Source: a virus (Duplodnaviria > Caudoviricetes). Taken from it: DNA of 53,482 bases. Both the position numbers and the translations under genes were made by a program. The notes below the pieces were generated by a model, which ran no database searches, was not told the DNA's origin, and saw nothing but the letters and a program-made list of their open reading frames with translations. The stretch spans positions 1 to 53,482 of IMG/VR virus record IMGVR_UViG_3300030117_002594; one strand, 5' to 3'. Shown here one piece after another: positions 1 through 53,482 of the stretch (positions are counted from its first letter, which is position 1; each line of letters begins with the position of its first letter).

Positions 1-7
1 CAGGAAA
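1..7 (+). repeat. 7-nt terminal redundancy CAGGAAA (same as 53476..53482)
   Basis: Identical first and last 7 nt; collapsing them preserves the reading frame (...DSAG|NGPH...). Confidence 0.75.
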
Positions 8-1091
8 TGGTCCTCATTTTATTGTAGGTAGTGATAATTTAATACAAACAACAACATCAGATTCAAGTACATTAAATGCAATACATACTACAGGTATATT
101 ACTTGATAATGTTGCAGGTGGTTCAAATATATTAACACTACAATCTTATAACCAAGAAATACAATTAACTCCTGGCTCAAATGCTGCAGGAGAAAGATAT
201 GTAGGTATTACAGGTAGTATTGATGTAGCGCAAGGCGGAGCAACAACATATAATAGAATATCAGGAGCAGGTACTAAAATAGGTGCTATTGCTAATAGTG
301 CTTTTGCTGGAACAAGTGATTTATCAACTGGCGATACAGTTATATATAGTGATAATGGTAAAATGCAAATAGATGCTAGTGAAGATATAGCAAGTATTAC
401 AACTGCAGATTTTATTTTTGGAGCAACAAGTTTAGCAGGTGCAAATTCAAGTGATAATAAAGAAGTTAAATTATATGGTAACAATACATCTGCTTATACA
501 CAATGGAGTCAAGCAAATAATAAACTTTTAGTAGTAGGTACTGCAGCAGGAACTACAAACTTTCAAGTACACACTGGTAAAGCAATATTTGGTAGAACTG
601 GTGTAGACTCTTTAGATGTTGACTTTTTTGGAGCTGCTGGAGAAATTGCTTCAGTTGATGCTGGTGATAGTTTCTTAAAGGTATCTCAAGGATTTAGAAA
701 AGTACCTGAAGTAAAAGCTGCAACAGTAACACTAACTTCACAAGAATCTGGTAGACCAATAGCAATTAAAAATAAAACTGCAGACTCTACATATACATTG
801 CCTGCTGTTGCTGATGGTCTTAATTATAAATTTATGATAGTAGAAAGAACTGGTTCATACGATGTAAATATAGTTACACCTTCTCAAACAAACTTTTTCT
901 TTGGGAGTGTACTACATGTAGATACAGATAATTCACAAGCAGTTGTAAGTTCTGATAATGATAGTAACAATAAATTAAATATGCAACTATTAGACCCAGG
1001 AAGTATGATTGAAGTTGCTTGTGACGGAACAAATTGGTACATATCTGGATACGCTGTTTCAACAGAAGCACCAGTATTTAGTGATGTATAA
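1..1091 (+). CDS. C-terminal part of tail/virion fibre protein (continues from 51450..53482 across the circular junction)
   Basis: The frame of ORF 363..1091 is open back to position 3 (GNGPHFIVGSDNLIQTT...). G/T/S/A-rich beta-repeat composition; C-terminal domain ends ...GSMIEVACDGTNWYISG. Confidence 0.8.
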   Translation, partial: GNGPHFIVGSDNLIQTTTSDSSTLNAIHTTGILLDNVAGGSNILTLQSYNQEIQLTPGSNAAGERYVGITGSIDVAQGGATTYNRISGAGTKIGAIANSAFAGTSDLSTGDTVIYSDNGKMQIDASEDIASITTADFIFGATSLAGANSSDNKEVKLYGNNTSAYTQWSQANNKLLVVGTAAGTTNFQVHTGKAIFGRTGVDSLDVDFFGAAGEIASVDAGDSFLKVSQGFRKVPEVKAATVTLTSQESGRPIAIKNKTADSTYTLPAVADGLNYKFMIVERTGSYDVNIVTPSQTNFFFGSVLHVDTDNSQAVVSSDNDSNNKLNMQLLDPGSMIEVACDGTNWYISGYAVSTEAPVFSDV

Positions 1092-1123
1092 TAAGTAAAC
1101 AAAAACAAACAGGGAGGTCAGAA

Positions 1124-1294
1124 ATGGCTAAAGAAAATAAAAAAGAAGAAACTAAACCTTTAACTGTAAGTCAAAAAATACAAGCGTTAAAAGGACAGCA
1201 AGAGCAATTAAGAGAAGGATTCCTTAAAATACAAGGAGCGATTGAATTGCTTGAAGGAATGGAAGCAGAGGGCCAAAAAGAAGAGGCTAAATAA
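1124..1294 (+). CDS. 56-aa coiled-coil protein (not in ORF track)
   Basis: SD GGAGG then ATG 1124; MAKENKKEETKPLTVSQKIQALKGQQEQLREGFLKIQGAIELLEGMEAEGQKEEAK*; TAATG coupling to the next gene. Confidence 0.8.
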   Translation: MAKENKKEETKPLTVSQKIQALKGQQEQLREGFLKIQGAIELLEGMEAEGQKEEAK

Positions 1295-2172
1295 TGATAT
1301 GTCCACACTGCAATTCCAAAAAGGTACAAAGTAGAGGAACAAGAATAAGGAACAGTGGCGTTAAGGTAAGAGAATTTTCTTGCAAAGAATGCAAAAAATG
1401 GTTTACTGTTCATCTTAACCAACCTCAAGTACCAGAAGATATAGAACCAGGTCAGGTTCTTCAATTATCCTATGATAAACCTATAAAATTACATTGCGCT
1501 ACGGATGTACATCATGGAGCAGTAGAGCATCATTATGAAAAGTTTGATGACTTTATTGCAGAAGTAGATGCAGACCCTAATGCAAGATGGTTTATGAATG
1601 GTGATAATATAGAACTTATACCGCCTAATTACAAAATAAGTCAAAGAGGTCAGGATATGGAACCTGATGACCAGCATATTACTTTTATGAAAAGAATAGA
1701 AAAAATTGCTGATAAACTTGTTTTTATAAGAGGTGGTAATCATGATATGATTCGTTCTATTAACTTGCTTGGAGTAGATATATCAAGAGTAATGGCTGAT
1801 AGTCTTAAAGTACCATACTTTAAAATGCCAGGATATACCCAAATAAGCATAAATGGAGTTAATTGGAACTTAGTATCAGGTCATGGAAAAGGTGGTGGTA
1901 AAAACGGAGATTTAGAACTTGATAAAATGGCTGCAATATATACTGATGGAGATGTCTTTATGTTAGGACATAATCATCAATTATATGCAAAGCCTGTTGA
2001 TAGTCTAAAAATAGAAGGCGGAGAAGAACGATTAAGACGTAGATGGTATTGTCGTGGTGGTTCTTTTCTTAAATATGCTGAATATGCAAGATACAGTTTC
2101 TATGGTGTTGCTCGTACTGGATGGGTAACTATGGAGTTTACTGAAGATGGCATTAAAGCATACGAAAACTAA
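1294..2172 (+). CDS. Calcineurin-like metallophosphoesterase with N-terminal Zn ribbon
   Basis: Motifs DVHHG, NGDNIE, GGNHD, SGHG, GHNH; N-terminal CPHC...CKEC. Confidence 0.85.
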   Translation: MICPHCNSKKVQSRGTRIRNSGVKVREFSCKECKKWFTVHLNQPQVPEDIEPGQVLQLSYDKPIKLHCATDVHHGAVEHHYEKFDDFIAEVDADPNARWFMNGDNIELIPPNYKISQRGQDMEPDDQHITFMKRIEKIADKLVFIRGGNHDMIRSINLLGVDISRVMADSLKVPYFKMPGYTQISINGVNWNLVSGHGKGGGKNGDLELDKMAAIYTDGDVFMLGHNHQLYAKPVDSLKIEGGEERLRRRWYCRGGSFLKYAEYARYSFYGVARTGWVTMEFTEDGIKAYEN

Positions 2173-2210
2173 CAAACAACGCTACCGATGGTGGCTAGAC
2201 AAACTAGGAG

Positions 2211-2396
2211 ATGAAGTTTATGGATTTCAAGGACATGGTAATCGATTACATTTTCAACGAAGAAACAAAGAAAAAAGTAATCGCTAAATGGAATGATGAT
2301 ATTAATATTCCTTTCTTAAATGAAAAAACTGAGGAAAAGATTTTTGAAGCAATCTGGGAGTCAGTTGAATCAGTTCTTAAAGGTGTTTTAAAATAA
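2211..2396 (+). CDS. Small hypothetical phage protein
   Basis: ORF in operon orientation with SD-like AGGAG; exact start uncertain (2211, 2220 or 2235). Confidence 0.65.
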   Translation: MKFMDFKDMVIDYIFNEETKKKVIAKWNDDINIPFLNEKTEEKIFEAIWESVESVLKGVLK

Positions 2397-2468
2397 TATC
2401 CCTGTGAGGACAAACGGAGCGGTCTAATTTAAAAGATAAGACCAGGGTTAGGGTGGGCAAAAATTAAT

Positions 2469-5400
2469 ATGGCAAATAAAATAAAAGAGATAAAAGGTTT
2501 TTTTTCAGGTATTATATCTAGTTTTTCATCTAGTGATATAAAAGATGATGCTGCATCTTACTCTGAAAATATTGATTCTACAGATGAAGATGGTGTATTA
2601 AAAGGTTCTAAAGAAGACAGTATAGAAATAGAAAACTCTTCTATTAAAGCATCTACTGCAAAAACTGTAGAAAATAATGATAATACTTTTGATTTATTAT
2701 ATGCTGATTATGATACAGGTAAGATAAATGTTATAGAGGATTTGTATGGTACAAAATCTGTACAAACACCTGTTAATGCTTCTGAGCCTGGTGAAAATGC
2801 AACTAGTATGGTTGTTAAAAATAATCAAGCATTTGTAGGGTATGGTAAAAATGTAGAACCTAAAATAGTTTATAAAACAAAGCATAAACCTTTTGCAGAA
2901 TCAGATACTAATTTATCTAATTGGATATATGAAAAGTCTACAGTATATGATGAAAGATTATTAAACTCATCTTTTAATATAGACAGATTTTTAGCATTGC
3001 CATCTATAAGTAGTACAAATTCTAAAGATGGTATAGGTATTAGATATGACCATAAAGATATATATTTTGTTAAATTTAAAGCAGATTGGGATAATACTAA
3101 TGATGTATACGACTTTAATGCAAATCCAGCAAAAATAATTATAACAGGTGGTAAAAATGTATTAGGTGGAGCTGCTTGTGATATGTGTCAAGCAAATGTA
3201 GATTCTTACGAAAATGATGATAATTATAAATTTTGGGTATTGTCTAATTCAGGTGGAGATACAGAAGATACTAATAGTTTTCCTATTGTAGAAAAATATG
3301 AATATACTACTTTATATAGTTCTGTAGCTGATGATGGAACACCTGCAATTTCAAACATAGGTAACTATACTGTTAATTTTAATGGTAATAATCCTCCTAA
3401 TGGTTCTGCTCCTGCAACTATATTAGAAACTAAAAATAAAATATGGATACAATATTGGAAACCAAATGGTGATAAGTTTGATAGAAAAGAAAATTTTTTA
3501 TGGTGTGCAGATAAACCTTCTGTAGATTCAACATCAGGTGAATTAAGTTTTGAAAATAAAAGTTTACATTATGATTATATAAAAAAATGTTCTCAAAAAT
3601 TTAGATTAACTTCAGTTAATTGGGGAGCAGAAGAATATGAAGAAACTTATTTTAGAAATCAAGATAAACCTTATCATAATTTAAATAATTCTGATTGGTG
3701 TAGTGGTGATAGTGATTGGGGTGATGGTTATAGTAAAAGAGGCGGTCATTATCTTTCTGGATTTTATATGGATACTAATGAAGCACCATCTTTAAGAATA
3801 GCAAGACATGGACTTACACAATCTCCTCTTACCGATAATCCAACATGGAATAGTGAAGAAACTGGTGCAATAGAACAATTAAATACTAATTACAACCTAA
3901 ATATAGATGAAGCATCCGATGAAGATTGGGTATCTATTATTGGGCAATTTGATGATAAAGCATCTGTAAATATATATACTGCTGAAGAATATAAAGTAGA
4001 TAGAGCATGGTGGAAAGGTGGAGATTATAGAAGATTAAGAGCATCAGATGATAATGGTAATGGTAGTGATAACTTAGATGATAAACATAATTTTATTAAT
4101 TTTTTATACATAGTTGGTGCTATTTTTGCAGCTATAATGGTTTTCTTGGGCAGTCCTTTGGCAAGTATATTAATATTAACTTGGATGGTTAATTTAGCTG
4201 CTAATTTATTTGAAGTTATGTATGATGGTGTAAATTGGTTTTATAATGGTAAGTGTTTTGAAGGCGCTCAATTACAAACTGTTTCTATAAATATATCTTC
4301 AAATCACAATCCTAATGCATTGCTTAATGTTAATACAGACTCTAATAATGGTGAAGTGCTTGATTCTCCAGCTAGAATACAATTAAGAAATTTATCAGGA
4401 TTTGATAATAATTTAGATATAATAGCAGTTAAGCATTACTATAATAGATTAATAGTTTCTGCTTATAATCCTAATGAAGAAAATATTTTGGAAAGAACAA
4501 AACTTATAATGTTTAATACATCTATGCATTCTTTAACAGAAGATTATCCTTTGCCTGTTTTAGTTTTAGACCAAGATGTTGTTAATCAAGAATTAAGTGA
4601 TGAACAAAAAATTATAATTCCTGATGATTATATAGAACAAGGAACAAGTACTAATTTAATAAATAACAAAATTAGCCAAAGGTATCATCCTATAGTTGAT
4701 TTTAATGTACATCCATTTGGCACTTATGATTTTCAGCAAGAAGATTTATTAGAAGAAATTTATCCACATTTAAATATAGATTTTTGGAATGAAGAAGAGA
4801 TAAGTATAAATACAAGTAATTTAGTAAACTCTAGTACTGTAGGTAAAATTTATAATACAGATAGAGCAACATTTGATATATTTTTAAGAAACAATTCAAG
4901 ATTTGATGGTAGAACAATAGTAAATGCTAGGCCTTCTTGGAGTAACCAAACAAATCAATATGACCATATAGGATTTATGTCTACAAGTGGTCCTTTAAAT
5001 ATATCTAAGTTTACATTTTTAACAGTTGGAGAAGATGATGCAAGTACAGACAATAGTCAAATAGGACTTCCTTTAAATCCTCATTTGTTATTCCCAGATA
5101 ATAAAATTTCTATTTTATCAATTAATCAAACTCCTAATACAAGTGATGATACAAATATTAAATCATACTCTTTAAGCACTAAAGCAATATCATTTAATGT
5201 AAAAGCACAAACTTATGATGGTGCAAGTATAGCACCTTTTATTTATAGTAATGAAGAAGGAAACTTAAATCTTTACAGGTATAAAATTAATTTAGTGTAT
5301 GATGGTTATCAAGATAGTCCTTTATCTAATCATTATACAGAAGTAGATATTAGAGACACTAATGTAAGGGCAGATGGTTACACATTAGGAAGCGGAACTA

Positions 5401-7214
5401 CAGCACAAGATGATTACGAAGCATCTTCTCTTGGTATAACTGTAAACTTACATAAACCAGAATTAATTTCTAGAAGAGTTACTCATGTTAGGTTATGGAG
5501 GTCTACAATACAACTTTATGAAAGTGATACAGAAAGCGATACATTTAATGTAGAGGGAGCTTATACATTAGTAGAGACTATACCTTTAAAATCTAATTGG
5601 GTTTTAAATACAGAAACTGTACCAGGTTATAATGATGTTGATTTAGACCTTGGAGAAATTGCTTATTATAGAATTGTAGATAATGGTAATGTTGGAGTTA
5701 GTTATGAAGCATACGTAGGCTTACCAGAAGCAATGAAAAAAACTTTACCTAAGTATACTTTATCAACACAACTTAATGGATTCTTATATATAGCAAATTG
5801 TAAACATTTAGCATTTGATGATGCAAGTGCTTTAATTTTTAGGTCTTTACCAGATAAGTATAGTATGTTTGATTGGACTAAAGATTTTCTTGCATTGCCT
5901 AGCAAACCTAGAGCATTAACATCTTTTGATGGTAGATTAATTGTATGGGATTATGATAACATGTATGTAATAAATCCAGAAGGATTTTATATTGAAGATA
6001 CATTTGAAGGTTCTGGTTGTTTAGGTTCTGAATCTTTTGATAGAAATGAACAAGGTATATGTTTTGCAGATGAAAATAATATATATCTATATGATGGTAA
6101 AAATGTAAATAATATTGGTATACCTATTATTACTAATAACAATTATAAACAAGAAGTATCTTGGAGAAATAGAAGTTTAAATTATGACAGTATAATAAAG
6201 TATAATTCTGTTACTAGAGCATTTTGTGTATTTTTTAAATTAGAATCTACTAGTTTAAATAATTGGGTACATAATTCTTTAAGTGCAGACTCTTTATTTA
6301 ATGCAAGTGGTAATACTCATCCTGAAATTAATAGATGGCATGATATTCAAGGTTCACTTGTTGATTGGGAATTAGCTGAAGAGCAACCAAGATATATAGT
6401 ACATAGAGCCATGAGAGATGCATGGGTTGATAGTGAAACTGATTATATTCCTCAAGACCAAGTTGGTAATGAAGAAGAATTTTTTGCTGATTATATTTAT
6501 GATAATATTACAATACCTTATGGATGTTTGTATGATAAAATTGATGAAAGATATATTGTAGATATGCCTTTATTTTTATATGGTAAAGGAAATTACACAA
6601 TAGATGAAATTGGAGATACTCAAGAATCTTATGATAATGTAATAGTATTAGAAAAATTAGTTTTCCCTGATATTGAAGATATAATTGATATTAATGGTAA
6701 TCTTGCATTACAACCTTTAGATGCTTATTATATTTTTACTTACAATTCAGATAAAAAAAGATGGGATTTACAAACAACAAATGAGTATAAAGGTGCATTT
6801 AATGGACCTAAAGGTGAAATATATTCTTCTCAAATAAAAAGTGAAACAGAAGATACATTTGTTTTAAAAGAATTATTTAAAACTAATACTGTTAAACAGT
6901 TTAATTATACTAGTAAAACATTTTCTTTATCAAACCAAACTGTAAATAAAATACTATCTAGATTAAAAATATTTTATAAATATGCTACTCCTGAATTTGA
7001 GTATATGATAAATAATGATGACAAATGGATTGTTCCTGTACAAGATAATATAACATATGAAAACTATTGCTTGTCTTATAAATTTCCAAAAGAACATAAA
7101 AAGGCTAAAACTATAAAGTTAAAATTTAAAGCAGGTTTTGATATATCCAATAATTCCTACAATACAGAGATTGATTCTTTTTCTATAATATATAGGGAAA
7201 GAGGCAATGTATAG
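2469..7214 (+). CDS. Large tail protein (tail tubular B/nozzle/stabilisation-like)
   Basis: 1581 aa. N-terminal 'IKGFFSGIISS...SENID' and C-terminal beta-propeller-like and 'NKILSRLKIFYK...IDSFSIIYR' segments resemble podovirus nozzle proteins; lies upstream of the fibre and ejection genes. Confidence 0.65.
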   Translation: MANKIKEIKGFFSGIISSFSSSDIKDDAASYSENIDSTDEDGVLKGSKEDSIEIENSSIKASTAKTVENNDNTFDLLYADYDTGKINVIEDLYGTKSVQTPVNASEPGENATSMVVKNNQAFVGYGKNVEPKIVYKTKHKPFAESDTNLSNWIYEKSTVYDERLLNSSFNIDRFLALPSISSTNSKDGIGIRYDHKDIYFVKFKADWDNTNDVYDFNANPAKIIITGGKNVLGGAACDMCQANVDSYENDDNYKFWVLSNSGGDTEDTNSFPIVEKYEYTTLYSSVADDGTPAISNIGNYTVNFNGNNPPNGSAPATILETKNKIWIQYWKPNGDKFDRKENFLWCADKPSVDSTSGELSFENKSLHYDYIKKCSQKFRLTSVNWGAEEYEETYFRNQDKPYHNLNNSDWCSGDSDWGDGYSKRGGHYLSGFYMDTNEAPSLRIARHGLTQSPLTDNPTWNSEETGAIEQLNTNYNLNIDEASDEDWVSIIGQFDDKASVNIYTAEEYKVDRAWWKGGDYRRLRASDDNGNGSDNLDDKHNFINFLYIVGAIFAAIMVFLGSPLASILILTWMVNLAANLFEVMYDGVNWFYNGKCFEGAQLQTVSINISSNHNPNALLNVNTDSNNGEVLDSPARIQLRNLSGFDNNLDIIAVKHYYNRLIVSAYNPNEENILERTKLIMFNTSMHSLTEDYPLPVLVLDQDVVNQELSDEQKIIIPDDYIEQGTSTNLINNKISQRYHPIVDFNVHPFGTYDFQQEDLLEEIYPHLNIDFWNEEEISINTSNLVNSSTVGKIYNTDRATFDIFLRNNSRFDGRTIVNARPSWSNQTNQYDHIGFMSTSGPLNISKFTFLTVGEDDASTDNSQIGLPLNPHLLFPDNKISILSINQTPNTSDDTNIKSYSLSTKAISFNVKAQTYDGASIAPFIYSNEEGNLNLYRYKINLVYDGYQDSPLSNHYTEVDIRDTNVRADGYTLGSGTTAQDDYEASSLGITVNLHKPELISRRVTHVRLWRSTIQLYESDTESDTFNVEGAYTLVETIPLKSNWVLNTETVPGYNDVDLDLGEIAYYRIVDNGNVGVSYEAYVGLPEAMKKTLPKYTLSTQLNGFLYIANCKHLAFDDASALIFRSLPDKYSMFDWTKDFLALPSKPRALTSFDGRLIVWDYDNMYVINPEGFYIEDTFEGSGCLGSESFDRNEQGICFADENNIYLYDGKNVNNIGIPIITNNNYKQEVSWRNRSLNYDSIIKYNSVTRAFCVFFKLESTSLNNWVHNSLSADSLFNASGNTHPEINRWHDIQGSLVDWELAEEQPRYIVHRAMRDAWVDSETDYIPQDQVGNEEEFFADYIYDNITIPYGCLYDKIDERYIVDMPLFLYGKGNYTIDEIGDTQESYDNVIVLEKLVFPDIEDIIDINGNLALQPLDAYYIFTYNSDKKRWDLQTTNEYKGAFNGPKGEIYSSQIKSETEDTFVLKELFKTNTVKQFNYTSKTFSLSNQTVNKILSRLKIFYKYATPEFEYMINNDDKWIVPVQDNITYENYCLSYKFPKEHKKAKTIKLKFKAGFDISNNSYNTEIDSFSIIYRERGNV

Positions 7215-10200
7215 CAAAAAAAGAAAATCACAAAAAACTGGAAGGTCTACAGGGGATAAGTCTGTAGATAGAATTGTTAATGATATTTATAATGAAATAA
7301 ATAAATTAAATGATTCTGTTAAATCTTCTTATAAATCTAATATAGATACAAGAGATGGTAATCCTGGAGATATTAGAATTGTACAAGATAAGTCTTTTGA
7401 TAGTGACCCTAGAGTAGACAAAAGAGAATTTTTTATAGAGGCTAAAACTGAAGAAGGTTGGGTTCGTCAAGTTATGGACAAAACTGAACACAGTGGAATA
7501 TCTAGACAAGGTACAGTTCCTTTATCTTCATTAAAGATTGATGCTAAAAGAGCAATAAAGCAGGGAGAGTTAAGTTTCTGGAAGGCTGATACAAAGCCTA
7601 AATTTAACTTAAAAAACTCGTTTTCTCAAGGCATTGAGGTGTATATCAATGAGAATGTAAAAATAGGTAAAAACGCTGCAAAAAATTTAGAAGTTACAGG
7701 TACATTAAAATTAGCAACCCCTGCTGATGGAGATGCTTCTGCTGAAAATATATTAGTGCATGATACTGGTGATGGTTTAGTAAAGAAAAGAAGTTATGCA
7801 CAAATCTTATCTGACCTTGGTATAAGTGCTAGTGAAATAGTAGACTGGACATCTGACCAAGGTTCTACAAACATACATGCTAGTAATATGGCAGCAGCTC
7901 AAACAGATATTACATCTATACTAAATAGCTCTTTAGTAATAGGTAGAGATTCAGGTAATCAAATATCGTTTGCTACTGACAATGTAATTATTTTTAAAGC
8001 TGACGATGAAACTGAACTTAGATTAAACGCTACAACTTTAAGACCTCATGTAAATGATGGGTTAGCACTTGGAAATACAAGTTACCAATTTAGTGATTTA
8101 CATCTTGCATCAGGAGGAGTTATAAATTGGGATAATGGAAATACTACATTAACACATGCTGCAGGTAAATTAACTTTAAACAATACATTAGAATTTGGCA
8201 GTTTATCTGATGGTTCTATAACTATTACAGACTTTGTAGATGAAGATAATATGGCATCTAATAGTGCTGTTAAAATACCTACACAACAATCAGTTAAAGC
8301 ATATGTAGATTCAGAAATTACAGGATTAGTAGACTCTGCACCAGGTGCTTTAGACACACTTAACGAACTTGCTGCTGCACTTAATGATGATGCAAGTTTT
8401 TCTACTACAGTTACTAACAGTATAGCAACTAAGGTAGGATTAACAGGTGATGAAACAGTAGCAGGACATAAAAAGTTTAGTGATGATGTATTAATAGCAG
8501 GAGCTGCAGCAGACCCTGCAACAACAGACCACGTTAGTTTAGGTGTAAGTAGTGGAGCGTTAAGAATATATACTGATAGTGGTTATACTACTATAGGTCC
8601 TCAAAATTCAGGTTGGACTCATTTTTATACAGATAGAACTAAATATTATTTTAATAAACAGATTGTAGTAGATGACGGGCTTGTTGCTTCTTATGATGAA
8701 GATTTAGTTCTTCGTAGAACATATAATGATACTGTTTATAATCAAATTACAATAGGTGATGATACATTAGATATAAAACTTGATAACACATCTCGTTTAT
8801 CAATAGATGGTGATGGACAAGTAGATTTATCAGGTGATTTAATGCTTCGTGGTGAAGGTGGAATATTTATAGAAAATAGTGCTACAGGTAATGGTGGTAG
8901 TATTATTCAACCTGCAGGTGGTATGTATAGAACAGGTTCAAATACTCATACAGGAGCAATTAAAATTACAGTTCCTCGTGGTACAGGCAACCCTACAGAT
9001 ATGATTAGTTTTTGGGTAGATGTATTTGACTATGGAACTAATCAAGCATTTAGTGCATATATAGCAGGTTATGTATATCAAGATGAAGGTTCTAATGAGT
9101 GGCATAATGTATCGGCACAAATATTTGGAAATTTAGAACAAAATAATTATACAGTAAGATTTGGACACGATACAAATAATCATTGTGTATTAATTGGCGA
9201 AACAACTACATCTTGGAATTATATGCAGGTTACAGTTAGAAATGTTCAAGTAGGTTATACAGCAGACATAGATGATTATAAAGGTGATTGGACAATAACT
9301 TTTGAAACAAGTTTACCAACTATTGATGAAACATTAAGTGATAATTTTACTCTTGCTAAAGGATTAAAAAGTTCAAGTTCTATTGCTGTAACTACAGGAA
9401 CAAGTTCAGGTAATAATTTTACAATTAATTCAACTGGTTTAGTATTTGAAGGTGATACTAACAGATTAGGCTTAGGTACTGTAAGTCCTGCATCTACTTT
9501 TCACGTTGAAGAAGGTGATATAAGAATTGATACTGCATCAGGTGGAACTCAATCATTAAGATTTAGTGAAACAAATACTACAAAGGCTCAATTACAATAT
9601 AAATCAGGAGATGAAGAATTAAATCTTACAACTGCTAATGCTTCAGGTACTTCAACAAAAAGAATAACTATAAAATCAGAACAAGACGATACACAAGTGG
9701 GTATAGGCACTAATAGTCCTTCAGATTTATTAGAAATTCAAGGTGCAGAATCTGAAACCTATCAATATCCATTAGTATTAAGAAATCCTTATAATCATGC
9801 AAGTGATATTGATTTTGGTGTTGGTATAAAATTTAAGTTTGATGATAACAGTGAAGTAAAATGGGCAAGTATTGCATATGAAGCAGATTCTGCTTATGGT
9901 AATTCAGGCGATTTAAAATTTTATGTAGATGGAAATAATAATACTGCTGCAAGAATGACATTATCACATGAAGGTAATTTAGATGTTGTAGGAAACATTA
10001 CTAATGCTAATTGGACAGGTGATGTAATTGCAAGTGCTTACTTAGATAGTGATACTGCTCATTTAACAGGAAGTCAAACTTTTAGTGGAACAAAAACATT
10101 TAGTGCAGGGACTATTTTTGGTGGAGATATTACATTAAATGCTGACAATAAAATTAAAAGTGATACAGCAGGAAGTTGGAACTTTATAGAATTTGATGAT

Positions 10201-13098
10201 GATTCAGATACTGTTGATAACCAAACATTAGTAAGTAGTGTAACAAATGTCGCTTTAATAGTAGATGCTAATAACAATGGAACAGGGCAATTTGAAGTAT
10301 TAAAAGCTGGTACAGATGCTACTGCTACTGAATTATTTAGAATAGAAAATGATGGTGATGCAGTATTTACAGGCAATATAACAGGAGCAACATGGAATGG
10401 CACAGCAATAGCAAGTGCTTATTTAGATGCAGACACTGCTCATCTTACTACAGACCAAACATTTACAGGTAGAAAAACATTTAATAAAACATTTCCACAA
10501 GTTTTATATACAGATGATAGTATGACTGATTATGTTTCAACAGGATTATCAGGCAATACTTTTTTTCATAAAGGGTCTGATGATGATATTGATTTTGGAT
10601 TTAGAAATGCAAGTAATGATGATATATTAATGATTAATTCAGGTCTTAAAGCAGTAAGTATTAATGATACAAGTGCAGGTAGTTTTAATTTTAAAATAGG
10701 TGGTAATGGTAGAATGAATATGCCTGTTCGTGGATTTGAATTTGAAAATGCACATGGATATTTTGCTTCAACAGGAGATTTGTTTTTACCTTTATTTATT
10801 AATGCTACACAAACAGATTTGTTAAGATTTCAAACACCACTAACATTTGAATATTATGATTATTCTGCAAGTGCTTATGTAGATGATATAAGTAATGTTG
10901 CTAATTTAAAACTTATGCTTGATGGTAGAAGAAGCACAACCTATCAAGTTTCTAATACAAAAAGAAAATTTAGATTTGTAATACAAAGGTCAACTTCTTG
11001 GCCTGATGACCAATTATTTTACTTAGAAAATACATGGAGTTCTATACTTACAGGAGGATTAACTTGGAGTACAGGTGCTGCAGGAGGAAATCCATTAACA
11101 CCTACAGTCCAAATAGAAAGATTAGATGGTAGTTTTGATGCAAGTGATGATAGTAATAATGATTGGACAACTAATAGTGGAATTACTACTGATTGGCATA
11201 CAACAGGTATTGTAACAGGCTTTGGCTTAATGATGTATTACTCAACAGGTTTACATAATACAGAAACTCATATAAGAGTTACTGTAACTATACCTGAATA
11301 TGCAGATACAAGTAAACTCTTTGCTATAAAAAATATTGGAATGATGTCTTCTTATTCAAGTCAAAATACTAATCAACAAGCATGGACACAAGATTTTAAT
11401 AGACATGCAACATCATATAATAATGTTAATGTAGCAGGCAACCTTGCTGTTGGCGATGTAACAAATGCTAGTTCTGAAGTTCATATCAAAAAAAATAGTG
11501 CTAATACAAGAGTAAGAATACAAACTGCTCATACTAATGGTGTAGCATATACAAGGCTTGAAAATGACGCTCAAATTTGGGATGTAAGAGTAGATGGTGG
11601 TAATTCAGATAAGTTTATTATAAGAGATGAAACTGCAAGTACAAATAGATTTTTAATGGATACATCAGGAAATGTAGTGTTAACAGCCGATTTATTTTTA
11701 TCTTCAGGAAATGCTTTACAATTAGCAGATTCAACTGACCATACAAAAATAGAAAGAAATAATATAGGTAGTTCAGGATTAAAATTTTTTACTAATTCAA
11801 CAGAACGAGTATCTATTATAGACAATGGAAATGTAGGCATAGGCACTTCAAGTCCATCTCAAGGATTACACGTTGTTGATACAGGTGGAATAGTTGCCGA
11901 ATTTGAATCTAGTGATAGTACAGTAGCAATGGTTCATATGGAAAATTCTGCAGGTGAAGATGGGTATGTAGGTGTAACAAATGATGGTTTAGTATTTTCA
12001 GGACAAAACTACAATTCCGATAATATGATTGTTGATACAAGTGGTAATGTAGGTATAGGTACTACAAGTCCTTCTGAAGCATTAGATGTAGCAGGAAATA
12101 TTAATCTTACAGGTAATATATTATTAGCAAGTGAGAAAAAAATACAATTTGATAGTTCAGATACTACAATATACACTAACTCTGAAGACCCTGAAGATTT
12201 ATATATAGAAGCAGATGAAGATATGTATATAAGACCTGATGATAATTTAGTTATAGCACATGGCACTACTAACTATGTTACATTTAAAGGTGATGAAAGA
12301 GAAGTAGATATAACAGGTGCTTTAACAGCGTCAGGAAATATTGAGTCTGGGGGAAGTATTACACAATCAGTTGCAGGAGATTCTACCATGAATATTGTTG
12401 CAACAGGCATTGGTGGTGATGGTATTAATAATGATGCTATGCTTAAAATAGCTAATCCTGATACTAATTGGTTTTTTAAAGTAGTAGGCACTAATACTGT
12501 AACGTCAGGATATTTTCAAATATTAGATAATACTACTGAATTATTAAAGATTGATAGACAAGATGATGGTGGAGATGTGCATGTTATAAAAGATTTATCT
12601 GTTGAAGGTGACAATGGTATAATAGCAGGAGCAGTAGTATGGGAATCTTTTCCATTTATTGCTAATCTTATATCTGCTGGAAGACATTATTATAGAGACG
12701 TTGATGACCCTGAAGATTTTAGGGTATGGGATGATTATGATACAGACCCAACAGGTTTTAGTTATTTAGATGTGCCTGGACAATATGTTGTGCCAGAAGA
12801 TTGTACGTTAAAAGCTATGAGAGCAGTAGTTACTAATTTTATTTCTACAACAAATGTAACATTAACTATATATCATGGGACACCTAATTTAGATACAACA
12901 AGTGATACTACATTAGCAGTAGCAGGAACTGCAACTACAATAACTATAGACACTTTTAGAGTAGCGTATGCTGGTAGTGCTACATATGATGTAGACTTAG
13001 ATGCAGGTGATATTGTTGTCCCAACAGTTAGTCATGCTAATGCTGGTGCAAGTCAAACTATAAGAGGTAACATAACATTAAAATTTGTTACTAGATAA
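7207..13098 (+). CDS. Long tail fibre / receptor-binding protein
   Basis: 1963 aa; fibre motif LVDSAPGALDTLNELAAALNDD, repeated (N/Q)VGIGTxSP units, and a duplicated 'IASAYLDxDTAHLT..QTF.G.KTF' block. Confidence 0.85.
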   Translation: MYSKKRKSQKTGRSTGDKSVDRIVNDIYNEINKLNDSVKSSYKSNIDTRDGNPGDIRIVQDKSFDSDPRVDKREFFIEAKTEEGWVRQVMDKTEHSGISRQGTVPLSSLKIDAKRAIKQGELSFWKADTKPKFNLKNSFSQGIEVYINENVKIGKNAAKNLEVTGTLKLATPADGDASAENILVHDTGDGLVKKRSYAQILSDLGISASEIVDWTSDQGSTNIHASNMAAAQTDITSILNSSLVIGRDSGNQISFATDNVIIFKADDETELRLNATTLRPHVNDGLALGNTSYQFSDLHLASGGVINWDNGNTTLTHAAGKLTLNNTLEFGSLSDGSITITDFVDEDNMASNSAVKIPTQQSVKAYVDSEITGLVDSAPGALDTLNELAAALNDDASFSTTVTNSIATKVGLTGDETVAGHKKFSDDVLIAGAAADPATTDHVSLGVSSGALRIYTDSGYTTIGPQNSGWTHFYTDRTKYYFNKQIVVDDGLVASYDEDLVLRRTYNDTVYNQITIGDDTLDIKLDNTSRLSIDGDGQVDLSGDLMLRGEGGIFIENSATGNGGSIIQPAGGMYRTGSNTHTGAIKITVPRGTGNPTDMISFWVDVFDYGTNQAFSAYIAGYVYQDEGSNEWHNVSAQIFGNLEQNNYTVRFGHDTNNHCVLIGETTTSWNYMQVTVRNVQVGYTADIDDYKGDWTITFETSLPTIDETLSDNFTLAKGLKSSSSIAVTTGTSSGNNFTINSTGLVFEGDTNRLGLGTVSPASTFHVEEGDIRIDTASGGTQSLRFSETNTTKAQLQYKSGDEELNLTTANASGTSTKRITIKSEQDDTQVGIGTNSPSDLLEIQGAESETYQYPLVLRNPYNHASDIDFGVGIKFKFDDNSEVKWASIAYEADSAYGNSGDLKFYVDGNNNTAARMTLSHEGNLDVVGNITNANWTGDVIASAYLDSDTAHLTGSQTFSGTKTFSAGTIFGGDITLNADNKIKSDTAGSWNFIEFDDDSDTVDNQTLVSSVTNVALIVDANNNGTGQFEVLKAGTDATATELFRIENDGDAVFTGNITGATWNGTAIASAYLDADTAHLTTDQTFTGRKTFNKTFPQVLYTDDSMTDYVSTGLSGNTFFHKGSDDDIDFGFRNASNDDILMINSGLKAVSINDTSAGSFNFKIGGNGRMNMPVRGFEFENAHGYFASTGDLFLPLFINATQTDLLRFQTPLTFEYYDYSASAYVDDISNVANLKLMLDGRRSTTYQVSNTKRKFRFVIQRSTSWPDDQLFYLENTWSSILTGGLTWSTGAAGGNPLTPTVQIERLDGSFDASDDSNNDWTTNSGITTDWHTTGIVTGFGLMMYYSTGLHNTETHIRVTVTIPEYADTSKLFAIKNIGMMSSYSSQNTNQQAWTQDFNRHATSYNNVNVAGNLAVGDVTNASSEVHIKKNSANTRVRIQTAHTNGVAYTRLENDAQIWDVRVDGGNSDKFIIRDETASTNRFLMDTSGNVVLTADLFLSSGNALQLADSTDHTKIERNNIGSSGLKFFTNSTERVSIIDNGNVGIGTSSPSQGLHVVDTGGIVAEFESSDSTVAMVHMENSAGEDGYVGVTNDGLVFSGQNYNSDNMIVDTSGNVGIGTTSPSEALDVAGNINLTGNILLASEKKIQFDSSDTTIYTNSEDPEDLYIEADEDMYIRPDDNLVIAHGTTNYVTFKGDEREVDITGALTASGNIESGGSITQSVAGDSTMNIVATGIGGDGINNDAMLKIANPDTNWFFKVVGTNTVTSGYFQILDNTTELLKIDRQDDGGDVHVIKDLSVEGDNGIIAGAVVWESFPFIANLISAGRHYYRDVDDPEDFRVWDDYDTDPTGFSYLDVPGQYVVPEDCTLKAMRAVVTNFISTTNVTLTIYHGTPNLDTTSDTTLAVAGTATTITIDTFRVAYAGSATYDVDLDAGDIVVPTVSHANAGASQTIRGNITLKFVTR

Positions 13099-13126
13099 AA
13101 GATTATGAAATTAAAAAATTATATAT

Positions 13127-13132
13127 TAAATT
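13127..13132 (+). promoter_or_regulatory. Putative -10 element TAAATT upstream of the ejection-protein operon
   Basis: Same hexamer as at 39189, 45872 and 27788(-), in a 72-nt intergenic gap; the -35 match is weak. Confidence 0.4.
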
Positions 13133-13170
13133 ACAAGAAGTTTTATTTAAAATTAAAGGAGGATAAGTAA

Positions 13171-13686
13171 ATGGCATTAACACCAGCACAATTAGGATTA
13201 TTAGCAGGTGGTTCTGTGCTTGAAAATCTTTACTCTCAGAGTCAATCAAATAAAAGATTAGAAGGTTTTGAAGATAGAATAAATGAATTAAGCACTAAAC
13301 TAGAAGATAGATATACATCTATGTTTAATATTGCTGATATGTTTGCTCCAGGAGGACAAGTATATAGACAAGGTATGCAAACTGCAGTAGACACTGCTTT
13401 TACAACAGCGCAAAAAGGTGGAGAAACTTTACAATCTAAAGGTGTTAATTTAACATCTTATGGATTAGGTGCTGCTACTGATATTGCAGAAGAAGGTTTT
13501 ACTAAATCTTTTATGGACAATCAAACAAACTTAGCGCAAGTAGGAACTAGTTATGGTCAATTAGCAAGCAATATGTTAGGAGACTATGTAGATTTACAAA
13601 GTGATTTTGCAAGTGCAGAGTTTATGTCAACAGATGTTAGCAGTCCTTTTTCAGATTTATTAGAAATAGGTATAGGTTCTTTATAA
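13171..13686 (+). CDS. Small internal virion/ejection protein
   Basis: SD AAGGAGG; hydrophobic N-terminus LGLLAGGSVL; G/A/Q-rich helical; no Cys; first gene of the ejection cluster. Confidence 0.6.
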   Translation: MALTPAQLGLLAGGSVLENLYSQSQSNKRLEGFEDRINELSTKLEDRYTSMFNIADMFAPGGQVYRQGMQTAVDTAFTTAQKGGETLQSKGVNLTSYGLGAATDIAEEGFTKSFMDNQTNLAQVGTSYGQLASNMLGDYVDLQSDFASAEFMSTDVSSPFSDLLEIGIGSL

Positions 13687-13698
13687 TAGGAGATTTAA

Positions 13699-15381
13699 AT
13701 GGCAATTAATTTACAAGGCATATCAGGCACAATAGAACGTGAAAAGTCTGATGAAAATTTAAAGAAAAAACGTTTTTCAGATTCTATAAATAAATATTTT
13801 GAAGATGACAAAAATACTAACCTAGCTGTTATTGGTCAAGAAAAATCAGACCTTGTAAAAGTTATTAATGAATTAGACCATACAATGGATGCAGATGAGT
13901 ATACTCAAGTTGGAAATGCTCTTTCAGAATGGAGACAAAGTTCTTTAGAAAAAATAACAGACAAGAATGAGCAAACATTAATAAATGCTAGTTATGAATC
14001 TTTAAATACTTTAATAGAAGATAAACTAGACAATGCTACGGAGTATGAAACACAATATAAAGATTTATTAACTACACAAAAAAATATAAATGAATTAAAA
14101 GAAAACGCTGATATGGGTACTTTTAGTCAGATAGATAGTGTATTAACAAGTTATGGAGAAATATTAGATGGCATGTATAAGTTTATTGATAGGCAAGGTG
14201 AAGTTGCTCAGGAACATCAAACTAATATAAAAAATATAACTTCGTGGTTAGATTTAGGTAAAACTTTACAATCTACAGATAGTGATGCTGATATGCCAGG
14301 AATGCAAAGTAATGAAGATTATGGTAGTTTGTTTGATATGCATATGAATAGAGCGTTAAAATATTGGATTGGTGGTGATGAAGGGCTTGCTAAAAATAGT
14401 ATAATATTAGCAGACAATAGTATTTCTGGTGAAACAAGAATGCGAGCAAAAGTACTAGAAGAATTAAAAGAAGAAAAAAGAAATATGTTGTTAGGAGCTA
14501 CAGACCCAGGCACAGGTGGTGGCAGAAAAGGTGGATATATACAAAGTTCTAATTTTGACCAACAAAAATTAATTACTATACGTGAAGAAGTAGATAAAAA
14601 AGTTACAGCAGAAAATACGATAGGTGGACAGTATATTCCAAATCCTACTTTAAATACTAATGATATGGAACTAATTAACCTTTTATCAATAGGTGATGTT
14701 GAAGTAACAGGAGCAATTAAAGATGTTGAAGAAAGGCTAGATAAATTAACTTTAAGTGACCAAGGAAAAGCTTTACAACAAAGATTTGATACTATTGATA
14801 CTTTTTTTGGAAGTGGCGCTGGTTCAGGTTTAATTTCTGAAATTGATAGTAAATTAACAGAAGGTAATTTTAAACTTGTAAATGTTCAACCTGCTTCTAG
14901 TTCAGATAATTATTTTGAAAATGAACAAGTAAGAAATCAACTTAAGGAAGGTCTTTCTACAAATATAGAAAACATATTTAAATATTTAGATTCTGGACTA
15001 GGTGGATTTTTTGGTGGCTCATTTATTTCTTCTGACAGCACTCCTGATGAAATTGCACGTGGTTTAAGATTCGAAAATATGTATGGAATAGAATTTTTAG
15101 GTGATAATTATTATGACCCTAATGATGATATAAAAAAATTATTAGAAGGTGATTTAACAAAAGAAGATAAAGCTCTTCTTATGAATAATATTGTAGAAAT
15201 CTATTTAGGTGATAATAAAGAAATTGCAAAGAAAATGACTAAGAGTAACTTTGACGGAAATGAAGAAAAGGGTTATGAAATGTTTATATCCTTTTTAGAG
15301 GCATACAAAGCATTGCAGTCTATGGATTATTTAAAGGGGCAAAGCAGCCTTACTTCTGGTAGATTTGATACTAAAAAATAA
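13699..15381 (+). CDS. Internal virion/ejection protein
   Basis: 560 aa, helical composition, Cys-free, position in cluster. Confidence 0.55.
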   Translation: MAINLQGISGTIEREKSDENLKKKRFSDSINKYFEDDKNTNLAVIGQEKSDLVKVINELDHTMDADEYTQVGNALSEWRQSSLEKITDKNEQTLINASYESLNTLIEDKLDNATEYETQYKDLLTTQKNINELKENADMGTFSQIDSVLTSYGEILDGMYKFIDRQGEVAQEHQTNIKNITSWLDLGKTLQSTDSDADMPGMQSNEDYGSLFDMHMNRALKYWIGGDEGLAKNSIILADNSISGETRMRAKVLEELKEEKRNMLLGATDPGTGGGRKGGYIQSSNFDQQKLITIREEVDKKVTAENTIGGQYIPNPTLNTNDMELINLLSIGDVEVTGAIKDVEERLDKLTLSDQGKALQQRFDTIDTFFGSGAGSGLISEIDSKLTEGNFKLVNVQPASSSDNYFENEQVRNQLKEGLSTNIENIFKYLDSGLGGFFGGSFISSDSTPDEIARGLRFENMYGIEFLGDNYYDPNDDIKKLLEGDLTKEDKALLMNNIVEIYLGDNKEIAKKMTKSNFDGNEEKGYEMFISFLEAYKALQSMDYLKGQSSLTSGRFDTKK

Positions 15382-15391
15382 CAGAGATTAA

Positions 15392-18300
15392 ATGAAAAAA
15401 GATTTAAATAAAACTACTCATTATTTAACGAATGAAGAGTTAGCTAGAAATTTATTTTACCCAAAAGATAACAAAGAAAAGTTTCTTCCTTTAGTGTCAG
15501 AAGTAGATGCTAATGGTCAAATTAATTTTAGTGACCCTGCAGCAATTAAATCTTATGTAGATAGAGCTGTTGCAAGTGACTCTACTTTAAAAAATGTTTT
15601 AATAGATTATGCTCCTAAAGAAGATTTAACTCCTAGTTATTCAGATATGCTTGGCGCTAATATTGGCAATATAGGCAATATATTAAATGCTGCTAAAGTT
15701 ACTGCTCAAATTTATACAACTGAAAGTATAAAAGGAACTACCGCTGATGAACTTCCATATATATCTCAAGAAGAATATAAAAAAAGAAAAGCAGAAGGAG
15801 AAACTGTTTCAGATATATTTCCTCAATTAACTGAAGATTCTGCAAGAACATATACTGATTGGTTATTTTGGGCGCTTAAAAAACCTACTGATATAAAATT
15901 TGATGACCCTGATAGAATTTTACCTAATGCTACTGAAAGATTAAGAATGAGAGAACAATGGTATGATGAAGGTGGTGAAGTTGGTCCAGATGGTAAATGG
16001 TATAATATAGAAGAAAAAACACTTCCTAGTGGTAATAAGCAAACAATTAAAACTCCTTCTAATTTTAATAGATTTTGGACTCCATTAGAGTATAAAACTG
16101 AAGAACAGTATGAAAAAAGAAAAAATGAAAACCTAACTTGGAACAATGGTATATACAATGCAATAAGACAAAAATTTGCTTATGAATTTATGGATGGTAA
16201 AAATGATGCTGCTTTAGATGCATTGCTTTCAGATAGGCTTAATCAACATATAAACAATCCTAAATATGCAGAGTTGCAAGAATGGAGTAAATCTGTTGAA
16301 TGGAGTGAAGCTTTTGATGAAGGTCAATTAACTAAAAAAGTATTTAATGCTGTTACAGGAGCATTACCTAGTTATTTAATTCAAATGGGAACAGCAGTAG
16401 GTGTTGGTGCTGTTACTAAAAGTCCTTCAGCAGCTTTAACAACACAAGCTCTTATTGGTGCCAGTATGGATTCGTCAGATATGTTTATAGATGCTTATGA
16501 GTATTTGACTGAAAAAGGATTTAGTGATGTAGAGGCTAAGAATTTAGCAATGGCATATTTCGAAAACTATTTTGCAGCATCTATGGCTTTAGAAAGACTT
16601 CCTTTTATGTTTGCTTTTAGAAGAACAACAAAAGACCCTGCAACTAGAAGAAGTTTAATTAAGAAATTTTTTGGTGACAAATTTAAAAAGAATGTAGATG
16701 ACCTTGCTAATACAAAATTATATGGTGGACTTAATGTAGATGATTTTAGTAGAGTTGCAGGTGCTACATTTACACAGGGTGTTGCTGAGTCTGTTACTGA
16801 AATAGCACAATATACTACACAAATGGCTATGCAAACAGGTCAACCTATTAATCAGATGTATGGGTTTAATTTACCAATGGAATTTGAAACAGGTGGATAT
16901 AGGGAAGAACAAAAATTTGATGATTTAGCAGATATAAATACTTTATTAGATGCTGCTGTTGGCGGTTTTGGAATGGGTGCTATAACTGGTGCTGTTACTC
17001 CACAAACTAGAATTGAACAAATAAAACCTAAAGCTCCTCCTGGAAGTCAGGTAGGACAAGCTCCTGATAAACAAGCAACTCAAAAATCTGCAGAAATTAA
17101 AAAACCTGTTGATTTAGATGATAGAATAGAAATTGATACAAAACCAATTACAGAACAAGGTGCAGAGAGTGCCAGTCCGACTACTCGTAATATGTCAACA
17201 TATAATGAAGTAGAGTATCTTGAAGATGTAGTTAATATACAAATGGGAGCGCAGCCAGACTTGCTTGGTGAACAAAGAGCAAGTGAGATGATAGCGTCAG
17301 GAAGAACAGATAAGTTTGCTAATAAAGTAATAAGCCATCAAAAAAGAAAGTTTGAACAAGTTCCTTTACAAAAAGTTGTAGACCTTGTTAATGACTATGG
17401 TTTAAATATTATCGACAAAACTAATCTTGATAAAGATGTAAAAGATAGTTTAAAGTTAGAAGTATTAGAAGAAATAAAACGTAAGAAAGGTAGTAATCTT
17501 AGAAATAAAAAAGATATTACTAAAAGTGAAAAACAAAAATTAAATCGTATAGATAATCTAACGGTTGATAATCTTATAGACGCTGCTCAAAAAAATATAA
17601 GTGTAGATAAACTTGTTTCTGTTGGAGTTGATAAGGCTTTACAAACACAACAAGAGCAGGCTGTTGCAGATGTTACTCAAGCAGATGTTGACCCAATGCA
17701 ACAAATGAGCGATGAAGCAATAGATAAGGCAATACAAGAACAGTTAAATGTTCCTGCTGACCTTAAGAGACAAAGAGAAGAAAGTAAAAAGTCTACAGAT
17801 AAAACAACTGATGAAGCAATACAGTCTCAATTAAATATACCTGCTGGACTAAAAAGACAAAAAGCAGATACTATTGTAGACAAAGGTGTAGACAATGTAG
17901 ACAACATTAACATTAAAGCCAAAACAAGAAGAATCCAAGAGCAGCAATCTATATTAAGAACTTATGAAAACAAATTAAAACAAGCACCAGCTAATAAAAA
18001 ACCTGCAATACAAAAAGATATTGATGAAGTTAAAGCTAGGATTGAAACTTTAAATAATCAGTTACCTGATGAAGCTAAAGGTATATTATCAAAAGAAGAA
18101 ACTACTTTAGCAAACCAAGCACAATCAACTGCTAAAGAAGCTAATTTAATTGAATCTCCTAATTATTATATAGAGTCAGAAAAATCTATTGTATCTAAGT
18201 TGTCTAATCCTAAACTAAAAAAACTTATAAAAGAAAAAGAAAATAGTAACGAAAGTCTTGCTAAGAGTGATTTAAAAGCATTAAATAATGAAAAGGCTAG

Positions 18301-18547
18301 AAGAGAAGAAGCTAAAGATAAAAAGAAAGTTAAAGATGTAAAGGTAAAACCTAAAGAAGCAATTACTTTAGAAGAAGCAGATAATGAAATATTTGCACAG
18401 TTTTTACAAGATAATGATATAGATAATGTTAGAGATATTGGTGGTAAATCTAAAACAAAATCAGGTTTAACTAAAGAGCAACAACAAGATTTAGAAACTG
18501 AAATAGAACAAACAAAAGAAGAATTAAATAAAAAGAATTGTCAGTAA
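15392..18547 (+). CDS. Large ejection protein A (membrane-channel candidate)
   Basis: 1051 aa with Gly/Ala hydrophobic segments (LIQMGTAVGVGAV, AAVGGFGMGAITGAV) and a charged coiled-coil C-half; single Cys at the penultimate residue. Confidence 0.65.
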   Translation: MKKDLNKTTHYLTNEELARNLFYPKDNKEKFLPLVSEVDANGQINFSDPAAIKSYVDRAVASDSTLKNVLIDYAPKEDLTPSYSDMLGANIGNIGNILNAAKVTAQIYTTESIKGTTADELPYISQEEYKKRKAEGETVSDIFPQLTEDSARTYTDWLFWALKKPTDIKFDDPDRILPNATERLRMREQWYDEGGEVGPDGKWYNIEEKTLPSGNKQTIKTPSNFNRFWTPLEYKTEEQYEKRKNENLTWNNGIYNAIRQKFAYEFMDGKNDAALDALLSDRLNQHINNPKYAELQEWSKSVEWSEAFDEGQLTKKVFNAVTGALPSYLIQMGTAVGVGAVTKSPSAALTTQALIGASMDSSDMFIDAYEYLTEKGFSDVEAKNLAMAYFENYFAASMALERLPFMFAFRRTTKDPATRRSLIKKFFGDKFKKNVDDLANTKLYGGLNVDDFSRVAGATFTQGVAESVTEIAQYTTQMAMQTGQPINQMYGFNLPMEFETGGYREEQKFDDLADINTLLDAAVGGFGMGAITGAVTPQTRIEQIKPKAPPGSQVGQAPDKQATQKSAEIKKPVDLDDRIEIDTKPITEQGAESASPTTRNMSTYNEVEYLEDVVNIQMGAQPDLLGEQRASEMIASGRTDKFANKVISHQKRKFEQVPLQKVVDLVNDYGLNIIDKTNLDKDVKDSLKLEVLEEIKRKKGSNLRNKKDITKSEKQKLNRIDNLTVDNLIDAAQKNISVDKLVSVGVDKALQTQQEQAVADVTQADVDPMQQMSDEAIDKAIQEQLNVPADLKRQREESKKSTDKTTDEAIQSQLNIPAGLKRQKADTIVDKGVDNVDNINIKAKTRRIQEQQSILRTYENKLKQAPANKKPAIQKDIDEVKARIETLNNQLPDEAKGILSKEETTLANQAQSTAKEANLIESPNYYIESEKSIVSKLSNPKLKKLIKEKENSNESLAKSDLKALNNEKARREEAKDKKKVKDVKVKPKEAITLEEADNEIFAQFLQDNDIDNVRDIGGKSKTKSGLTKEQQQDLETEIEQTKEELNKKNCQ

Positions 18548-18559
18548 AGGGAGAAGTTA

Positions 18560-21500
18560 ATGGGACAAAAAATGATATGTCCAGTCAGTATTGAAGAATC
18601 ATACAGAATAAGTAAGCCTATATTTAATTCTGTATACAATAAATTTGTAGAAAAATATTCAGATAAAAAAGATGATTTTGATACAATAGGCTATATGCAC
18701 CAAATGTATTCTAAAGAAGAAGGTCTTATTGGTGAACTTTTTTCTATGTGGATAAAAGAGCATTATGGTGATAATGTTTATCAAAATACTGTAATGCTTA
18801 AACCTAACATTACTGATAAAGAAGGTCCAGAGTTTCAAGAGTTATATAGTATTATAAGTGATAATATTATAGATTTGTATGATGACCAAATTATAGCAAC
18901 AGAACAGGAAAGTAATGAAGGTGATGATGTTACTTATGATGGGAATGAAGAATCTAATTCTAAAGATGTAAACTTAAAATATAATAAAGAGTATTTTAAA
19001 AATAGATTGTTTAGTGCTATAAATGCTGAAGTAAGTGACAAAGAATTAATTGGTATATTTAATAATGCTAGAGAAAATACTTTTACTGATTTTATAAAAT
19101 ATGTTTCTGAAAATTTTGATGCAGCAAAAAAAGCTGGTGTAGTAAATTTAGAAAATGATTTAAATTTAAATGAACAACACTTTGATATAATACCTAATAT
19201 ACAAACACTACAAAAATTATACTATGTATGGCAGTTTAATAGACCTGAAAATAGAACTATGCTTTTACAGAAAGATGGTAAAAATAAAAGCAAAGCAAAA
19301 AAGTTTTATGTAATAACTAATTACGATGGTAAAAATATTAAACTTCCTAATGAGCAGTACATGATTGTAAAGCCATTAATAGATTTAAGAACAAAAAGAA
19401 AATTATCTCCTTATGCTCCTGTTAGTTTTTTAGATGAGTCTAAAGCTACACTACCATATGGTTCTAAAATAGGTGAAAAGACAGCATATATTTCTCTTAA
19501 AGATATGGTTACAATGAAGAGAGTAAAAAGAGGCGATAGAAAAGGTGAATGGTATGCTGAATCTGCTCATGGTAATTACTCTGAAAGTAAGTTAAATGAT
19601 TGGCTAAAGATAATGTTAAGGCAAGAAAACTTAACTATGGCAACTATTAGAGGTGGTAATAGTGGTACTGTATTACTTACATATGTAGATAAATTTTATT
19701 ATGATATTATGTTTCCTCCTGAAACTATAAAATCTTTATTACCTAAAATGCCTATGTCTTTTAAGCGTAGACTATCTCTTGATAAACCTAATAATTTTAT
19801 GCAAGATTATAGAGACTATGAAAATTTTGTATTAAAAAAACTACAAGGTGAGGGTGTTAAAAAGTTTGCAGATTTAGTTTCTGATTTTAATCAACTTTAC
19901 GATTTACAACAAAAATTATCTATTGTAAATTTTATAAAATATTTAAATAAAGAACTAGAGTTAGGTAACATTGATAATAAGGCAATGCAATTCTTTAAAG
20001 ATAATATAAAAGATTTACCTGTAGAAGATACTATAAACGAAGTAACTAAAATGAATCAATCTTATTTACATATGGGAGAATATCTTGCTAGTATTATTGC
20101 AAGACATGAATGGTTAAAGGCTGCTAGAGGAAATAAATATGCTTTAAATGAAAACTTAGAAAATATATTTAACAGAGTTAGACTATCAGCATCAGAAGGA
20201 TTAGTAGACTTAGATTCTGGAGATAGAAAAGTTTTAATATATGACCAAAATAAAGTTTATTATGTAGATACAGATAGTGGTAATAAAATAGATGCTCAGA
20301 CAGCAATAGAAGGTATGACAGATATTGATAATGATGATGGTCAGTTTCATGCTACAACAGATGATATAAATAGAATAGCATCAAATTCTGGTAGAAGAGC
20401 ATTATTAAATTATGAAAGAGACCCTAAAGAAGTAAAAACGGTGTCGTATGTATTAGAGCAAAACAAAGAATTAAATGAAGATGGAACACAGGCAGAAGAT
20501 AATATGGGCGAGTATAAGTCTATGTTATTTATAGCAGAGCCAAACTTTCAGGTTGTAGAAAAAGATACTGATAAAGTTATTTTAACTACTAGTAAAGATG
20601 TAAATGGTAATGTTACTATTACAGCAGGGCCAGCAACAAATATTCCAGGACAATCAATAGACAGGTTTGGTAGTTTAAATGTATTAAAAACATCTCAAGG
20701 AACTCATAATGTAGTTGGTACTCATAATATAGTTGATATACCTGCAAGTGCTACAAGAACAATAATATTGCCTGCTACTAAATCAAAAACAGATGCAGCA
20801 TTAGGCGGCACATGGGCTAACTCTTTTAATGTTAATAATAGTACTTTTAATAGTATAAGAAAATTATTAAACAAAGAATTTAAATCTATTATGGATACTA
20901 GTTTAAACAAGCTACATAAAATAAGAAGTAATCCAGACTATGCTAGAAAGTTATTAAGGTATCAAACAAAAGTTAGAGATGATGCTACAACAGAAGTTAA
21001 AAAAATGTATGAAATGACAGGTGGTAAAGGTATATATCACCCTATGTTTTGGAGTATATTTAGTAAAAGTTTATATAATACATATGTGTTAGATGATGGT
21101 TTAAAATTAAAAGTAACTATTGATAGAAGTAATCCATCTAAAGTATCTCAAGGAATGTCTACTAGTTTAATTATGAAAGGCGATATGAAAGGTCGTATTG
21201 CTATGAAAGATGGACAGCCTGAAGGTGTTATAGTTGGTGTAGGAAATACTAGATATTTAGCATATTTATCAGACAGATATTTACAAAGTGTAGATGAAGA
21301 TACTGCTAATAAATTTAGAGCATTTGAACTAGAAGATAAGGTAACTGCATTAAATAATTTTTTACCAAACAATCCTGATAAATTAGGCATTGTTAGACAG
21401 CCAGTACAAAGTCCTGGTGGTTATATATTTAGAAATGTTTTATCTGTTGATATGGATGCTGGTGATGTTATAATAATGCATACAGAAGATGTTGCTAAAG

Positions 21501-23050
21501 CATTAATTGGTGATAGTGATGGTGATAAAGCAAGTGGCATTATATGGCCTAATCAAAATGCTGTAAAAGAATTAGAGTCTTTACTTAAAGAACCTAGTGC
21601 AAAAACATTAATGGATATATCTGCAGACCTTAGCGTATTTGAGCCAATAGAAAAAACAAGTCCAGCAAGTTATACTGGATTTGTAGATACAATGCTTAGT
21701 GTTGTTAAGAATTTTAATGGTATGGGAATAATTACAAACCTTAAAACTGTTGCTAGCGTATTAGAGTTAAAGGTAGGTGATGGTATTATTGAGTTATCTG
21801 ATGGTACTGAAATACAAGTTATTAAAGCATTAGACCAAGTAGTTATGGATTATGCTCCATTAAAAGCTTCTATAAAAGATAGTGACCTACCTTCTTTTGC
21901 AAGAATAGTTAATAGAGATGGCTCTACTTACGATGGTAAAGGTGATAAATATATGCAAACTATAGCAGCACATGAAAGATTGTTGCTTTTAAATGCATCT
22001 ACTGATAACACCAAAGAACATTTGATAACTAAAAAATGGAATATTAACATGGAAACTATTGCATCGGTAGTTTTTAAAAGAGTTGATGGCAAAAATTTTA
22101 AAGGTATACAAGTAAAGCTGCTAGGAAATTTATTAAAGTTCTTTAACAATAGTCCTACTAGAAATGGTTTAGATAAAGAAACTAGACAGAATTTAACTTC
22201 AGAAAATTTTTATTTAAGGTCAAAAGAAATGTATAATTTTTTAAATATGAATGAAGCAGATAAGTTTGTAAAAGTAAAATCTTTTATAGATAGTAATGCA
22301 GGCAAATCAAAACTTAGCATTAAATCTATGCCTATTAGTAATGAACAAACTGTAGAAGAAATGCTTATATCAAGACCTTATGAAAAATTTGCACAAGATA
22401 CTGTAAGAGCAAATGAAAGTACTACTCGTAAATCTTGGGGAGAAGGGTTTGCTAGTCCAGTGGAATTTAGCGAAGTGTTTCAAAAGAATGTTAATATACA
22501 TGCTATAAATGGTTTTGAATCTACAATATCTGATTTTAAAGTAGATTCTTTAGCAACTAAAATTAGAGCATATGTTGAAAAAAATAATTTAATAAATGAA
22601 AATACTAGAGATGCATTAGAAGCTGCACAAGATTTTCTTAATGTTTTTGAAACAGAATTTAGATTAGCATTAGGTAGAGCATTAAAAGATAGACAAGGTG
22701 AAGAAGCAAATAATCCTACATTAAAAATCTATGAATATAGTGAAGAAATGTTTAACTTTATACAACAATTTAAAGACCCATATAATACATTGCTAGAACA
22801 ACATGGAGAAGTTTTTGCTATACATGTTACTTGGAAAATGTTTACAGGAATAGGTCAGATTAGATATACAAGATTGTATTATCCTAGTGTATTTGTGCAT
22901 CCAGCAACTTTTAAAATGTTTATGGAATCTTACGAAACATTACACCAGGCTTATAATAAAGATACAGGGCAAGATATTTTATCTAGTGAAGTATCAAAAG
23001 AAACATCTAAAATTAGGGTTAAAGACGACCCATTTTTAAATTGCAGATAG
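18560..23050 (+). CDS. Virion-associated single-subunit DPBB RNA polymerase (crAss vRNAP/YonO/QDE-1-like)
   Basis: Ordered motifs DDGQ, K..K (KEVKT, GEYKS), VRQP (R946), GDSDGD (D985-D989, nt 21509-21526), GMGIITN, LNASTDNTK; located among ejection genes. Confidence 0.8.
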   Translation: MGQKMICPVSIEESYRISKPIFNSVYNKFVEKYSDKKDDFDTIGYMHQMYSKEEGLIGELFSMWIKEHYGDNVYQNTVMLKPNITDKEGPEFQELYSIISDNIIDLYDDQIIATEQESNEGDDVTYDGNEESNSKDVNLKYNKEYFKNRLFSAINAEVSDKELIGIFNNARENTFTDFIKYVSENFDAAKKAGVVNLENDLNLNEQHFDIIPNIQTLQKLYYVWQFNRPENRTMLLQKDGKNKSKAKKFYVITNYDGKNIKLPNEQYMIVKPLIDLRTKRKLSPYAPVSFLDESKATLPYGSKIGEKTAYISLKDMVTMKRVKRGDRKGEWYAESAHGNYSESKLNDWLKIMLRQENLTMATIRGGNSGTVLLTYVDKFYYDIMFPPETIKSLLPKMPMSFKRRLSLDKPNNFMQDYRDYENFVLKKLQGEGVKKFADLVSDFNQLYDLQQKLSIVNFIKYLNKELELGNIDNKAMQFFKDNIKDLPVEDTINEVTKMNQSYLHMGEYLASIIARHEWLKAARGNKYALNENLENIFNRVRLSASEGLVDLDSGDRKVLIYDQNKVYYVDTDSGNKIDAQTAIEGMTDIDNDDGQFHATTDDINRIASNSGRRALLNYERDPKEVKTVSYVLEQNKELNEDGTQAEDNMGEYKSMLFIAEPNFQVVEKDTDKVILTTSKDVNGNVTITAGPATNIPGQSIDRFGSLNVLKTSQGTHNVVGTHNIVDIPASATRTIILPATKSKTDAALGGTWANSFNVNNSTFNSIRKLLNKEFKSIMDTSLNKLHKIRSNPDYARKLLRYQTKVRDDATTEVKKMYEMTGGKGIYHPMFWSIFSKSLYNTYVLDDGLKLKVTIDRSNPSKVSQGMSTSLIMKGDMKGRIAMKDGQPEGVIVGVGNTRYLAYLSDRYLQSVDEDTANKFRAFELEDKVTALNNFLPNNPDKLGIVRQPVQSPGGYIFRNVLSVDMDAGDVIIMHTEDVAKALIGDSDGDKASGIIWPNQNAVKELESLLKEPSAKTLMDISADLSVFEPIEKTSPASYTGFVDTMLSVVKNFNGMGIITNLKTVASVLELKVGDGIIELSDGTEIQVIKALDQVVMDYAPLKASIKDSDLPSFARIVNRDGSTYDGKGDKYMQTIAAHERLLLLNASTDNTKEHLITKKWNINMETIASVVFKRVDGKNFKGIQVKLLGNLLKFFNNSPTRNGLDKETRQNLTSENFYLRSKEMYNFLNMNEADKFVKVKSFIDSNAGKSKLSIKSMPISNEQTVEEMLISRPYEKFAQDTVRANESTTRKSWGEGFASPVEFSEVFQKNVNIHAINGFESTISDFKVDSLATKIRAYVEKNNLINENTRDALEAAQDFLNVFETEFRLALGRALKDRQGEEANNPTLKIYEYSEEMFNFIQQFKDPYNTLLEQHGEVFAIHVTWKMFTGIGQIRYTRLYYPSVFVHPATFKMFMESYETLHQAYNKDTGQDILSSEVSKETSKIRVKDDPFLNCR

Positions 23051-23060
23051 GGAGATAATT

Positions 23061-26000
23061 TTGGCTAAAAAGAATAAAGTAACTAACTGTTTTCCTTTTT
23101 CTAAAGGTGATGAGAATGCAGTCAATAACGACAGTCAATTAAGACAAAGAATTGATAGTGCATTAAATAACTTTATGAGAAATGAATATGGTCATGTTTT
23201 TCCAGGAAGTAGAATAAGGTTACAGGAAGAATTAAAAGCAGTAGTTAAACGTAAAAAAGATATAAAAGATAAATTAAAAAGAAAAACTACACCTGCTAAA
23301 GATAAACCTTTATTAAAACAACAATTAAAAAAAGCAATAAATTTACAAGGTAATTTATATCAAGATATTAAAGATTTTAACACTAAGAAAAAAATAGCAG
23401 ATAAGTTTATTGATTTAATTAGAACTGATTTAACTAAAAGTTTACAAGATAGTTATAGTGTATTAGATGTAGAAAAAGTTGGCCTTGCAATGAAAGAGGC
23501 TATGCAGTTTAAAACTGATGTTAGGTTTAGGCAGATAACAGATTTAAATCTTCTTGATATAAACTTATTGTATAATACTTATAAAAGTTGGTTTGACAAA
23601 AGAAATGCAGGCTTAGATTATAAGCGTTATAAAGGCATGGGTAAAAGAGACTGGAGTATGAAAGACTCTATGTTTGTTATATTGCATAACGACAAATCTC
23701 TCAAAGGTGTTTCTTTATTAAAAGATATACATGATTCATTAAATAAAAAATCTACAAAGAAAATTTACTTTAATAGAAAGTATGGTGAAAATAGACAAAA
23801 CCTAAATGATTTTGTTTATGCTTTTAACATTGCATATTTTCCAAATGAAGATGTACAGCCAGTAGATAAAAATAATTTAACTCCTTTTGAGCAAATGACT
23901 AGTATAAAAAATTTGCATGAATTAGAAGCGGATTTAATGGATGGTAGAACTAAGTACATAGTACCTCAACCTATAGGCGACCTTATTAAAAGGTCTAAAA
24001 CTTTAAAAGGTAAAGATAGTAATGCTCTTGAAAGATACAATAAAATAGTAACGTATGCTATTAATAGTGGATTTCATATTAGTAAAGACATACATGAGCA
24101 TAGAGTTGGTAATGAAGTATATTATTATGTTACAATGAAAACTACTGATAAAAATGGTGTAGAAAAGTATGAAGCATTTTTAGTTCCTCATACTATAGAC
24201 CCTGATACAAATAGAACTACTCTTATATATCCCAAAACTAAAGGAAATAAATTAAATGGTAAATGGGTAGCTGCTGTTAAAAAGCATCAGAATAATAAAG
24301 TTGATTTAGTTGATACTATGACAGAGGGATTTAGGCAGGCTCAGGAAGAAAAAATATTTAATGGCTTTAATAAAAACAATGAAGAAATAAGAGTTAAAGG
24401 TTACTCTCAATATACTAAATTAGATTTAACTTTAGACCATCCAATGTTTAAAAAGTCACGTATATTCCCAGGCTTACAAGGAACGTCAAACGTAAATATG
24501 TGGAGTACTATAAAAGAAATGAGAGAGTTATACGCTGAAGTTTTTGATTGGTTCCAAAAAAGCAACCTAGAAAACCATTTAGGTTTACAGGAAGGTTTAA
24601 AACAGTTACCAAAATTAAAGAAAAGATATATGGATAAATACAATATGACAGAAGAGGCTGCTAATGAGGCTGTTCAAAATATAGCAGATGCTTTAAAGTT
24701 AGAAGATATATTGTATATAGATGAACAAGATAATATTAAGACTGTATTAAGTCCACATATGCTTAATTATTCTACAGGAATAAAAGAAAACTATTATCCT
24801 AACATGTACACTTTTAATGATAATATGGCTGACCTTGTAAAAAGTTTAGAAGGTATAGAAGATGAAATTACTAGACTAGAAGAGCAGATAGGGCAAAAGC
24901 AATATTTATATGATAATGCTGATAACCAAAAAGACAAAAGAAAATTAGGTAGTCAACTGTTATCATTGAAAAAAAGATATAATATTTATAATGGTACAGA
25001 TGATACACCTGGTTTGCTTGAAATTGAAATTGAAAAAATTGAATTAATGCTTGGTTTAAAACAAGAGAATGAAGTAAAAAAAATACCTACACAGCAAATG
25101 TCACCTTATATTAAGCACAGAAAATTGTATACTAATAGATTAAAGGACCCAGACCCTTCTGTATTGTATGGTGGTAGAAGAAGTGACCCAGCAGTTTTTA
25201 CAGATTATGTTGAAAGCATGGTTAATACAACTTACAATAATGAGTTGAATACATCTTCAATAAATAACTTGCAATTTACAGAGCCTTTTATAACTGAGTA
25301 TTTGCTAGAAGAAATAAAAACAGCATTAGGTAGAATAGATGTTCAAGCAATGGGTCCTGTAATGGCTTTAGGTTTAGCACCAGTTCCTTATTATGTTGAT
25401 TATTCTAATCAAAAAATAGTAGATGGCATAAATAATTTTTTAGGAGAAGATTCTAAGATTACTATAGAACAATTACAAAAAGCATCTTCTAGATTTAATT
25501 CTTTTCTTTCAGCTAATACTTTAGGTATAAATGTAAGTCTTGCTAATAATATGCAAGGACATATGGGTGCTATTATAAAAACAGGTATGCAAGGTGAAGA
25601 GCAAGTTAGAAGAATTTTAGAGGACGAAGCACTAACAAATGAAATAGTAGATGCATCAGGTGTTTTAGATACTGTTACTTCTGTAGCAGATGTTTTTTTA
25701 GCTACTCACACTGGTAAATTAAATCTTGCTGATGGGTTTGTTGCTCAAAAAGATATAGCATTATATAAACTTGCTAAAACTGATTTTATGAAAAGAGCTG
25801 CTAATTCATCTATCGGTATACTATTTACAAATCAACTTATAAAAGATAATGTAGACCTTACAAAAGATGAGGTAGGACCTATATTAAAAAATTTATTAGA
25901 AGGTAGTTGGGAAGCAGTAAATGGAATTGCTAAAGGAACTATTAGCGATAAATGGTTAGATGCAATAAGAAAAAAAATGGGTGACCAAGGAAGTGATACA

Positions 26001-26942
26001 GCTTTAAGAATATTTGTAACATGGGGAATGTCAGCATACGGTATTACAGACCAGTTTACAGAGGCAAAAGAATTAGAATCTTATTTAGGTATGATAAAAG
26101 GTGAGATACGTATGAGAAGAAACACTTTGTTAAGAGGTGTTGTTATGTACGCTGATTATGTAGAGCCTGAGTTAAAAGGTAATTACACACATCCTAGAGC
26201 AATAGAAGCAGGTCGTGCATTAGTTACTACTACTATGTTTAATTTTAGTTTACAAAACTTTCCTAAGATGTTTAGAGGAGCAGCAGGTCAAACCATATGG
26301 AAGTTTAAAACTTATCCTTATTTACAGGCTCATGCAGAATATCAAACAGTCGATAATTTTTTTAAATCTTTAAAAGGATTACCTCCAGCAAGAAGAGCGC
26401 AAGAATGGCGTAAAGCTCTTATTCCTGACAATAATTTTATAGGTAATTTATTAGGTTACGATGCAGATGATGTTAATGCTTTTAATAAATCTCTTTTTAC
26501 AAAAATGCTTAATCCAGATGTTGATACAAGCGGTAAAAGAGGTGCTACTGCTCAATTCTCAAGATATATATGGTCTAGAGTATTAGTTTCTATGTTTCAC
26601 GTAGCATTTGAACAGTTTAATGTTGTAAGAAAAATGAAGCAGATTCAAAGAGCATTAGGAATGGGTAGTCCAGATGCAATGATTAGAGGTGGAGAAGGAG
26701 TTTTATCTTCTACAGTACTTAGAACATTAAAGTTAACACTAGCAACAATAGGTTTATATGCAATAGATGAAGATGAGGAAGATGAATTAATAAACCAATT
26801 TTTAAGAATAGGAACTCCGCTTTTACTTAATGTTGCTATAGAAACAATTAAAACTGGAGACCCTACTAAAGGTGCTAGATTAGTTGCTAATGTTTATTAT
26901 AAAGTTTTTAATGCTTTAGGTCTGATACCTGAATTTGATTAG
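23061..26942 (+). CDS. Large ejection protein C
   Basis: TTG start after GGGAGA; 1293 aa; C-terminal 'TTMFNFSLQNFPKMFRG..GQTIWKFKTYP' resembles podoviral large internal proteins; single Cys at residue 10. Confidence 0.65.
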   Translation: MAKKNKVTNCFPFSKGDENAVNNDSQLRQRIDSALNNFMRNEYGHVFPGSRIRLQEELKAVVKRKKDIKDKLKRKTTPAKDKPLLKQQLKKAINLQGNLYQDIKDFNTKKKIADKFIDLIRTDLTKSLQDSYSVLDVEKVGLAMKEAMQFKTDVRFRQITDLNLLDINLLYNTYKSWFDKRNAGLDYKRYKGMGKRDWSMKDSMFVILHNDKSLKGVSLLKDIHDSLNKKSTKKIYFNRKYGENRQNLNDFVYAFNIAYFPNEDVQPVDKNNLTPFEQMTSIKNLHELEADLMDGRTKYIVPQPIGDLIKRSKTLKGKDSNALERYNKIVTYAINSGFHISKDIHEHRVGNEVYYYVTMKTTDKNGVEKYEAFLVPHTIDPDTNRTTLIYPKTKGNKLNGKWVAAVKKHQNNKVDLVDTMTEGFRQAQEEKIFNGFNKNNEEIRVKGYSQYTKLDLTLDHPMFKKSRIFPGLQGTSNVNMWSTIKEMRELYAEVFDWFQKSNLENHLGLQEGLKQLPKLKKRYMDKYNMTEEAANEAVQNIADALKLEDILYIDEQDNIKTVLSPHMLNYSTGIKENYYPNMYTFNDNMADLVKSLEGIEDEITRLEEQIGQKQYLYDNADNQKDKRKLGSQLLSLKKRYNIYNGTDDTPGLLEIEIEKIELMLGLKQENEVKKIPTQQMSPYIKHRKLYTNRLKDPDPSVLYGGRRSDPAVFTDYVESMVNTTYNNELNTSSINNLQFTEPFITEYLLEEIKTALGRIDVQAMGPVMALGLAPVPYYVDYSNQKIVDGINNFLGEDSKITIEQLQKASSRFNSFLSANTLGINVSLANNMQGHMGAIIKTGMQGEEQVRRILEDEALTNEIVDASGVLDTVTSVADVFLATHTGKLNLADGFVAQKDIALYKLAKTDFMKRAANSSIGILFTNQLIKDNVDLTKDEVGPILKNLLEGSWEAVNGIAKGTISDKWLDAIRKKMGDQGSDTALRIFVTWGMSAYGITDQFTEAKELESYLGMIKGEIRMRRNTLLRGVVMYADYVEPELKGNYTHPRAIEAGRALVTTTMFNFSLQNFPKMFRGAAGQTIWKFKTYPYLQAHAEYQTVDNFFKSLKGLPPARRAQEWRKALIPDNNFIGNLLGYDADDVNAFNKSLFTKMLNPDVDTSGKRGATAQFSRYIWSRVLVSMFHVAFEQFNVVRKMKQIQRALGMGSPDAMIRGGEGVLSSTVLRTLKLTLATIGLYAIDEDEEDELINQFLRIGTPLLLNVAIETIKTGDPTKGARLVANVYYKVFNALGLIPEFD

Positions 26943-27040
26943 TCAGTAGTGTGTGTGTCAAGGTTTTTTATAAGGTCTTGCACCTTGTCTCTGATGTCAA
27001 TTAGTTCCTGTATGGTTGATTCTTTTTTTTCTTTTTCCAA
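26939..27040 (-). CDS. 33-aa hypothetical peptide (not in ORF track)
   Basis: GGAGG then TTG; MEKEKKESTIQELIDIRDKVQDLIKNLDTHTTD*; its stop overlaps the stop of the convergent gene. Confidence 0.55.
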   Translation of the reverse strand: MEKEKKESTIQELIDIRDKVQDLIKNLDTHTTD

Positions 27041-27051
27041 ATTAATACCTC

Positions 27052-27408
27052 CTACTTAATAGTTTTTAGCCATTCAGTAAATTCAATGACTACATATGTT
27101 TTTGAACGATTACGTTTGAACACAACGACTGGTGTTCTTCCATCACAATTATCTTCCGCTTGTTCCAATGCATTCCATATATTCAGTTTTTCTACGTTTT
27201 TACATTCAAAACTATAAGGTATTATTTTTTTAGCAGCAGGAGATAAAACTATATCTTCTCCGCACATTCCCATAGTTTGTGATTTTATATCATCTTCTTC
27301 TAGTTTAGGCAACTTCGTCCATTTTTCTATAAAGATATATCTTAATGCATCTCTTACAAAATTTTGAAGTCTTCTTCCCTTGGCCTTACTAGACTTGACT
27401 GAACCCAT
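27052..27408 (-). CDS. Holliday junction resolvase-like PD-(D/E)XK nuclease
   Basis: SKAKGRRLQ...MG..GEDI...FECKN pattern of phage Hjc-like resolvases. Confidence 0.8.
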   Translation of the reverse strand: MGSVKSSKAKGRRLQNFVRDALRYIFIEKWTKLPKLEEDDIKSQTMGMCGEDIVLSPAAKKIIPYSFECKNVEKLNIWNALEQAEDNCDGRTPVVVFKRNRSKTYVVIEFTEWLKTIK

Positions 27409-27563
27409 TAAAGGCCCAGTCTTTCTTCTATTTTTTTAAGTCTTTTAATTGCAGATTCAAGTCTTTCTTCTAACTCAGAATTACTTACACTTACAACTTT
27501 TTTTACAACTTTTTTTTCTTCTACTGGCGTAGATTCTATCTTTTCTTTTTTTGATGCAGACAT
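27408..27563 (-). CDS. 51-aa coiled-coil protein (not in ORF track)
   Basis: SD GGGAGG; MSASKKEKIESTPVEEKKVVKKVVSVSNSELEERLESAIKRLKKIEERLGL*; TAATG-coupled to the resolvase. Confidence 0.7.
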   Translation of the reverse strand: MSASKKEKIESTPVEEKKVVKKVVSVSNSELEERLESAIKRLKKIEERLGL

Positions 27564-27777
27564 AGCATACCTCCCTTGTTAATCCATAAGTAGGAAAACT
27601 ATCATGGAATATTATTTTATGGTGTCTTGTGTATTTTAATGGTTTTTCCCAAACTTTATTGCACTTAGTACATAATCTTACAGGAAAATGGTCATGTTTA
27701 TGTTCACGTTTTTGAGGAACAAATAATCTTGCCTCTGGAATCCACCAAGGATTTTTATTTTTATAAAACTGGCACAT
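27481..27777 (-). CDS. Zn-finger-like hypothetical protein (probably leaderless)
   Basis: CTKC...CYVC; no SD; TAAATT ends 5 nt before the ATG. Confidence 0.6.
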   Translation of the reverse strand: MCQFYKNKNPWWIPEARLFVPQKREHKHDHFPVRLCTKCNKVWEKPLKYTRHHKIIFHDSFPTYGLTREVCYVCIKKRKDRIYASRRKKSCKKSCKCK

Positions 27778-27782
27778 ATAAT

Positions 27783-27810
27783 AATTTAACCTTTATTTTT
27801 ATTTATTCAA
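27783..27810 (-). promoter_or_regulatory. Sigma70-like promoter TTGAAT-N16-TAAATT
   Basis: Read on the minus strand between a hairpin and ATG 27777. Confidence 0.5.
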
Positions 27811-27823
27811 AGAATTATTTTGT

Positions 27824-27859
27824 AAAGAGGGAGGCAAGAAAGGTATAGAGCCTCCCCCT
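27824..27859 (-). terminator. GC-rich hairpin, probable terminator
   Basis: AGGGGGAGGC-N14-GCCTCCCTCT followed by TT, downstream of the DUF932 gene. Confidence 0.55.
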
Positions 27860-27878
27860 ATTACATACATTAAGAAGA

Positions 27879-28592
27879 CTAAGACATTGCGACTAGTTCT
27901 TTGTGCAACTTAATGTGACTACTCATCATACGAGTAGGAGAACAAGTTTTAAGAGCCTCAGTACCTGCATTATACAGAGACCATAAGCTCTTACCTTTAA
28001 AGTCATCATGAGATGGATTTTTCCATTCTTTTCTCATAATACTTATCTGAGGTGTGTTGATAATACCTTTTCCAAATAACACGCCCATAGTAGACCAAGC
28101 GTCTTGGTTAGATATATCAACTGTTTTCATCGATTCTTTGTCTTCTTGTAATGTAGCAAATTTATCTTCACTATTATACAATACATTAAATATCAATGAG
28201 TTAAGTTCATCAAGTATATTACCTGTATGTTTTCTCATCATAGTAACTTCACCAGTCATCATTAGATTTTCACATACAAATACTTTAGCACCTACACATA
28301 CACCAATAGACATAGATTTGTCGTAACTATTTCTAAAACCAATAGACATACCTATCTCATCTTCTGGATTTTTATATGTAAAAGTACCGAACATATGCTG
28401 TCCTTTTCTAGCAATACCAAATTTCTTAGAATGTAATTCTTTATCAATTACACGCTCTCCTATAGAGCCTACATTCATTGCTAAATCATAGTGACTAACA
28501 GGTACATATGTTTTAGTTGGGTTTGGCATATCTATATCTTTTAAATCATTCATTCTTACTGCATTTGAAGTTATTAAAGTAGCTCCATTCAT
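27879..28592 (-). CDS. DUF932-family protein
   Basis: GFRNSYDKS...GAKVFVCENLM and SLWSLYNAGTE motifs. Confidence 0.8.
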   Translation of the reverse strand: MNGATLITSNAVRMNDLKDIDMPNPTKTYVPVSHYDLAMNVGSIGERVIDKELHSKKFGIARKGQHMFGTFTYKNPEDEIGMSIGFRNSYDKSMSIGVCVGAKVFVCENLMMTGEVTMMRKHTGNILDELNSLIFNVLYNSEDKFATLQEDKESMKTVDISNQDAWSTMGVLFGKGIINTPQISIMRKEWKNPSHDDFKGKSLWSLYNAGTEALKTCSPTRMMSSHIKLHKELVAMS

Positions 28593-29083
28593 TATTTAAT
28601 CCCCCTTACGTATGGTTTTCTTTTAAGTTTAACACCTGACACTTCTTTACCAGCTTTTAAATCAGCAAGTATTTTCTTTTTATCAAGTACTATTGTTAGT
28701 TTTTCCTTATAATATTCTACAGGTATAAGTTTCTCATCTATAATATCTACAGAGCCACTTGACTCAGATACTTTTATAGGATTCAATGCACTGTGTTTAG
28801 GCAATTCTCCAGTATTAGAATACATATCTATAGTATATTGTTTAAGGTTTTCTTGTTGACGTTTGAGAAAATTAATATAACGTTTTGCTTTCTCCATTTG
28901 TTTACCAAAGAGTTGTATTTCTGATTCTATATCTTGATAGAAAAAGTAGATACCATCCTCTTTTTTACTTCTTTCTGCAACAAGTTCATCAATTTTAACC
29001 TGTAAGTCATCATCATTAAAGATTTCATACTCATTAGTTGCTAAAACTAAGTCTCTTGTTATATCACTGAGCTTCCTAGCCAT
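28592..29083 (-). CDS. Siphovirus Gp157-family protein
   Basis: 163 aa coiled coil ending 'VDIIDEKLIPVEYY...LDKKKILADLKAGKEVSGVKL'. Confidence 0.8.
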   Translation of the reverse strand: MARKLSDITRDLVLATNEYEIFNDDDLQVKIDELVAERSKKEDGIYFFYQDIESEIQLFGKQMEKAKRYINFLKRQQENLKQYTIDMYSNTGELPKHSALNPIKVSESSGSVDIIDEKLIPVEYYKEKLTIVLDKKKILADLKAGKEVSGVKLKRKPYVRGIK

Positions 29084-29097
29084 TTTGTTCTCCTTTA

Positions 29098-30870
29098 TTA
29101 TGGTAGTATTATGTTTTGTTCTTTTGTTGGTATTAGTTTACACCCTTTAGGATATAAATTCAAATACAACGATTCTTTCTCACGATTGGCTGTAGTTTCT
29201 ATTTTAATTTTAGAAATCAAACCATCTTGTGATTTAGTTGGTGATACAGATATAATCTTGTTAGCATTGTAAGCAACTCTAAAAGAGCCTCTGCTAGATG
29301 ATATATCCATACCTTCTCTCATTGCTGTCTTGCTAATCTCACTAACAGCAAAAACAATTACGTTCTGTTGTATAGCAAGTTCCATTAAAGACTGAGAAAC
29401 TTCCTCTAACTTGATGTTATTATCACTTTGGTTAGACGAGAATAGACCCATATGGTCAACAATAACAACTTCTGGTTTAACAGGACACATTTGTATTTTC
29501 TTTGCTAATTCTTTAGAATTGCAAGGATTGTAATCAACAGTCAACCAATCAAATTGTTTGCTAATACCGTTTAGTTCTCCTCTTTTATGCATTTCTCTAA
29601 TCTCTTCATCTTCTTTCTCTAAATGAATTGACAAGAATCTAGACCATATCTGTCTTGGTGACATCTCTAATTCAAGAAAGTATGTTGGTTTAGCAAGTTC
29701 ATACATCCAGTTTTGTAATAACATAGTTTTCATAGACTTTGGTGGTGCTTGTATAATAACAACCTCACCAGGATATATAGGAAAATCTTTACCGTAAGGT
29801 CTACCAAGATTTACACCTGCATCGTCCATTTCATAAAATGTAAATAACTCTTTTTCCATAGCAGCAGCAGACATAGTGCCTACAGACTTCTTAGATTTAT
29901 ATAGTTTACATGTACTTTTACAAAAGTTATCCATTACTTGGTCTTTACAACCATATCTATTGCCTTTACCTCCATGTGCTTGATAAGCAGAGTTTATAAT
30001 ACCATCTAATTCCTTTTCTGTAAAAGGTTTTTCTGGTATATCAACTTTCTTACGCCATGATTCCATCATTACTCTTACAGTATCTTCTGGATATAACCAT
30101 CTAAGCCAAGCAGATAAACGTAATGCTACAGCATGCCTGTTACCAAATCCTGTACCTTTAAGCATTTCTGATATACAAGGATAGTTAGTAGGGTCTGGCT
30201 CTCTGCCATAATCTTTAGTAATCAAATTGTCGTAACTCTTTATTTTACGAGACTTTACATCAAATGGTGGATTCATAGTTTCATAGCCTTCAAGTTGGTC
30301 ATCAAACTTTTGTGATGTTTTAGCATACTCTAAAATATCTTCTATAGCACTATGTAGTAAGTTCATCGAAATTTGTACTTTCCACAAACCAGACTTGTTA
30401 TTTCTTGTATTAAGTGACCTTATAATACGTGTCTTATCTGTTACAGAAGGGTCTGCAATTTCAAATATACCTTTTTCTGTTAGCTCATCTTTAACTTTTA
30501 GATGCAAATCTTTACAAGGCTCCCATATAAAGTTCTTACTAGATATACCTACATGAAAACCAGTGCCACTAAAGTACACATTACATCTGTATACACCCAT
30601 ATCATCAAGCATTTTTACAAGCGCCATTGTTTTTTGTCTTGCTTTTTCAGGATTATTACCATCTATATCAAGTAAAAACTCATCAGGCATGTATATATTA
30701 CCATCATAACCTGATAGACTACTCTTCTTTTTAACATACTCAACAACATTCTTGTCATACTCCCATAAACTATGGAAAGTATCTTTCGCAATGTTTTCCC
30801 ATTTACCTATATCAGCACTATCCATAAAATGGTGTCTATTTGATAAACCGAAAGCAAATTCTCTTATCAT
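29098..30870 (-). CDS. AEP primase(-polymerase) fused to a PriL-like Cys domain and a RecA/DnaB-like helicase
   Basis: AEP motifs LLDID, YFSGTGFH, DKTRIIR; YPCI...RH...YGC...FCKSTC; degenerate Walker A QAPPKSMKT and Walker B VIVDH. Confidence 0.8.
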   Translation of the reverse strand: MIREFAFGLSNRHHFMDSADIGKWENIAKDTFHSLWEYDKNVVEYVKKKSSLSGYDGNIYMPDEFLLDIDGNNPEKARQKTMALVKMLDDMGVYRCNVYFSGTGFHVGISSKNFIWEPCKDLHLKVKDELTEKGIFEIADPSVTDKTRIIRSLNTRNNKSGLWKVQISMNLLHSAIEDILEYAKTSQKFDDQLEGYETMNPPFDVKSRKIKSYDNLITKDYGREPDPTNYPCISEMLKGTGFGNRHAVALRLSAWLRWLYPEDTVRVMMESWRKKVDIPEKPFTEKELDGIINSAYQAHGGKGNRYGCKDQVMDNFCKSTCKLYKSKKSVGTMSAAAMEKELFTFYEMDDAGVNLGRPYGKDFPIYPGEVVIIQAPPKSMKTMLLQNWMYELAKPTYFLELEMSPRQIWSRFLSIHLEKEDEEIREMHKRGELNGISKQFDWLTVDYNPCNSKELAKKIQMCPVKPEVVIVDHMGLFSSNQSDNNIKLEEVSQSLMELAIQQNVIVFAVSEISKTAMREGMDISSSRGSFRVAYNANKIISVSPTKSQDGLISKIKIETTANREKESLYLNLYPKGCKLIPTKEQNIILP

Positions 30871-30886
30871 ATTGTTCTCCTTATAA

Positions 30887-31747
30887 TTAAAATATATATC
30901 GTACGTTCTGCCAAGGTAACGTCTTTTTATGTAACTTTAAAAACTTTTTAATATAACCCTTCTTCAAGTGTCTATCGTATCTTACGTTCTCACCACCATA
31001 TTCAGATAATTTATTTTCCTGTATGCCTGGTTGCCATAAATATTCTTCACCTTGTATTTCATTTTCTACATTATGAGCATGTAGTACTTTATTGTGTATT
31101 AAAAATATACACTCTGCTTTTACATTTTGCTTTATTTCATTGTCAACTAGTTTATCTATCATTTCAAATAACATTTCATAAGATTGTTTAAAGCCCTTGA
31201 ACATAACTATTGGTGAGTAATTTATATGCACATCATAACCTGCATCATAATACTCATTGATTGCTCTTACTCTATCTATTATCTTTGGTGTACCAGGTTC
31301 TAATAAATCAGATAAGAACTGTGGCATTAAACTAAATCTAATTCTAATTTTTCTTTTAGGATTGTATTTCAATAATTTTTTACCTACATATTTAGTTGCA
31401 GCAGTACCCATAGCCTTTGGCTCGTTTACAAAATAATCAAATAATTTTTCCCATTCATGATATTTTGCATGTAATACATAATCTTCGTTACAACTAAAAT
31501 CATATGTATAATATTTATTATGTGTTTGATTAGGTTTCTTAGGCCAATCTAGTAACCATAAATGACTTGCAATACTATCAATTATCATGTTTGTATTTTT
31601 AGCAACTGTTAAACCTGTTGGTACATTTCTTCTCATATAACAATAAGTACATTTGTATTCACAACCATGTCCAAAACTAGGTGTTATAAAGTCACTGCTT
31701 CTACCAGAATCTCTTATAATAAATGTTTTTCTGTTTAAATATCTCAT
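30887..31747 (-). CDS. splB: Spore photoproduct lyase-family radical SAM enzyme
   Basis: GCEYKCTYCY (CxxxCxxC), YDFSCNED (position of the SPL catalytic Cys), ATKY, RIRFSLMP, GYDVHINYSP. Confidence 0.8.
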   Translation of the reverse strand: MRYLNRKTFIIRDSGRSSDFITPSFGHGCEYKCTYCYMRRNVPTGLTVAKNTNMIIDSIASHLWLLDWPKKPNQTHNKYYTYDFSCNEDYVLHAKYHEWEKLFDYFVNEPKAMGTAATKYVGKKLLKYNPKRKIRIRFSLMPQFLSDLLEPGTPKIIDRVRAINEYYDAGYDVHINYSPIVMFKGFKQSYEMLFEMIDKLVDNEIKQNVKAECIFLIHNKVLHAHNVENEIQGEEYLWQPGIQENKLSEYGGENVRYDRHLKKGYIKKFLKLHKKTLPWQNVRYIF

Positions 31748-31761
31748 TTTCCCTCCCTAAC

Positions 31762-31790
31762 AAAGAGAGCCTCATTACAAGGCTCCCTCT
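31762..31790 (-). terminator. Hairpin between the SSB-like and splB genes
   Basis: AGGGAGCCT-TGTAATG-AGGCTCTCT followed by TTGTT on the minus strand. Confidence 0.5.
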
Positions 31791-31847
31791 ATTTGGTTTT
31801 TTTAGTGAGTTCTAGAGGAACTCTCCTTTGGTTAACTTGTCAGTTAA

Positions 31848-32375
31848 TTAGAATGGCATGTCGCCTTCTGTTTTATCAGCAACAGAACTACCAATATTAG
31901 GTTCTACCCATTCTTTAAAGTATTGCTCTGCTCTACCTTTCCAGTATTCTACATCATTTTCTGTAAATGTATCAAGAGCATTCTGTCCAACAACAGGTGC
32001 GATTCTTTGTAAAACTCTATAATATCCATCTGAGTTTTTATATAGATAAATATTAAATGTTTTGCCTGCTAATTGTTCTGCAGAATCGTCTATTTTTACT
32101 ACTACCTCATTATCATTTGCACTATCAGCAACTTCTTGTATACCAGCTTGAGCAAATCTAAATAAATTAGCAATAGCAAACTCTTCACCTGCTTTAGATG
32201 TTTTTGCATACATTCTCATGTTAAAACTATCAGGATAATCCTTAAATTTAACATCAATATATTTAGAGCCATTATCTAAACTACCATATTTAGCGCTAGT
32301 TACAGTTACTTCACTCCAGCCTGGTTTAAAGTTACCAGAGCCACTACCTTTTTTTATTGTCATAGTAATCGGCAT
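31848..32375 (-). CDS. Single-stranded DNA-binding-like protein (DUF669-like)
   Basis: Follows the Sak4-like gene; beta-rich 'KPGWSEVTVTSAK'; acidic C-terminal tail EGDMPF. Confidence 0.65.
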   Translation of the reverse strand: MPITMTIKKGSGSGNFKPGWSEVTVTSAKYGSLDNGSKYIDVKFKDYPDSFNMRMYAKTSKAGEEFAIANLFRFAQAGIQEVADSANDNEVVVKIDDSAEQLAGKTFNIYLYKNSDGYYRVLQRIAPVVGQNALDTFTENDVEYWKGRAEQYFKEWVEPNIGSSVADKTEGDMPF

Positions 32376-33133
32376 TATTTACTTCCTTCCTTGTTTATCG
32401 TTTTTAGACTTAATGTTTTACCGCTACCAGGGTCACCTATACATAATACTTTAGCATTACCCCAGCCTTTTTCTTTAACTACATTAAAAATCTTACTGTA
32501 GTCTTGTAACATCTCAGTTTGTAGAGCCTGACTCCTGTCTTTTGCATGACAATATCTTTCATCTCTACCTGTAACCCAGATGTAGTTTCTTTTACCTGTT
32601 TTGTCTTTATCTACTTTTGTGTATAGTACAAAGTCAAACCATTTACCTACATCTTCTTTTGTAGAACCTTCTACTGCAGGATACAATCTTTGTATACCTA
32701 GTTCATCATCTTTCATAGGTTTAGTATGGACATTTACTATAACACTACAAGGTAATTGATTTACTACATTCATCAAGATGTCAAGTTGATTTTTTATCTG
32801 ACCCCATTGTTGAATAGTTAGTTTATCTTTTGTACCTTGCAATTCACGTTGATATTTTTTTACAAGTTCAGTACCTGTATCAAGTACGATACAATCTAAA
32901 TCTACACCTTGTTTTCTAACCCATTTTGTAGATTCTTGTGGAACAGTTACTGCTCCTACTTTTACTTCTTCTTGTACTACTTTTCTTTCAAACAATTTAC
33001 CTAGCAATGATTTAAAATCACTGTATTTGTCAAACTGTAGCATTGGATAACCGAAGGCATTTTTAATGTCTTCACCACTACCAAGTGACTTGTAACCTTG
33101 TTCAAAATCAATATACAACACTTTCATTGGCAC
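32375..33133 (-). CDS. Sak4/AAA_24-like ATPase, circularly permuted
   Basis: KVLYIDFEQG, Walker B CIVLDT, QQWG, VIVNVH, FDFVLY, HAKDRS; Walker A GDPGSGKT at the extreme C-terminus. Confidence 0.8.
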   Translation of the reverse strand: MPMKVLYIDFEQGYKSLGSGEDIKNAFGYPMLQFDKYSDFKSLLGKLFERKVVQEEVKVGAVTVPQESTKWVRKQGVDLDCIVLDTGTELVKKYQRELQGTKDKLTIQQWGQIKNQLDILMNVVNQLPCSVIVNVHTKPMKDDELGIQRLYPAVEGSTKEDVGKWFDFVLYTKVDKDKTGKRNYIWVTGRDERYCHAKDRSQALQTEMLQDYSKIFNVVKEKGWGNAKVLCIGDPGSGKTLSLKTINKEGSK

Positions 33134-33173
33134 TCCTTTTTGTTATTTAATCGATTAAAGTCGGACTAATAAT

Positions 33174-33413
33174 TTAGTCATTTTCTTTTTTATTTCCTAA
33201 TGATTTTAGTCTTAATTGCATAATATTTGTTAACTGTTTACAATCATAAACTTCTAACTGTGCATCTGCAATTTTGTCTTTTAACTCTTGAGGAATTTCT
33301 ACCATTCCAGGGTGTCCTTCAAGAAAAGATTTAACCCAGATAAGAGTTTCATCTAGTTTTTGGAATGCTTTATTGCATCTCTCAAGCAACATTATTACTT
33401 TAGCATCTTCCAT
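33174..33413 (-). CDS. Hypothetical protein
   Basis: ORF with SD in a tightly packed operon. Confidence 0.7.
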   Translation of the reverse strand: MEDAKVIMLLERCNKAFQKLDETLIWVKSFLEGHPGMVEIPQELKDKIADAQLEVYDCKQLTNIMQLRLKSLGNKKEND

Positions 33414-33414
33414 G

Positions 33415-33951
33415 TTACTCTCCTAACTTAGGCACATCAGTACCTTTTAGACTTACATTTACTTTTTCCATAACATCAGCAAACTCTTCAACACCATGTA
33501 ATATATCAATAGCTTTGTCACGTTTCTTTTCAAGAGCCTGTATATCTTTTGTCATAGTGCAGCCATTATTATTCTTTCTAGCTGTCTCATTACAAGCCCA
33601 TCTAAATGCTTTATCTATCTCTTTCATATCTGTATTATTCCATATAGTCGGAACATTTTGTTTTTCTCTCCAATCAGCATTAGGGTCAATTATTGTATTT
33701 TTAACTTCATTATAAACAGCTTCTATTTTTTGATATAAAGCACTAGTTTTTTTTCTATACATGTCAAAATCTTTTAAAGTTTTATCTAATTTTAAAGACT
33801 TTAAATATTTATTGTAGTGTTTTTCAGACACATCATATACCTCAGCTGCATTAGCCTGACGTAATGTTAATATCTGTTGATTAATTGTAGACGTAATTCT
33901 ATCCACAAAGTATTTACGTTGTTGTACTGACATTTTAGATTTCTTTAACAT
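33415..33951 (-). CDS. Hypothetical helical protein
   Basis: 178-aa ORF with SD CAGGAG. Confidence 0.75.
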   Translation of the reverse strand: MLKKSKMSVQQRKYFVDRITSTINQQILTLRQANAAEVYDVSEKHYNKYLKSLKLDKTLKDFDMYRKKTSALYQKIEAVYNEVKNTIIDPNADWREKQNVPTIWNNTDMKEIDKAFRWACNETARKNNNGCTMTKDIQALEKKRDKAIDILHGVEEFADVMEKVNVSLKGTDVPKLGE

Positions 33952-34084
33952 CGTTTTCTCCTGTTTCGTTATTAGTTATTAAATTAAATTCATCACAATG
34001 TAATTGTGCTTCTTCTTTAGAAAAGAATTTGTATCCATCTGGTGTTATCCAGACTGTTCTAAGTTCTGTATGTATTTTAGCCAT
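33935..34084 (-). CDS. 49-aa hypothetical protein (not in ORF track)
   Basis: GGGAGG SD; MAKIHTELRTVWITPDGYKFFSKEEAQLHCDEF... Confidence 0.7.
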   Translation of the reverse strand: MAKIHTELRTVWITPDGYKFFSKEEAQLHCDEFNLITNNETGENDVKEI

Positions 34085-34286
34085 CTATAAGCCTCCCATT
34101 AAACTTTTTTATTACATAATCAGTTAGTGGATGAGGTATTTCTGGCTCTACTATAGGTGTACCATGTTCTACCATTGCATTGTAAGACTCATATATCCAT
34201 ATACATTTCTCACAATCAGGACAATTATTTTCTTTACAGATTTTTAACTGCTCTTTAGCTTCTTCTGTTTGACAAAACCAACTCAT
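34077..34286 (-). CDS. Small Cys-containing hypothetical protein
   Basis: C..C, CPDCEKC; coupled to neighbouring genes. Confidence 0.65.
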   Translation of the reverse strand: MSWFCQTEEAKEQLKICKENNCPDCEKCIWIYESYNAMVEHGTPIVEPEIPHPLTDYVIKKFNGRLIDG

Positions 34287-34462
34287 CAGCCTACCTGCAC
34301 AATCTTATTACAATTAGGACATTGCCAATGATGTTTAGTGCAAATATATTCTACACCATTATATTCATAGACATAACTATTACCATCATCGTAATATATA
34401 GCATCATCTGTATCACAGTTACCGCTACACCATATATGTTTTTCATAATCTTCATCTACCAT
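34286..34462 (-). CDS. 58-aa Zn-ribbon protein (not in ORF track)
   Basis: MVDEDYEKHIWCSGNC...KHHWQCPNCNKIVQVG*; SD GGGAGA. Confidence 0.7.
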   Translation of the reverse strand: MVDEDYEKHIWCSGNCDTDDAIYYDDGNSYVYEYNGVEYICTKHHWQCPNCNKIVQVG

Positions 34463-34634
34463 TTAATTTCTCCCATCTTGCTATAACTATTTTATCATGT
34501 CTCCACATCTGAAGTATTTTATATTCAACCTCTGATATTCTATGTAATATATCGTGCTTATTATCATTTAATTCTCCGTCTTCAAATAAATCTTCATCAG
34601 GATATTGTATTAATATATGATTATCATTTTTCAT
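34452..34634 (-). CDS. Hypothetical protein
   Basis: ATGA-coupled small ORF. Confidence 0.6.
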   Translation of the reverse strand: MKNDNHILIQYPDEDLFEDGELNDNKHDILHRISEVEYKILQMWRHDKIVIARWEKLNGR

Positions 34635-34735
34635 TTACACCACCAATCTATTAAATAATAAACTACTAAGTACCATATAAATATAGCACTTACAAACATG
34701 CTGCCATAAACTAAAACATTAGTCCAATTTACCAT
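34631..34735 (-). CDS. 34-aa single-transmembrane peptide (not in ORF track)
   Basis: MVNWTNVLVYGSMFVSAIFIWYLVVYYLIDWWCK*; SD GAGG. Confidence 0.6.
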   Translation of the reverse strand: MVNWTNVLVYGSMFVSAIFIWYLVVYYLIDWWCK

Positions 34736-34868
34736 TTATTACCTCTACTTTCGGAATTTGATAAGGCTCAAAAGATTTTAAAAACTCATACATTGTATCA
34801 TCATTATTTAAGTCTTTGTAATCTTTACCAAGCATATCTCTCATTTTTTTATAATCTGGTTTTCTCAT
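34719..34868 (-). CDS. 49-aa hypothetical protein (not in ORF track)
   Basis: SD AGGAG; MRKPDYKKMRDMLGKDYKDLNNDDTMYEFLKSFEPY... Confidence 0.65.
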   Translation of the reverse strand: MRKPDYKKMRDMLGKDYKDLNNDDTMYEFLKSFEPYQIPKVEVINGKLD

Positions 34869-34876
34869 AGTATCTC

Positions 34877-35155
34877 CTATATTACTGGTAAAACTGTTGC
34901 TTTTTCTTTTACAGCGTTAGCAACATATAATGCTCCACCATCATTACCTTCATCATCAGACTGTGGAATAATCCAAGTGCCATCATCAAGCAATATGCAT
35001 AATGGTCTATTAAACCACATTGATTCTTTCATTTCTTTATCAGACATATATCTGCATTTAACTATTTTTCTACCTACAAGCCATTCCTCTGAGGTCTTTT
35101 GCCAATGGTTAACAGCTTGTTCTTCAGGGTTTTGTATACTTTTAACTTTGCTCAT
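34877..35155 (-). CDS. Hypothetical phage protein
   Basis: SD AGGAG; LVGRKIV...LDDGTWIIPQSDDEGNDGGAL. Confidence 0.75.
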   Translation of the reverse strand: MSKVKSIQNPEEQAVNHWQKTSEEWLVGRKIVKCRYMSDKEMKESMWFNRPLCILLDDGTWIIPQSDDEGNDGGALYVANAVKEKATVLPVI

Positions 35156-35540
35156 TTATATCTCCTAAACTTAATGTTGCTGGACCATCGTGGTCTGTCC
35201 AACTACTCCATTTATCTACTTTATCATAATCTACATCAAGCATTATAGTGACATCTTCACTTATTGCTATTCTCATTCTAAGTTCTACTTGATTATGTAT
35301 CATATCAAATACAACAGGGTATTTAGTATTTTTGTCGTGGTCTTTTAGAAAAGCAAACACTGTGCTTGAGTAAACACTTCTAGCTTTATCTGTATTTTCT
35401 GCATGAAGTATTGCTTTCTTAAGATTATCTTTAGTAAAGTATCTTACTACATTTCTTTCAGAAGCTGGTTTACCTGTTGGATTATAATTATTATTTTTAT
35501 TTCTGCTAGTGGCCATATCTTTAATCCTCCTGTGATTCAA
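35142..35540 (-). CDS. Hypothetical protein (true start probably the second Met, MATSRN)
   Basis: SD AGGAGG precedes the internal ATG. Confidence 0.7.
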   Translation of the reverse strand: MNHRRIKDMATSRNKNNNYNPTGKPASERNVVRYFTKDNLKKAILHAENTDKARSVYSSTVFAFLKDHDKNTKYPVVFDMIHNQVELRMRIAISEDVTIMLDVDYDKVDKWSSWTDHDGPATLSLGDINEQS

Positions 35541-35733
35541 AAGTTAATGTATTAGAAAACATGTTTGCTAATTCTGGTGTTTCCATAATAAAATCAAATA
35601 ACTCATCAAATGTATATTTAGTCTCCCAAAAACATACTGTTTTATTAGCATGGTCAACTTCTATAACCTTCTTATTTCTATATACGTTAGTCTGATTTTC
35701 TTCTTCTCTAACTTTTACTTTAATTTTACTCAT
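35521..35733 (-). CDS. Hypothetical protein
   Basis: SD AAGGAG; overlapping operon gene. Confidence 0.7.
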   Translation of the reverse strand: MSKIKVKVREEENQTNVYRNKKVIEVDHANKTVCFWETKYTFDELFDFIMETPELANMFSNTLTFESQED

Positions 35734-35980
35734 TTTCTATACTCCTTCTGTATATTTCTTTAGCACTTAATTCATTTTTATGTTTATTTTTAAGATATTC
35801 AAAAGCATCATCTTTTTCCATTGGCGCAACTTTAGTTACTATATCAAAAGCTACGCTTCTAAAAGCATCTCTTTCGGCTTTAGTAAATGTATGTTTAGGC
35901 ATATACGCCTCTACAAGTTCTTCTGCTTTTGCTAAACCTTTAGCAATCAAATCTATTTGCTGTTCTTTACTCAGTTTCAT
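35726..35980 (-). CDS. Hypothetical protein
   Basis: SD GGAG. Confidence 0.7.
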   Translation of the reverse strand: MKLSKEQQIDLIAKGLAKAEELVEAYMPKHTFTKAERDAFRSVAFDIVTKVAPMEKDDAFEYLKNKHKNELSAKEIYRRSIENE

Positions 35981-35994
35981 TTTTTCTCCAATCT

Positions 35995-36044
35995 ATAGCA
36001 CGATAATATAGTGATGCATAAGTGAAATATATATTCCATGCTAT
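35995..36044 (-). other. Intergenic stem-loop just upstream of an RBS
   Basis: AUAGCAUGG-AAUAUA pairs with UAUAUU-A-UCGUGCUAU, including G:U pairs. Confidence 0.55.
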
Positions 36045-36053
36045 GTGTTTACA

Positions 36054-36218
36054 TTAGTAGTCAGTTTTAGTTACTGTGTAATAACCTGAATATTCAGGGT
36101 CTATTTCAGGTGCCACAGCATCTACAATAGCGTCTAAACAATCGTGAGCGTTTTCACAATCACCAAAGTCTATATCTAACTGATTACCATTGTATGTAAC
36201 AGTCAAGTCAATTTTCAT
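36054..36218 (-). CDS. 54-aa acidic protein (not in ORF track)
   Basis: SD AAGGAGG; MKIDLTVTYNGNQLDIDFGDCENAHDCLDAIVDAVAPEIDPEYSGYYTVTKTDY*. Confidence 0.75.
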   Translation of the reverse strand: MKIDLTVTYNGNQLDIDFGDCENAHDCLDAIVDAVAPEIDPEYSGYYTVTKTDY

Positions 36219-36269
36219 TTGACCTCCTTGTTATTGGTTGTTTGTTTATGTTAATTATTGGCTTTTTTA

Positions 36270-36490
36270 TCATTCAATAGTAGTGCCTCAAGGCTTTATC
36301 ACTCCCAACAGTAAGTTAATACTGCAGACTCGCTTTCGCTTCTTTTAAAGGTTCCTGGAATAAACTTAGTGTAACTTCTCAGGGCTGCTATTGCTATAGT
36401 TACATACCAATAATGGTAGTCAGAAAAGGCAGACTAGTCGATTTTTAAACACCAACTGTGTCCGATACCTCTGCCTCTTCCCAGTTACCA
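36270..36490 (-). ncRNA. Putative structured RNA (long hairpin 36414-36490, stem 36370-36404, GAAA tetraloop near 36333)
   Basis: No credible ORF; raised GC; stems with G:U pairs that form only on the minus strand. Confidence 0.5.
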
Positions 36491-36497
36491 GCTCTGG

Positions 36498-36704
36498 TTA
36501 CAAGTACTCGTGACCAGTTCTTTCTTCATTATATTTCTTGGTATAATAATTTGCCATTTCATCTTGGTCGCATTCAAACCTAGTAATAACTTCGTTATTT
36601 AATTCTATCAAATCACGTAAGTCTTTTGGTTTGTAGTTACCTGAAAGAATATCATAAAGCAATTTATTATTCTTACCAATTAGTTGTATTGCATCTATGT
36701 CCAT
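36498..36704 (-). CDS. Hypothetical protein
   Basis: SD GGAGG; TAATG-coupled. Confidence 0.7.
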   Translation of the reverse strand: MDIDAIQLIGKNNKLLYDILSGNYKPKDLRDLIELNNEVITRFECDQDEMANYYTKKYNEERTGHEYL

Positions 36705-37018
36705 TAATCCTCCGTAACCATATGGTATACACCATGTTTACTACCTGTTTTAGGATTCTTAATCATAGTTGTTTGAATATTGTAGCCTCTCATACGTAAC
36801 TCTTTAATGATAGCAGAAAGTCTAATCGTCATAAATTCTTTAGACTTAGTTGCTTCTAGTTGTGTTAGGCTTTTACCTGATTGAAGATGTTTAAGTATCT
36901 TCTCAGTTTTGCTATTCTTTTGAAAATAATTGTGCTTACGCACTTTACCATCTGCGTTGACTGTAAGTGGCTTACCTTTAAATGATTCAGTAGCACTTAG
37001 ATTATGTTTACCTGCCAT
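36704..37018 (-). CDS. Winged helix-turn-helix protein (HTH_39-like)
   Basis: KILKHLQSGKSLTQLEA...RLSAIIKELRMRGYNIQT. Confidence 0.75.
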   Translation of the reverse strand: MAGKHNLSATESFKGKPLTVNADGKVRKHNYFQKNSKTEKILKHLQSGKSLTQLEATKSKEFMTIRLSAIIKELRMRGYNIQTTMIKNPKTGSKHGVYHMVTED

Positions 37019-37050
37019 TGTTTTCTCCTGTGTTGTTTAATAAATTCTAG

Positions 37051-37454
37051 ACTGCAGCGAGTCTGAGTAGGATAATACTGCAGTGTTCTCTTATCAGAGA
37101 TTAAAGACTCTTGGATGGAGTGTCAACTTTGAAATCTCAAAGTAAAAGACTATCCCTCTTATACCAATTTATCCTGTTGCTGATTTCTTTAACATATCGT
37201 GTGGAGCAAGCGTAGAGTCCTAGGACCATCTAGCTCCTCTCATCGTGTAGAGGTGTTGCCTCAGACAACTATTTACAGCTGCGCTAACAACTGTCAATTT
37301 ATAAGGTGGAGATAGTGCTTTAAATAGTGCCTATCTATCTTTTAGTCTGCAGACCAGCGACCACCTTAATTCTTTATTACATAAAAAAGAGAGAGACTCA
37401 TAGGGATAGCAAACTGTTTTATCCTATGTTTCGAGACTATCAATAGCCTCTCTC
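37051..37454 (-). ncRNA. Putative structured RNA region (two three-way junctions and at least six hairpins)
   Basis: ~450-nt gap without a credible ORF; stems at 37389-37454, 37302-37368, 37203-37294, 37126-37143 and 37051-37084. Confidence 0.5.
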
Positions 37455-37470
37455 GTTGACCACTACAGGA

Positions 37471-37821
37471 TTATTTAATTGTATTTGTAGTGTCGTTTGG
37501 TAAAGATAAAGTGTCCGTTACAGACTCATTTACAGGCTCTACTACCTCTTCTATAACTTCAGGTACAACCTCTTCAGGTGCTTCTTCAGTTACAGGTGTA
37601 GACTCCTCCAATCCTGTAGAATCAGCTGGTTCATCAGCTTTATCATCATTGATAACATTAATACTATCTGTAGTAGTATCAGTTACTTTATCAGGCAAAC
37701 TCATGTGTTTAACTTCATGATTATTTGCTTGACATGAAAACAAGAAGAATATACATAGTAGTGCTACTACACATATAGCAAGGCTTGTTATCAAATTATC
37801 ATTATACTTCCATTTTTCCAT
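37471..37821 (-). CDS. Predicted lipoprotein with acidic low-complexity tail
   Basis: Hydrophobic signal LITSLAICVVALLCIFFLFS-C followed by an E/D/T/P-rich disordered region; SD AAGGAG. Confidence 0.7.
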   Translation of the reverse strand: MEKWKYNDNLITSLAICVVALLCIFFLFSCQANNHEVKHMSLPDKVTDTTTDSINVINDDKADEPADSTGLEESTPVTEEAPEEVVPEVIEEVVEPVNESVTDTLSLPNDTTNTIK

Positions 37822-37855
37822 TTACTTTACTCCTTTGTTTATTTAACTAATATTT

Positions 37856-37923
37856 ACAGGCCACCAACATGTATTCTGCGGAACAGATAGTGCGGATGCA
37901 AGTAGGATATGCTAGTGACCTGT
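37856..37923 (-). other. 15-bp stem with 38-nt C-rich loop
   Basis: ACAGGUCACUAGCAU pairs with AUGUUGGUGGCCUGU (three G:U). Confidence 0.65.
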
Positions 37924-37928
37924 GTCTC

Positions 37929-38087
37929 TTAAGGGGACAAATCTTTCTTCATTGATTCTATTATAAAATCTATATAAGGCTGACCATAATTACCTTGTAT
38001 GGCTTTACCTTTTTGAGTGTTCATGTGACACTTCTTAAACTTCTTACCACTACCACAAGGACATTTCTCGTTTCTACCTATCTTCAT
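37929..38087 (-). CDS. 52-aa SEC-C motif (SecA-type metal-binding) protein (not in ORF track)
   Basis: SD ACAGGAG; [52 protein letters not shown]. Confidence 0.9.
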
Positions 38088-38108
38088 TTATATCTCCTGT
38101 AGTTAAAC

Positions 38109-38299
38109 AAAGCACCAACTCTGCTAGAAGCTTTAGCTTAGTCACCATACGTGTGAAAACAATAAGAAATCACGTATAAGTTCTATCGGTTAGCACACGC
38201 TAACAGAGTCGAGAGGTTTATTCTAATAGTGTTCTAAATACTACCTCATGATATAGTATAACCTGTCAAGGTTCACATTTGAATAGCTCTCAGTGCTTT
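38109..38299 (-). ncRNA. Putative ~190-nt multibranch RNA
   Basis: Closing stem AAAGCAC/GUGCUUU, 12-bp CGACUCUGUUAG/CUAGCAGAGUUG, inner UUAUACGUG/CACGUAUGG, plus two 5' hairpins. Confidence 0.5.
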
Positions 38300-38300
38300 A

Positions 38301-38540
38301 TTATATTTCTATTTTATCTTGTAAATCTAATTCTATATCCATCTCACTTGCTGTTAGATAAGTAGTTGGATAATATCCAGTATCTACACCATCTTCACTT
38401 GCAACAGTACCACCTGGAAATTCTATAAAATACTTACGAATATTTTTATTTAATCCTTTATCCCAGTATACTACACCAATTACAATATGTTCTTCACCAT
38501 CTGTATCTTTACATTTATATTTACCTGTAATATGTATCAT
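38301..38540 (-). CDS. Hypothetical early protein
   Basis: SD CAGGAG. Confidence 0.7.
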   Translation of the reverse strand: MIHITGKYKCKDTDGEEHIVIGVVYWDKGLNKNIRKYFIEFPGGTVASEDGVDTGYYPTTYLTASEMDIELDLQDKIEI

Positions 38541-38631
38541 TTACATAATCTCCTGTTTTGGTCACGTTTATCTAAAATCTGTATAAGTATCGCACACACA
38601 CATAATGTTGAGTGTATGACTATGTTTACGA

Positions 38632-38682
38632 GCAAATAAGGACAATACATTAGTCCCAATGTCTTATACTGTCCCTATTTAC
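38632..38682 (-). other. 16-bp intergenic hairpin
   Basis: GUAAAUAGGGACAGUA pairs with UAUUGUCCUUAUUUGC. Confidence 0.6.
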
Positions 38683-38700
38683 ACCGTTTAACTACTTCGT

Positions 38701-38718
38701 AAAGGCTCTTGCGAGCCT
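38701..38718 (-). terminator. GNRA-capped hairpin after the first early gene
   Basis: AGGCUC-GCAA-GAGCCU followed by UU. Confidence 0.55.
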
Positions 38719-38721
38719 ATG

Positions 38722-38949
38722 CTAGAAGTTGATTACTTCTTCCTTGTGACGTTCTTGCGCGTCTGCGAAGGATTCTAATTGCTTCTTAGTAAATGGGTAC
38801 TCAGTACCTGTCTTGGTATTCTCGAACCAATACATTTTCTCATTATTGTATTCAGAGTATTGACCTGTGTAATTACAAGATACAAAGATTGAATTGTCGT
38901 TAATAACAAATACTGCTTTGATTTCTTGTCCTGCTGCTATTGATTCCAT
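38722..38949 (-). CDS. First gene of the minus-strand (early) arm, hypothetical
   Basis: SD AAGGTAGG; 75 aa. Confidence 0.7.
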   Translation of the reverse strand: MESIAAGQEIKAVFVINDNSIFVSCNYTGQYSEYNNEKMYWFENTKTGTEYPFTKKQLESFADAQERHKEEVINF

Positions 38950-39160
38950 TATTAGAACCTACCTTTCTGTTTTGAATTGAAAATTAACGTAAAAAGCAAA
39001 TTAAAAAAGTGCTTTGGGTGGGTACGGTATGAATGTTATAGCCTCCACTAAAATGCCCCAATTTTTCCCATTTTACCTCTTGCGATTGTTTTTTTAAAAA
39101 TCATGTTTTGTAAAATCTGTGTAATTATATTATTTCTAGGTAACTTATAGAAAATAAATA
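38950..39160. other. Divergent non-coding region, candidate physical genome end/packaging or control region
   Basis: Only point where the two arms diverge; A/T tracts flank a G-rich then C-rich core; adjacent to the TerS-like gene. Confidence 0.45.
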
Positions 39161-39164
39161 ATGG

Positions 39165-39194
39165 TTGCAATTATTACACTTTCTTATATAAATT
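39165..39194 (+). promoter_or_regulatory. Sigma70-like promoter TTGCAA-N18-TAAATT
   Basis: At the head of the + strand arm; same architecture as 45848-45877. Confidence 0.55.
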
Positions 39195-39202
39195 ATGTAT
39201 AT

Positions 39203-39376
39203 ATGAAAAAAATGTATAAATTAATTATTATATACAATGAAGATGAAGCAGAATGTGAGACCTTAATAGAGTTTTTTGACACAATATACGATGATACTGA
39301 AATAGAAGTTGAAGATTATTATGATAAAGATATAAGAGATGGTCTTATAGAAATGCAAGTTATGGGGGAAGCATGA
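39203..39376 (+). CDS. Small acidic protein (start reassigned from 39161)
   Basis: The upstream ATG overlaps the predicted promoter; MKKMYKLIIIYNEDEAECE... Confidence 0.6.
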   Translation: MKKMYKLIIIYNEDEAECETLIEFFDTIYDDTEIEVEDYYDKDIRDGLIEMQVMGEA

Positions 39377-40101
39377 GGTCTTATACCGTTAATAACAAAC
39401 GCCACCACGTCTTTGAGGACGTGGATGAAGTGCCAGGAAACATTGATTACTTATATGACTGGAGACATGGCAATCTTGGAGATTGGGTGTTAACAGATGA
39501 TGGATGTGTACTACAGATACTTAGAACAGGTACTATGTTTAGAAGTAAAGGTAGTTTAAAGAAGGTAGACTACGTAGGTACATGTACTGGTACATTCTTA
39601 AAAGATGGTAAGATGAAGATGGATGCAGATAGAAGAGAGAACATCTATTCTTTATCTGGCAAGAAATCATCTAAGGATGTATTAGAGGATAGAAAAGAAT
39701 TAACTGCAAGAGAAGAATTGTTTATTCACAACTTGCAAAAGAATATGACTTTAAAAGATGCATATATAAATGCATATAAGACTGATAATGAGAAGTATGC
39801 TGAAACAAGAGCAATGCTACTTATTAAAACAGAGAGGGTACAAAAGAAAATGAAAGAACATTTAAAGCCTATATTAGAAAAATTAGAGATAGATGAAGAG
39901 TTAGTATTAGATGGTATTAAGATTATTGCCACTACTGCTGAAAAAGACTCTGATAGATTAAAGGCCTTAACAGAGTTATCTGAAGTATTAGAAATAAAAG
40001 ATAAGGGAGTTAAGGTTCAAGAGATAACAGGTATGGCCTCTAAAGAATTGTTTAGTGGTTTTACAGATGAAAGTGTTGAAAGACCTAAATTAAAGGAGTA
40101 A
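39373..40101 (+). CDS. Terminase small subunit-like protein
   Basis: 'LTAREELF...DAYINAY....KYAETRAMLL' HTH-like segment and 'DSDRLKALTEL'; upstream of TerL. Confidence 0.6.
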   Translation: MRSYTVNNKRHHVFEDVDEVPGNIDYLYDWRHGNLGDWVLTDDGCVLQILRTGTMFRSKGSLKKVDYVGTCTGTFLKDGKMKMDADRRENIYSLSGKKSSKDVLEDRKELTAREELFIHNLQKNMTLKDAYINAYKTDNEKYAETRAMLLIKTERVQKKMKEHLKPILEKLEIDEELVLDGIKIIATTAEKDSDRLKALTELSEVLEIKDKGVKVQEITGMASKELFSGFTDESVERPKLKE

Positions 40102-40103
40102 TT

Positions 40104-40268
40104 ATGCCTAGAAAGAAAAAGGGAAGTAAAGGATTATACGCTAACATACATGCAAAGCGTAAAAGAATTAAAGCAGGTAGTGGAGAAAAGATGAGAAAGC
40201 CTGGTGCTAAAGGCGCTCCTACTGCTAAAGCATTTAGAAGGTCTAAGAGGACTGCTAAGAAAAGATGA
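40104..40268 (+). CDS. 54-aa highly basic protein (not in ORF track)
   Basis: SD AAGGAG; MPRKKKGSKGLYANIHAKRKRIKAGSGEKMRKPGAKGAPTAKAFRRSKRTAKKR*. Confidence 0.8.
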   Translation: MPRKKKGSKGLYANIHAKRKRIKAGSGEKMRKPGAKGAPTAKAFRRSKRTAKKR

Positions 40269-40405
40269 ATGAAACTAAAAGAGTAAAGATAGAAACGCCT
40301 ATAGGTAGTATAGAAAGTGATTCAGGTAATCATTTTGTAGACATAGCCAGTGTTATGCTTATTATTCTTTGTGTTTTAATGTTTAAAAAAATTATGAAAC
40401 TATAG
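40265..40405 (+). CDS. 46-aa membrane peptide (not in ORF track)
   Basis: ATGA coupling; MNETKRVKIETPIGSIESDSGNHFVDIASVMLIILCVLMFKKIMKL*. Confidence 0.65.
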   Translation: MNETKRVKIETPIGSIESDSGNHFVDIASVMLIILCVLMFKKIMKL

Positions 40406-40413
40406 GAGATATA

Positions 40414-40566
40414 ATGGCTAAAGTTAGTTACAAAGATGCTAAAACAGGTAAACCTATGAGTAAAAAGACTGTAGAAAGCTTTGTTAAAAAACATACTAAA
40501 CCTAAAATTAAAAAAGAAGGTATAGTGTATAAAGTTGTTAATAATAAATATAAAGAAGGTGTATAA
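40414..40566 (+). CDS. 50-aa basic protein (not in ORF track)
   Basis: SD AGGAG; MAKVSYKDAKTGKPMSKKTVESFVKKHTKPKIKKEGIVYKVVNNKYKEGV*. Confidence 0.7.
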   Translation: MAKVSYKDAKTGKPMSKKTVESFVKKHTKPKIKKEGIVYKVVNNKYKEGV

Positions 40567-40829
40567 TGCCTAAATCACCAGCATGGCAAAGGAAAGAAGG
40601 CAAGTCTCCTAGTGGAGGTTTAAATGCTAAAGGTAGAGCTTCTGCAAGAAGGCAAGGTAGTAATTTAAAGGCTCCTGTTACTCAGAAGAATCCTAAAGGT
40701 AAAGCAAAGTCTAGAAAAGCTAGTTTCTGTGCTAGAATGAAAGGTATGAAGAAAAAATTAACAGGTTCTAAAAAACGTAGAGACCCTAATAGTAGAATTA
40801 ATAAGTCACTTAGAAAGTGGAGATGTTAA
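40566..40829 (+). CDS. 87-aa basic protein (DUF6321-like)
   Basis: KSPAWQRKEGK.P.GGLNAKGRAS...RKASFCARM...SLRKWRC pattern seen in aquatic phages. Confidence 0.75.
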   Translation: MPKSPAWQRKEGKSPSGGLNAKGRASARRQGSNLKAPVTQKNPKGKAKSRKASFCARMKGMKKKLTGSKKRRDPNSRINKSLRKWRC

Positions 40830-40940
40830 TGAAACTTCACAAGTGAAAAAAAAATAAAAAGCCTCATCCAGTTGGGATGAAGCATAAAAAGAAAAAAGGT
40901 TACAGAAAAGGTAACTTTAAATACAAAGAAGGAGTATAGC

Positions 40941-41030
40941 ATGCCATACGGTCCAGGTACATACGGTAAAAAAAGAGGGAGACCTCCAGTTAAGAAAAAG
41001 AAAAAAAAGGGTAAGAAGAAAAAGAAATAA
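40941..41030 (+). CDS. 29-aa AT-hook/poly-Lys peptide (not in ORF track)
   Basis: SD AAGGAG; MPYGPGTYGKKRGRPPVKKKKKKGKKKKK*; TAATG-coupled to TerL. Confidence 0.75.
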   Translation: MPYGPGTYGKKRGRPPVKKKKKKGKKKKK

Positions 41031-42616
41031 TGGCCAATATCAATTTTCATAATGTATCTAGAGAAGAAAAACTTTTAAGAGAAGCTTATTCAGATATGAT
41101 TGCTTTCGGCAAGTTATTCTTGCCTCAAGATTATATGAGAAGTGAAACGCCTTGGTTTCATTACCAAATAGCAGACAAGGTAGATGATAAGTCTATTAAG
41201 CAGTTAGCTATTATTATGCCTAGAGGACATGGAAAGACTGTTCTTACTAAATGCGATATTTTAAAATCTTTCTGTTTTAATGGTAAAGAGAAAGAATGGG
41301 GCTTATCAGATGTTGATGAGCCTTTGTTTTATGGATGGGTATCCGCTACTGCAAAGCTTGCCACAGGGAATATGGACTATGTAAAGACTCACATTGAGAC
41401 AAATGATAGGATTAAATATTATTTTGGCGACTTGAAAGGAAAGAAATGGACAGAAACAGATATAGAGTTTGCAAATGGGTGTAAGCTCATTTCTAAATCT
41501 AATATTTCAGGGATTAGGGGAGGTGCGAAACTACACAAAAGATACGACCTTATCGTATTGGACGACTTTGAGGACGAGAACAATACAATTACTCCTGAAG
41601 CTAGAGCAAAAAACTCCAACCTTATTACTGCTGTGGTATTCCCTGCTCTTGAGCCTCATACTGGCAGGTTACGTATTAATGGGACTCCTGTCCACTTTGA
41701 TAGTTTTATTAATAATCTTATTGTTAATTATGAGAAATCTGTATCGGAAAATAAAAAGTTTTCTTGGGATGTTATTTTGCATAAAGCGATAACTGAAAAA
41801 GGTGATGCATTATGGGACAGTTGGTTTGGTTTAAAAGAATTAGATAGAAAGAAAAAGTTTTACGCTGACTCAGGTTCTCCTCACAAATTCTATCAAGAGT
41901 ATATGATGGAAGTGCAAAGTGAAGATGACTCTGTATTTAGTAGAGACCATATTAATTATTGGCAAGGTGGTTATATGTATGACCAAGATGCAGGCATTGG
42001 TTATATATTAAAAGATTCAGACAATCCTGTTCCTGTTAATGTATTTGTAGGAGTAGATTGTGCAACAGATGTTATAAGAAGAGATAGTGACTATACAGTT
42101 TTAATGGTAATTGGCGTTGATGAGTTTAATAAAGTTTATGTATTAGAGTATATTAGAAAAAGAGGTTTACCTGTACTTGGTATACCTGGTGATGAGAAAA
42201 AAGGTGTAGTAGACTACATATTTGAATTAGAAGAAAGGTATCATCCTTCTTTATTTGTAATAGAAGATACTACTATGTCTAGACCTGTATTTCAATCTTT
42301 ACGTAGCGAAATGTTAAGACGTAATCAGTTTGGAGTTAAGTTTAAAGAAGAAAAGCCTGGTACTCGTATGTCTAAAAGAGATAGAATACAAGGTATACTT
42401 GCACAAAGATTTGCTGTAGGGCAAATGCATATTAAAAAGGAAATGTATGATTTACATCATGAAATTATTACATTCGGTCCTAGGATGGGGCATGACGATG
42501 CTATCGATGCATTGGCTTACGCTTGTAAGTTTGCTGCTCCTCCTATTGGCATTCGTTCATCGGAAGGACGAAGTTATAAATATAAACCAAAAGCAAAAAG
42601 TTGGGTGGTCGCATAA
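41030..42616 (+). CDS. terL: Terminase large subunit
   Basis: Walker A MPRGHGKT, Walker B LIVLDD, coupling motif GTP, RNase H-like VGVD...HDDAIDA. Confidence 0.95.
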   Translation: MANINFHNVSREEKLLREAYSDMIAFGKLFLPQDYMRSETPWFHYQIADKVDDKSIKQLAIIMPRGHGKTVLTKCDILKSFCFNGKEKEWGLSDVDEPLFYGWVSATAKLATGNMDYVKTHIETNDRIKYYFGDLKGKKWTETDIEFANGCKLISKSNISGIRGGAKLHKRYDLIVLDDFEDENNTITPEARAKNSNLITAVVFPALEPHTGRLRINGTPVHFDSFINNLIVNYEKSVSENKKFSWDVILHKAITEKGDALWDSWFGLKELDRKKKFYADSGSPHKFYQEYMMEVQSEDDSVFSRDHINYWQGGYMYDQDAGIGYILKDSDNPVPVNVFVGVDCATDVIRRDSDYTVLMVIGVDEFNKVYVLEYIRKRGLPVLGIPGDEKKGVVDYIFELEERYHPSLFVIEDTTMSRPVFQSLRSEMLRRNQFGVKFKEEKPGTRMSKRDRIQGILAQRFAVGQMHIKKEMYDLHHEIITFGPRMGHDDAIDALAYACKFAAPPIGIRSSEGRSYKYKPKAKSWVVA

Positions 42617-42617
42617 A

Positions 42618-43178
42618 ATGGAAGATATTACAATAGATGATTTATACTTAGGTATAGAAGAAGCAGAAACAGGAAATTTAAATCCTGGTATGGCTAGATA
42701 TATTAGAACAAAAAAAATAGGCTCAGGGTCTAGTGCATTTGGTCCAGTTCAAATGACTAAAGCAATATTAAGTGGACCTGGATATTCAGATATGAAATTT
42801 ACAGATGAAGAAGATTCTTTTGTAAAAAATGTTCTTATTCCTCAAGCAGATAATTTTTTAAAGTATGGCGGTGATGATATGATTGAAGGTATGGAAAGAT
42901 ACGATTATGGTGGACCAGGAGATTTTACTCCAGCAGATACTTCTATGTATAAACAAGTTGCTAAAAAAGTTATGGCTTATGAGTTTGGTCCTATGAGAGC
43001 TAAAGGTGATGTAGATACTTTTATTCAAAACTGGAGAGGGGAATCTGAAGAAGAAGACCCAAGATACTATAAAGCAGTTAGAAGTAAACTTGGAATAGAT
43101 AACAAAGCATTTAATGCTATGCAGGAAACTACAAAAACCCCTACATTAGATGCTATAAAGAATATGTTAGAAGAGTAA
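42618..43178 (+). CDS. Lysozyme/lytic-transglycosylase-like protein (start reassigned to 42618)
   Basis: IEEAETG...GSSAFGPVQMT resembles the E...SSAxGxxQ lysozyme-fold signature; ATG lies 2 nt after the TerL stop. Confidence 0.5.
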   Translation: MEDITIDDLYLGIEEAETGNLNPGMARYIRTKKIGSGSSAFGPVQMTKAILSGPGYSDMKFTDEEDSFVKNVLIPQADNFLKYGGDDMIEGMERYDYGGPGDFTPADTSMYKQVAKKVMAYEFGPMRAKGDVDTFIQNWRGESEEEDPRYYKAVRSKLGIDNKAFNAMQETTKTPTLDAIKNMLEE

Positions 43179-43208
43179 ATATAATAGAGGGAAGCAGAAT
43201 GGAAACTT

Positions 43209-43571
43209 ATGGAAGAGCAATTACAAGGATTGATTGGAGAATGGGGCTGGATGGCTGCAGCTGCTTTTGCATTAATGATGTTTCGTGCTACCTTAGAAAA
43301 TATTTTAGAGTCGTTAAAGATATTTTTAGGAAACGACTTGAATACAGACGATGTAATACATTTAAATGGAAGACCAGCAAGAGTAGTAAGAGTTGGTGTA
43401 TGGAAAACAATATTTTTTGTGTATGATATTGGATGTGCAAATGGTAAACCTTATGTTAAGGGAGGCTCTAAAAAAGCTGTACAAAATGATAAACTTAAAG
43501 ATTACGAAATAGAAAAGCCGCTTCCTATGTTAGATTTATCTAAATGGGATGACTGTAAAGAGGAGGAATAA
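43209..43571 (+). CDS. Membrane protein with an MscS-like beta domain
   Basis: N-terminal TM (WGWMAAAAFALMMF) then 'DLNTDDVIHLNGRPARVVRVGVWKT'. Confidence 0.5.
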   Translation: MEEQLQGLIGEWGWMAAAAFALMMFRATLENILESLKIFLGNDLNTDDVIHLNGRPARVVRVGVWKTIFFVYDIGCANGKPYVKGGSKKAVQNDKLKDYEIEKPLPMLDLSKWDDCKEEE

Positions 43572-45874
43572 TGGCTAAAAGGCAGGATAAAAAAGCATTA
43601 CGAGTTAGAGACATATTTGATAATGTCAATACTGGTAATAGACAACAATGGGAATTTATAAACCAAAAAGGTTTTGATTTTGCTAATGATAATCAGTTAT
43701 CTGCTGATGACAAAGAGATATTAGAAGAACAGGGTATGCCTACATTTACTATTAACAGAATAATACCTGTTGTAGAAATGTTAAATTATTATGCTACTGC
43801 TAATTCTCCTAGATGGCAAGCAATAGGCGCAGAAGGTAGTGATAGTGATGTTGCTGCTGTATTTTCAGATATGGCTGATTATGTATGGTATCAATCTAAT
43901 GGTCAATCTTTATTGTCTAATGCTATAAATGATTGTGTTGCTAAATCTATTGGTTATTTACTTGTTGATGTAAATCCTGATGCAGACCAAGGTATGGGAG
44001 AAGTTGTTATAAAGCAGCCTGACCCATTTGATGTTTATGTTGACCCTAAGTCTAGAAGTTTATTATTTGATGATGCTGCATATATTATGATACGTAAAGT
44101 ATTGCCTAGAACACATTTAATGAATGAGTATCCTGATGCTAAACGTAAAATTAAAAATGCTGATTCATATGATAATAGTACATATAATTATACAGAAAAA
44201 GTATTTGATGAAACTCAAAAAGATTTTAGTGCTAAAGATATATTAGAAGAGTCTACTACAGATATATTAAATGAAGAAGATTCAGGAAAAGCAGATTTAA
44301 TTGAATACTATGAGTTGTTTGAAAAAGAACAAACATTATACGTTAATATGTTTTATAAAGTTCCTCCTAATCCTGCTATTGTTCAAAAAATTAAAAAACA
44401 AGTACAGTTACAAGTGCAAGATATGCAAGCAGAATTAAGTGTTGCATTTAAAGAAAAAGAATTATTACTAGCTCAACAAGTCCAAGCAGGTCAAATATTA
44501 CCTGAAAGAATGGAATTAGAATTAGATAAAGAAACAAAGGCTATGGCCGAAAAAATTAAAGTTGCAGAAATGCAATTTGAAAACGAGTTACAAAAACAAA
44601 ACTCCATAATAGAAAATAAAATAGTTACTAAAAATGAGTTTGATGTTTTATTAAAAGATAAACAATTCTCATCTCTTATTGTTGATAGTGTAAAGTTTTA
44701 TGACTCAAGAATTAAAAAAACCTGTGTAGTTGGAGATGTCTGTATTTACGAAAAGTACTTACCTATGAATATCAAAGATTATCCTTTGATACCTTTTCAC
44801 TACAAATGGACTGGCACTCCGTACCCAATAAGTGCAGTATCTCCGCTCATAGGTAAACAACAAGAGTTAAATAAAGTGCATCAATTAATGGTGCATAATG
44901 CATCTCTTGGTAGTAGTTTAAGATGGATGTATGAAGAAGGCTCTATTGATGTAGAGCATTGGGAAAAGTATGCTGCTGCTCCTGGAGCATTATTACCTCT
45001 TAGAAGTGGTTTTAGTGCGCCTACTCCTGTAATGCCTTTTCAGTTACCTAATGCATTTTTTGGTATATCAGGTGAAGGTAAACAAGATATGGAATACTTA
45101 GCAGGTATATATTCTTCTATGCAAGGTGATACTAAACAAACTAAAGATATGCCTTTTAAGGGTATGCTTGCTATAGATGAGTATGGTACTAGAAGAGTTA
45201 AGTATTGGTTAAAGCATTCTATAGAACCAGGACTAAAACAAGTAGGTGAACTTGTAAAACAATACACACAATCTGTTTATACTGCTAATAAAGTATTTAG
45301 AATTGTACAACCAAGTGCTATACAAGAAGAAAAAAGAGTTGAAATTAATATGCCTGTATATAATGATATGGGAGAAGCTATTGGTAAGTTTATGGATTAT
45401 GGTGCTGCAAAGTTTGATGTAAGACTTATAGCAGGTTCTACATTACCAGTTAATAGATGGGCATACTTAGCAGAGTTAAAAGAATTAATGAAAATGGGAG
45501 TTGTGGATGATGTTGCTGTACTTTCAGAAACAGATATTAAGAATAAAGACAAAATTATTAAACGTAAATCTTTATATTCACAAATGAAATCTCAATTAGA
45601 TACTATGAAAAAACAAGTACAAGATAAAGAGGGAACTATTGAAACTCTTGAGAGACAACTTGTACAGGCAGGCATTAAAGGTAAAGTAATGCAAGGTCAA
45701 ATGGAAGTTAGTAGAAAAACTGCAGAAGCTAAAGCTCTTCAAGATATGGAAGCAAAAGAAACTAAAATGTTCCAACAAAAAATACGTGAAGATAATAAAA
45801 AGCATGCAGAGTCTCAACAAGAGAGAATGACGGAAATTTTAAATAACTTGCCTAATTCAAATAAGGGTGAGTAA
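43571..45874 (+). CDS. Portal protein (P22-like)
   Basis: 767 aa; PTFTINRIIPVV, DPFDVYVDP, YPLIPF, QQELNK; C-terminal coiled-coil barrel; between TerL and capsid genes. Confidence 0.9.
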   Translation: MAKRQDKKALRVRDIFDNVNTGNRQQWEFINQKGFDFANDNQLSADDKEILEEQGMPTFTINRIIPVVEMLNYYATANSPRWQAIGAEGSDSDVAAVFSDMADYVWYQSNGQSLLSNAINDCVAKSIGYLLVDVNPDADQGMGEVVIKQPDPFDVYVDPKSRSLLFDDAAYIMIRKVLPRTHLMNEYPDAKRKIKNADSYDNSTYNYTEKVFDETQKDFSAKDILEESTTDILNEEDSGKADLIEYYELFEKEQTLYVNMFYKVPPNPAIVQKIKKQVQLQVQDMQAELSVAFKEKELLLAQQVQAGQILPERMELELDKETKAMAEKIKVAEMQFENELQKQNSIIENKIVTKNEFDVLLKDKQFSSLIVDSVKFYDSRIKKTCVVGDVCIYEKYLPMNIKDYPLIPFHYKWTGTPYPISAVSPLIGKQQELNKVHQLMVHNASLGSSLRWMYEEGSIDVEHWEKYAAAPGALLPLRSGFSAPTPVMPFQLPNAFFGISGEGKQDMEYLAGIYSSMQGDTKQTKDMPFKGMLAIDEYGTRRVKYWLKHSIEPGLKQVGELVKQYTQSVYTANKVFRIVQPSAIQEEKRVEINMPVYNDMGEAIGKFMDYGAAKFDVRLIAGSTLPVNRWAYLAELKELMKMGVVDDVAVLSETDIKNKDKIIKRKSLYSQMKSQLDTMKKQVQDKEGTIETLERQLVQAGIKGKVMQGQMEVSRKTAEAKALQDMEAKETKMFQQKIREDNKKHAESQQERMTEILNNLPNSNKGE

Positions 45875-45877
45875 ATT
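45848..45877 (+). promoter_or_regulatory. Sigma70-like promoter TTGCCT-N18-TAAATT
   Basis: Upstream of the scaffold and capsid genes. Confidence 0.55.
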
Positions 45878-45901
45878 ACAGATAACAAATAGGAGAAAAT
45901 A

Positions 45902-46804
45902 ATGATAGAAGAAACAACTGGCAACTCAAATCCATCTAATGAAGTATCTAGTGAAGATGCTCAAAAAGGTGTATTTGACTCTAGTGATTCTTTTTTTGAT
46001 GCTCTAGACAATGATGTTAATGGTGCAGTTCTTGAAGAAGAACAATCAAGGGAAGTTCAACAAGAATCAAACGAGTCAATTACAGAAACAGCAACTCAGG
46101 AAACTGACCCTGTTAAAGAAAATGACAATGATACAATAGACTGGGAAAAAAGATATAAAGATTCCAGTCGAGAAGCTCAAAGGTTAAATGCCGAACTCCA
46201 AGAGTTCCAACCAATTAAACCTTTAGTTGATTACATGAAAAGAGATAGTGGACTAGTGGATACTATTCGAGGCTACCTGCAAAATGGTGGACAAACGCCT
46301 CAATCAGTACAAAATCAACTGAACTTATCAGAAGATTTTATATTCGATGGGCATGATGCAGTTACTGACCCTAAGTCAGAATCTGCTCAAGTACTTAATC
46401 AAATGGTAGATGCTACTGTTCAAAAACGAGTCAACAATATATTAGATAAAGAAAAACAAGTTGCAATGCAAAATCAAGCAAAAAAAGAAAAACTTAATGA
46501 AGCACAAGAGTTTATGAAAAAAACTGGAATGTCTGAAGAAGATTTTACTGAAATGCTAAATAATGCTAAAGACAAAAAGTTTACTTATGATGATATGTAT
46601 TATTTAATGAATCGTGGAAAAGTTGAACAAAATGTAGCTAATTCTACCAAAACTGAGATGCTTAATCAAATGAATAAAGCAAGACAGATACCTACGTCTC
46701 AAGGTGGAACAAATAGCGCTCCTAAACCGACTAAGTCAGAGGACGATAATATATTTGATGCACTAATAGGCGCAGATGGAGGTCTAAACGATTTATTTAG
46801 TTAA
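45902..46804 (+). CDS. Capsid scaffolding protein
   Basis: Acidic N-terminus, DWEKRYKDSSREAQRL coiled coil; between portal and capsid. Confidence 0.75.
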   Translation: MIEETTGNSNPSNEVSSEDAQKGVFDSSDSFFDALDNDVNGAVLEEEQSREVQQESNESITETATQETDPVKENDNDTIDWEKRYKDSSREAQRLNAELQEFQPIKPLVDYMKRDSGLVDTIRGYLQNGGQTPQSVQNQLNLSEDFIFDGHDAVTDPKSESAQVLNQMVDATVQKRVNNILDKEKQVAMQNQAKKEKLNEAQEFMKKTGMSEEDFTEMLNNAKDKKFTYDDMYYLMNRGKVEQNVANSTKTEMLNQMNKARQIPTSQGGTNSAPKPTKSEDDNIFDALIGADGGLNDLFS

Positions 46805-46839
46805 GTAGTCTCTCAATAAACTTGTAAAGGAGATTACAA

Positions 46840-48327
46840 ATGGCAGATAATTTTAAATTATCCGACTTAAGTGTTGGGGCTGCTCCAAATGCGAGCAATC
46901 CTGGTACAGGGTCTTCCCTAAGTACAGGCGATTTAAGAAGAAGGTATAACTTTGGTGATAGAGTTTCTGAACTTAATATTTCACAAGACCCATTCTTTCG
47001 TTTTGTATCAATGGCGGCTAAAAAGCCAACAGATGACCCAAAATTTAAATTCACAGAACGTAGAGGTTCTTGGCATAAAAGATATGCTTATGTTACTGCT
47101 CATGGAGCATCAGCTGCTTTAGGAACAACAGAAGCTTCAGTTGCTGACGGTTTACTTGCTGCAGGAGATAAATATTTCTTCAAAATGGCTGCAGACTACA
47201 TGATGGCTGGTAACAGACAAAATGTTTATGGACAATCTACAAATGCTGTTGCAGTTGGCGCTCCAGGCACACAACCTAATTTCTTTTTACCTGGTCAGGT
47301 AATAAAGATTAATTTTGGTGCTGATGGCGTTCCAGGAACAATGACTGGTTATATTTTAGTTAAAGTTGTTTCTGTAGATACTGATACTGATTCAAATGCA
47401 GTTATACTAGAAACTAGTGTTGTTAAAGGAACTACAGGCGCTGCTGTAGATTTATGTTCTTTTGCAACTGCTAGTGCAGCAGAATCTCAAGTGTATGATG
47501 AAACTATTTCTGAAACACTAGAAGTTAAGAGATGCTACATTGTTGGTAATGCACATGCTGAAGGTACTGGTTACCCAGAAACATGGAAAGACCAGCCTTT
47601 TAGTACAGGTTATGGACAGACTCAAATCTGGAAAACAACTTGCGCTATGACTAACACTGCTAGAGCAACTGTTATGAAGCATGAAGGTAACGAATGGGCT
47701 AGAATCTGGAGAGAAAAACTAATCGAACATAAATATGATATTGAGCAATCTTTATTATTTGGTTCACAATATGAAGACTCAAATGGTATCTTGTATACAC
47801 AAGGTGCTGTAGACTTTGTAAGTAACTATGGTAATGTGTTTGGTTGGACAACAGGCAAAACTCAAGATGATTTCTTAGATGATATGTCTCGTTACTTTGA
47901 CCCAAGATACAACAACAATGGTGCTACTGTATTTTTCTGTAGTACTGAAGTTTACAACTGGTTCCACAAATTAGGTGGATACACTTCTGCTAATATTAAT
48001 AAAGATGACCAGTATAGAGCTGACATTCACATTACTAGCAAAAAACTTGCTGGTGGTGTTGAAATGGCTAAAGTAAACACAGTATATGGTGATATGAATC
48101 TTGTAAGAAACATTCACTTAGATGGCACAAATGTTAATATCTTAGCTATTGATATGGCTAAATGTGCTTACAGACCATTAGTTGGTAATGGTATAAATCG
48201 TGATACATCCGTCTACGTAGGTGTGCAAACACTCGAAAACTCTGGAGTCGACAGAAGAGTAGACCAAATCCTAACAGAAGCTGGTATGGAATGGTCAATG
48301 CCTGAATGCCACGCTGTTTGGTTATAA
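46840..48327 (+). CDS. Major capsid protein (SU10/DUF5309-like)
   Basis: GQTQIWKT..MTNTARAT, EHKYDIEQSLLFG, ILTEAGME motifs; strongly biased codon usage. Confidence 0.9.
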   Translation: MADNFKLSDLSVGAAPNASNPGTGSSLSTGDLRRRYNFGDRVSELNISQDPFFRFVSMAAKKPTDDPKFKFTERRGSWHKRYAYVTAHGASAALGTTEASVADGLLAAGDKYFFKMAADYMMAGNRQNVYGQSTNAVAVGAPGTQPNFFLPGQVIKINFGADGVPGTMTGYILVKVVSVDTDTDSNAVILETSVVKGTTGAAVDLCSFATASAAESQVYDETISETLEVKRCYIVGNAHAEGTGYPETWKDQPFSTGYGQTQIWKTTCAMTNTARATVMKHEGNEWARIWREKLIEHKYDIEQSLLFGSQYEDSNGILYTQGAVDFVSNYGNVFGWTTGKTQDDFLDDMSRYFDPRYNNNGATVFFCSTEVYNWFHKLGGYTSANINKDDQYRADIHITSKKLAGGVEMAKVNTVYGDMNLVRNIHLDGTNVNILAIDMAKCAYRPLVGNGINRDTSVYVGVQTLENSGVDRRVDQILTEAGMEWSMPECHAVWL

Positions 48328-48338
48328 GGAGATAACTT

Positions 48339-48842
48339 ATGGCAAATCCTATGTATGGTTCAAATAAGTTTGATAACCAAGTTGATAATGCAAATGGTGA
48401 CATAGTACATGTTGTTGCTGGTGCTGATGGAACAGCTATTGCTGGTGCTGAAACTAAAGTTTTAGTATCTGCTGATGCAGGTAACAGATATTTCGTTGAT
48501 ATATCTAGTAATACAGCATCATTTAGACTGCCTTCAGCTTATAGTAACAAAGGTATGCAAGTACATTTTCATTTAAGTATTGCATCTGATAATGAAGCTA
48601 CTAAAGATATGATTATATTCACTGATTCTACAGCTGAATTTATCATTGGTACTTGCTTAGATGGTGGTGCTGCACATGATAGTACTGTTGCTGATGACCA
48701 ACTTATGTTAGACACTTCTGCTGGCGCAGCTGGTGGTGGTGACAGAGTAAGTTTAGTATGTGATGGTATACATTGGTATATTACTGAAGCAATCGCACTA
48801 AGTGCTGATGCTTTTGTATCAGGTACTGCAACTAGGTCGTAA
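48339..48842 (+). CDS. Capsid decoration/head-fibre protein
   Basis: Directly after the MCP; shares a 'L...G....LP....G...F...CDG..WY' domain with the fibre C-terminus. Confidence 0.6.
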   Translation: MANPMYGSNKFDNQVDNANGDIVHVVAGADGTAIAGAETKVLVSADAGNRYFVDISSNTASFRLPSAYSNKGMQVHFHLSIASDNEATKDMIIFTDSTAEFIIGTCLDGGAAHDSTVADDQLMLDTSAGAAGGGDRVSLVCDGIHWYITEAIALSADAFVSGTATRS

Positions 48843-48860
48843 AACTGATAAATAAATAAT

Positions 48861-48914
48861 GACTGGAGCGCTCCTTATGGTGAGCTTCCCTCCCTGTAAG
48901 GAGCGTTTCTAGTC
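48861..48914 (+). terminator. 20-bp hairpin after the capsid genes (terminator or processing site)
   Basis: GACUGGAGCGCUCCUUAUGG pairs with CUGUAAGGAGCGUUUCUAGUC; loop UGAGCUUCCCUCC. Confidence 0.6.
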
Positions 48915-48967
48915 TTAACTTAAACAAGCTCATTCACGCTAGCCAGCGCTTAGAGCAGGAGGAAAAA

Positions 48968-49252
48968 ATGGCAAGAGGAAAACATAAAGGTATACAACAT
49001 TATACCGTACAAGAATCAAACAATCTTTTATTAGGTCAACTTGGTTTTGATAAAGTATCAGAAGGTACTGCAGAAACTGGTAATTGGGTTGCAATATACA
49101 ATCCTGACGGTAGTGCAGTAGAAGTTGCAGTTACTTGTTCACTAGGAGATAGTACAACTATTAATATAGTATCAGGAACTTATTTATATGGGCCTTTTAC
49201 ATCTATAGAAGTTAATACAAGTAGCAAGCATGTTATTGCTTACAGAGGCTAA
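48968..49252 (+). CDS. Small beta-rich virion protein
   Basis: SD AGGAGG; ends GTYLYGPFTSIEV...VIAYRG. Confidence 0.7.
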   Translation: MARGKHKGIQHYTVQESNNLLLGQLGFDKVSEGTAETGNWVAIYNPDGSAVEVAVTCSLGDSTTINIVSGTYLYGPFTSIEVNTSSKHVIAYRG

Positions 49253-49253
49253 T

Positions 49254-49418
49254 ATGGACTTAGATACATTAAAATCAGCAACAATAGGAGGTAGTAGTAT
49301 GGCTATACAGTGCATAGAAATACTTCCTGATATAGTTAGGTTAGGAGTAGGTATTGCAACTATAGTTTATTTTGTTTATAAAATAGCATTAATAAGAAAA
49401 GAGTTAGCAAAAAACTAA
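49254..49418 (+). CDS. Holin-like small membrane protein (start reassigned to 49254)
   Basis: 54 aa; TM IVRLGVGIATIVYFVYKIALI with basic tail. Confidence 0.5.
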   Translation: MDLDTLKSATIGGSSMAIQCIEILPDIVRLGVGIATIVYFVYKIALIRKELAKN

Positions 49419-49433
49419 TTTAATTACTATATT
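49405..49433 (+). promoter_or_regulatory. Promoter-like TAGCAA-N17-TATATT before leaderless ATG 49439
   Basis: No SD; -10 hexamer ends 5 nt before the ATG. Confidence 0.45.
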
Positions 49434-49438
49434 ATATT

Positions 49439-50761
49439 ATGAACATTGCAGAACATATAGCATATCTAATAGGAGATTTTAAAAGAGTAGTAATACCAAA
49501 TTACCCTGATACTCCAACAGTCCCAGAATTGTTAGACAAGCCAGATAGTGAGCAAGGTTTTGATTTTATACCAAAGCCTGAACCAGCTCCTGATGGTGAT
49601 ACAGGACAAGCATTTCCTGATGGAAGTGGAGACCCTTATCAAGGAGTAGGAGATAAACCTAATAAAATTGGTCCAGGAGGATTAGATGATACAATTATTA
49701 TTGATGACCCTGGAGAAGATGATGAAGAAATAGGTGGTGACCCTGCTCCTGCGATGTTAGTTACATCGTCAGAAATACCTACAGTAGACTATATTAAAAA
49801 AGAAATATTAGAGCAATGGATACAAGATAGTATTGTTAAAATATCTAAACTTATGCCAATAAATTTAAAATTACACTTAACTAAAAGTAAATCTTTTACA
49901 GCAGGTGAATGGCAAAGTGATTTAACAGATGGTATTGGATATGATTTAAATAATTTAGAAAGTAGTGATATAAATGGTGTAATGAGATATGATGGAGAAA
50001 TAGCATACGAAGCTAGAATGATACCTTTTCATCAAAGAAGTAAAGCAAGATTTGGTAGTGGATTTTTAGATGAATGCTCTGAAACAGACCCTATATATTA
50101 TATAAATGAAATGCGATTAATGGTAGAGCCTAAACCAGAAGATACACATTTAGATGCATTAGATGGTTTTTGTACTATTGATTATATTTGTTATCCTAAA
50201 CCAGATGTTAATGATGAAAGTTTAACAGATATACCTTTTGATATGCATCAAATAATTTTAATAGCAACTGCTGTTAGATGTAAAAAGTTTGAAATAGATT
50301 CTTTAGAAATACCTATTATACCTGTATTAAATGAAAACTTTCAAGGTATTAGACTTGACAATCCAGATACAGTAGATGCTATAGAAAAAGCACAAATGTT
50401 AATAGATAATTACTCAGGCAATTCTTTTAAAGATTTTTTAGAAACAGAAGATATTGAAATGGCTAAAATAGCATTAACAGGTTCTGCAAGTGAACTGCAA
50501 ATAGCAGCATTAGAGCTTTCTGAGCAAGAAAAAGCTGGAGGCCAGTATTTAGCAGAGTTTGCACAAAACATTAGTAATTTTGCTCAAAGTATTAGTAAAT
50601 TTGCAACAAGTTATAAAAAGCTTAGTGATGACTATGATACATTACAATCAGAATATCAAGAATTAATATATTCTATGAGAGGTGAGTTACCTAATAAAAA
50701 ACAATTAAAAGATACTGAAAAAAGATTAGAAAATATTAGACAGGTGGTAAATAGAAGATAA
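49439..50761 (+). CDS. Head-tail adaptor/tail tubular A-like protein with a Pro/Asp/Gly insertion
   Basis: 'LEQWIQDSI', 'DPIYYINE.RL.VEP', 'IPFDMHQIILI' pattern and C-terminal coiled coil. Confidence 0.55.
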   Translation: MNIAEHIAYLIGDFKRVVIPNYPDTPTVPELLDKPDSEQGFDFIPKPEPAPDGDTGQAFPDGSGDPYQGVGDKPNKIGPGGLDDTIIIDDPGEDDEEIGGDPAPAMLVTSSEIPTVDYIKKEILEQWIQDSIVKISKLMPINLKLHLTKSKSFTAGEWQSDLTDGIGYDLNNLESSDINGVMRYDGEIAYEARMIPFHQRSKARFGSGFLDECSETDPIYYINEMRLMVEPKPEDTHLDALDGFCTIDYICYPKPDVNDESLTDIPFDMHQIILIATAVRCKKFEIDSLEIPIIPVLNENFQGIRLDNPDTVDAIEKAQMLIDNYSGNSFKDFLETEDIEMAKIALTGSASELQIAALELSEQEKAGGQYLAEFAQNISNFAQSISKFATSYKKLSDDYDTLQSEYQELIYSMRGELPNKKQLKDTEKRLENIRQVVNRR

Positions 50762-51054
50762 TGGAAGTAAAAGATATTATATCACAAGTAGAAAATATTT
50801 TTGGTAGAAAACCAAATAAATATTTAATGCAAATAATAAATGATGGTCTTATGGATATTGCATCTAAAAGACTAACAAATGAAGATACTGCTGTTACAGA
50901 TTTAATAAAAGATTTAAGGTATTATGAAATGCCTCCTGGATTATTAAAGGTTGTTGGAGTAGAGATAAAACAAGAAAATACAGATGGCGGATTAGAATTT
51001 GCACCTATTAGAAAAATATCTAGAAGTGTTTTAACTATAGGGGATGAATCATAA
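50761..51054 (+). CDS. Adaptor-like protein, N-terminal-half type
   Basis: VKDIISQV...LMQIINDG...YYEMPPGLLKV. Confidence 0.55.
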   Translation: MEVKDIISQVENIFGRKPNKYLMQIINDGLMDIASKRLTNEDTAVTDLIKDLRYYEMPPGLLKVVGVEIKQENTDGGLEFAPIRKISRSVLTIGDES

Positions 51055-51440
51055 TGTTAAAAGACACTGCTAAAACATTTTTATGGTTTATTGATGAAGA
51101 AAGGCTTGGTATAGTCCAAAAGAATGAGTCTGAAGATGCAACAGGGAAGATACTAAAAGAATTTAAAAGCCCTACTATAAGTATAGGTATGGGTATTAGA
51201 ATAAGATATAAGGCTAATTATAGGCCTGTAGAAAAAAATAATCAAGATTTAGAGAGACATTCTAATTTACATGAAAGTCTACATCCTGCGCTAGTTGATT
51301 ATGTTAAAGCTAGATTGTATGAAGATGCAGGAGATTTAAAAACAGCACAATATTACAGACAATTATATGAAGTTAAAGTAAGAAAATTTCCAGATAGTCG
51401 AGACCCTGGTGGTATTGTAAAACAATATTTTAAGTTTTAG
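51054..51440 (+). CDS. Adaptor-like protein, C-terminal-half type
   Basis: WFIDEERLGI...IRY...LHESLHPALVDYVKARLYE...AQYYRQLYE. Confidence 0.55.
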   Translation: MLKDTAKTFLWFIDEERLGIVQKNESEDATGKILKEFKSPTISIGMGIRIRYKANYRPVEKNNQDLERHSNLHESLHPALVDYVKARLYEDAGDLKTAQYYRQLYEVKVRKFPDSRDPGGIVKQYFKF

Positions 51441-51449
51441 GAGAAACAA

Positions 51450-53482
51450 ATGAGCAAAAATAAAAACTGGTTTATAGAAAGTACGGTTGAAGCTGGAGAA
51501 GTTATCATAAATGATGGTGGTTCTGCAGTTGATTTTCGTATAGAAGGAGATACAGACCCTAATCTGTTAGTCACAGATGGGAGTGCTGATAAAGTTGGTA
51601 TAGGTACTAACGCTCCAGCAACAAAATTAGAGGTTACATCAGACAGCGTTGGAGAAGTAATTGCTGCTGTTAACCATAACGTATCATCAACAATGCCTGC
51701 AGAAATAGTAATGAAAAAAGGTAGGGGAAGTAGGTCTTTACCTGGGACTATTGTAGATGGTGATGAATTAGGACAAATATCTTTTCAAGGATTTGACGGT
51801 AGTAACTATGATGAACTTGCTCACATCAAAGTTGCATCTACCTCAGTTTCTTCTGATACTTCTTCTATGACATTTCATTCTGATAAATTTGTTTTTGATA
51901 CTGGGACTTTTCAAATTGGAGCTTCTGGTAATGCAGTTTCTTCTATAGCAACTACTGTTGATACAAACTCTTTAGATACTGAACTTTGTACAGCAAAAGC
52001 TGCTTTTACTGCCTTAGCAGGTGGAACTGTAACATTTAATAATACTACTGGTAGTGTTGCATATACAAATGCTGATGTATCAGGGAATGTAGGTAAAGTA
52101 TACTATTTATCAAGCCATTCTAGTGACGGAACATTTGCTCCTTCTATTTTAGAGGCTAATGCATCTAGAGTACATGTTGGTGGAGATGTTGATAGTAGTT
52201 ATGTATTTAAAGTTACAGGAGCATCTGCGATTGTAGGTGCTACAACAATTACAGGAGCAACTCAAGTTACTGGAGCGCTTACAGTAGGTGTAGATGATAC
52301 AGGGCATGATGTTAAATTGTTTGGTGCAACTGCAGGAACATTTTTATTATGGGATGAATCTGCTGATTCTTTACTGCTTGGTGCAGACACAAAAGGTGTT
52401 ACATTAAAAGCATTTGGTGCAACTACTAACAAAGTATTGCATTGGGATGAGGCAAATAATAAACTAAATGTTCATGGTGGTATGGAATTAGGACATGCTC
52501 AATCTGATGAAATATTAGTAAAGGGTAAGTTTAAACTAAAAGCAGATGATGATACATTTAAATTTTATTCACAAAGTGCAAGTCAAGCAGAAGATATATT
52601 CCAAATATACAACGAATCTGATGTTAAAAGTGTTTGGGTAGAAGATACAGGTGAATTAAATGTTCAAAGTAATATTAAATTTAATGCTGCTTCAGCAGGC
52701 GCTATAAAAATGGGTTCTTTAGGAATAGGTCTTGCAAGCGCTACTAGCTTAATAAATTTTGATATAGATTCTGCTGGTAGTAAAAGTTTTGCTCTTGGTC
52801 AAGGAACTGTAACTAGATTACTTATAGATGCTGATGGAGATATGAGCTATATATCTCCTGCTGTTATATGGAACTCAAGTACATCTTATACTATTAACTC
52901 ACCTAAATTAATAGTTAATGATACTTCAGGTTCTGCTACTGCAGGAGTAATTGAAGCATCAAAATTAACTACAAGTTCTGGAGGTCTTACAATAGACTCT
53001 GCAGGAGGTACAGTTACAGTAGATGATAACTTAACAGTAACAGGAACTTTAACTGCTACAACTGTTGATTTTTCAGAAACTGCTAGTACAACATTTGCAT
53101 TAGATAAAACTGGATTAAATCTTAAATTAAAAGCAGTTAATATAACTGATTCTAGCCTTCCAATAGCAGTAGGCAAGTTTATACATCCTGTTGACAGCAC
53201 AGGTAATGTTGGTACAGCAGGTATTGCTGCTCAATATATACATTCAGATAATGATATGATTATATCAACAAAAGATTCTACAGACGATATTATATTAGCT
53301 GCAGGTTATAACCATGATTCAGGTGATGTTAAAATTGGAACATCTACATCTAAACAATCTAATTTAATATGTTATGGTGATGCAACTGTTTCTGGAAACT
53401 TAACAGTAAGTGGAACATTAAGTGGTAGTTTTGATATAGACAATACAACTTCTGCAGATTTTCAATTAGATAGCGCAGGAAA
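51450..53482 (+). CDS. N-terminal part of tail/virion fibre protein (runs off the window end; absent from ORF track)
   Basis: SD AGGAG then ATG 51450; MSKNKNWFIESTVEAGEVIINDGGSAVDFRIEGDTDPNLL...KVGIGTNAP; repeats 'VK.FGAT....L.WDE'. Confidence 0.85.
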   Translation, partial: MSKNKNWFIESTVEAGEVIINDGGSAVDFRIEGDTDPNLLVTDGSADKVGIGTNAPATKLEVTSDSVGEVIAAVNHNVSSTMPAEIVMKKGRGSRSLPGTIVDGDELGQISFQGFDGSNYDELAHIKVASTSVSSDTSSMTFHSDKFVFDTGTFQIGASGNAVSSIATTVDTNSLDTELCTAKAAFTALAGGTVTFNNTTGSVAYTNADVSGNVGKVYYLSSHSSDGTFAPSILEANASRVHVGGDVDSSYVFKVTGASAIVGATTITGATQVTGALTVGVDDTGHDVKLFGATAGTFLLWDESADSLLLGADTKGVTLKAFGATTNKVLHWDEANNKLNVHGGMELGHAQSDEILVKGKFKLKADDDTFKFYSQSASQAEDIFQIYNESDVKSVWVEDTGELNVQSNIKFNAASAGAIKMGSLGIGLASATSLINFDIDSAGSKSFALGQGTVTRLLIDADGDMSYISPAVIWNSSTSYTINSPKLIVNDTSGSATAGVIEASKLTTSSGGLTIDSAGGTVTVDDNLTVTGTLTATTVDFSETASTTFALDKTGLNLKLKAVNITDSSLPIAVGKFIHPVDSTGNVGTAGIAAQYIHSDNDMIISTKDSTDDIILAAGYNHDSGDVKIGTSTSKQSNLICYGDATVSGNLTVSGTLSGSFDIDNTTSADFQLDSAG

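Follow-up and report, generated by a model that had tools for sequence, protein, structure and literature searches.

Terminal cysteines at the gene junctions of a candidate phage RNA polymerase module suggest head-to-tail coupling of ejection proteins

Results

The window analyzed here, a stretch of 53.5 kb estimated to be 96% complete, covers almost the whole genome of a tailed phage that is marine and uncultured. Three adjacent genes in it encode very large proteins, A, B and C, whose few cysteines sit exclusively at the chain ends that face the next protein in the series. The same layout recurs in crAss-like phages, and in genomes in which two of the genes are fused, cysteine is absent at exactly the fused junction. 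The best reading of this pattern, and one that we consider probable if not strongly so, is that A, B and C are linked head to tail as A-S-S-B-S-S-C, the equivalent of a polyprotein that would be released by reduction.

Four cysteines mark two gene junctions

All of the features described here lie on the + strand. The series of cysteine-depleted putative cargo or ejection proteins opens with a 171-residue protein (13171..13686) and a 560-residue protein (13699..15381), neither of which contains any cysteine. Pfam and PHROG searches assigned the first to no family, and the best match of the second was a sub-threshold hit to DUF16 (E 0.096, 13.6 bits against a cut-off of 40). Protein A follows (15392..18547; 1051 residues), and its sole cysteine is C1050 (...KKNCQ*; TGT at 18539..18541). 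With a coupler at its C-terminus only, it would act as the "starter" of a chain. Protein B (18560..23050; 1496 residues), a candidate two-barrel-type RNA polymerase (RNAP), is preceded by a Shine-Dalgarno-like GGGAGA at 18549..18554 and contains only C7 (MGQKMICP; TGT at 18578..18580) and C1495 (...FLNCR*; TGC at 23042..23044). Protein C (23061..26942; 1293 residues from a TTG start) contains only C10 (MAKKNKVTNCFP; TGT at 23088..23090), and with a coupler at its N-terminus only it would be the "terminator". Recomputed open reading frames and a fresh count reproduced what the initial annotation had reported, namely the frames and their lengths, the exact positions of the four cysteines, their absence from the two small proteins and the N-C-x-stop endings of A (NCQ*) and B (NCR*).

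C10 of protein C exists only if translation begins at the TTG at 23061. This codon has a GGGAGA 6 nt upstream (23050..23055), as does the ATG of B; the first in-frame ATG, at 23175, has no Shine-Dalgarno-like site upstream. In relatives (L001), the same N-terminal peptide opens with ATG.

Together, the five proteins contain 4 cysteines in 4571 residues (A-1050, B-7, B-1495 and C-10). The background, taken from the other 41 greedy open reading frames of the window, is 101 in 11040 residues, or 0.91%. The binomial probability of four or fewer cysteines in 4571 residues is 8e-14, and the chance that all four would fall within 10 residues of exactly these four termini is approximately 7e-9.

The layout is conserved in a marine family

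We then compared the proteins with those of the marine family to which they belong. All 11 B proteins, which span 37-100% identity, have exactly two cysteines, one at residue 7 and the other among the last 3 residues, and C7 is invariant in the alignment of these proteins (alignment A1). In the A family, 9 of 10 proteins have a single cysteine within the last 7 residues, with N1049 and C1050 forming invariant columns (alignment A4). Similarly, an N-terminal cysteine is found at residues 7-19 in 8 of the 9 proteins of the C family, and C10 is an invariant column (alignment A5). The misses in the A and C families look like truncated records. Among them is P0019, which lacks cysteine, departs from the 85%-identical P0018 after residue 980 and ends ~97 residues early. 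At the level of loci, the layout is kept in 13/13 of those fetched, and the two small upstream proteins there have no cysteine. Each of the four sites is encoded by TGT in some lineages and by TGC in others, indicating that selection acts on the residue.

crAss-like phages and FpV4 share the layout

The initial annotation mentioned terminal cysteines in crAss-like cargo proteins, and these were confirmed: the junction-facing layout is present in all 18 crAss-like and FpV4 genomes sampled. Within phi14:2, the sole cysteine of gp67 is its final residue, C1797; gp66 contains two, C3 and C2179, and gp65 one, C3. The crAss001 proteins have C2339 alone in gp47 (2341 residues), C5, C1334 and C2404 in gp50 (2412 residues) and C5 alone in gp49. 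DAC15 and IAS virus also fit. The outer ends of the series (the N-end of A or an AB fusion and the C-end of C or a BC fusion) never carry a cysteine in these 18 genomes or in the marine family. Several crAss B or BC proteins have 3-14 internal cysteines, so the depletion is not absolute. In addition, some small cargo proteins have a single terminal cysteine with no obvious partner (an 861-residue LMMB protein, C860; crAss002 gp30, C550 of 557; FpV4 gp30, C5; cr8_1 gp20, C5; cr6_1 gp34, C10), and a simple three-link chain would therefore be incomplete in those phages.

The A, B and C genes of the window resemble the crAss-like RNAP modules of phi14:2 and crAss001 in encoding three very large adjacent proteins within the structural gene block, with an extreme depletion of cysteine and an identical junction-only layout. 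In contrast, the window proteins are 30-45% shorter, the genome is 53 kb rather than ~100 kb, and the N-terminal cysteines are at residue 7 or 10 instead of 3-6. The crAss proteins have been shown in virions. BLASTP and hhalign found no similarity between the window proteins and their crAss-like and FpV4 counterparts, and, as judged by sequence, homology of A and C to the crAss A and C proteins is not demonstrable.

We also considered placing the genome in the order Crassvirales. Members of that order would be expected to have sequence-related portal, terminase and capsid proteins and a genome of ~90-105 kb. The assignment was rejected: a tblastn search with the portal against 50,697 phage records matched a single unclassified podophage, along 19% of the query, tblastn with B gave no match, and the genome is 53.5 kb.

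Protein B has the catalytic motif of crAss RNA polymerases

The catalytic region of B (21395..21526) contains R946-Q-P-V-Q followed 39 residues later by D985-S-D-G-D, a metal-binding DxDxD motif. R946-Q-P and D985-x-D-G-D are invariant in the 11 B sequences (alignment A1). The R-x-P to DxDxD spacing is the same as in phi14:2 gp66 (R1322-I-P ... D1361-F-D-I-D) and is also identical in the RNAPs of crAss001 (gp50), DAC15, cr10_1, LMMB and cr8_1, although the motif itself reads DxDGD in the window and DFDxD in crAss phages. In crAss-like RNAPs, the R-x-P that precedes the catalytic Asp triad is an element of the beta-prime-type double-psi beta-barrel. Gene context is similar as well. A tail-fibre-like gene precedes A, B and C, which are encoded on the strand shared with the terminase, portal and capsid genes, and B is flanked by two large cysteine-poor proteins in this structural block, a feature of the crAss-like module.

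The initial label of B as an RNAP is backed by the motif comparison but not by Pfam, PHROGs or PDB sequence searches. Neither phmmer nor profile searches of the PDB, which includes gp66 (PDB 6vr4), returned a match, and hhalign gave a probability of 0.6% for alignment A1 of B against alignment A3. An AlphaFold model of residues 201-1380 had a pLDDT of 50.3, with no Foldseek match at E<=0.001. In the ESM Atlas, 22/30 feature matches of B were in a set with the PF05183 RdRP (score 0.92, 176/256 features), which serves as a lead only.

Giant virion RNAPs with helper proteins and strong cysteine suppression are also found in the Schitoviridae (N4 gp50-52, DEV gp71-73). The N4-type polymerase belongs to the T7-like single-subunit class. 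A Schitoviridae-type ejection operon, with a single ~3500-aa T7-like polymerase without cysteine, was rejected on the two-barrel-type motif of B and the four conserved terminal cysteines. At 3840 residues, A, B and C combined are similar in size to the N4 enzyme (~3500 aa), which is made up of an N-terminal, a polymerase and a C-terminal part. The N4 enzyme, however, is one cysteine-free polypeptide in which terminal couplers are neither needed nor present. In DEV, cysteine suppression is ascribed to passage through the host envelope, and gp71 homologues contain 0.00075% cysteine (excerpts of PMC11445570).

Gene fusions lack the cysteines of the fused junction

Natural gene fusions provided a further comparison. 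In all eight A-B fusions (FpV4, cr10_1, cr4_1, cr56_1, cr113_1, cr7_1, cr6_1 and cr1_1), a cysteine lies 0-10 residues from the fused C-end, the cysteine of protein C is retained at residues 3-6, and no cysteine is present at the fused N-end. As examples, FpV4 gp32 has one cysteine in 4287 residues, at 4286, and the cr1_1 fusion, 4551 residues long, contains only C4026 and C4548. In all six B-C fusions (LMMB, crAss002, cr271_1, cr11_1, cr8_1 and cr3_1), the cysteine of A is last or penultimate, that of BC is at residue 3-5, and none is present at the C-end of BC. Cysteine is absent at exactly the fused junction in 14/14 of these genomes and the other pair is retained; among four aligned A-B fusions, no internal cysteine is conserved at the junction. 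Only under head-to-tail pairing (C-end of A with N-end of B, C-end of B with N-end of C) do both the lost and the retained residues form pairs in each of the two fusion types. The comparison proposed in the initial annotation, of whether terminal cysteines are conserved pairwise and lost together on fusion, turned out in favor of its interpretation. The junction losses would also be expected under any role that requires no more than a free chain end.

Discussion

The comparative pattern leads us to propose that A, B and C are the counterpart of the virion-packaged RNAP module of crAss-like phages (phi14:2 gp67/gp66/gp65; crAss001 gp47/gp50/gp49). Like ejected phage proteins, they are purged of cysteine, apart from a single one at every end turned toward a neighbor in the series. 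Once the virion is complete, the C-end of A would pair with the N-end of B and the C-end of B with the N-end of C, most simply through disulfides. Since each cysteine is only a few residues from its chain end, the product would be a topologically linear A-B-C chain of ~3840 residues with tiny stubs. A chain of this kind could pass unfolded along the portal and tail channel as a single polypeptide would, with its order fixed and its stoichiometry 1:1:1, and the reducing host cytoplasm would then open the links to free the RNA polymerase. Gene fusion, whether A-B or B-C, and cysteine coupling may be interchangeable routes to the same chain. For the window proteins, we infer each of these steps: virion packaging and ejection, cysteine pairing, disulfide chemistry, single-chain threading and reductive release.

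A train linked by disulfides, or by metal bridges, was already suggested in the initial annotation. Conservation and fusion loss support this interpretation in part, and co-folding of the facing ends of A and B, which the annotation had called for, adds weak support. Residues 852-1051 of A with residues 1-200 of B gave a median ipSAE of 0.37 (runs of 0.57, 0.37 and 0.02; partner pLDDT 55), compared to 0.00 for the best of three controls. In calibration, the mark was reached by 58/80 solved complexes and 2/110 mismatched pairs; passes at <=0.60 included only 7/80 solved complexes, yet both of the mismatches that passed.

Work on cultured crAss-like phages suggests that coupling is feasible. In crAss001 virions, intermolecular disulfides occur in the gp57 dimer and between the tail hub and ring proteins (excerpts of PMC10172136). 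These bonds also form in particles assembled in the cytoplasm, but they staple folded structural proteins side by side, whereas the proposed couplers would join the flexible ends of ejection cargo. In phi14:2, gp65, gp66 and gp67 are virion proteins (GenBank notes and excerpts of bioRxiv 10.1101/2020.03.07.982082); the same excerpts state that gp66 enters the host with the DNA, transcribes early genes once in the cell and is active alone in DTT buffer. Two considerations weigh against the proposed chain. Virions assemble in the reducing cytoplasm, so the bonds would have to form late, and B, having both end types, could cyclise or polymerise. Our literature search found no earlier description of terminal-cysteine coupling, and the feature is not mentioned in the portions of the crAss literature covered.

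Interchain-disulfide AB toxins provide a mechanistic analogy, with no sequence or structural relation to the window proteins. In these toxins, one disulfide holds the cargo chain to its carrier while it crosses a membrane pore unfolded, and cytosolic reduction frees it. The toxin chains arise by nicking of one precursor within a disulfide loop, whereas the phage chain would be assembled from the ends of separate gene products.

Linkage might instead not be head to tail. The cysteines could form A-A, B-B or C-C dimers, or bonds to the portal, tail ring or small cargo, and thereby tether the cargo inside the capsid up to the moment of ejection. Such links would accommodate the extra single terminal cysteines of small cargo proteins in some crAss-like phages and the many intermolecular disulfides in the portal vertex and tail of crAss001 (excerpts of PMC10172136), and fused junctions would lose cysteine simply because those ends vanish. 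We nevertheless judge this unlikely. It leaves unexplained both the cysteine-free outer ends and the balance of N-type to C-type ends, which is 2:2 per module and 1:1 after fusion, and no other cargo protein in the window has a terminal cysteine.

Lower still, and rather improbable in our view, is that the same head-to-tail pairing is achieved through a shared metal, either as one Zn site built from four termini or as two-cysteine sites with other ligands. Assembly in the cytoplasm would create the site, and unfolding would abolish it. A metal bridge accounts for the same conservation and fusion pattern and requires no cytoplasmic oxidant, and the four thiols of a module would suit one tetrahedral site. 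However, in alignments A1, A4 and A5 the terminal cysteines stand without any conserved His, Asp or further Cys. The fused variants, with two thiols left per module, strictly keep their cysteines, a poor fit to a four-cysteine site, and a four-terminus knot would be bulkier to thread than a linear chain.

It is least probable that the cysteines are not links at all and are instead packaging, processing or modification signals or an intramolecular pair within B: capsid-targeting peptides exist in other phages and the N-terminal peptides of B and C are alike (M, a small residue, basic residues, Cys and often Pro), but only the cysteine is invariant across families while its flanks and distance vary (residues 3-19 at N-ends, 0-13 from the C-end), A and C with a single cysteine each cannot form internal pairs, Pfam gave no intein, lipobox or signal-peptide feature, and neither the junction-only rule nor the paired disappearance on fusion would be expected. 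Split inteins and protein splicing were rejected separately. For A, B and C, Pfam at E<=0.1 matched nothing beyond one sub-threshold coiled-coil, and cysteines 0-18 residues from the chain ends leave no room for intein halves.

Returning to head-to-tail disulfides, a broader proposal, which we advance tentatively as somewhat short of an even chance, is that Crassvirales, FpV4-like phages and the new marine lineage all build a redox-cleavable pseudo-polyprotein that is ejected as a single thread and unlinked by host thiol reductants, freeing an active RNAP. No viruses are more abundant in the human gut than crAss-like phages, which move over 600 kDa of cargo from each module along a narrow tail; in the crAss001 structural atlas, the three RNAP-associated proteins could not be resolved. 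If the proposal is correct, it would account in concrete terms for how the cargo proteins are ordered, kept in proportion and released, and explain why the genes are split in some lineages and fused in others. The coupling is directly testable in two cultured phages, phi14:2 and crAss001. The terminal-cysteine signature is also usable as a sequence marker for virion RNAP modules in divergent uncultured phages where homology searches fail. Cysteine avoidance in ejected proteins would become a positive design principle, and head-to-tail coupling would represent a new principle by which viruses deliver proteins in a set order and stoichiometry.

Cysteine at four chain ends of the window's putative cargo proteins

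Five same-strand genes of 171, 560, 1051, 1496 and 1293 codons, separated by gaps of 9-12 nt, follow a pair of large tail or fibre-like genes. The last three encode the giant proteins A (15392-18547), B (18560-23050) and C (23061-26942), all on the plus strand. A script count found 4 Cys in the 4571 residues of the five proteins (A-1050, B-7, B-1495 and C-10), with N-C-x-stop closing both A and B, and bore out every Cys number in the initial annotation. The remaining window ORFs carry 101 Cys in 11040 residues (0.91%). The binomial probability of four or fewer Cys in the five proteins is 8e-14, and random placement would put four Cys at exactly these four ends with a probability of approximately 7e-9. 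The sole weak point of the pattern is C10, which hinges on a TTG start for C. This TTG follows a GGGAGA at a spacing equal to that before the ATG of B, the next ATG (23175) lacks such a site, and in a relative (locus L001) the same N-terminal peptide of C starts with ATG.

A search of a 5.8-billion-protein collection returned 11 members of the B family, namely the window's own and ten at 37-77% identity. Each of the 11 has two Cys and no more, one at residue 7 and the other among the final three residues. Nine of the ten A proteins returned have exactly one Cys, in the final seven residues; the tenth (protein record P0019) departs from an 85%-identical relative after residue 980, ends approximately 97 residues early and looks like a truncated record. 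Eight of the nine C proteins have a Cys at residues 7-19, which is their sole Cys in six cases, and the ninth is a fragment that lacks its N-terminus. At 13 loci with flanking DNA, which include several same or near-identical contigs, every copy has the same pattern: one Cys in A, 2-14 residues from its end; Cys 7 and a Cys in the final three residues of B; a Cys at residues 7-12 of C; and none in either small upstream protein. The check proposed in the initial annotation, conservation of the terminal Cys in homologous operons, came out positive for all but the truncated or truncated-looking proteins. TGT and TGC are each used at all four sites. It is thus the amino acid that is constrained, and a nucleotide-level signal is ruled out.

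Other features of these proteins were also considered. A zincin protease was dropped for A, B and C, which have no HExxH motif, and lipidation, an intein and a signal peptide were dropped for want of a supporting feature (Pfam). N-terminal peptides tend to be basic and C-terminal peptides acidic; this trend is weak, with exceptions (A of locus L010 is +9), and we did not take charge complementarity of the termini as evidence.

The layout in crAss-like phages

BLASTP within the crAss set pairs gp47 of crAss001 with gp67 of phi14:2 (A), gp50 with gp66 (B) and gp49 with gp65 (C). Using Cys positions computed from GenBank records, we found that the layout fits in all 18 genomes, 4 with separate genes, 6 with B and C fused and 8 with A and B fused. 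The statement in the initial annotation that crAss-like cargo proteins carry terminal Cys proved correct throughout this set. The outer N-end of A or of the A-B fusion (AB) and the outer C-end of C or of the B-C fusion (BC) have a Cys in 0 of 18 genomes.

Where the genes are separate, phi14:2 has only C1797 in gp67 (1797 aa), only C3 and C2179 in gp66 (2180 aa), and only C3 in gp65 (1421 aa). The crAss001 proteins have only C2339 in gp47 (2341 aa), C5, C1334 and C2404 in gp50 (2412 aa), and only C5 in gp49 (1349 aa). Here gp47 lies on the strand opposite to gp50 and gp49, and the Cys pattern is therefore independent of gene adjacency. DAC15 carries only C2220 in its 2222-residue A; C5, three internal Cys and C2265 (the last residue) in B; and C4 and C619 in C. 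The termini of IAS virus also fit, with more internal Cys. Its B gene (locus L021, 15812-24794) is interrupted by ambiguous bases and reads as two ORFs of 837 and 2159 aa, with X close to the break and to the C-end; the break is probably a sequence-quality issue, not a real split.

In all six genomes with a B-C fusion (LMMB, crAss002, cr271_1, cr11_1, cr8_1 and cr3_1), A has Cys in last or second-to-last position, and BC carries one at position 3 or 5 and none in its final 12 residues. For crAss002 this is so only from a Met33 start (M-S-C), as in its relatives; from the annotated start, the Cys is residue 35. The in-frame M-S-C at residues 33-35 of crAss002 gp33 (locus L019, 17088-29825) matches the MSC start in LMMB, cr271_1, cr11_1 and cr3_1, and translation probably begins 32 codons after the annotated start. 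BLAST places the LMMB B-C junction at approximately residues 2250-2680, and there is no Cys from 2221 to 3104.

The eight A-B fusions (FpV4, cr10_1, cr4_1, cr56_1, cr113_1, cr7_1, cr6_1 and cr1_1) all lack an N-terminal Cys and have one 0-10 residues from the C-end, and C in each of these genomes has a Cys at residues 3-6. FpV4 gp32 contains one Cys in 4287 residues (4286) and cr1_1 AB two in 4551 (4026 and 4548); in both, the junction Cys are certainly gone. When four Suoliviridae AB fusions are aligned, Cys recurs in at least three of them at two columns only, one C-terminal and the other close to the catalytic motif. The expectation that terminal Cys are lost together at a fused junction thus held in 8/8 A-B and 6/6 B-C fusions. 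No phage with A, B and C all fused was found in this set.

Five of the Suoliviridae, cr113_1, cr4_1, cr56_1, cr7_1 and cr6_1 (loci L023, L026, L028, L032 and L033), have 7-148 in-frame TAG codons in their annotated giant genes and no other in-frame stop, consistent with TAG reassignment. The annotated giant genes of cr10_1 and cr1_1, from the same family, have zero in-frame TAG codons.

In several crAss-like phages, smaller proteins of the cargo region carry a lone Cys near one end, such as C860 in an 861-aa LMMB protein, C550 in the 557 residues of crAss002 gp30, C5 in FpV4 gp30 and C10 in cr6_1 gp34. By locus, proteins of this kind lie at L017 3576-6161 and 2662-3456, L019 6393-8066, L020 8054-9850, L027 3354-6902, L033 7147-9087, L025 4654-5460 and L035 4276-5175. 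A C-terminal [RA]CGG followed by a basic tail recurs in proteins of 264-299 aa and in crAss002 gp30 (557 aa). These small proteins do not fit a simple three-protein chain.

B as a candidate RNA polymerase

The alignment of 11 B sequences contains invariant R946-Q-P-x-Q and D985-x-D-G-D. In a line-up of the 60 residues preceding the Asp triad, R-x-P falls exactly 39 residues ahead of the first Asp in the marine B proteins, and the same spacing occurs in phi14:2 gp66 (R1322, D1361), crAss001 gp50, DAC15, cr10_1, LMMB and cr8_1. Between R-x-P and the Asp triad, marine and crAss proteins have a G-D/S-x-I/V-I/V element in common. Crystallography identifies gp66 as a two-barrel RNA polymerase with the catalytic motif 1361-DFDID-1365 (PDB 6vr4; bioRxiv 10.1101/2020.03.07.982082). 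As a further lead, 22 of 30 ESM Atlas feature matches to B fall in the set carrying PF05183 RdRP. We consider it very probable that B is a gp66-type polymerase. From an alignment of 6 rows, AlphaFold2 gave a poor model of B residues 201-1380 (pLDDT 50.3), whose Foldseek matches (best E 0.47) were discarded as meaningless.

Proposed head-to-tail pairing of the terminal cysteines

The tendency of ejected phage proteins of the N4 vRNAP type to lack Cys, invoked in the initial annotation, is already known: the DEV paper gives a Cys content of 0.865% proteome-wide versus 0.00075% in N4-type vRNAPs and ties this to host-envelope passage (PMC11445570). Because Cys is suppressed in ejected proteins yet these four persist, from 100% identity to undetectable similarity, their conservation argues that they must be functional. 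Gene position, Cys depletion and analogy with crAss-like phages lead us to infer that A, B and C of the window would be virion proteins.

A has its Cys at the C-end only, B at both ends and C at the N-end only, and each fusion deletes exactly one C-end and one N-end Cys while the other two stay. The end layout and the paired loss on fusion match the prediction of head-to-tail pairing, A to B and B to C. Pairing of like with like, or anchoring to other parts of the virion, is possible, but it leaves the bare outer ends unexplained. Pairing of A with C and of B with itself would leave two widowed but still conserved Cys after either type of fusion. Co-folding of the terminal regions, suggested as a check on head-to-tail pairing, gave weak support at the A-B junction, where the last 200 residues of A and the first 200 of B scored a median ipSAE of 0.37 against 0.00 for the best control, with a partner pLDDT of 55.

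The simplest chemistry for a head-to-tail Cys link is a disulfide. Such a bond is chemically credible because crAss001 virions hold several intermolecular disulfides by cryo-EM, as described in the crAss001 atlas (PMC10172136). In DTT, recombinant gp66 is active in monomeric form, according to its preprint (bioRxiv 10.1101/2020.03.07.982082). A bond a few residues from each chain end would keep the chain topologically linear, whereas an internal bond would not. The purge of all other Cys would then be explained as well, as a means to avoid mispairing and branches.

The window phage and its relationship to crAss-like phages

The window is an estimated 96% complete (53,482 bases) and has a G+C content of 30%. 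It encodes a terminase large subunit (41030-42616), a portal (43571-45874), a major capsid protein (46840-48327), a primase-helicase (29098-30870, minus strand), and Gp157/Gam-like, AAA_24 and PD-(D/E)XK genes. By tblastn, the portal has a single, weak relative in 50,697 GenBank phage records, and the window phage therefore represents an undescribed lineage; its relatives are contigs of 54-58 kb from metagenomes and viromes, and two come from TARA-named records. ORFs at 3-1091 (+) and 51450-53480 (+) overrun both record ends and, should the genome be circularly permuted, could be two parts of a single gene. A 286-aa protein (30887-31747, minus strand) has a match to spore photoproduct lyase (PF20903, E 6.7e-19) and a weak one to radical SAM, and is possibly a UV-damage repair gene in a phage with relatives in marine metagenome records. 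The 1963-aa protein at 7207-13098 (+), part of which (residues 325-413) is tail-fibre-like (PHROG 1197), likewise shows strong Cys depletion, with two Cys (660 and 1866; 0.10%), both non-terminal. Two small ORFs on the minus strand, both lacking a Pfam family, are Cys-rich (27481-27777, 8 Cys in 98 aa; 34077-34286, 5 Cys in 69 aa), in contrast with the adjoining Cys-free cargo block.

The sole GenBank phage with a portal relative, MW202615.1 (locus L029), is an unclassified 65-kb podophage and served as a negative control. It encodes a 2166-aa protein without any Cys (27793-34293), and the 7 large proteins checked have neither a terminal Cys nor a DxD[GI]D motif. MW202615 has Cys-free cargo without couplers.

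By the tests run, the window phage is not a member of the Crassvirales. Sequence searches of PHROGs, Pfam and PDB with A, B and C gave no family match, and a scan of genome contigs and an exact-peptide viral scan found nothing for them. B had no tblastn match among GenBank phages, BLASTP found no match between window proteins and crAss gp47/gp67, gp50/gp66 or gp49/gp65, and the ESM Atlas features of C led to nothing beyond viral clusters without a name and weak 'LPD' leads. Compared profile to profile, the marine B and C families showed no significant match to their crAss counterparts. The case for homology between the modules as wholes thus depends on motif, gene layout and Cys pattern.

Full-text searches of openly available articles, main texts only, turned up no account of terminal Cys in these proteins. 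The available parts of the crAss RNAP preprint, the crAss001 atlas (PMC10172136) and the DEV paper (PMC11445570) do not mention the coupler feature; 'cysteine' and 'Cys' are absent from that of the preprint and 'cysteine' from that of the atlas. In its workings the window module resembles the virion RNAP module of crAss-like phages, to which it probably belongs as a very distant member. We rate the proposed coupling mechanism as new in kind and the module itself as a remote form of a known one.

Follow-up and report, generated by a model that had tools for sequence, protein, structure and literature searches.

A predicted natural circular permutant of the Sak4/AAA_24 RecA-fold ATPases, with the Walker A motif at its C-terminus, in uncultured phages

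Members of the Sak4/AAA_24 family (PF13479, PHROG 124) are phage single-strand annealing ATPases consisting of a RecA core only, and include the proteins of HK620 and Staphylococcus phage 52A (PDB 8rc5). The Sak4 of HK620 anneals single-stranded DNA only with ATP, and annealing is stimulated by the cognate SSB, whose C-terminus is needed for this effect (PMC5928155). The 52A protein forms filaments in which ATP-gamma-S is bound between Lys41, Thr42 and Tyr216 of one protomer and Lys229, Arg231 and His232 of the next, with Lys41 and Thr42 being the Walker A residues (PMC11846896). The sak4 gene usually lies upstream of the genes for SSB and helicase (PMC8093625). In the canonical proteins the Walker A motif comes first in the chain, and the strand that carries IDxExG follows the Walker A helix.

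Here we describe a protein of this family in which the order is different. It is encoded on a virus record from IMG/VR (IMGVR_UViG_3300030117_002594; Caudoviricetes), which is metagenome-assembled and estimated to be 96% complete. The whole stretch of 53,482 nucleotides that was analysed is referred to as the window. The positions of the features are collected in Table 1.

Table 1. Features of the permuted Sak4-like gene and its neighbours, in window coordinates. The close alignment comprises 22 sequences and the diverse alignment 35; residue numbers count from the ATG at 33127.
Feature	Position	Strand	Remarks
Permuted Sak4-like ATPase, coding sequence	32375..33127	(-)	250 aa plus stop at 32375-32377; from the ORF, AAA_24, PHROG 124 and the starts of homologues
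Shine-Dalgarno AAGGAG	33133-33138	(-)	5 nt upstream of the ATG at 33127; read from the sequence
YIDFEQG (IDxExG), residues 5-11	33095..33115	(-)	Now the N-terminus; canonical profile from position 39 onward, Pfam from 24 onward
Long beta-hairpin, residues 46-71	32915..32992	(-)	Insertion relative to the canonical profile in the HMM alignment; AlphaFold2 strands 46-57 and 60-71
Walker B strand CIVLDT, residues 79-84	32876..32893	(-)	D83 invariant in the close and diverse alignments
WG motif, residues 108-109	32801..32806	(-)	Invariant in the close alignment; pairs with 'dWg' in the canonical profile
NVHTK, residues 132-136	32720..32734	(-)	End of the strand after Walker B
AKDR (K-x-R motif), residues 195-198	32534..32545	(-)	Invariant in the close alignment
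Residues 199-225	32453..32533	(-)	Short strand, C-terminal helix 210-220 and short G-W-x-x-x connector
Relocated strand (226-231), Walker A and short helix, residues 226-244	32396..32452	(-)	Canonical profile positions 16-37, E 3.6e-6
Walker A GDPGSGKT, residues 231-238	32414-32437	(-)	Near the end of the 250-aa protein
SSB-like gene, 175 aa	31848..32375	(-)	OB-like beta core and a single long helix; acidic tail, disordered, with DMPF at its end
Primase-helicase-like gene, 590 aa	29098..30870	(-)	Same module; Pfam DnaB_C, E 1.3e-10

The open reading frame can be opened by a GTG at 33133 (32375..33133), and an earlier note on this DNA, made from the letters alone, had started the protein there behind a good Shine-Dalgarno sequence. 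The Shine-Dalgarno sequence is indeed present, but that start is two codons early. The GTG sits within the AAGGAG, and the ATG at 33127 coincides with the start of all 21 homologues in what we call the close alignment, which holds the window protein and 21 of the 120 homologues listed by our search, spanning 51-90% identity. Because of these two observations we read the true start from the sequences as ATG 33127 rather than GTG 33133, giving a protein of 250 residues and not 252. A second, diverse alignment contains 35 permuted representatives that are 24-44% identical to the window protein.

All six motifs that the earlier note had listed are present, in the order that it gave from IDxExG onward: IDxExG, Walker B, WG, H134, AKDR and finally Walker A, after AKDR at the C-terminal end of the chain. 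The linear order of Sak4/AAA_24, with Walker A first, is therefore not that of this protein, where it is last (231-238 of 250). Both ATP-binding signatures are intact, with GDPGSGKT fitting GxxxxGK[ST] and CIVLD fitting hhhhD, and their key residues Lys237 and Asp83 do not vary in either alignment. Gly231 and Pro233 to Thr238 are invariant in the close alignment, as are the conserved acidic pair Asp7 and Glu9 together with Gly11, and Asn132, His134 and Lys136. In the diverse alignment Asp83, His134, Gly236, Lys237 and Thr243 are invariant; position 9, judged by eye, is glutamate only in the subclade of the window and mostly aspartate in the distant permuted members. His134 is presumably the gamma-phosphate sensor. 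Residues 199-225 show few insertions or deletions among the 35 diverse sequences and are predicted with a pLDDT of about 92 (strand 205-207, helix 210-220); they end in the connector that links the former C-terminus with the former N-terminus, of which Gly221 and Trp222 are invariant in the close alignment. The gene upstream, a 79-residue open reading frame at 33174..33413, has no P-loop that we could see by eye, as the earlier note had also remarked.

The Pfam profile of AAA_24 matches the protein with 61.6 bits (cut-off 27; E 1.2e-16), residues 2-198 corresponding to positions 24-194 of the 195 in the profile. The first 23 positions, which hold the P-loop, are unmatched at the N-terminus of the protein, and residues 227-246 give a weak match to AAA_22. 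In Pfam controls the AAA_24 match starts at 24-44 in 4 of 4 permuted representatives as opposed to 3-4 in both of the canonical ones. PHROG 124, 'Sak4-like ssDNA annealing protein', is matched with an E of 7.9e-27. NCBIfam contained no family for the permuted protein, and in the ESM Atlas its only matches were AAA_24 virus clusters, for which no structure is stored.

A profile of the canonical order was built from 22 relatives of 215-315 residues with an N-terminal P-loop, taken from a search of cluster representatives, and has 231 positions. The native protein matches it in two pieces whose order is swapped: positions 39-227 lie on residues 2-221 (146.6 bits) and positions 16-37 on residues 225-246 (16.7 bits, E 3.6e-6). 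When the protein is concatenated to itself, a single domain covering positions 16-227 is found, with 170.6 bits as against 146.6 for the native chain, running from residue 225 of copy one to residue 221 of copy two with an insertion of only 4 residues at the junction. The earlier note had proposed aligning the protein after moving the last residues to the front; with the canonical-order profile in place of PF13479, the alignment of the concatenated copy is continuous. The swapped order was seen in all nine permuted proteins tested, and the continuous domain across the junction in eight; in the exception, P0124, which has a long C-terminal tail, the junction domain stayed split. The chain breaks in the short loop that leads from the Walker A helix into the following strand, and what was the C-terminal helix (210-220) is linked by about five residues to what was the first strand. 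These results support the view that the protein is a natural circular permutant of a Sak4/AAA_24 RecA-fold ATPase. The earlier note had suggested just such a permutation of a RecA-fold enzyme, and the structural alignments and the family-wide motif order described below agree with the swapped profile pieces and the match across the junction.

An AlphaFold2 monomer prediction on the close alignment gave a mean pLDDT of 86.9 and a pTM of 0.85. The model closes with helix 210-220, followed by strand 226-231 and then by a short helix at 241-244; the pLDDT is 92 for residues 221-230 and falls to 76 over the P-loop (231-240) and to 48 over the last helix (241-250). Strand 226-231 is paired in cis in the model according to DSSP, which follows from the model being a monomer, where only cis pairing can be given. 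In ASCE ATPases another strand lies between beta-1 and the strand of Walker B, and the wording of the earlier note, that the C-terminal motif would dock next to Walker B, is loose. The model, like its best fold match, shows a RecA core only, with no extra domain.

In VIA-align the best match to the model is the Sak4 of phage 52A (8rc5_1A; Z 12.5, rmsd 3.1, 165 aligned), residues 1-220 of the model being aligned with residues 49-258 of the chain. RAD51 paralogues, RAD51 and RecA come next with Z of 7-10, with target ranges that begin at residue 88-90 in RecA and at 144 in RAD51. Every RecA-class alignment of the model starts shortly after the Walker A helix of the target, a structural counterpart of the sequence result. 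One match, to the fused RecA 3cmu_A, pairs residues 1-233 of the model with 88-1217 of the chain. None of the 48,161 representative chains compared in VIA beats canonical Sak4 or convincingly covers the C-terminal element, so no solved structure of this connectivity came up among them. Foldseek against the PDB gave weak matches, the best to RAD51 paralogues (E 6.7e-3) with 8rc5 at rank 13, as expected when a permuted chain is compared by a sequential aligner. A search of PDB sequences with the profile of the close alignment gave generic P-loop matches only (ClpX, E 0.0047), and the same kind of search with P0244, a canonical relative, did not find 8rc5. Prediction of a complex of two copies with ATP and Mg gave ipSAE of 0.01 and 0.00 and a mark of 0.42, which speaks neither for nor against oligomerisation.

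Among 388 candidates, 151 homologues were found at E <= 0.001. The earlier note had asked for homologues with the same order, and in all of the 120 that were listed out of the 151 the motif [AG]xxxxGK[ST] occurs only near the C-terminus and never in the first 60 residues, an arrangement well beyond chance. In IMG/VR all 43 distinct loci match the query from residue 1 to at least residue 244. When 1.84 billion cluster representatives (clusters at 50% identity) were searched with a profile, 1427 hits were obtained at E <= 0.001, 212 of them at <= 1e-10 and 28 at <= 1e-30. The best 150 of these 1427 were classified, giving 68 full-length permuted proteins (67 by script and P0148 by eye), 47 canonical ones, including the fusion P0214, and 35 fragments or unclassifiable sequences. 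Six representatives that fail the strict motif have AxxGxGKT at the same C-terminal place. Members of the permuted clade are 24-44% identical to the window protein. No tandem-duplicate intermediate with two true P-loops was present among the best 150 of the 1427 representatives; P0148 and P0247 do show a second P-loop motif, which on inspection by eye is spurious.

The earlier note had raised misassembly against itself; two contigs from other studies run colinear with the window without gaps over the gene, one over 32200-33245 with 30 substitutions (X6, record 11) and the other over 32300-33118 with 19 (X9, record 19). Contigs of X1 also cover the whole gene and may be the source of the window itself. 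X3 contains no contig over 32311-32384. One contig of X9 has a joint that skips 32370-32627, with a side of 30 letters, and probably comes from another organism or a repeat.

The relationship between the two orders was examined with a quick, unrooted maximum-likelihood tree (LG+G4) of 110 sequences, 66 permuted and 44 canonical, based on 189 core columns common to both orders and excluding the P-loop segment; the permuted sequence P0238 was dropped because it filled less than 60% of the columns. The permuted label requires 2 changes on this tree compared with a mean of 34.6 when the labels are shuffled, and none of 500 shuffles was as low. In the free search the canonical sequences P0236 and P0244 nest within the permuted group. 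When the permuted sequences were constrained to one clade the log-likelihood was 14.55 higher, and this tree is not rejected (AU p 0.64). The best tree found is therefore the one with a single clade, and the sequences are compatible with a single origin of the permuted order.

The permuted clade was seen only in uncultured phage sequences, most of them marine, and its proteins are named 'hypothetical protein' or 'AAA family ATPase' in their sources. Neither blastn nor tblastn gave a match for the gene among the INPHARED phages, nor was there a full-length match. A divergent permuted query, P0134, found only canonical Sak4 cores in INPHARED, and in none of the 46 records did the match extend over 80% or more of the query; the profile of the close alignment found no relative in contigs of prokaryote genomes.

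The gene that follows the ATPase overlaps it, the ATG lying across the stop codon of the permuted gene (TAATG at 32373-32377). The earlier note had taken this neighbour for the SSB partner expected of a Sak4. An SSB-like gene does lie directly downstream, here and in 41 of the 43 loci, and its identity as an SSB is moderately supported by a weak PHROG hit, a moderate fold match to PrgE and the motif of its tail. The PHROG hit is to family 378, SSB, with an E of 0.0047. In the AlphaFold2 prediction (pLDDT 76.2) the core is rich in beta strands and is accompanied by a single long helix and a disordered tail, and the best Foldseek match of this model is PrgE of pCF10, a single-stranded DNA binder with an OB fold (E 1.4e-4, TM 0.42-0.52), followed by weaker matches to bacterial SSB, PRD1 P12 and LEF-3. 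The C-termini of the SSB-like proteins end in PF (19 loci), PW (13), VF (5) or PWD (4), preceded by acidic residues; an acidic PF tail resembles the acidic tip of bacterial SSBs. Further downstream, a homologue of the primase-helicase is found in all 43 loci; against INPHARED this protein gave one weak hit.

The explanation that we favour, with a probability of about 0.72, is that the protein is a fixed circular permutant of the Sak4 type with a RecA core only, that its P-loop acts in cis, and that it carries out Sak4-like annealing with the SSB-like protein as a partner. The cut in the chain falls just behind the Walker A helix, such that the central strand, the P-loop and the short helix are made last. 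The last strand would then insert into the sheet of its own chain and rebuild a normal ATP site with Asp83, the acidic pair Asp7/Glu9 and His134. It would seem likely that the protein binds single-stranded DNA in an ATP-dependent manner and forms RecA-like assemblies as canonical Sak4 does, with Lys196 and Arg198 of the K-x-R motif reaching the ATP of the neighbouring protomer. We infer by analogy that AKDR corresponds to Lys229/Arg231 of the 52A protein, the element acting in trans, and keep this as an analogy because no sequence search connected the family with 8rc5. The product of the SSB-like gene directly downstream would help in annealing complementary strands, its acidic tail ending in PF being the likely contact with the ATPase. 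By descent the protein appears to be a Sak4 homologue, and it probably works like Sak4.

Several other explanations were considered. That the arrangement is an artefact of assembly or gene calling has practically no probability left: the window is a metagenome-assembled record, but the same order in 43/43 IMG/VR loci and in 120/120 of the homologues listed, which come from several sources, together with the gap-free contigs from elsewhere, refutes it. It is also very improbable that the order did not arise by permutation at all, and that a Sak4 truncated at its N-terminus has gained an unrelated P-loop segment at its C-terminus. Although the C-terminal part does match generic P-loops as well (ClpX, midasin, AAA_22), on the canonical Sak4 profile it falls on exactly those positions (16-37) that the N-terminus lacks, the score rises by 24 bits when the junction is read through, and the sequence that follows GKT is similar to that of the nearest canonical relatives, P0236 and P0244. 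A more substantial doubt, though we still hold it unlikely, is whether the strand, P-loop and helix at the C-terminus are donated in trans to the vacant central slot of a neighbour, ATP sites then existing only in the polymer. In the polymers that RecA-like proteins form, ATP lies at the interface of the subunits, and filaments are described for the 52A Sak4 (PMC11846896); the element is at a free end of the chain, and the pLDDT falls over residues 231-250. However, the connector from helix to strand is only about five residues long, with the invariant Gly221-Trp222 and few insertions or deletions, as might be expected of a tight turn; the canonical profile crosses the junction with its 4-residue insertion as would be expected if the canonical termini were close together; and AlphaFold2 places strand 226-231 confidently within the monomer. 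Were the strand exchanged between protomers, the active site would fold only as the filament assembles on single-stranded DNA, which we consider quite unlikely; if true, polymerisation by strand swapping would be a mechanism unknown in the RecA superfamily.

Of greater weight, while still doubtful, is the possibility that this permuted homologue of Sak4 is not an annealase, and instead serves the adjacent primase-helicase, for instance as a loader or as an ATPase for fork restart. The primase-helicase gene keeps its place in 43 of 43 loci, and AAA_24 is a broad family with few members assayed (PMC5928155, PMC11846896). On the other hand Sak4 is both the nearest of the solved structures and the family assigned by PHROG, translational coupling to an SSB-like gene whose product has an acidic tail fits a Sak4-SSB partnership, and canonical sak4 genes also adjoin helicase genes (PMC8093625). 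We therefore retain the cis-acting permutant with a Sak4-like annealing role as the preferred reading.

In comparison with canonical Sak4 the permuted protein has a homologous core with all of the motifs, its best fold match is a Sak4, it is of the same size, and its gene likewise precedes an SSB gene, with a helicase gene nearby. As for Sak4, what appears to be the cognate SSB gene is adjacent, with the identity of the SSB moderately supported. It differs in that the Walker A element is at the C-terminus and in an insertion of roughly 26 residues that forms the hairpin at 46-71. With RecA, RAD51, RadB and the RAD51 paralogues it shares the ASCE RecA core (Z 7-10), and ATP would be expected at the interface between protomers as it is there. 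Unlike RecA and RAD51, it has no accessory domains at the N- or C-terminus, its connectivity is permuted, and the identity is only 9-18%. No permuted Sak4 or RecA-like ATPase was described in the literature covered by a full-text search, which extends to papers other than those available by subscription only. The permuted Sak4 is a real and conserved topological variant of a known family, departing from the motif order that defines it, and is apparently undescribed. Profile searches match the core only (Pfam 24-194), and such proteins may be mistaken for fragments without a P-loop. The permuted clade appears to be abundant in marine phages, and because of this the protein may be a common recombination enzyme of the ocean virome.

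The nearest parallel is provided by the circularly permuted GTPases (YlqF/YawG and YjeQ/RsgA), in which a natural, family-wide permutation of a P-loop NTPase has changed the order of the nucleotide-binding motifs, to G4-G5-G1-G2-G3. These belong to the TRAFAC class and act in ribosome assembly; the breakpoint is different from that of the permuted Sak4 and the proteins are not homologous at the family level, so the parallel is one of analogy only. The fold matches of the permuted protein are likewise to the RecA class and not to GTPases. The strand that leads into Walker A lies buried at the centre of the P-loop/RecA fold, where it is normally the first to be made. The existence of a large natural clade in which this strand is made last shows that the RecA fold tolerates such rewiring in evolution, and the permuted Sak4 is a RecA-class counterpart to the permuted GTPases for studies of protein evolution and folding.

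Gene content around the circularly permuted Sak4-like ATPase (cpSak4) varies amongst the 43 related IMG/VR loci that carry a homologue. The radical SAM gene resembling spore photoproduct lyase (SPL), which in the window lies between the primase-helicase gene and the SSB-like gene, has a homologue in only 8 of them, and in some loci this is found on the opposite side of the cpSak4 gene. Its presence in so few loci and its varying side suggest optional cargo. For the primase-helicase-like protein, DnaB_C is the sole Pfam match and the N-terminal ~360 residues match no Pfam family. Relatives in cultured phages are almost absent, with one weak match.

In the two most distant loci, L042 and L043, the cpSak4 homologue has 43% identity, and the match to the primase-helicase is at an identity of only 26%. 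No homologue of the SSB-like gene was detectable in either locus, nor is the cpSak4 stop codon directly followed by the start of an ORF of 100 aa or more.

Features of the window discussed here
Feature	Window position	Strand	Remarks
Run of very large ORFs	2469-26942	+	1581, 1963, 560, 1051, 1496 and 1293 aa
Primase-helicase-like gene	29098-30870	-	590 aa; DnaB_C (Pfam) in C-terminal half
SPL-like radical SAM gene	30887-31747	-	286 aa; Pfam SPL, E 6.7e-19
cpSak4 long beta-hairpin	32915-32992	-	Residues 46-71; insertion relative to canonical Sak4 profile

The run of very large ORFs takes up nearly half of the genome.

When contigs from other studies were aligned to the window, one contig of a single run (X9) joined position 32370 directly to position 32627. 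The 256 bases left out between them contain the part of the cpSak4 gene that encodes the P-loop end. Since the shorter side of this joint is only 30 letters long, the contig is probably chimeric or comes from a different strain or organism.

The hairpin of cpSak4 is confidently placed in the predicted model (pLDDT ~90). Proteins of the permuted clade keep to ~245-300 aa, whereas many relatives with the canonical order are extended. Amongst the best 150 of 1427 profile-search matches, which are representatives of clusters at 50% identity, long extensions at the C-terminus are common in canonical-order proteins (P0209-P0270, ~300-520 aa); that of P0247 is a Pro/Ala-rich, low-complexity stretch with a Cys-rich end. 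In P0214 (534 aa) an N-terminal extension of ~240 residues is instead fused to a canonical-order Sak4 domain, with the P-loop at residue 251.
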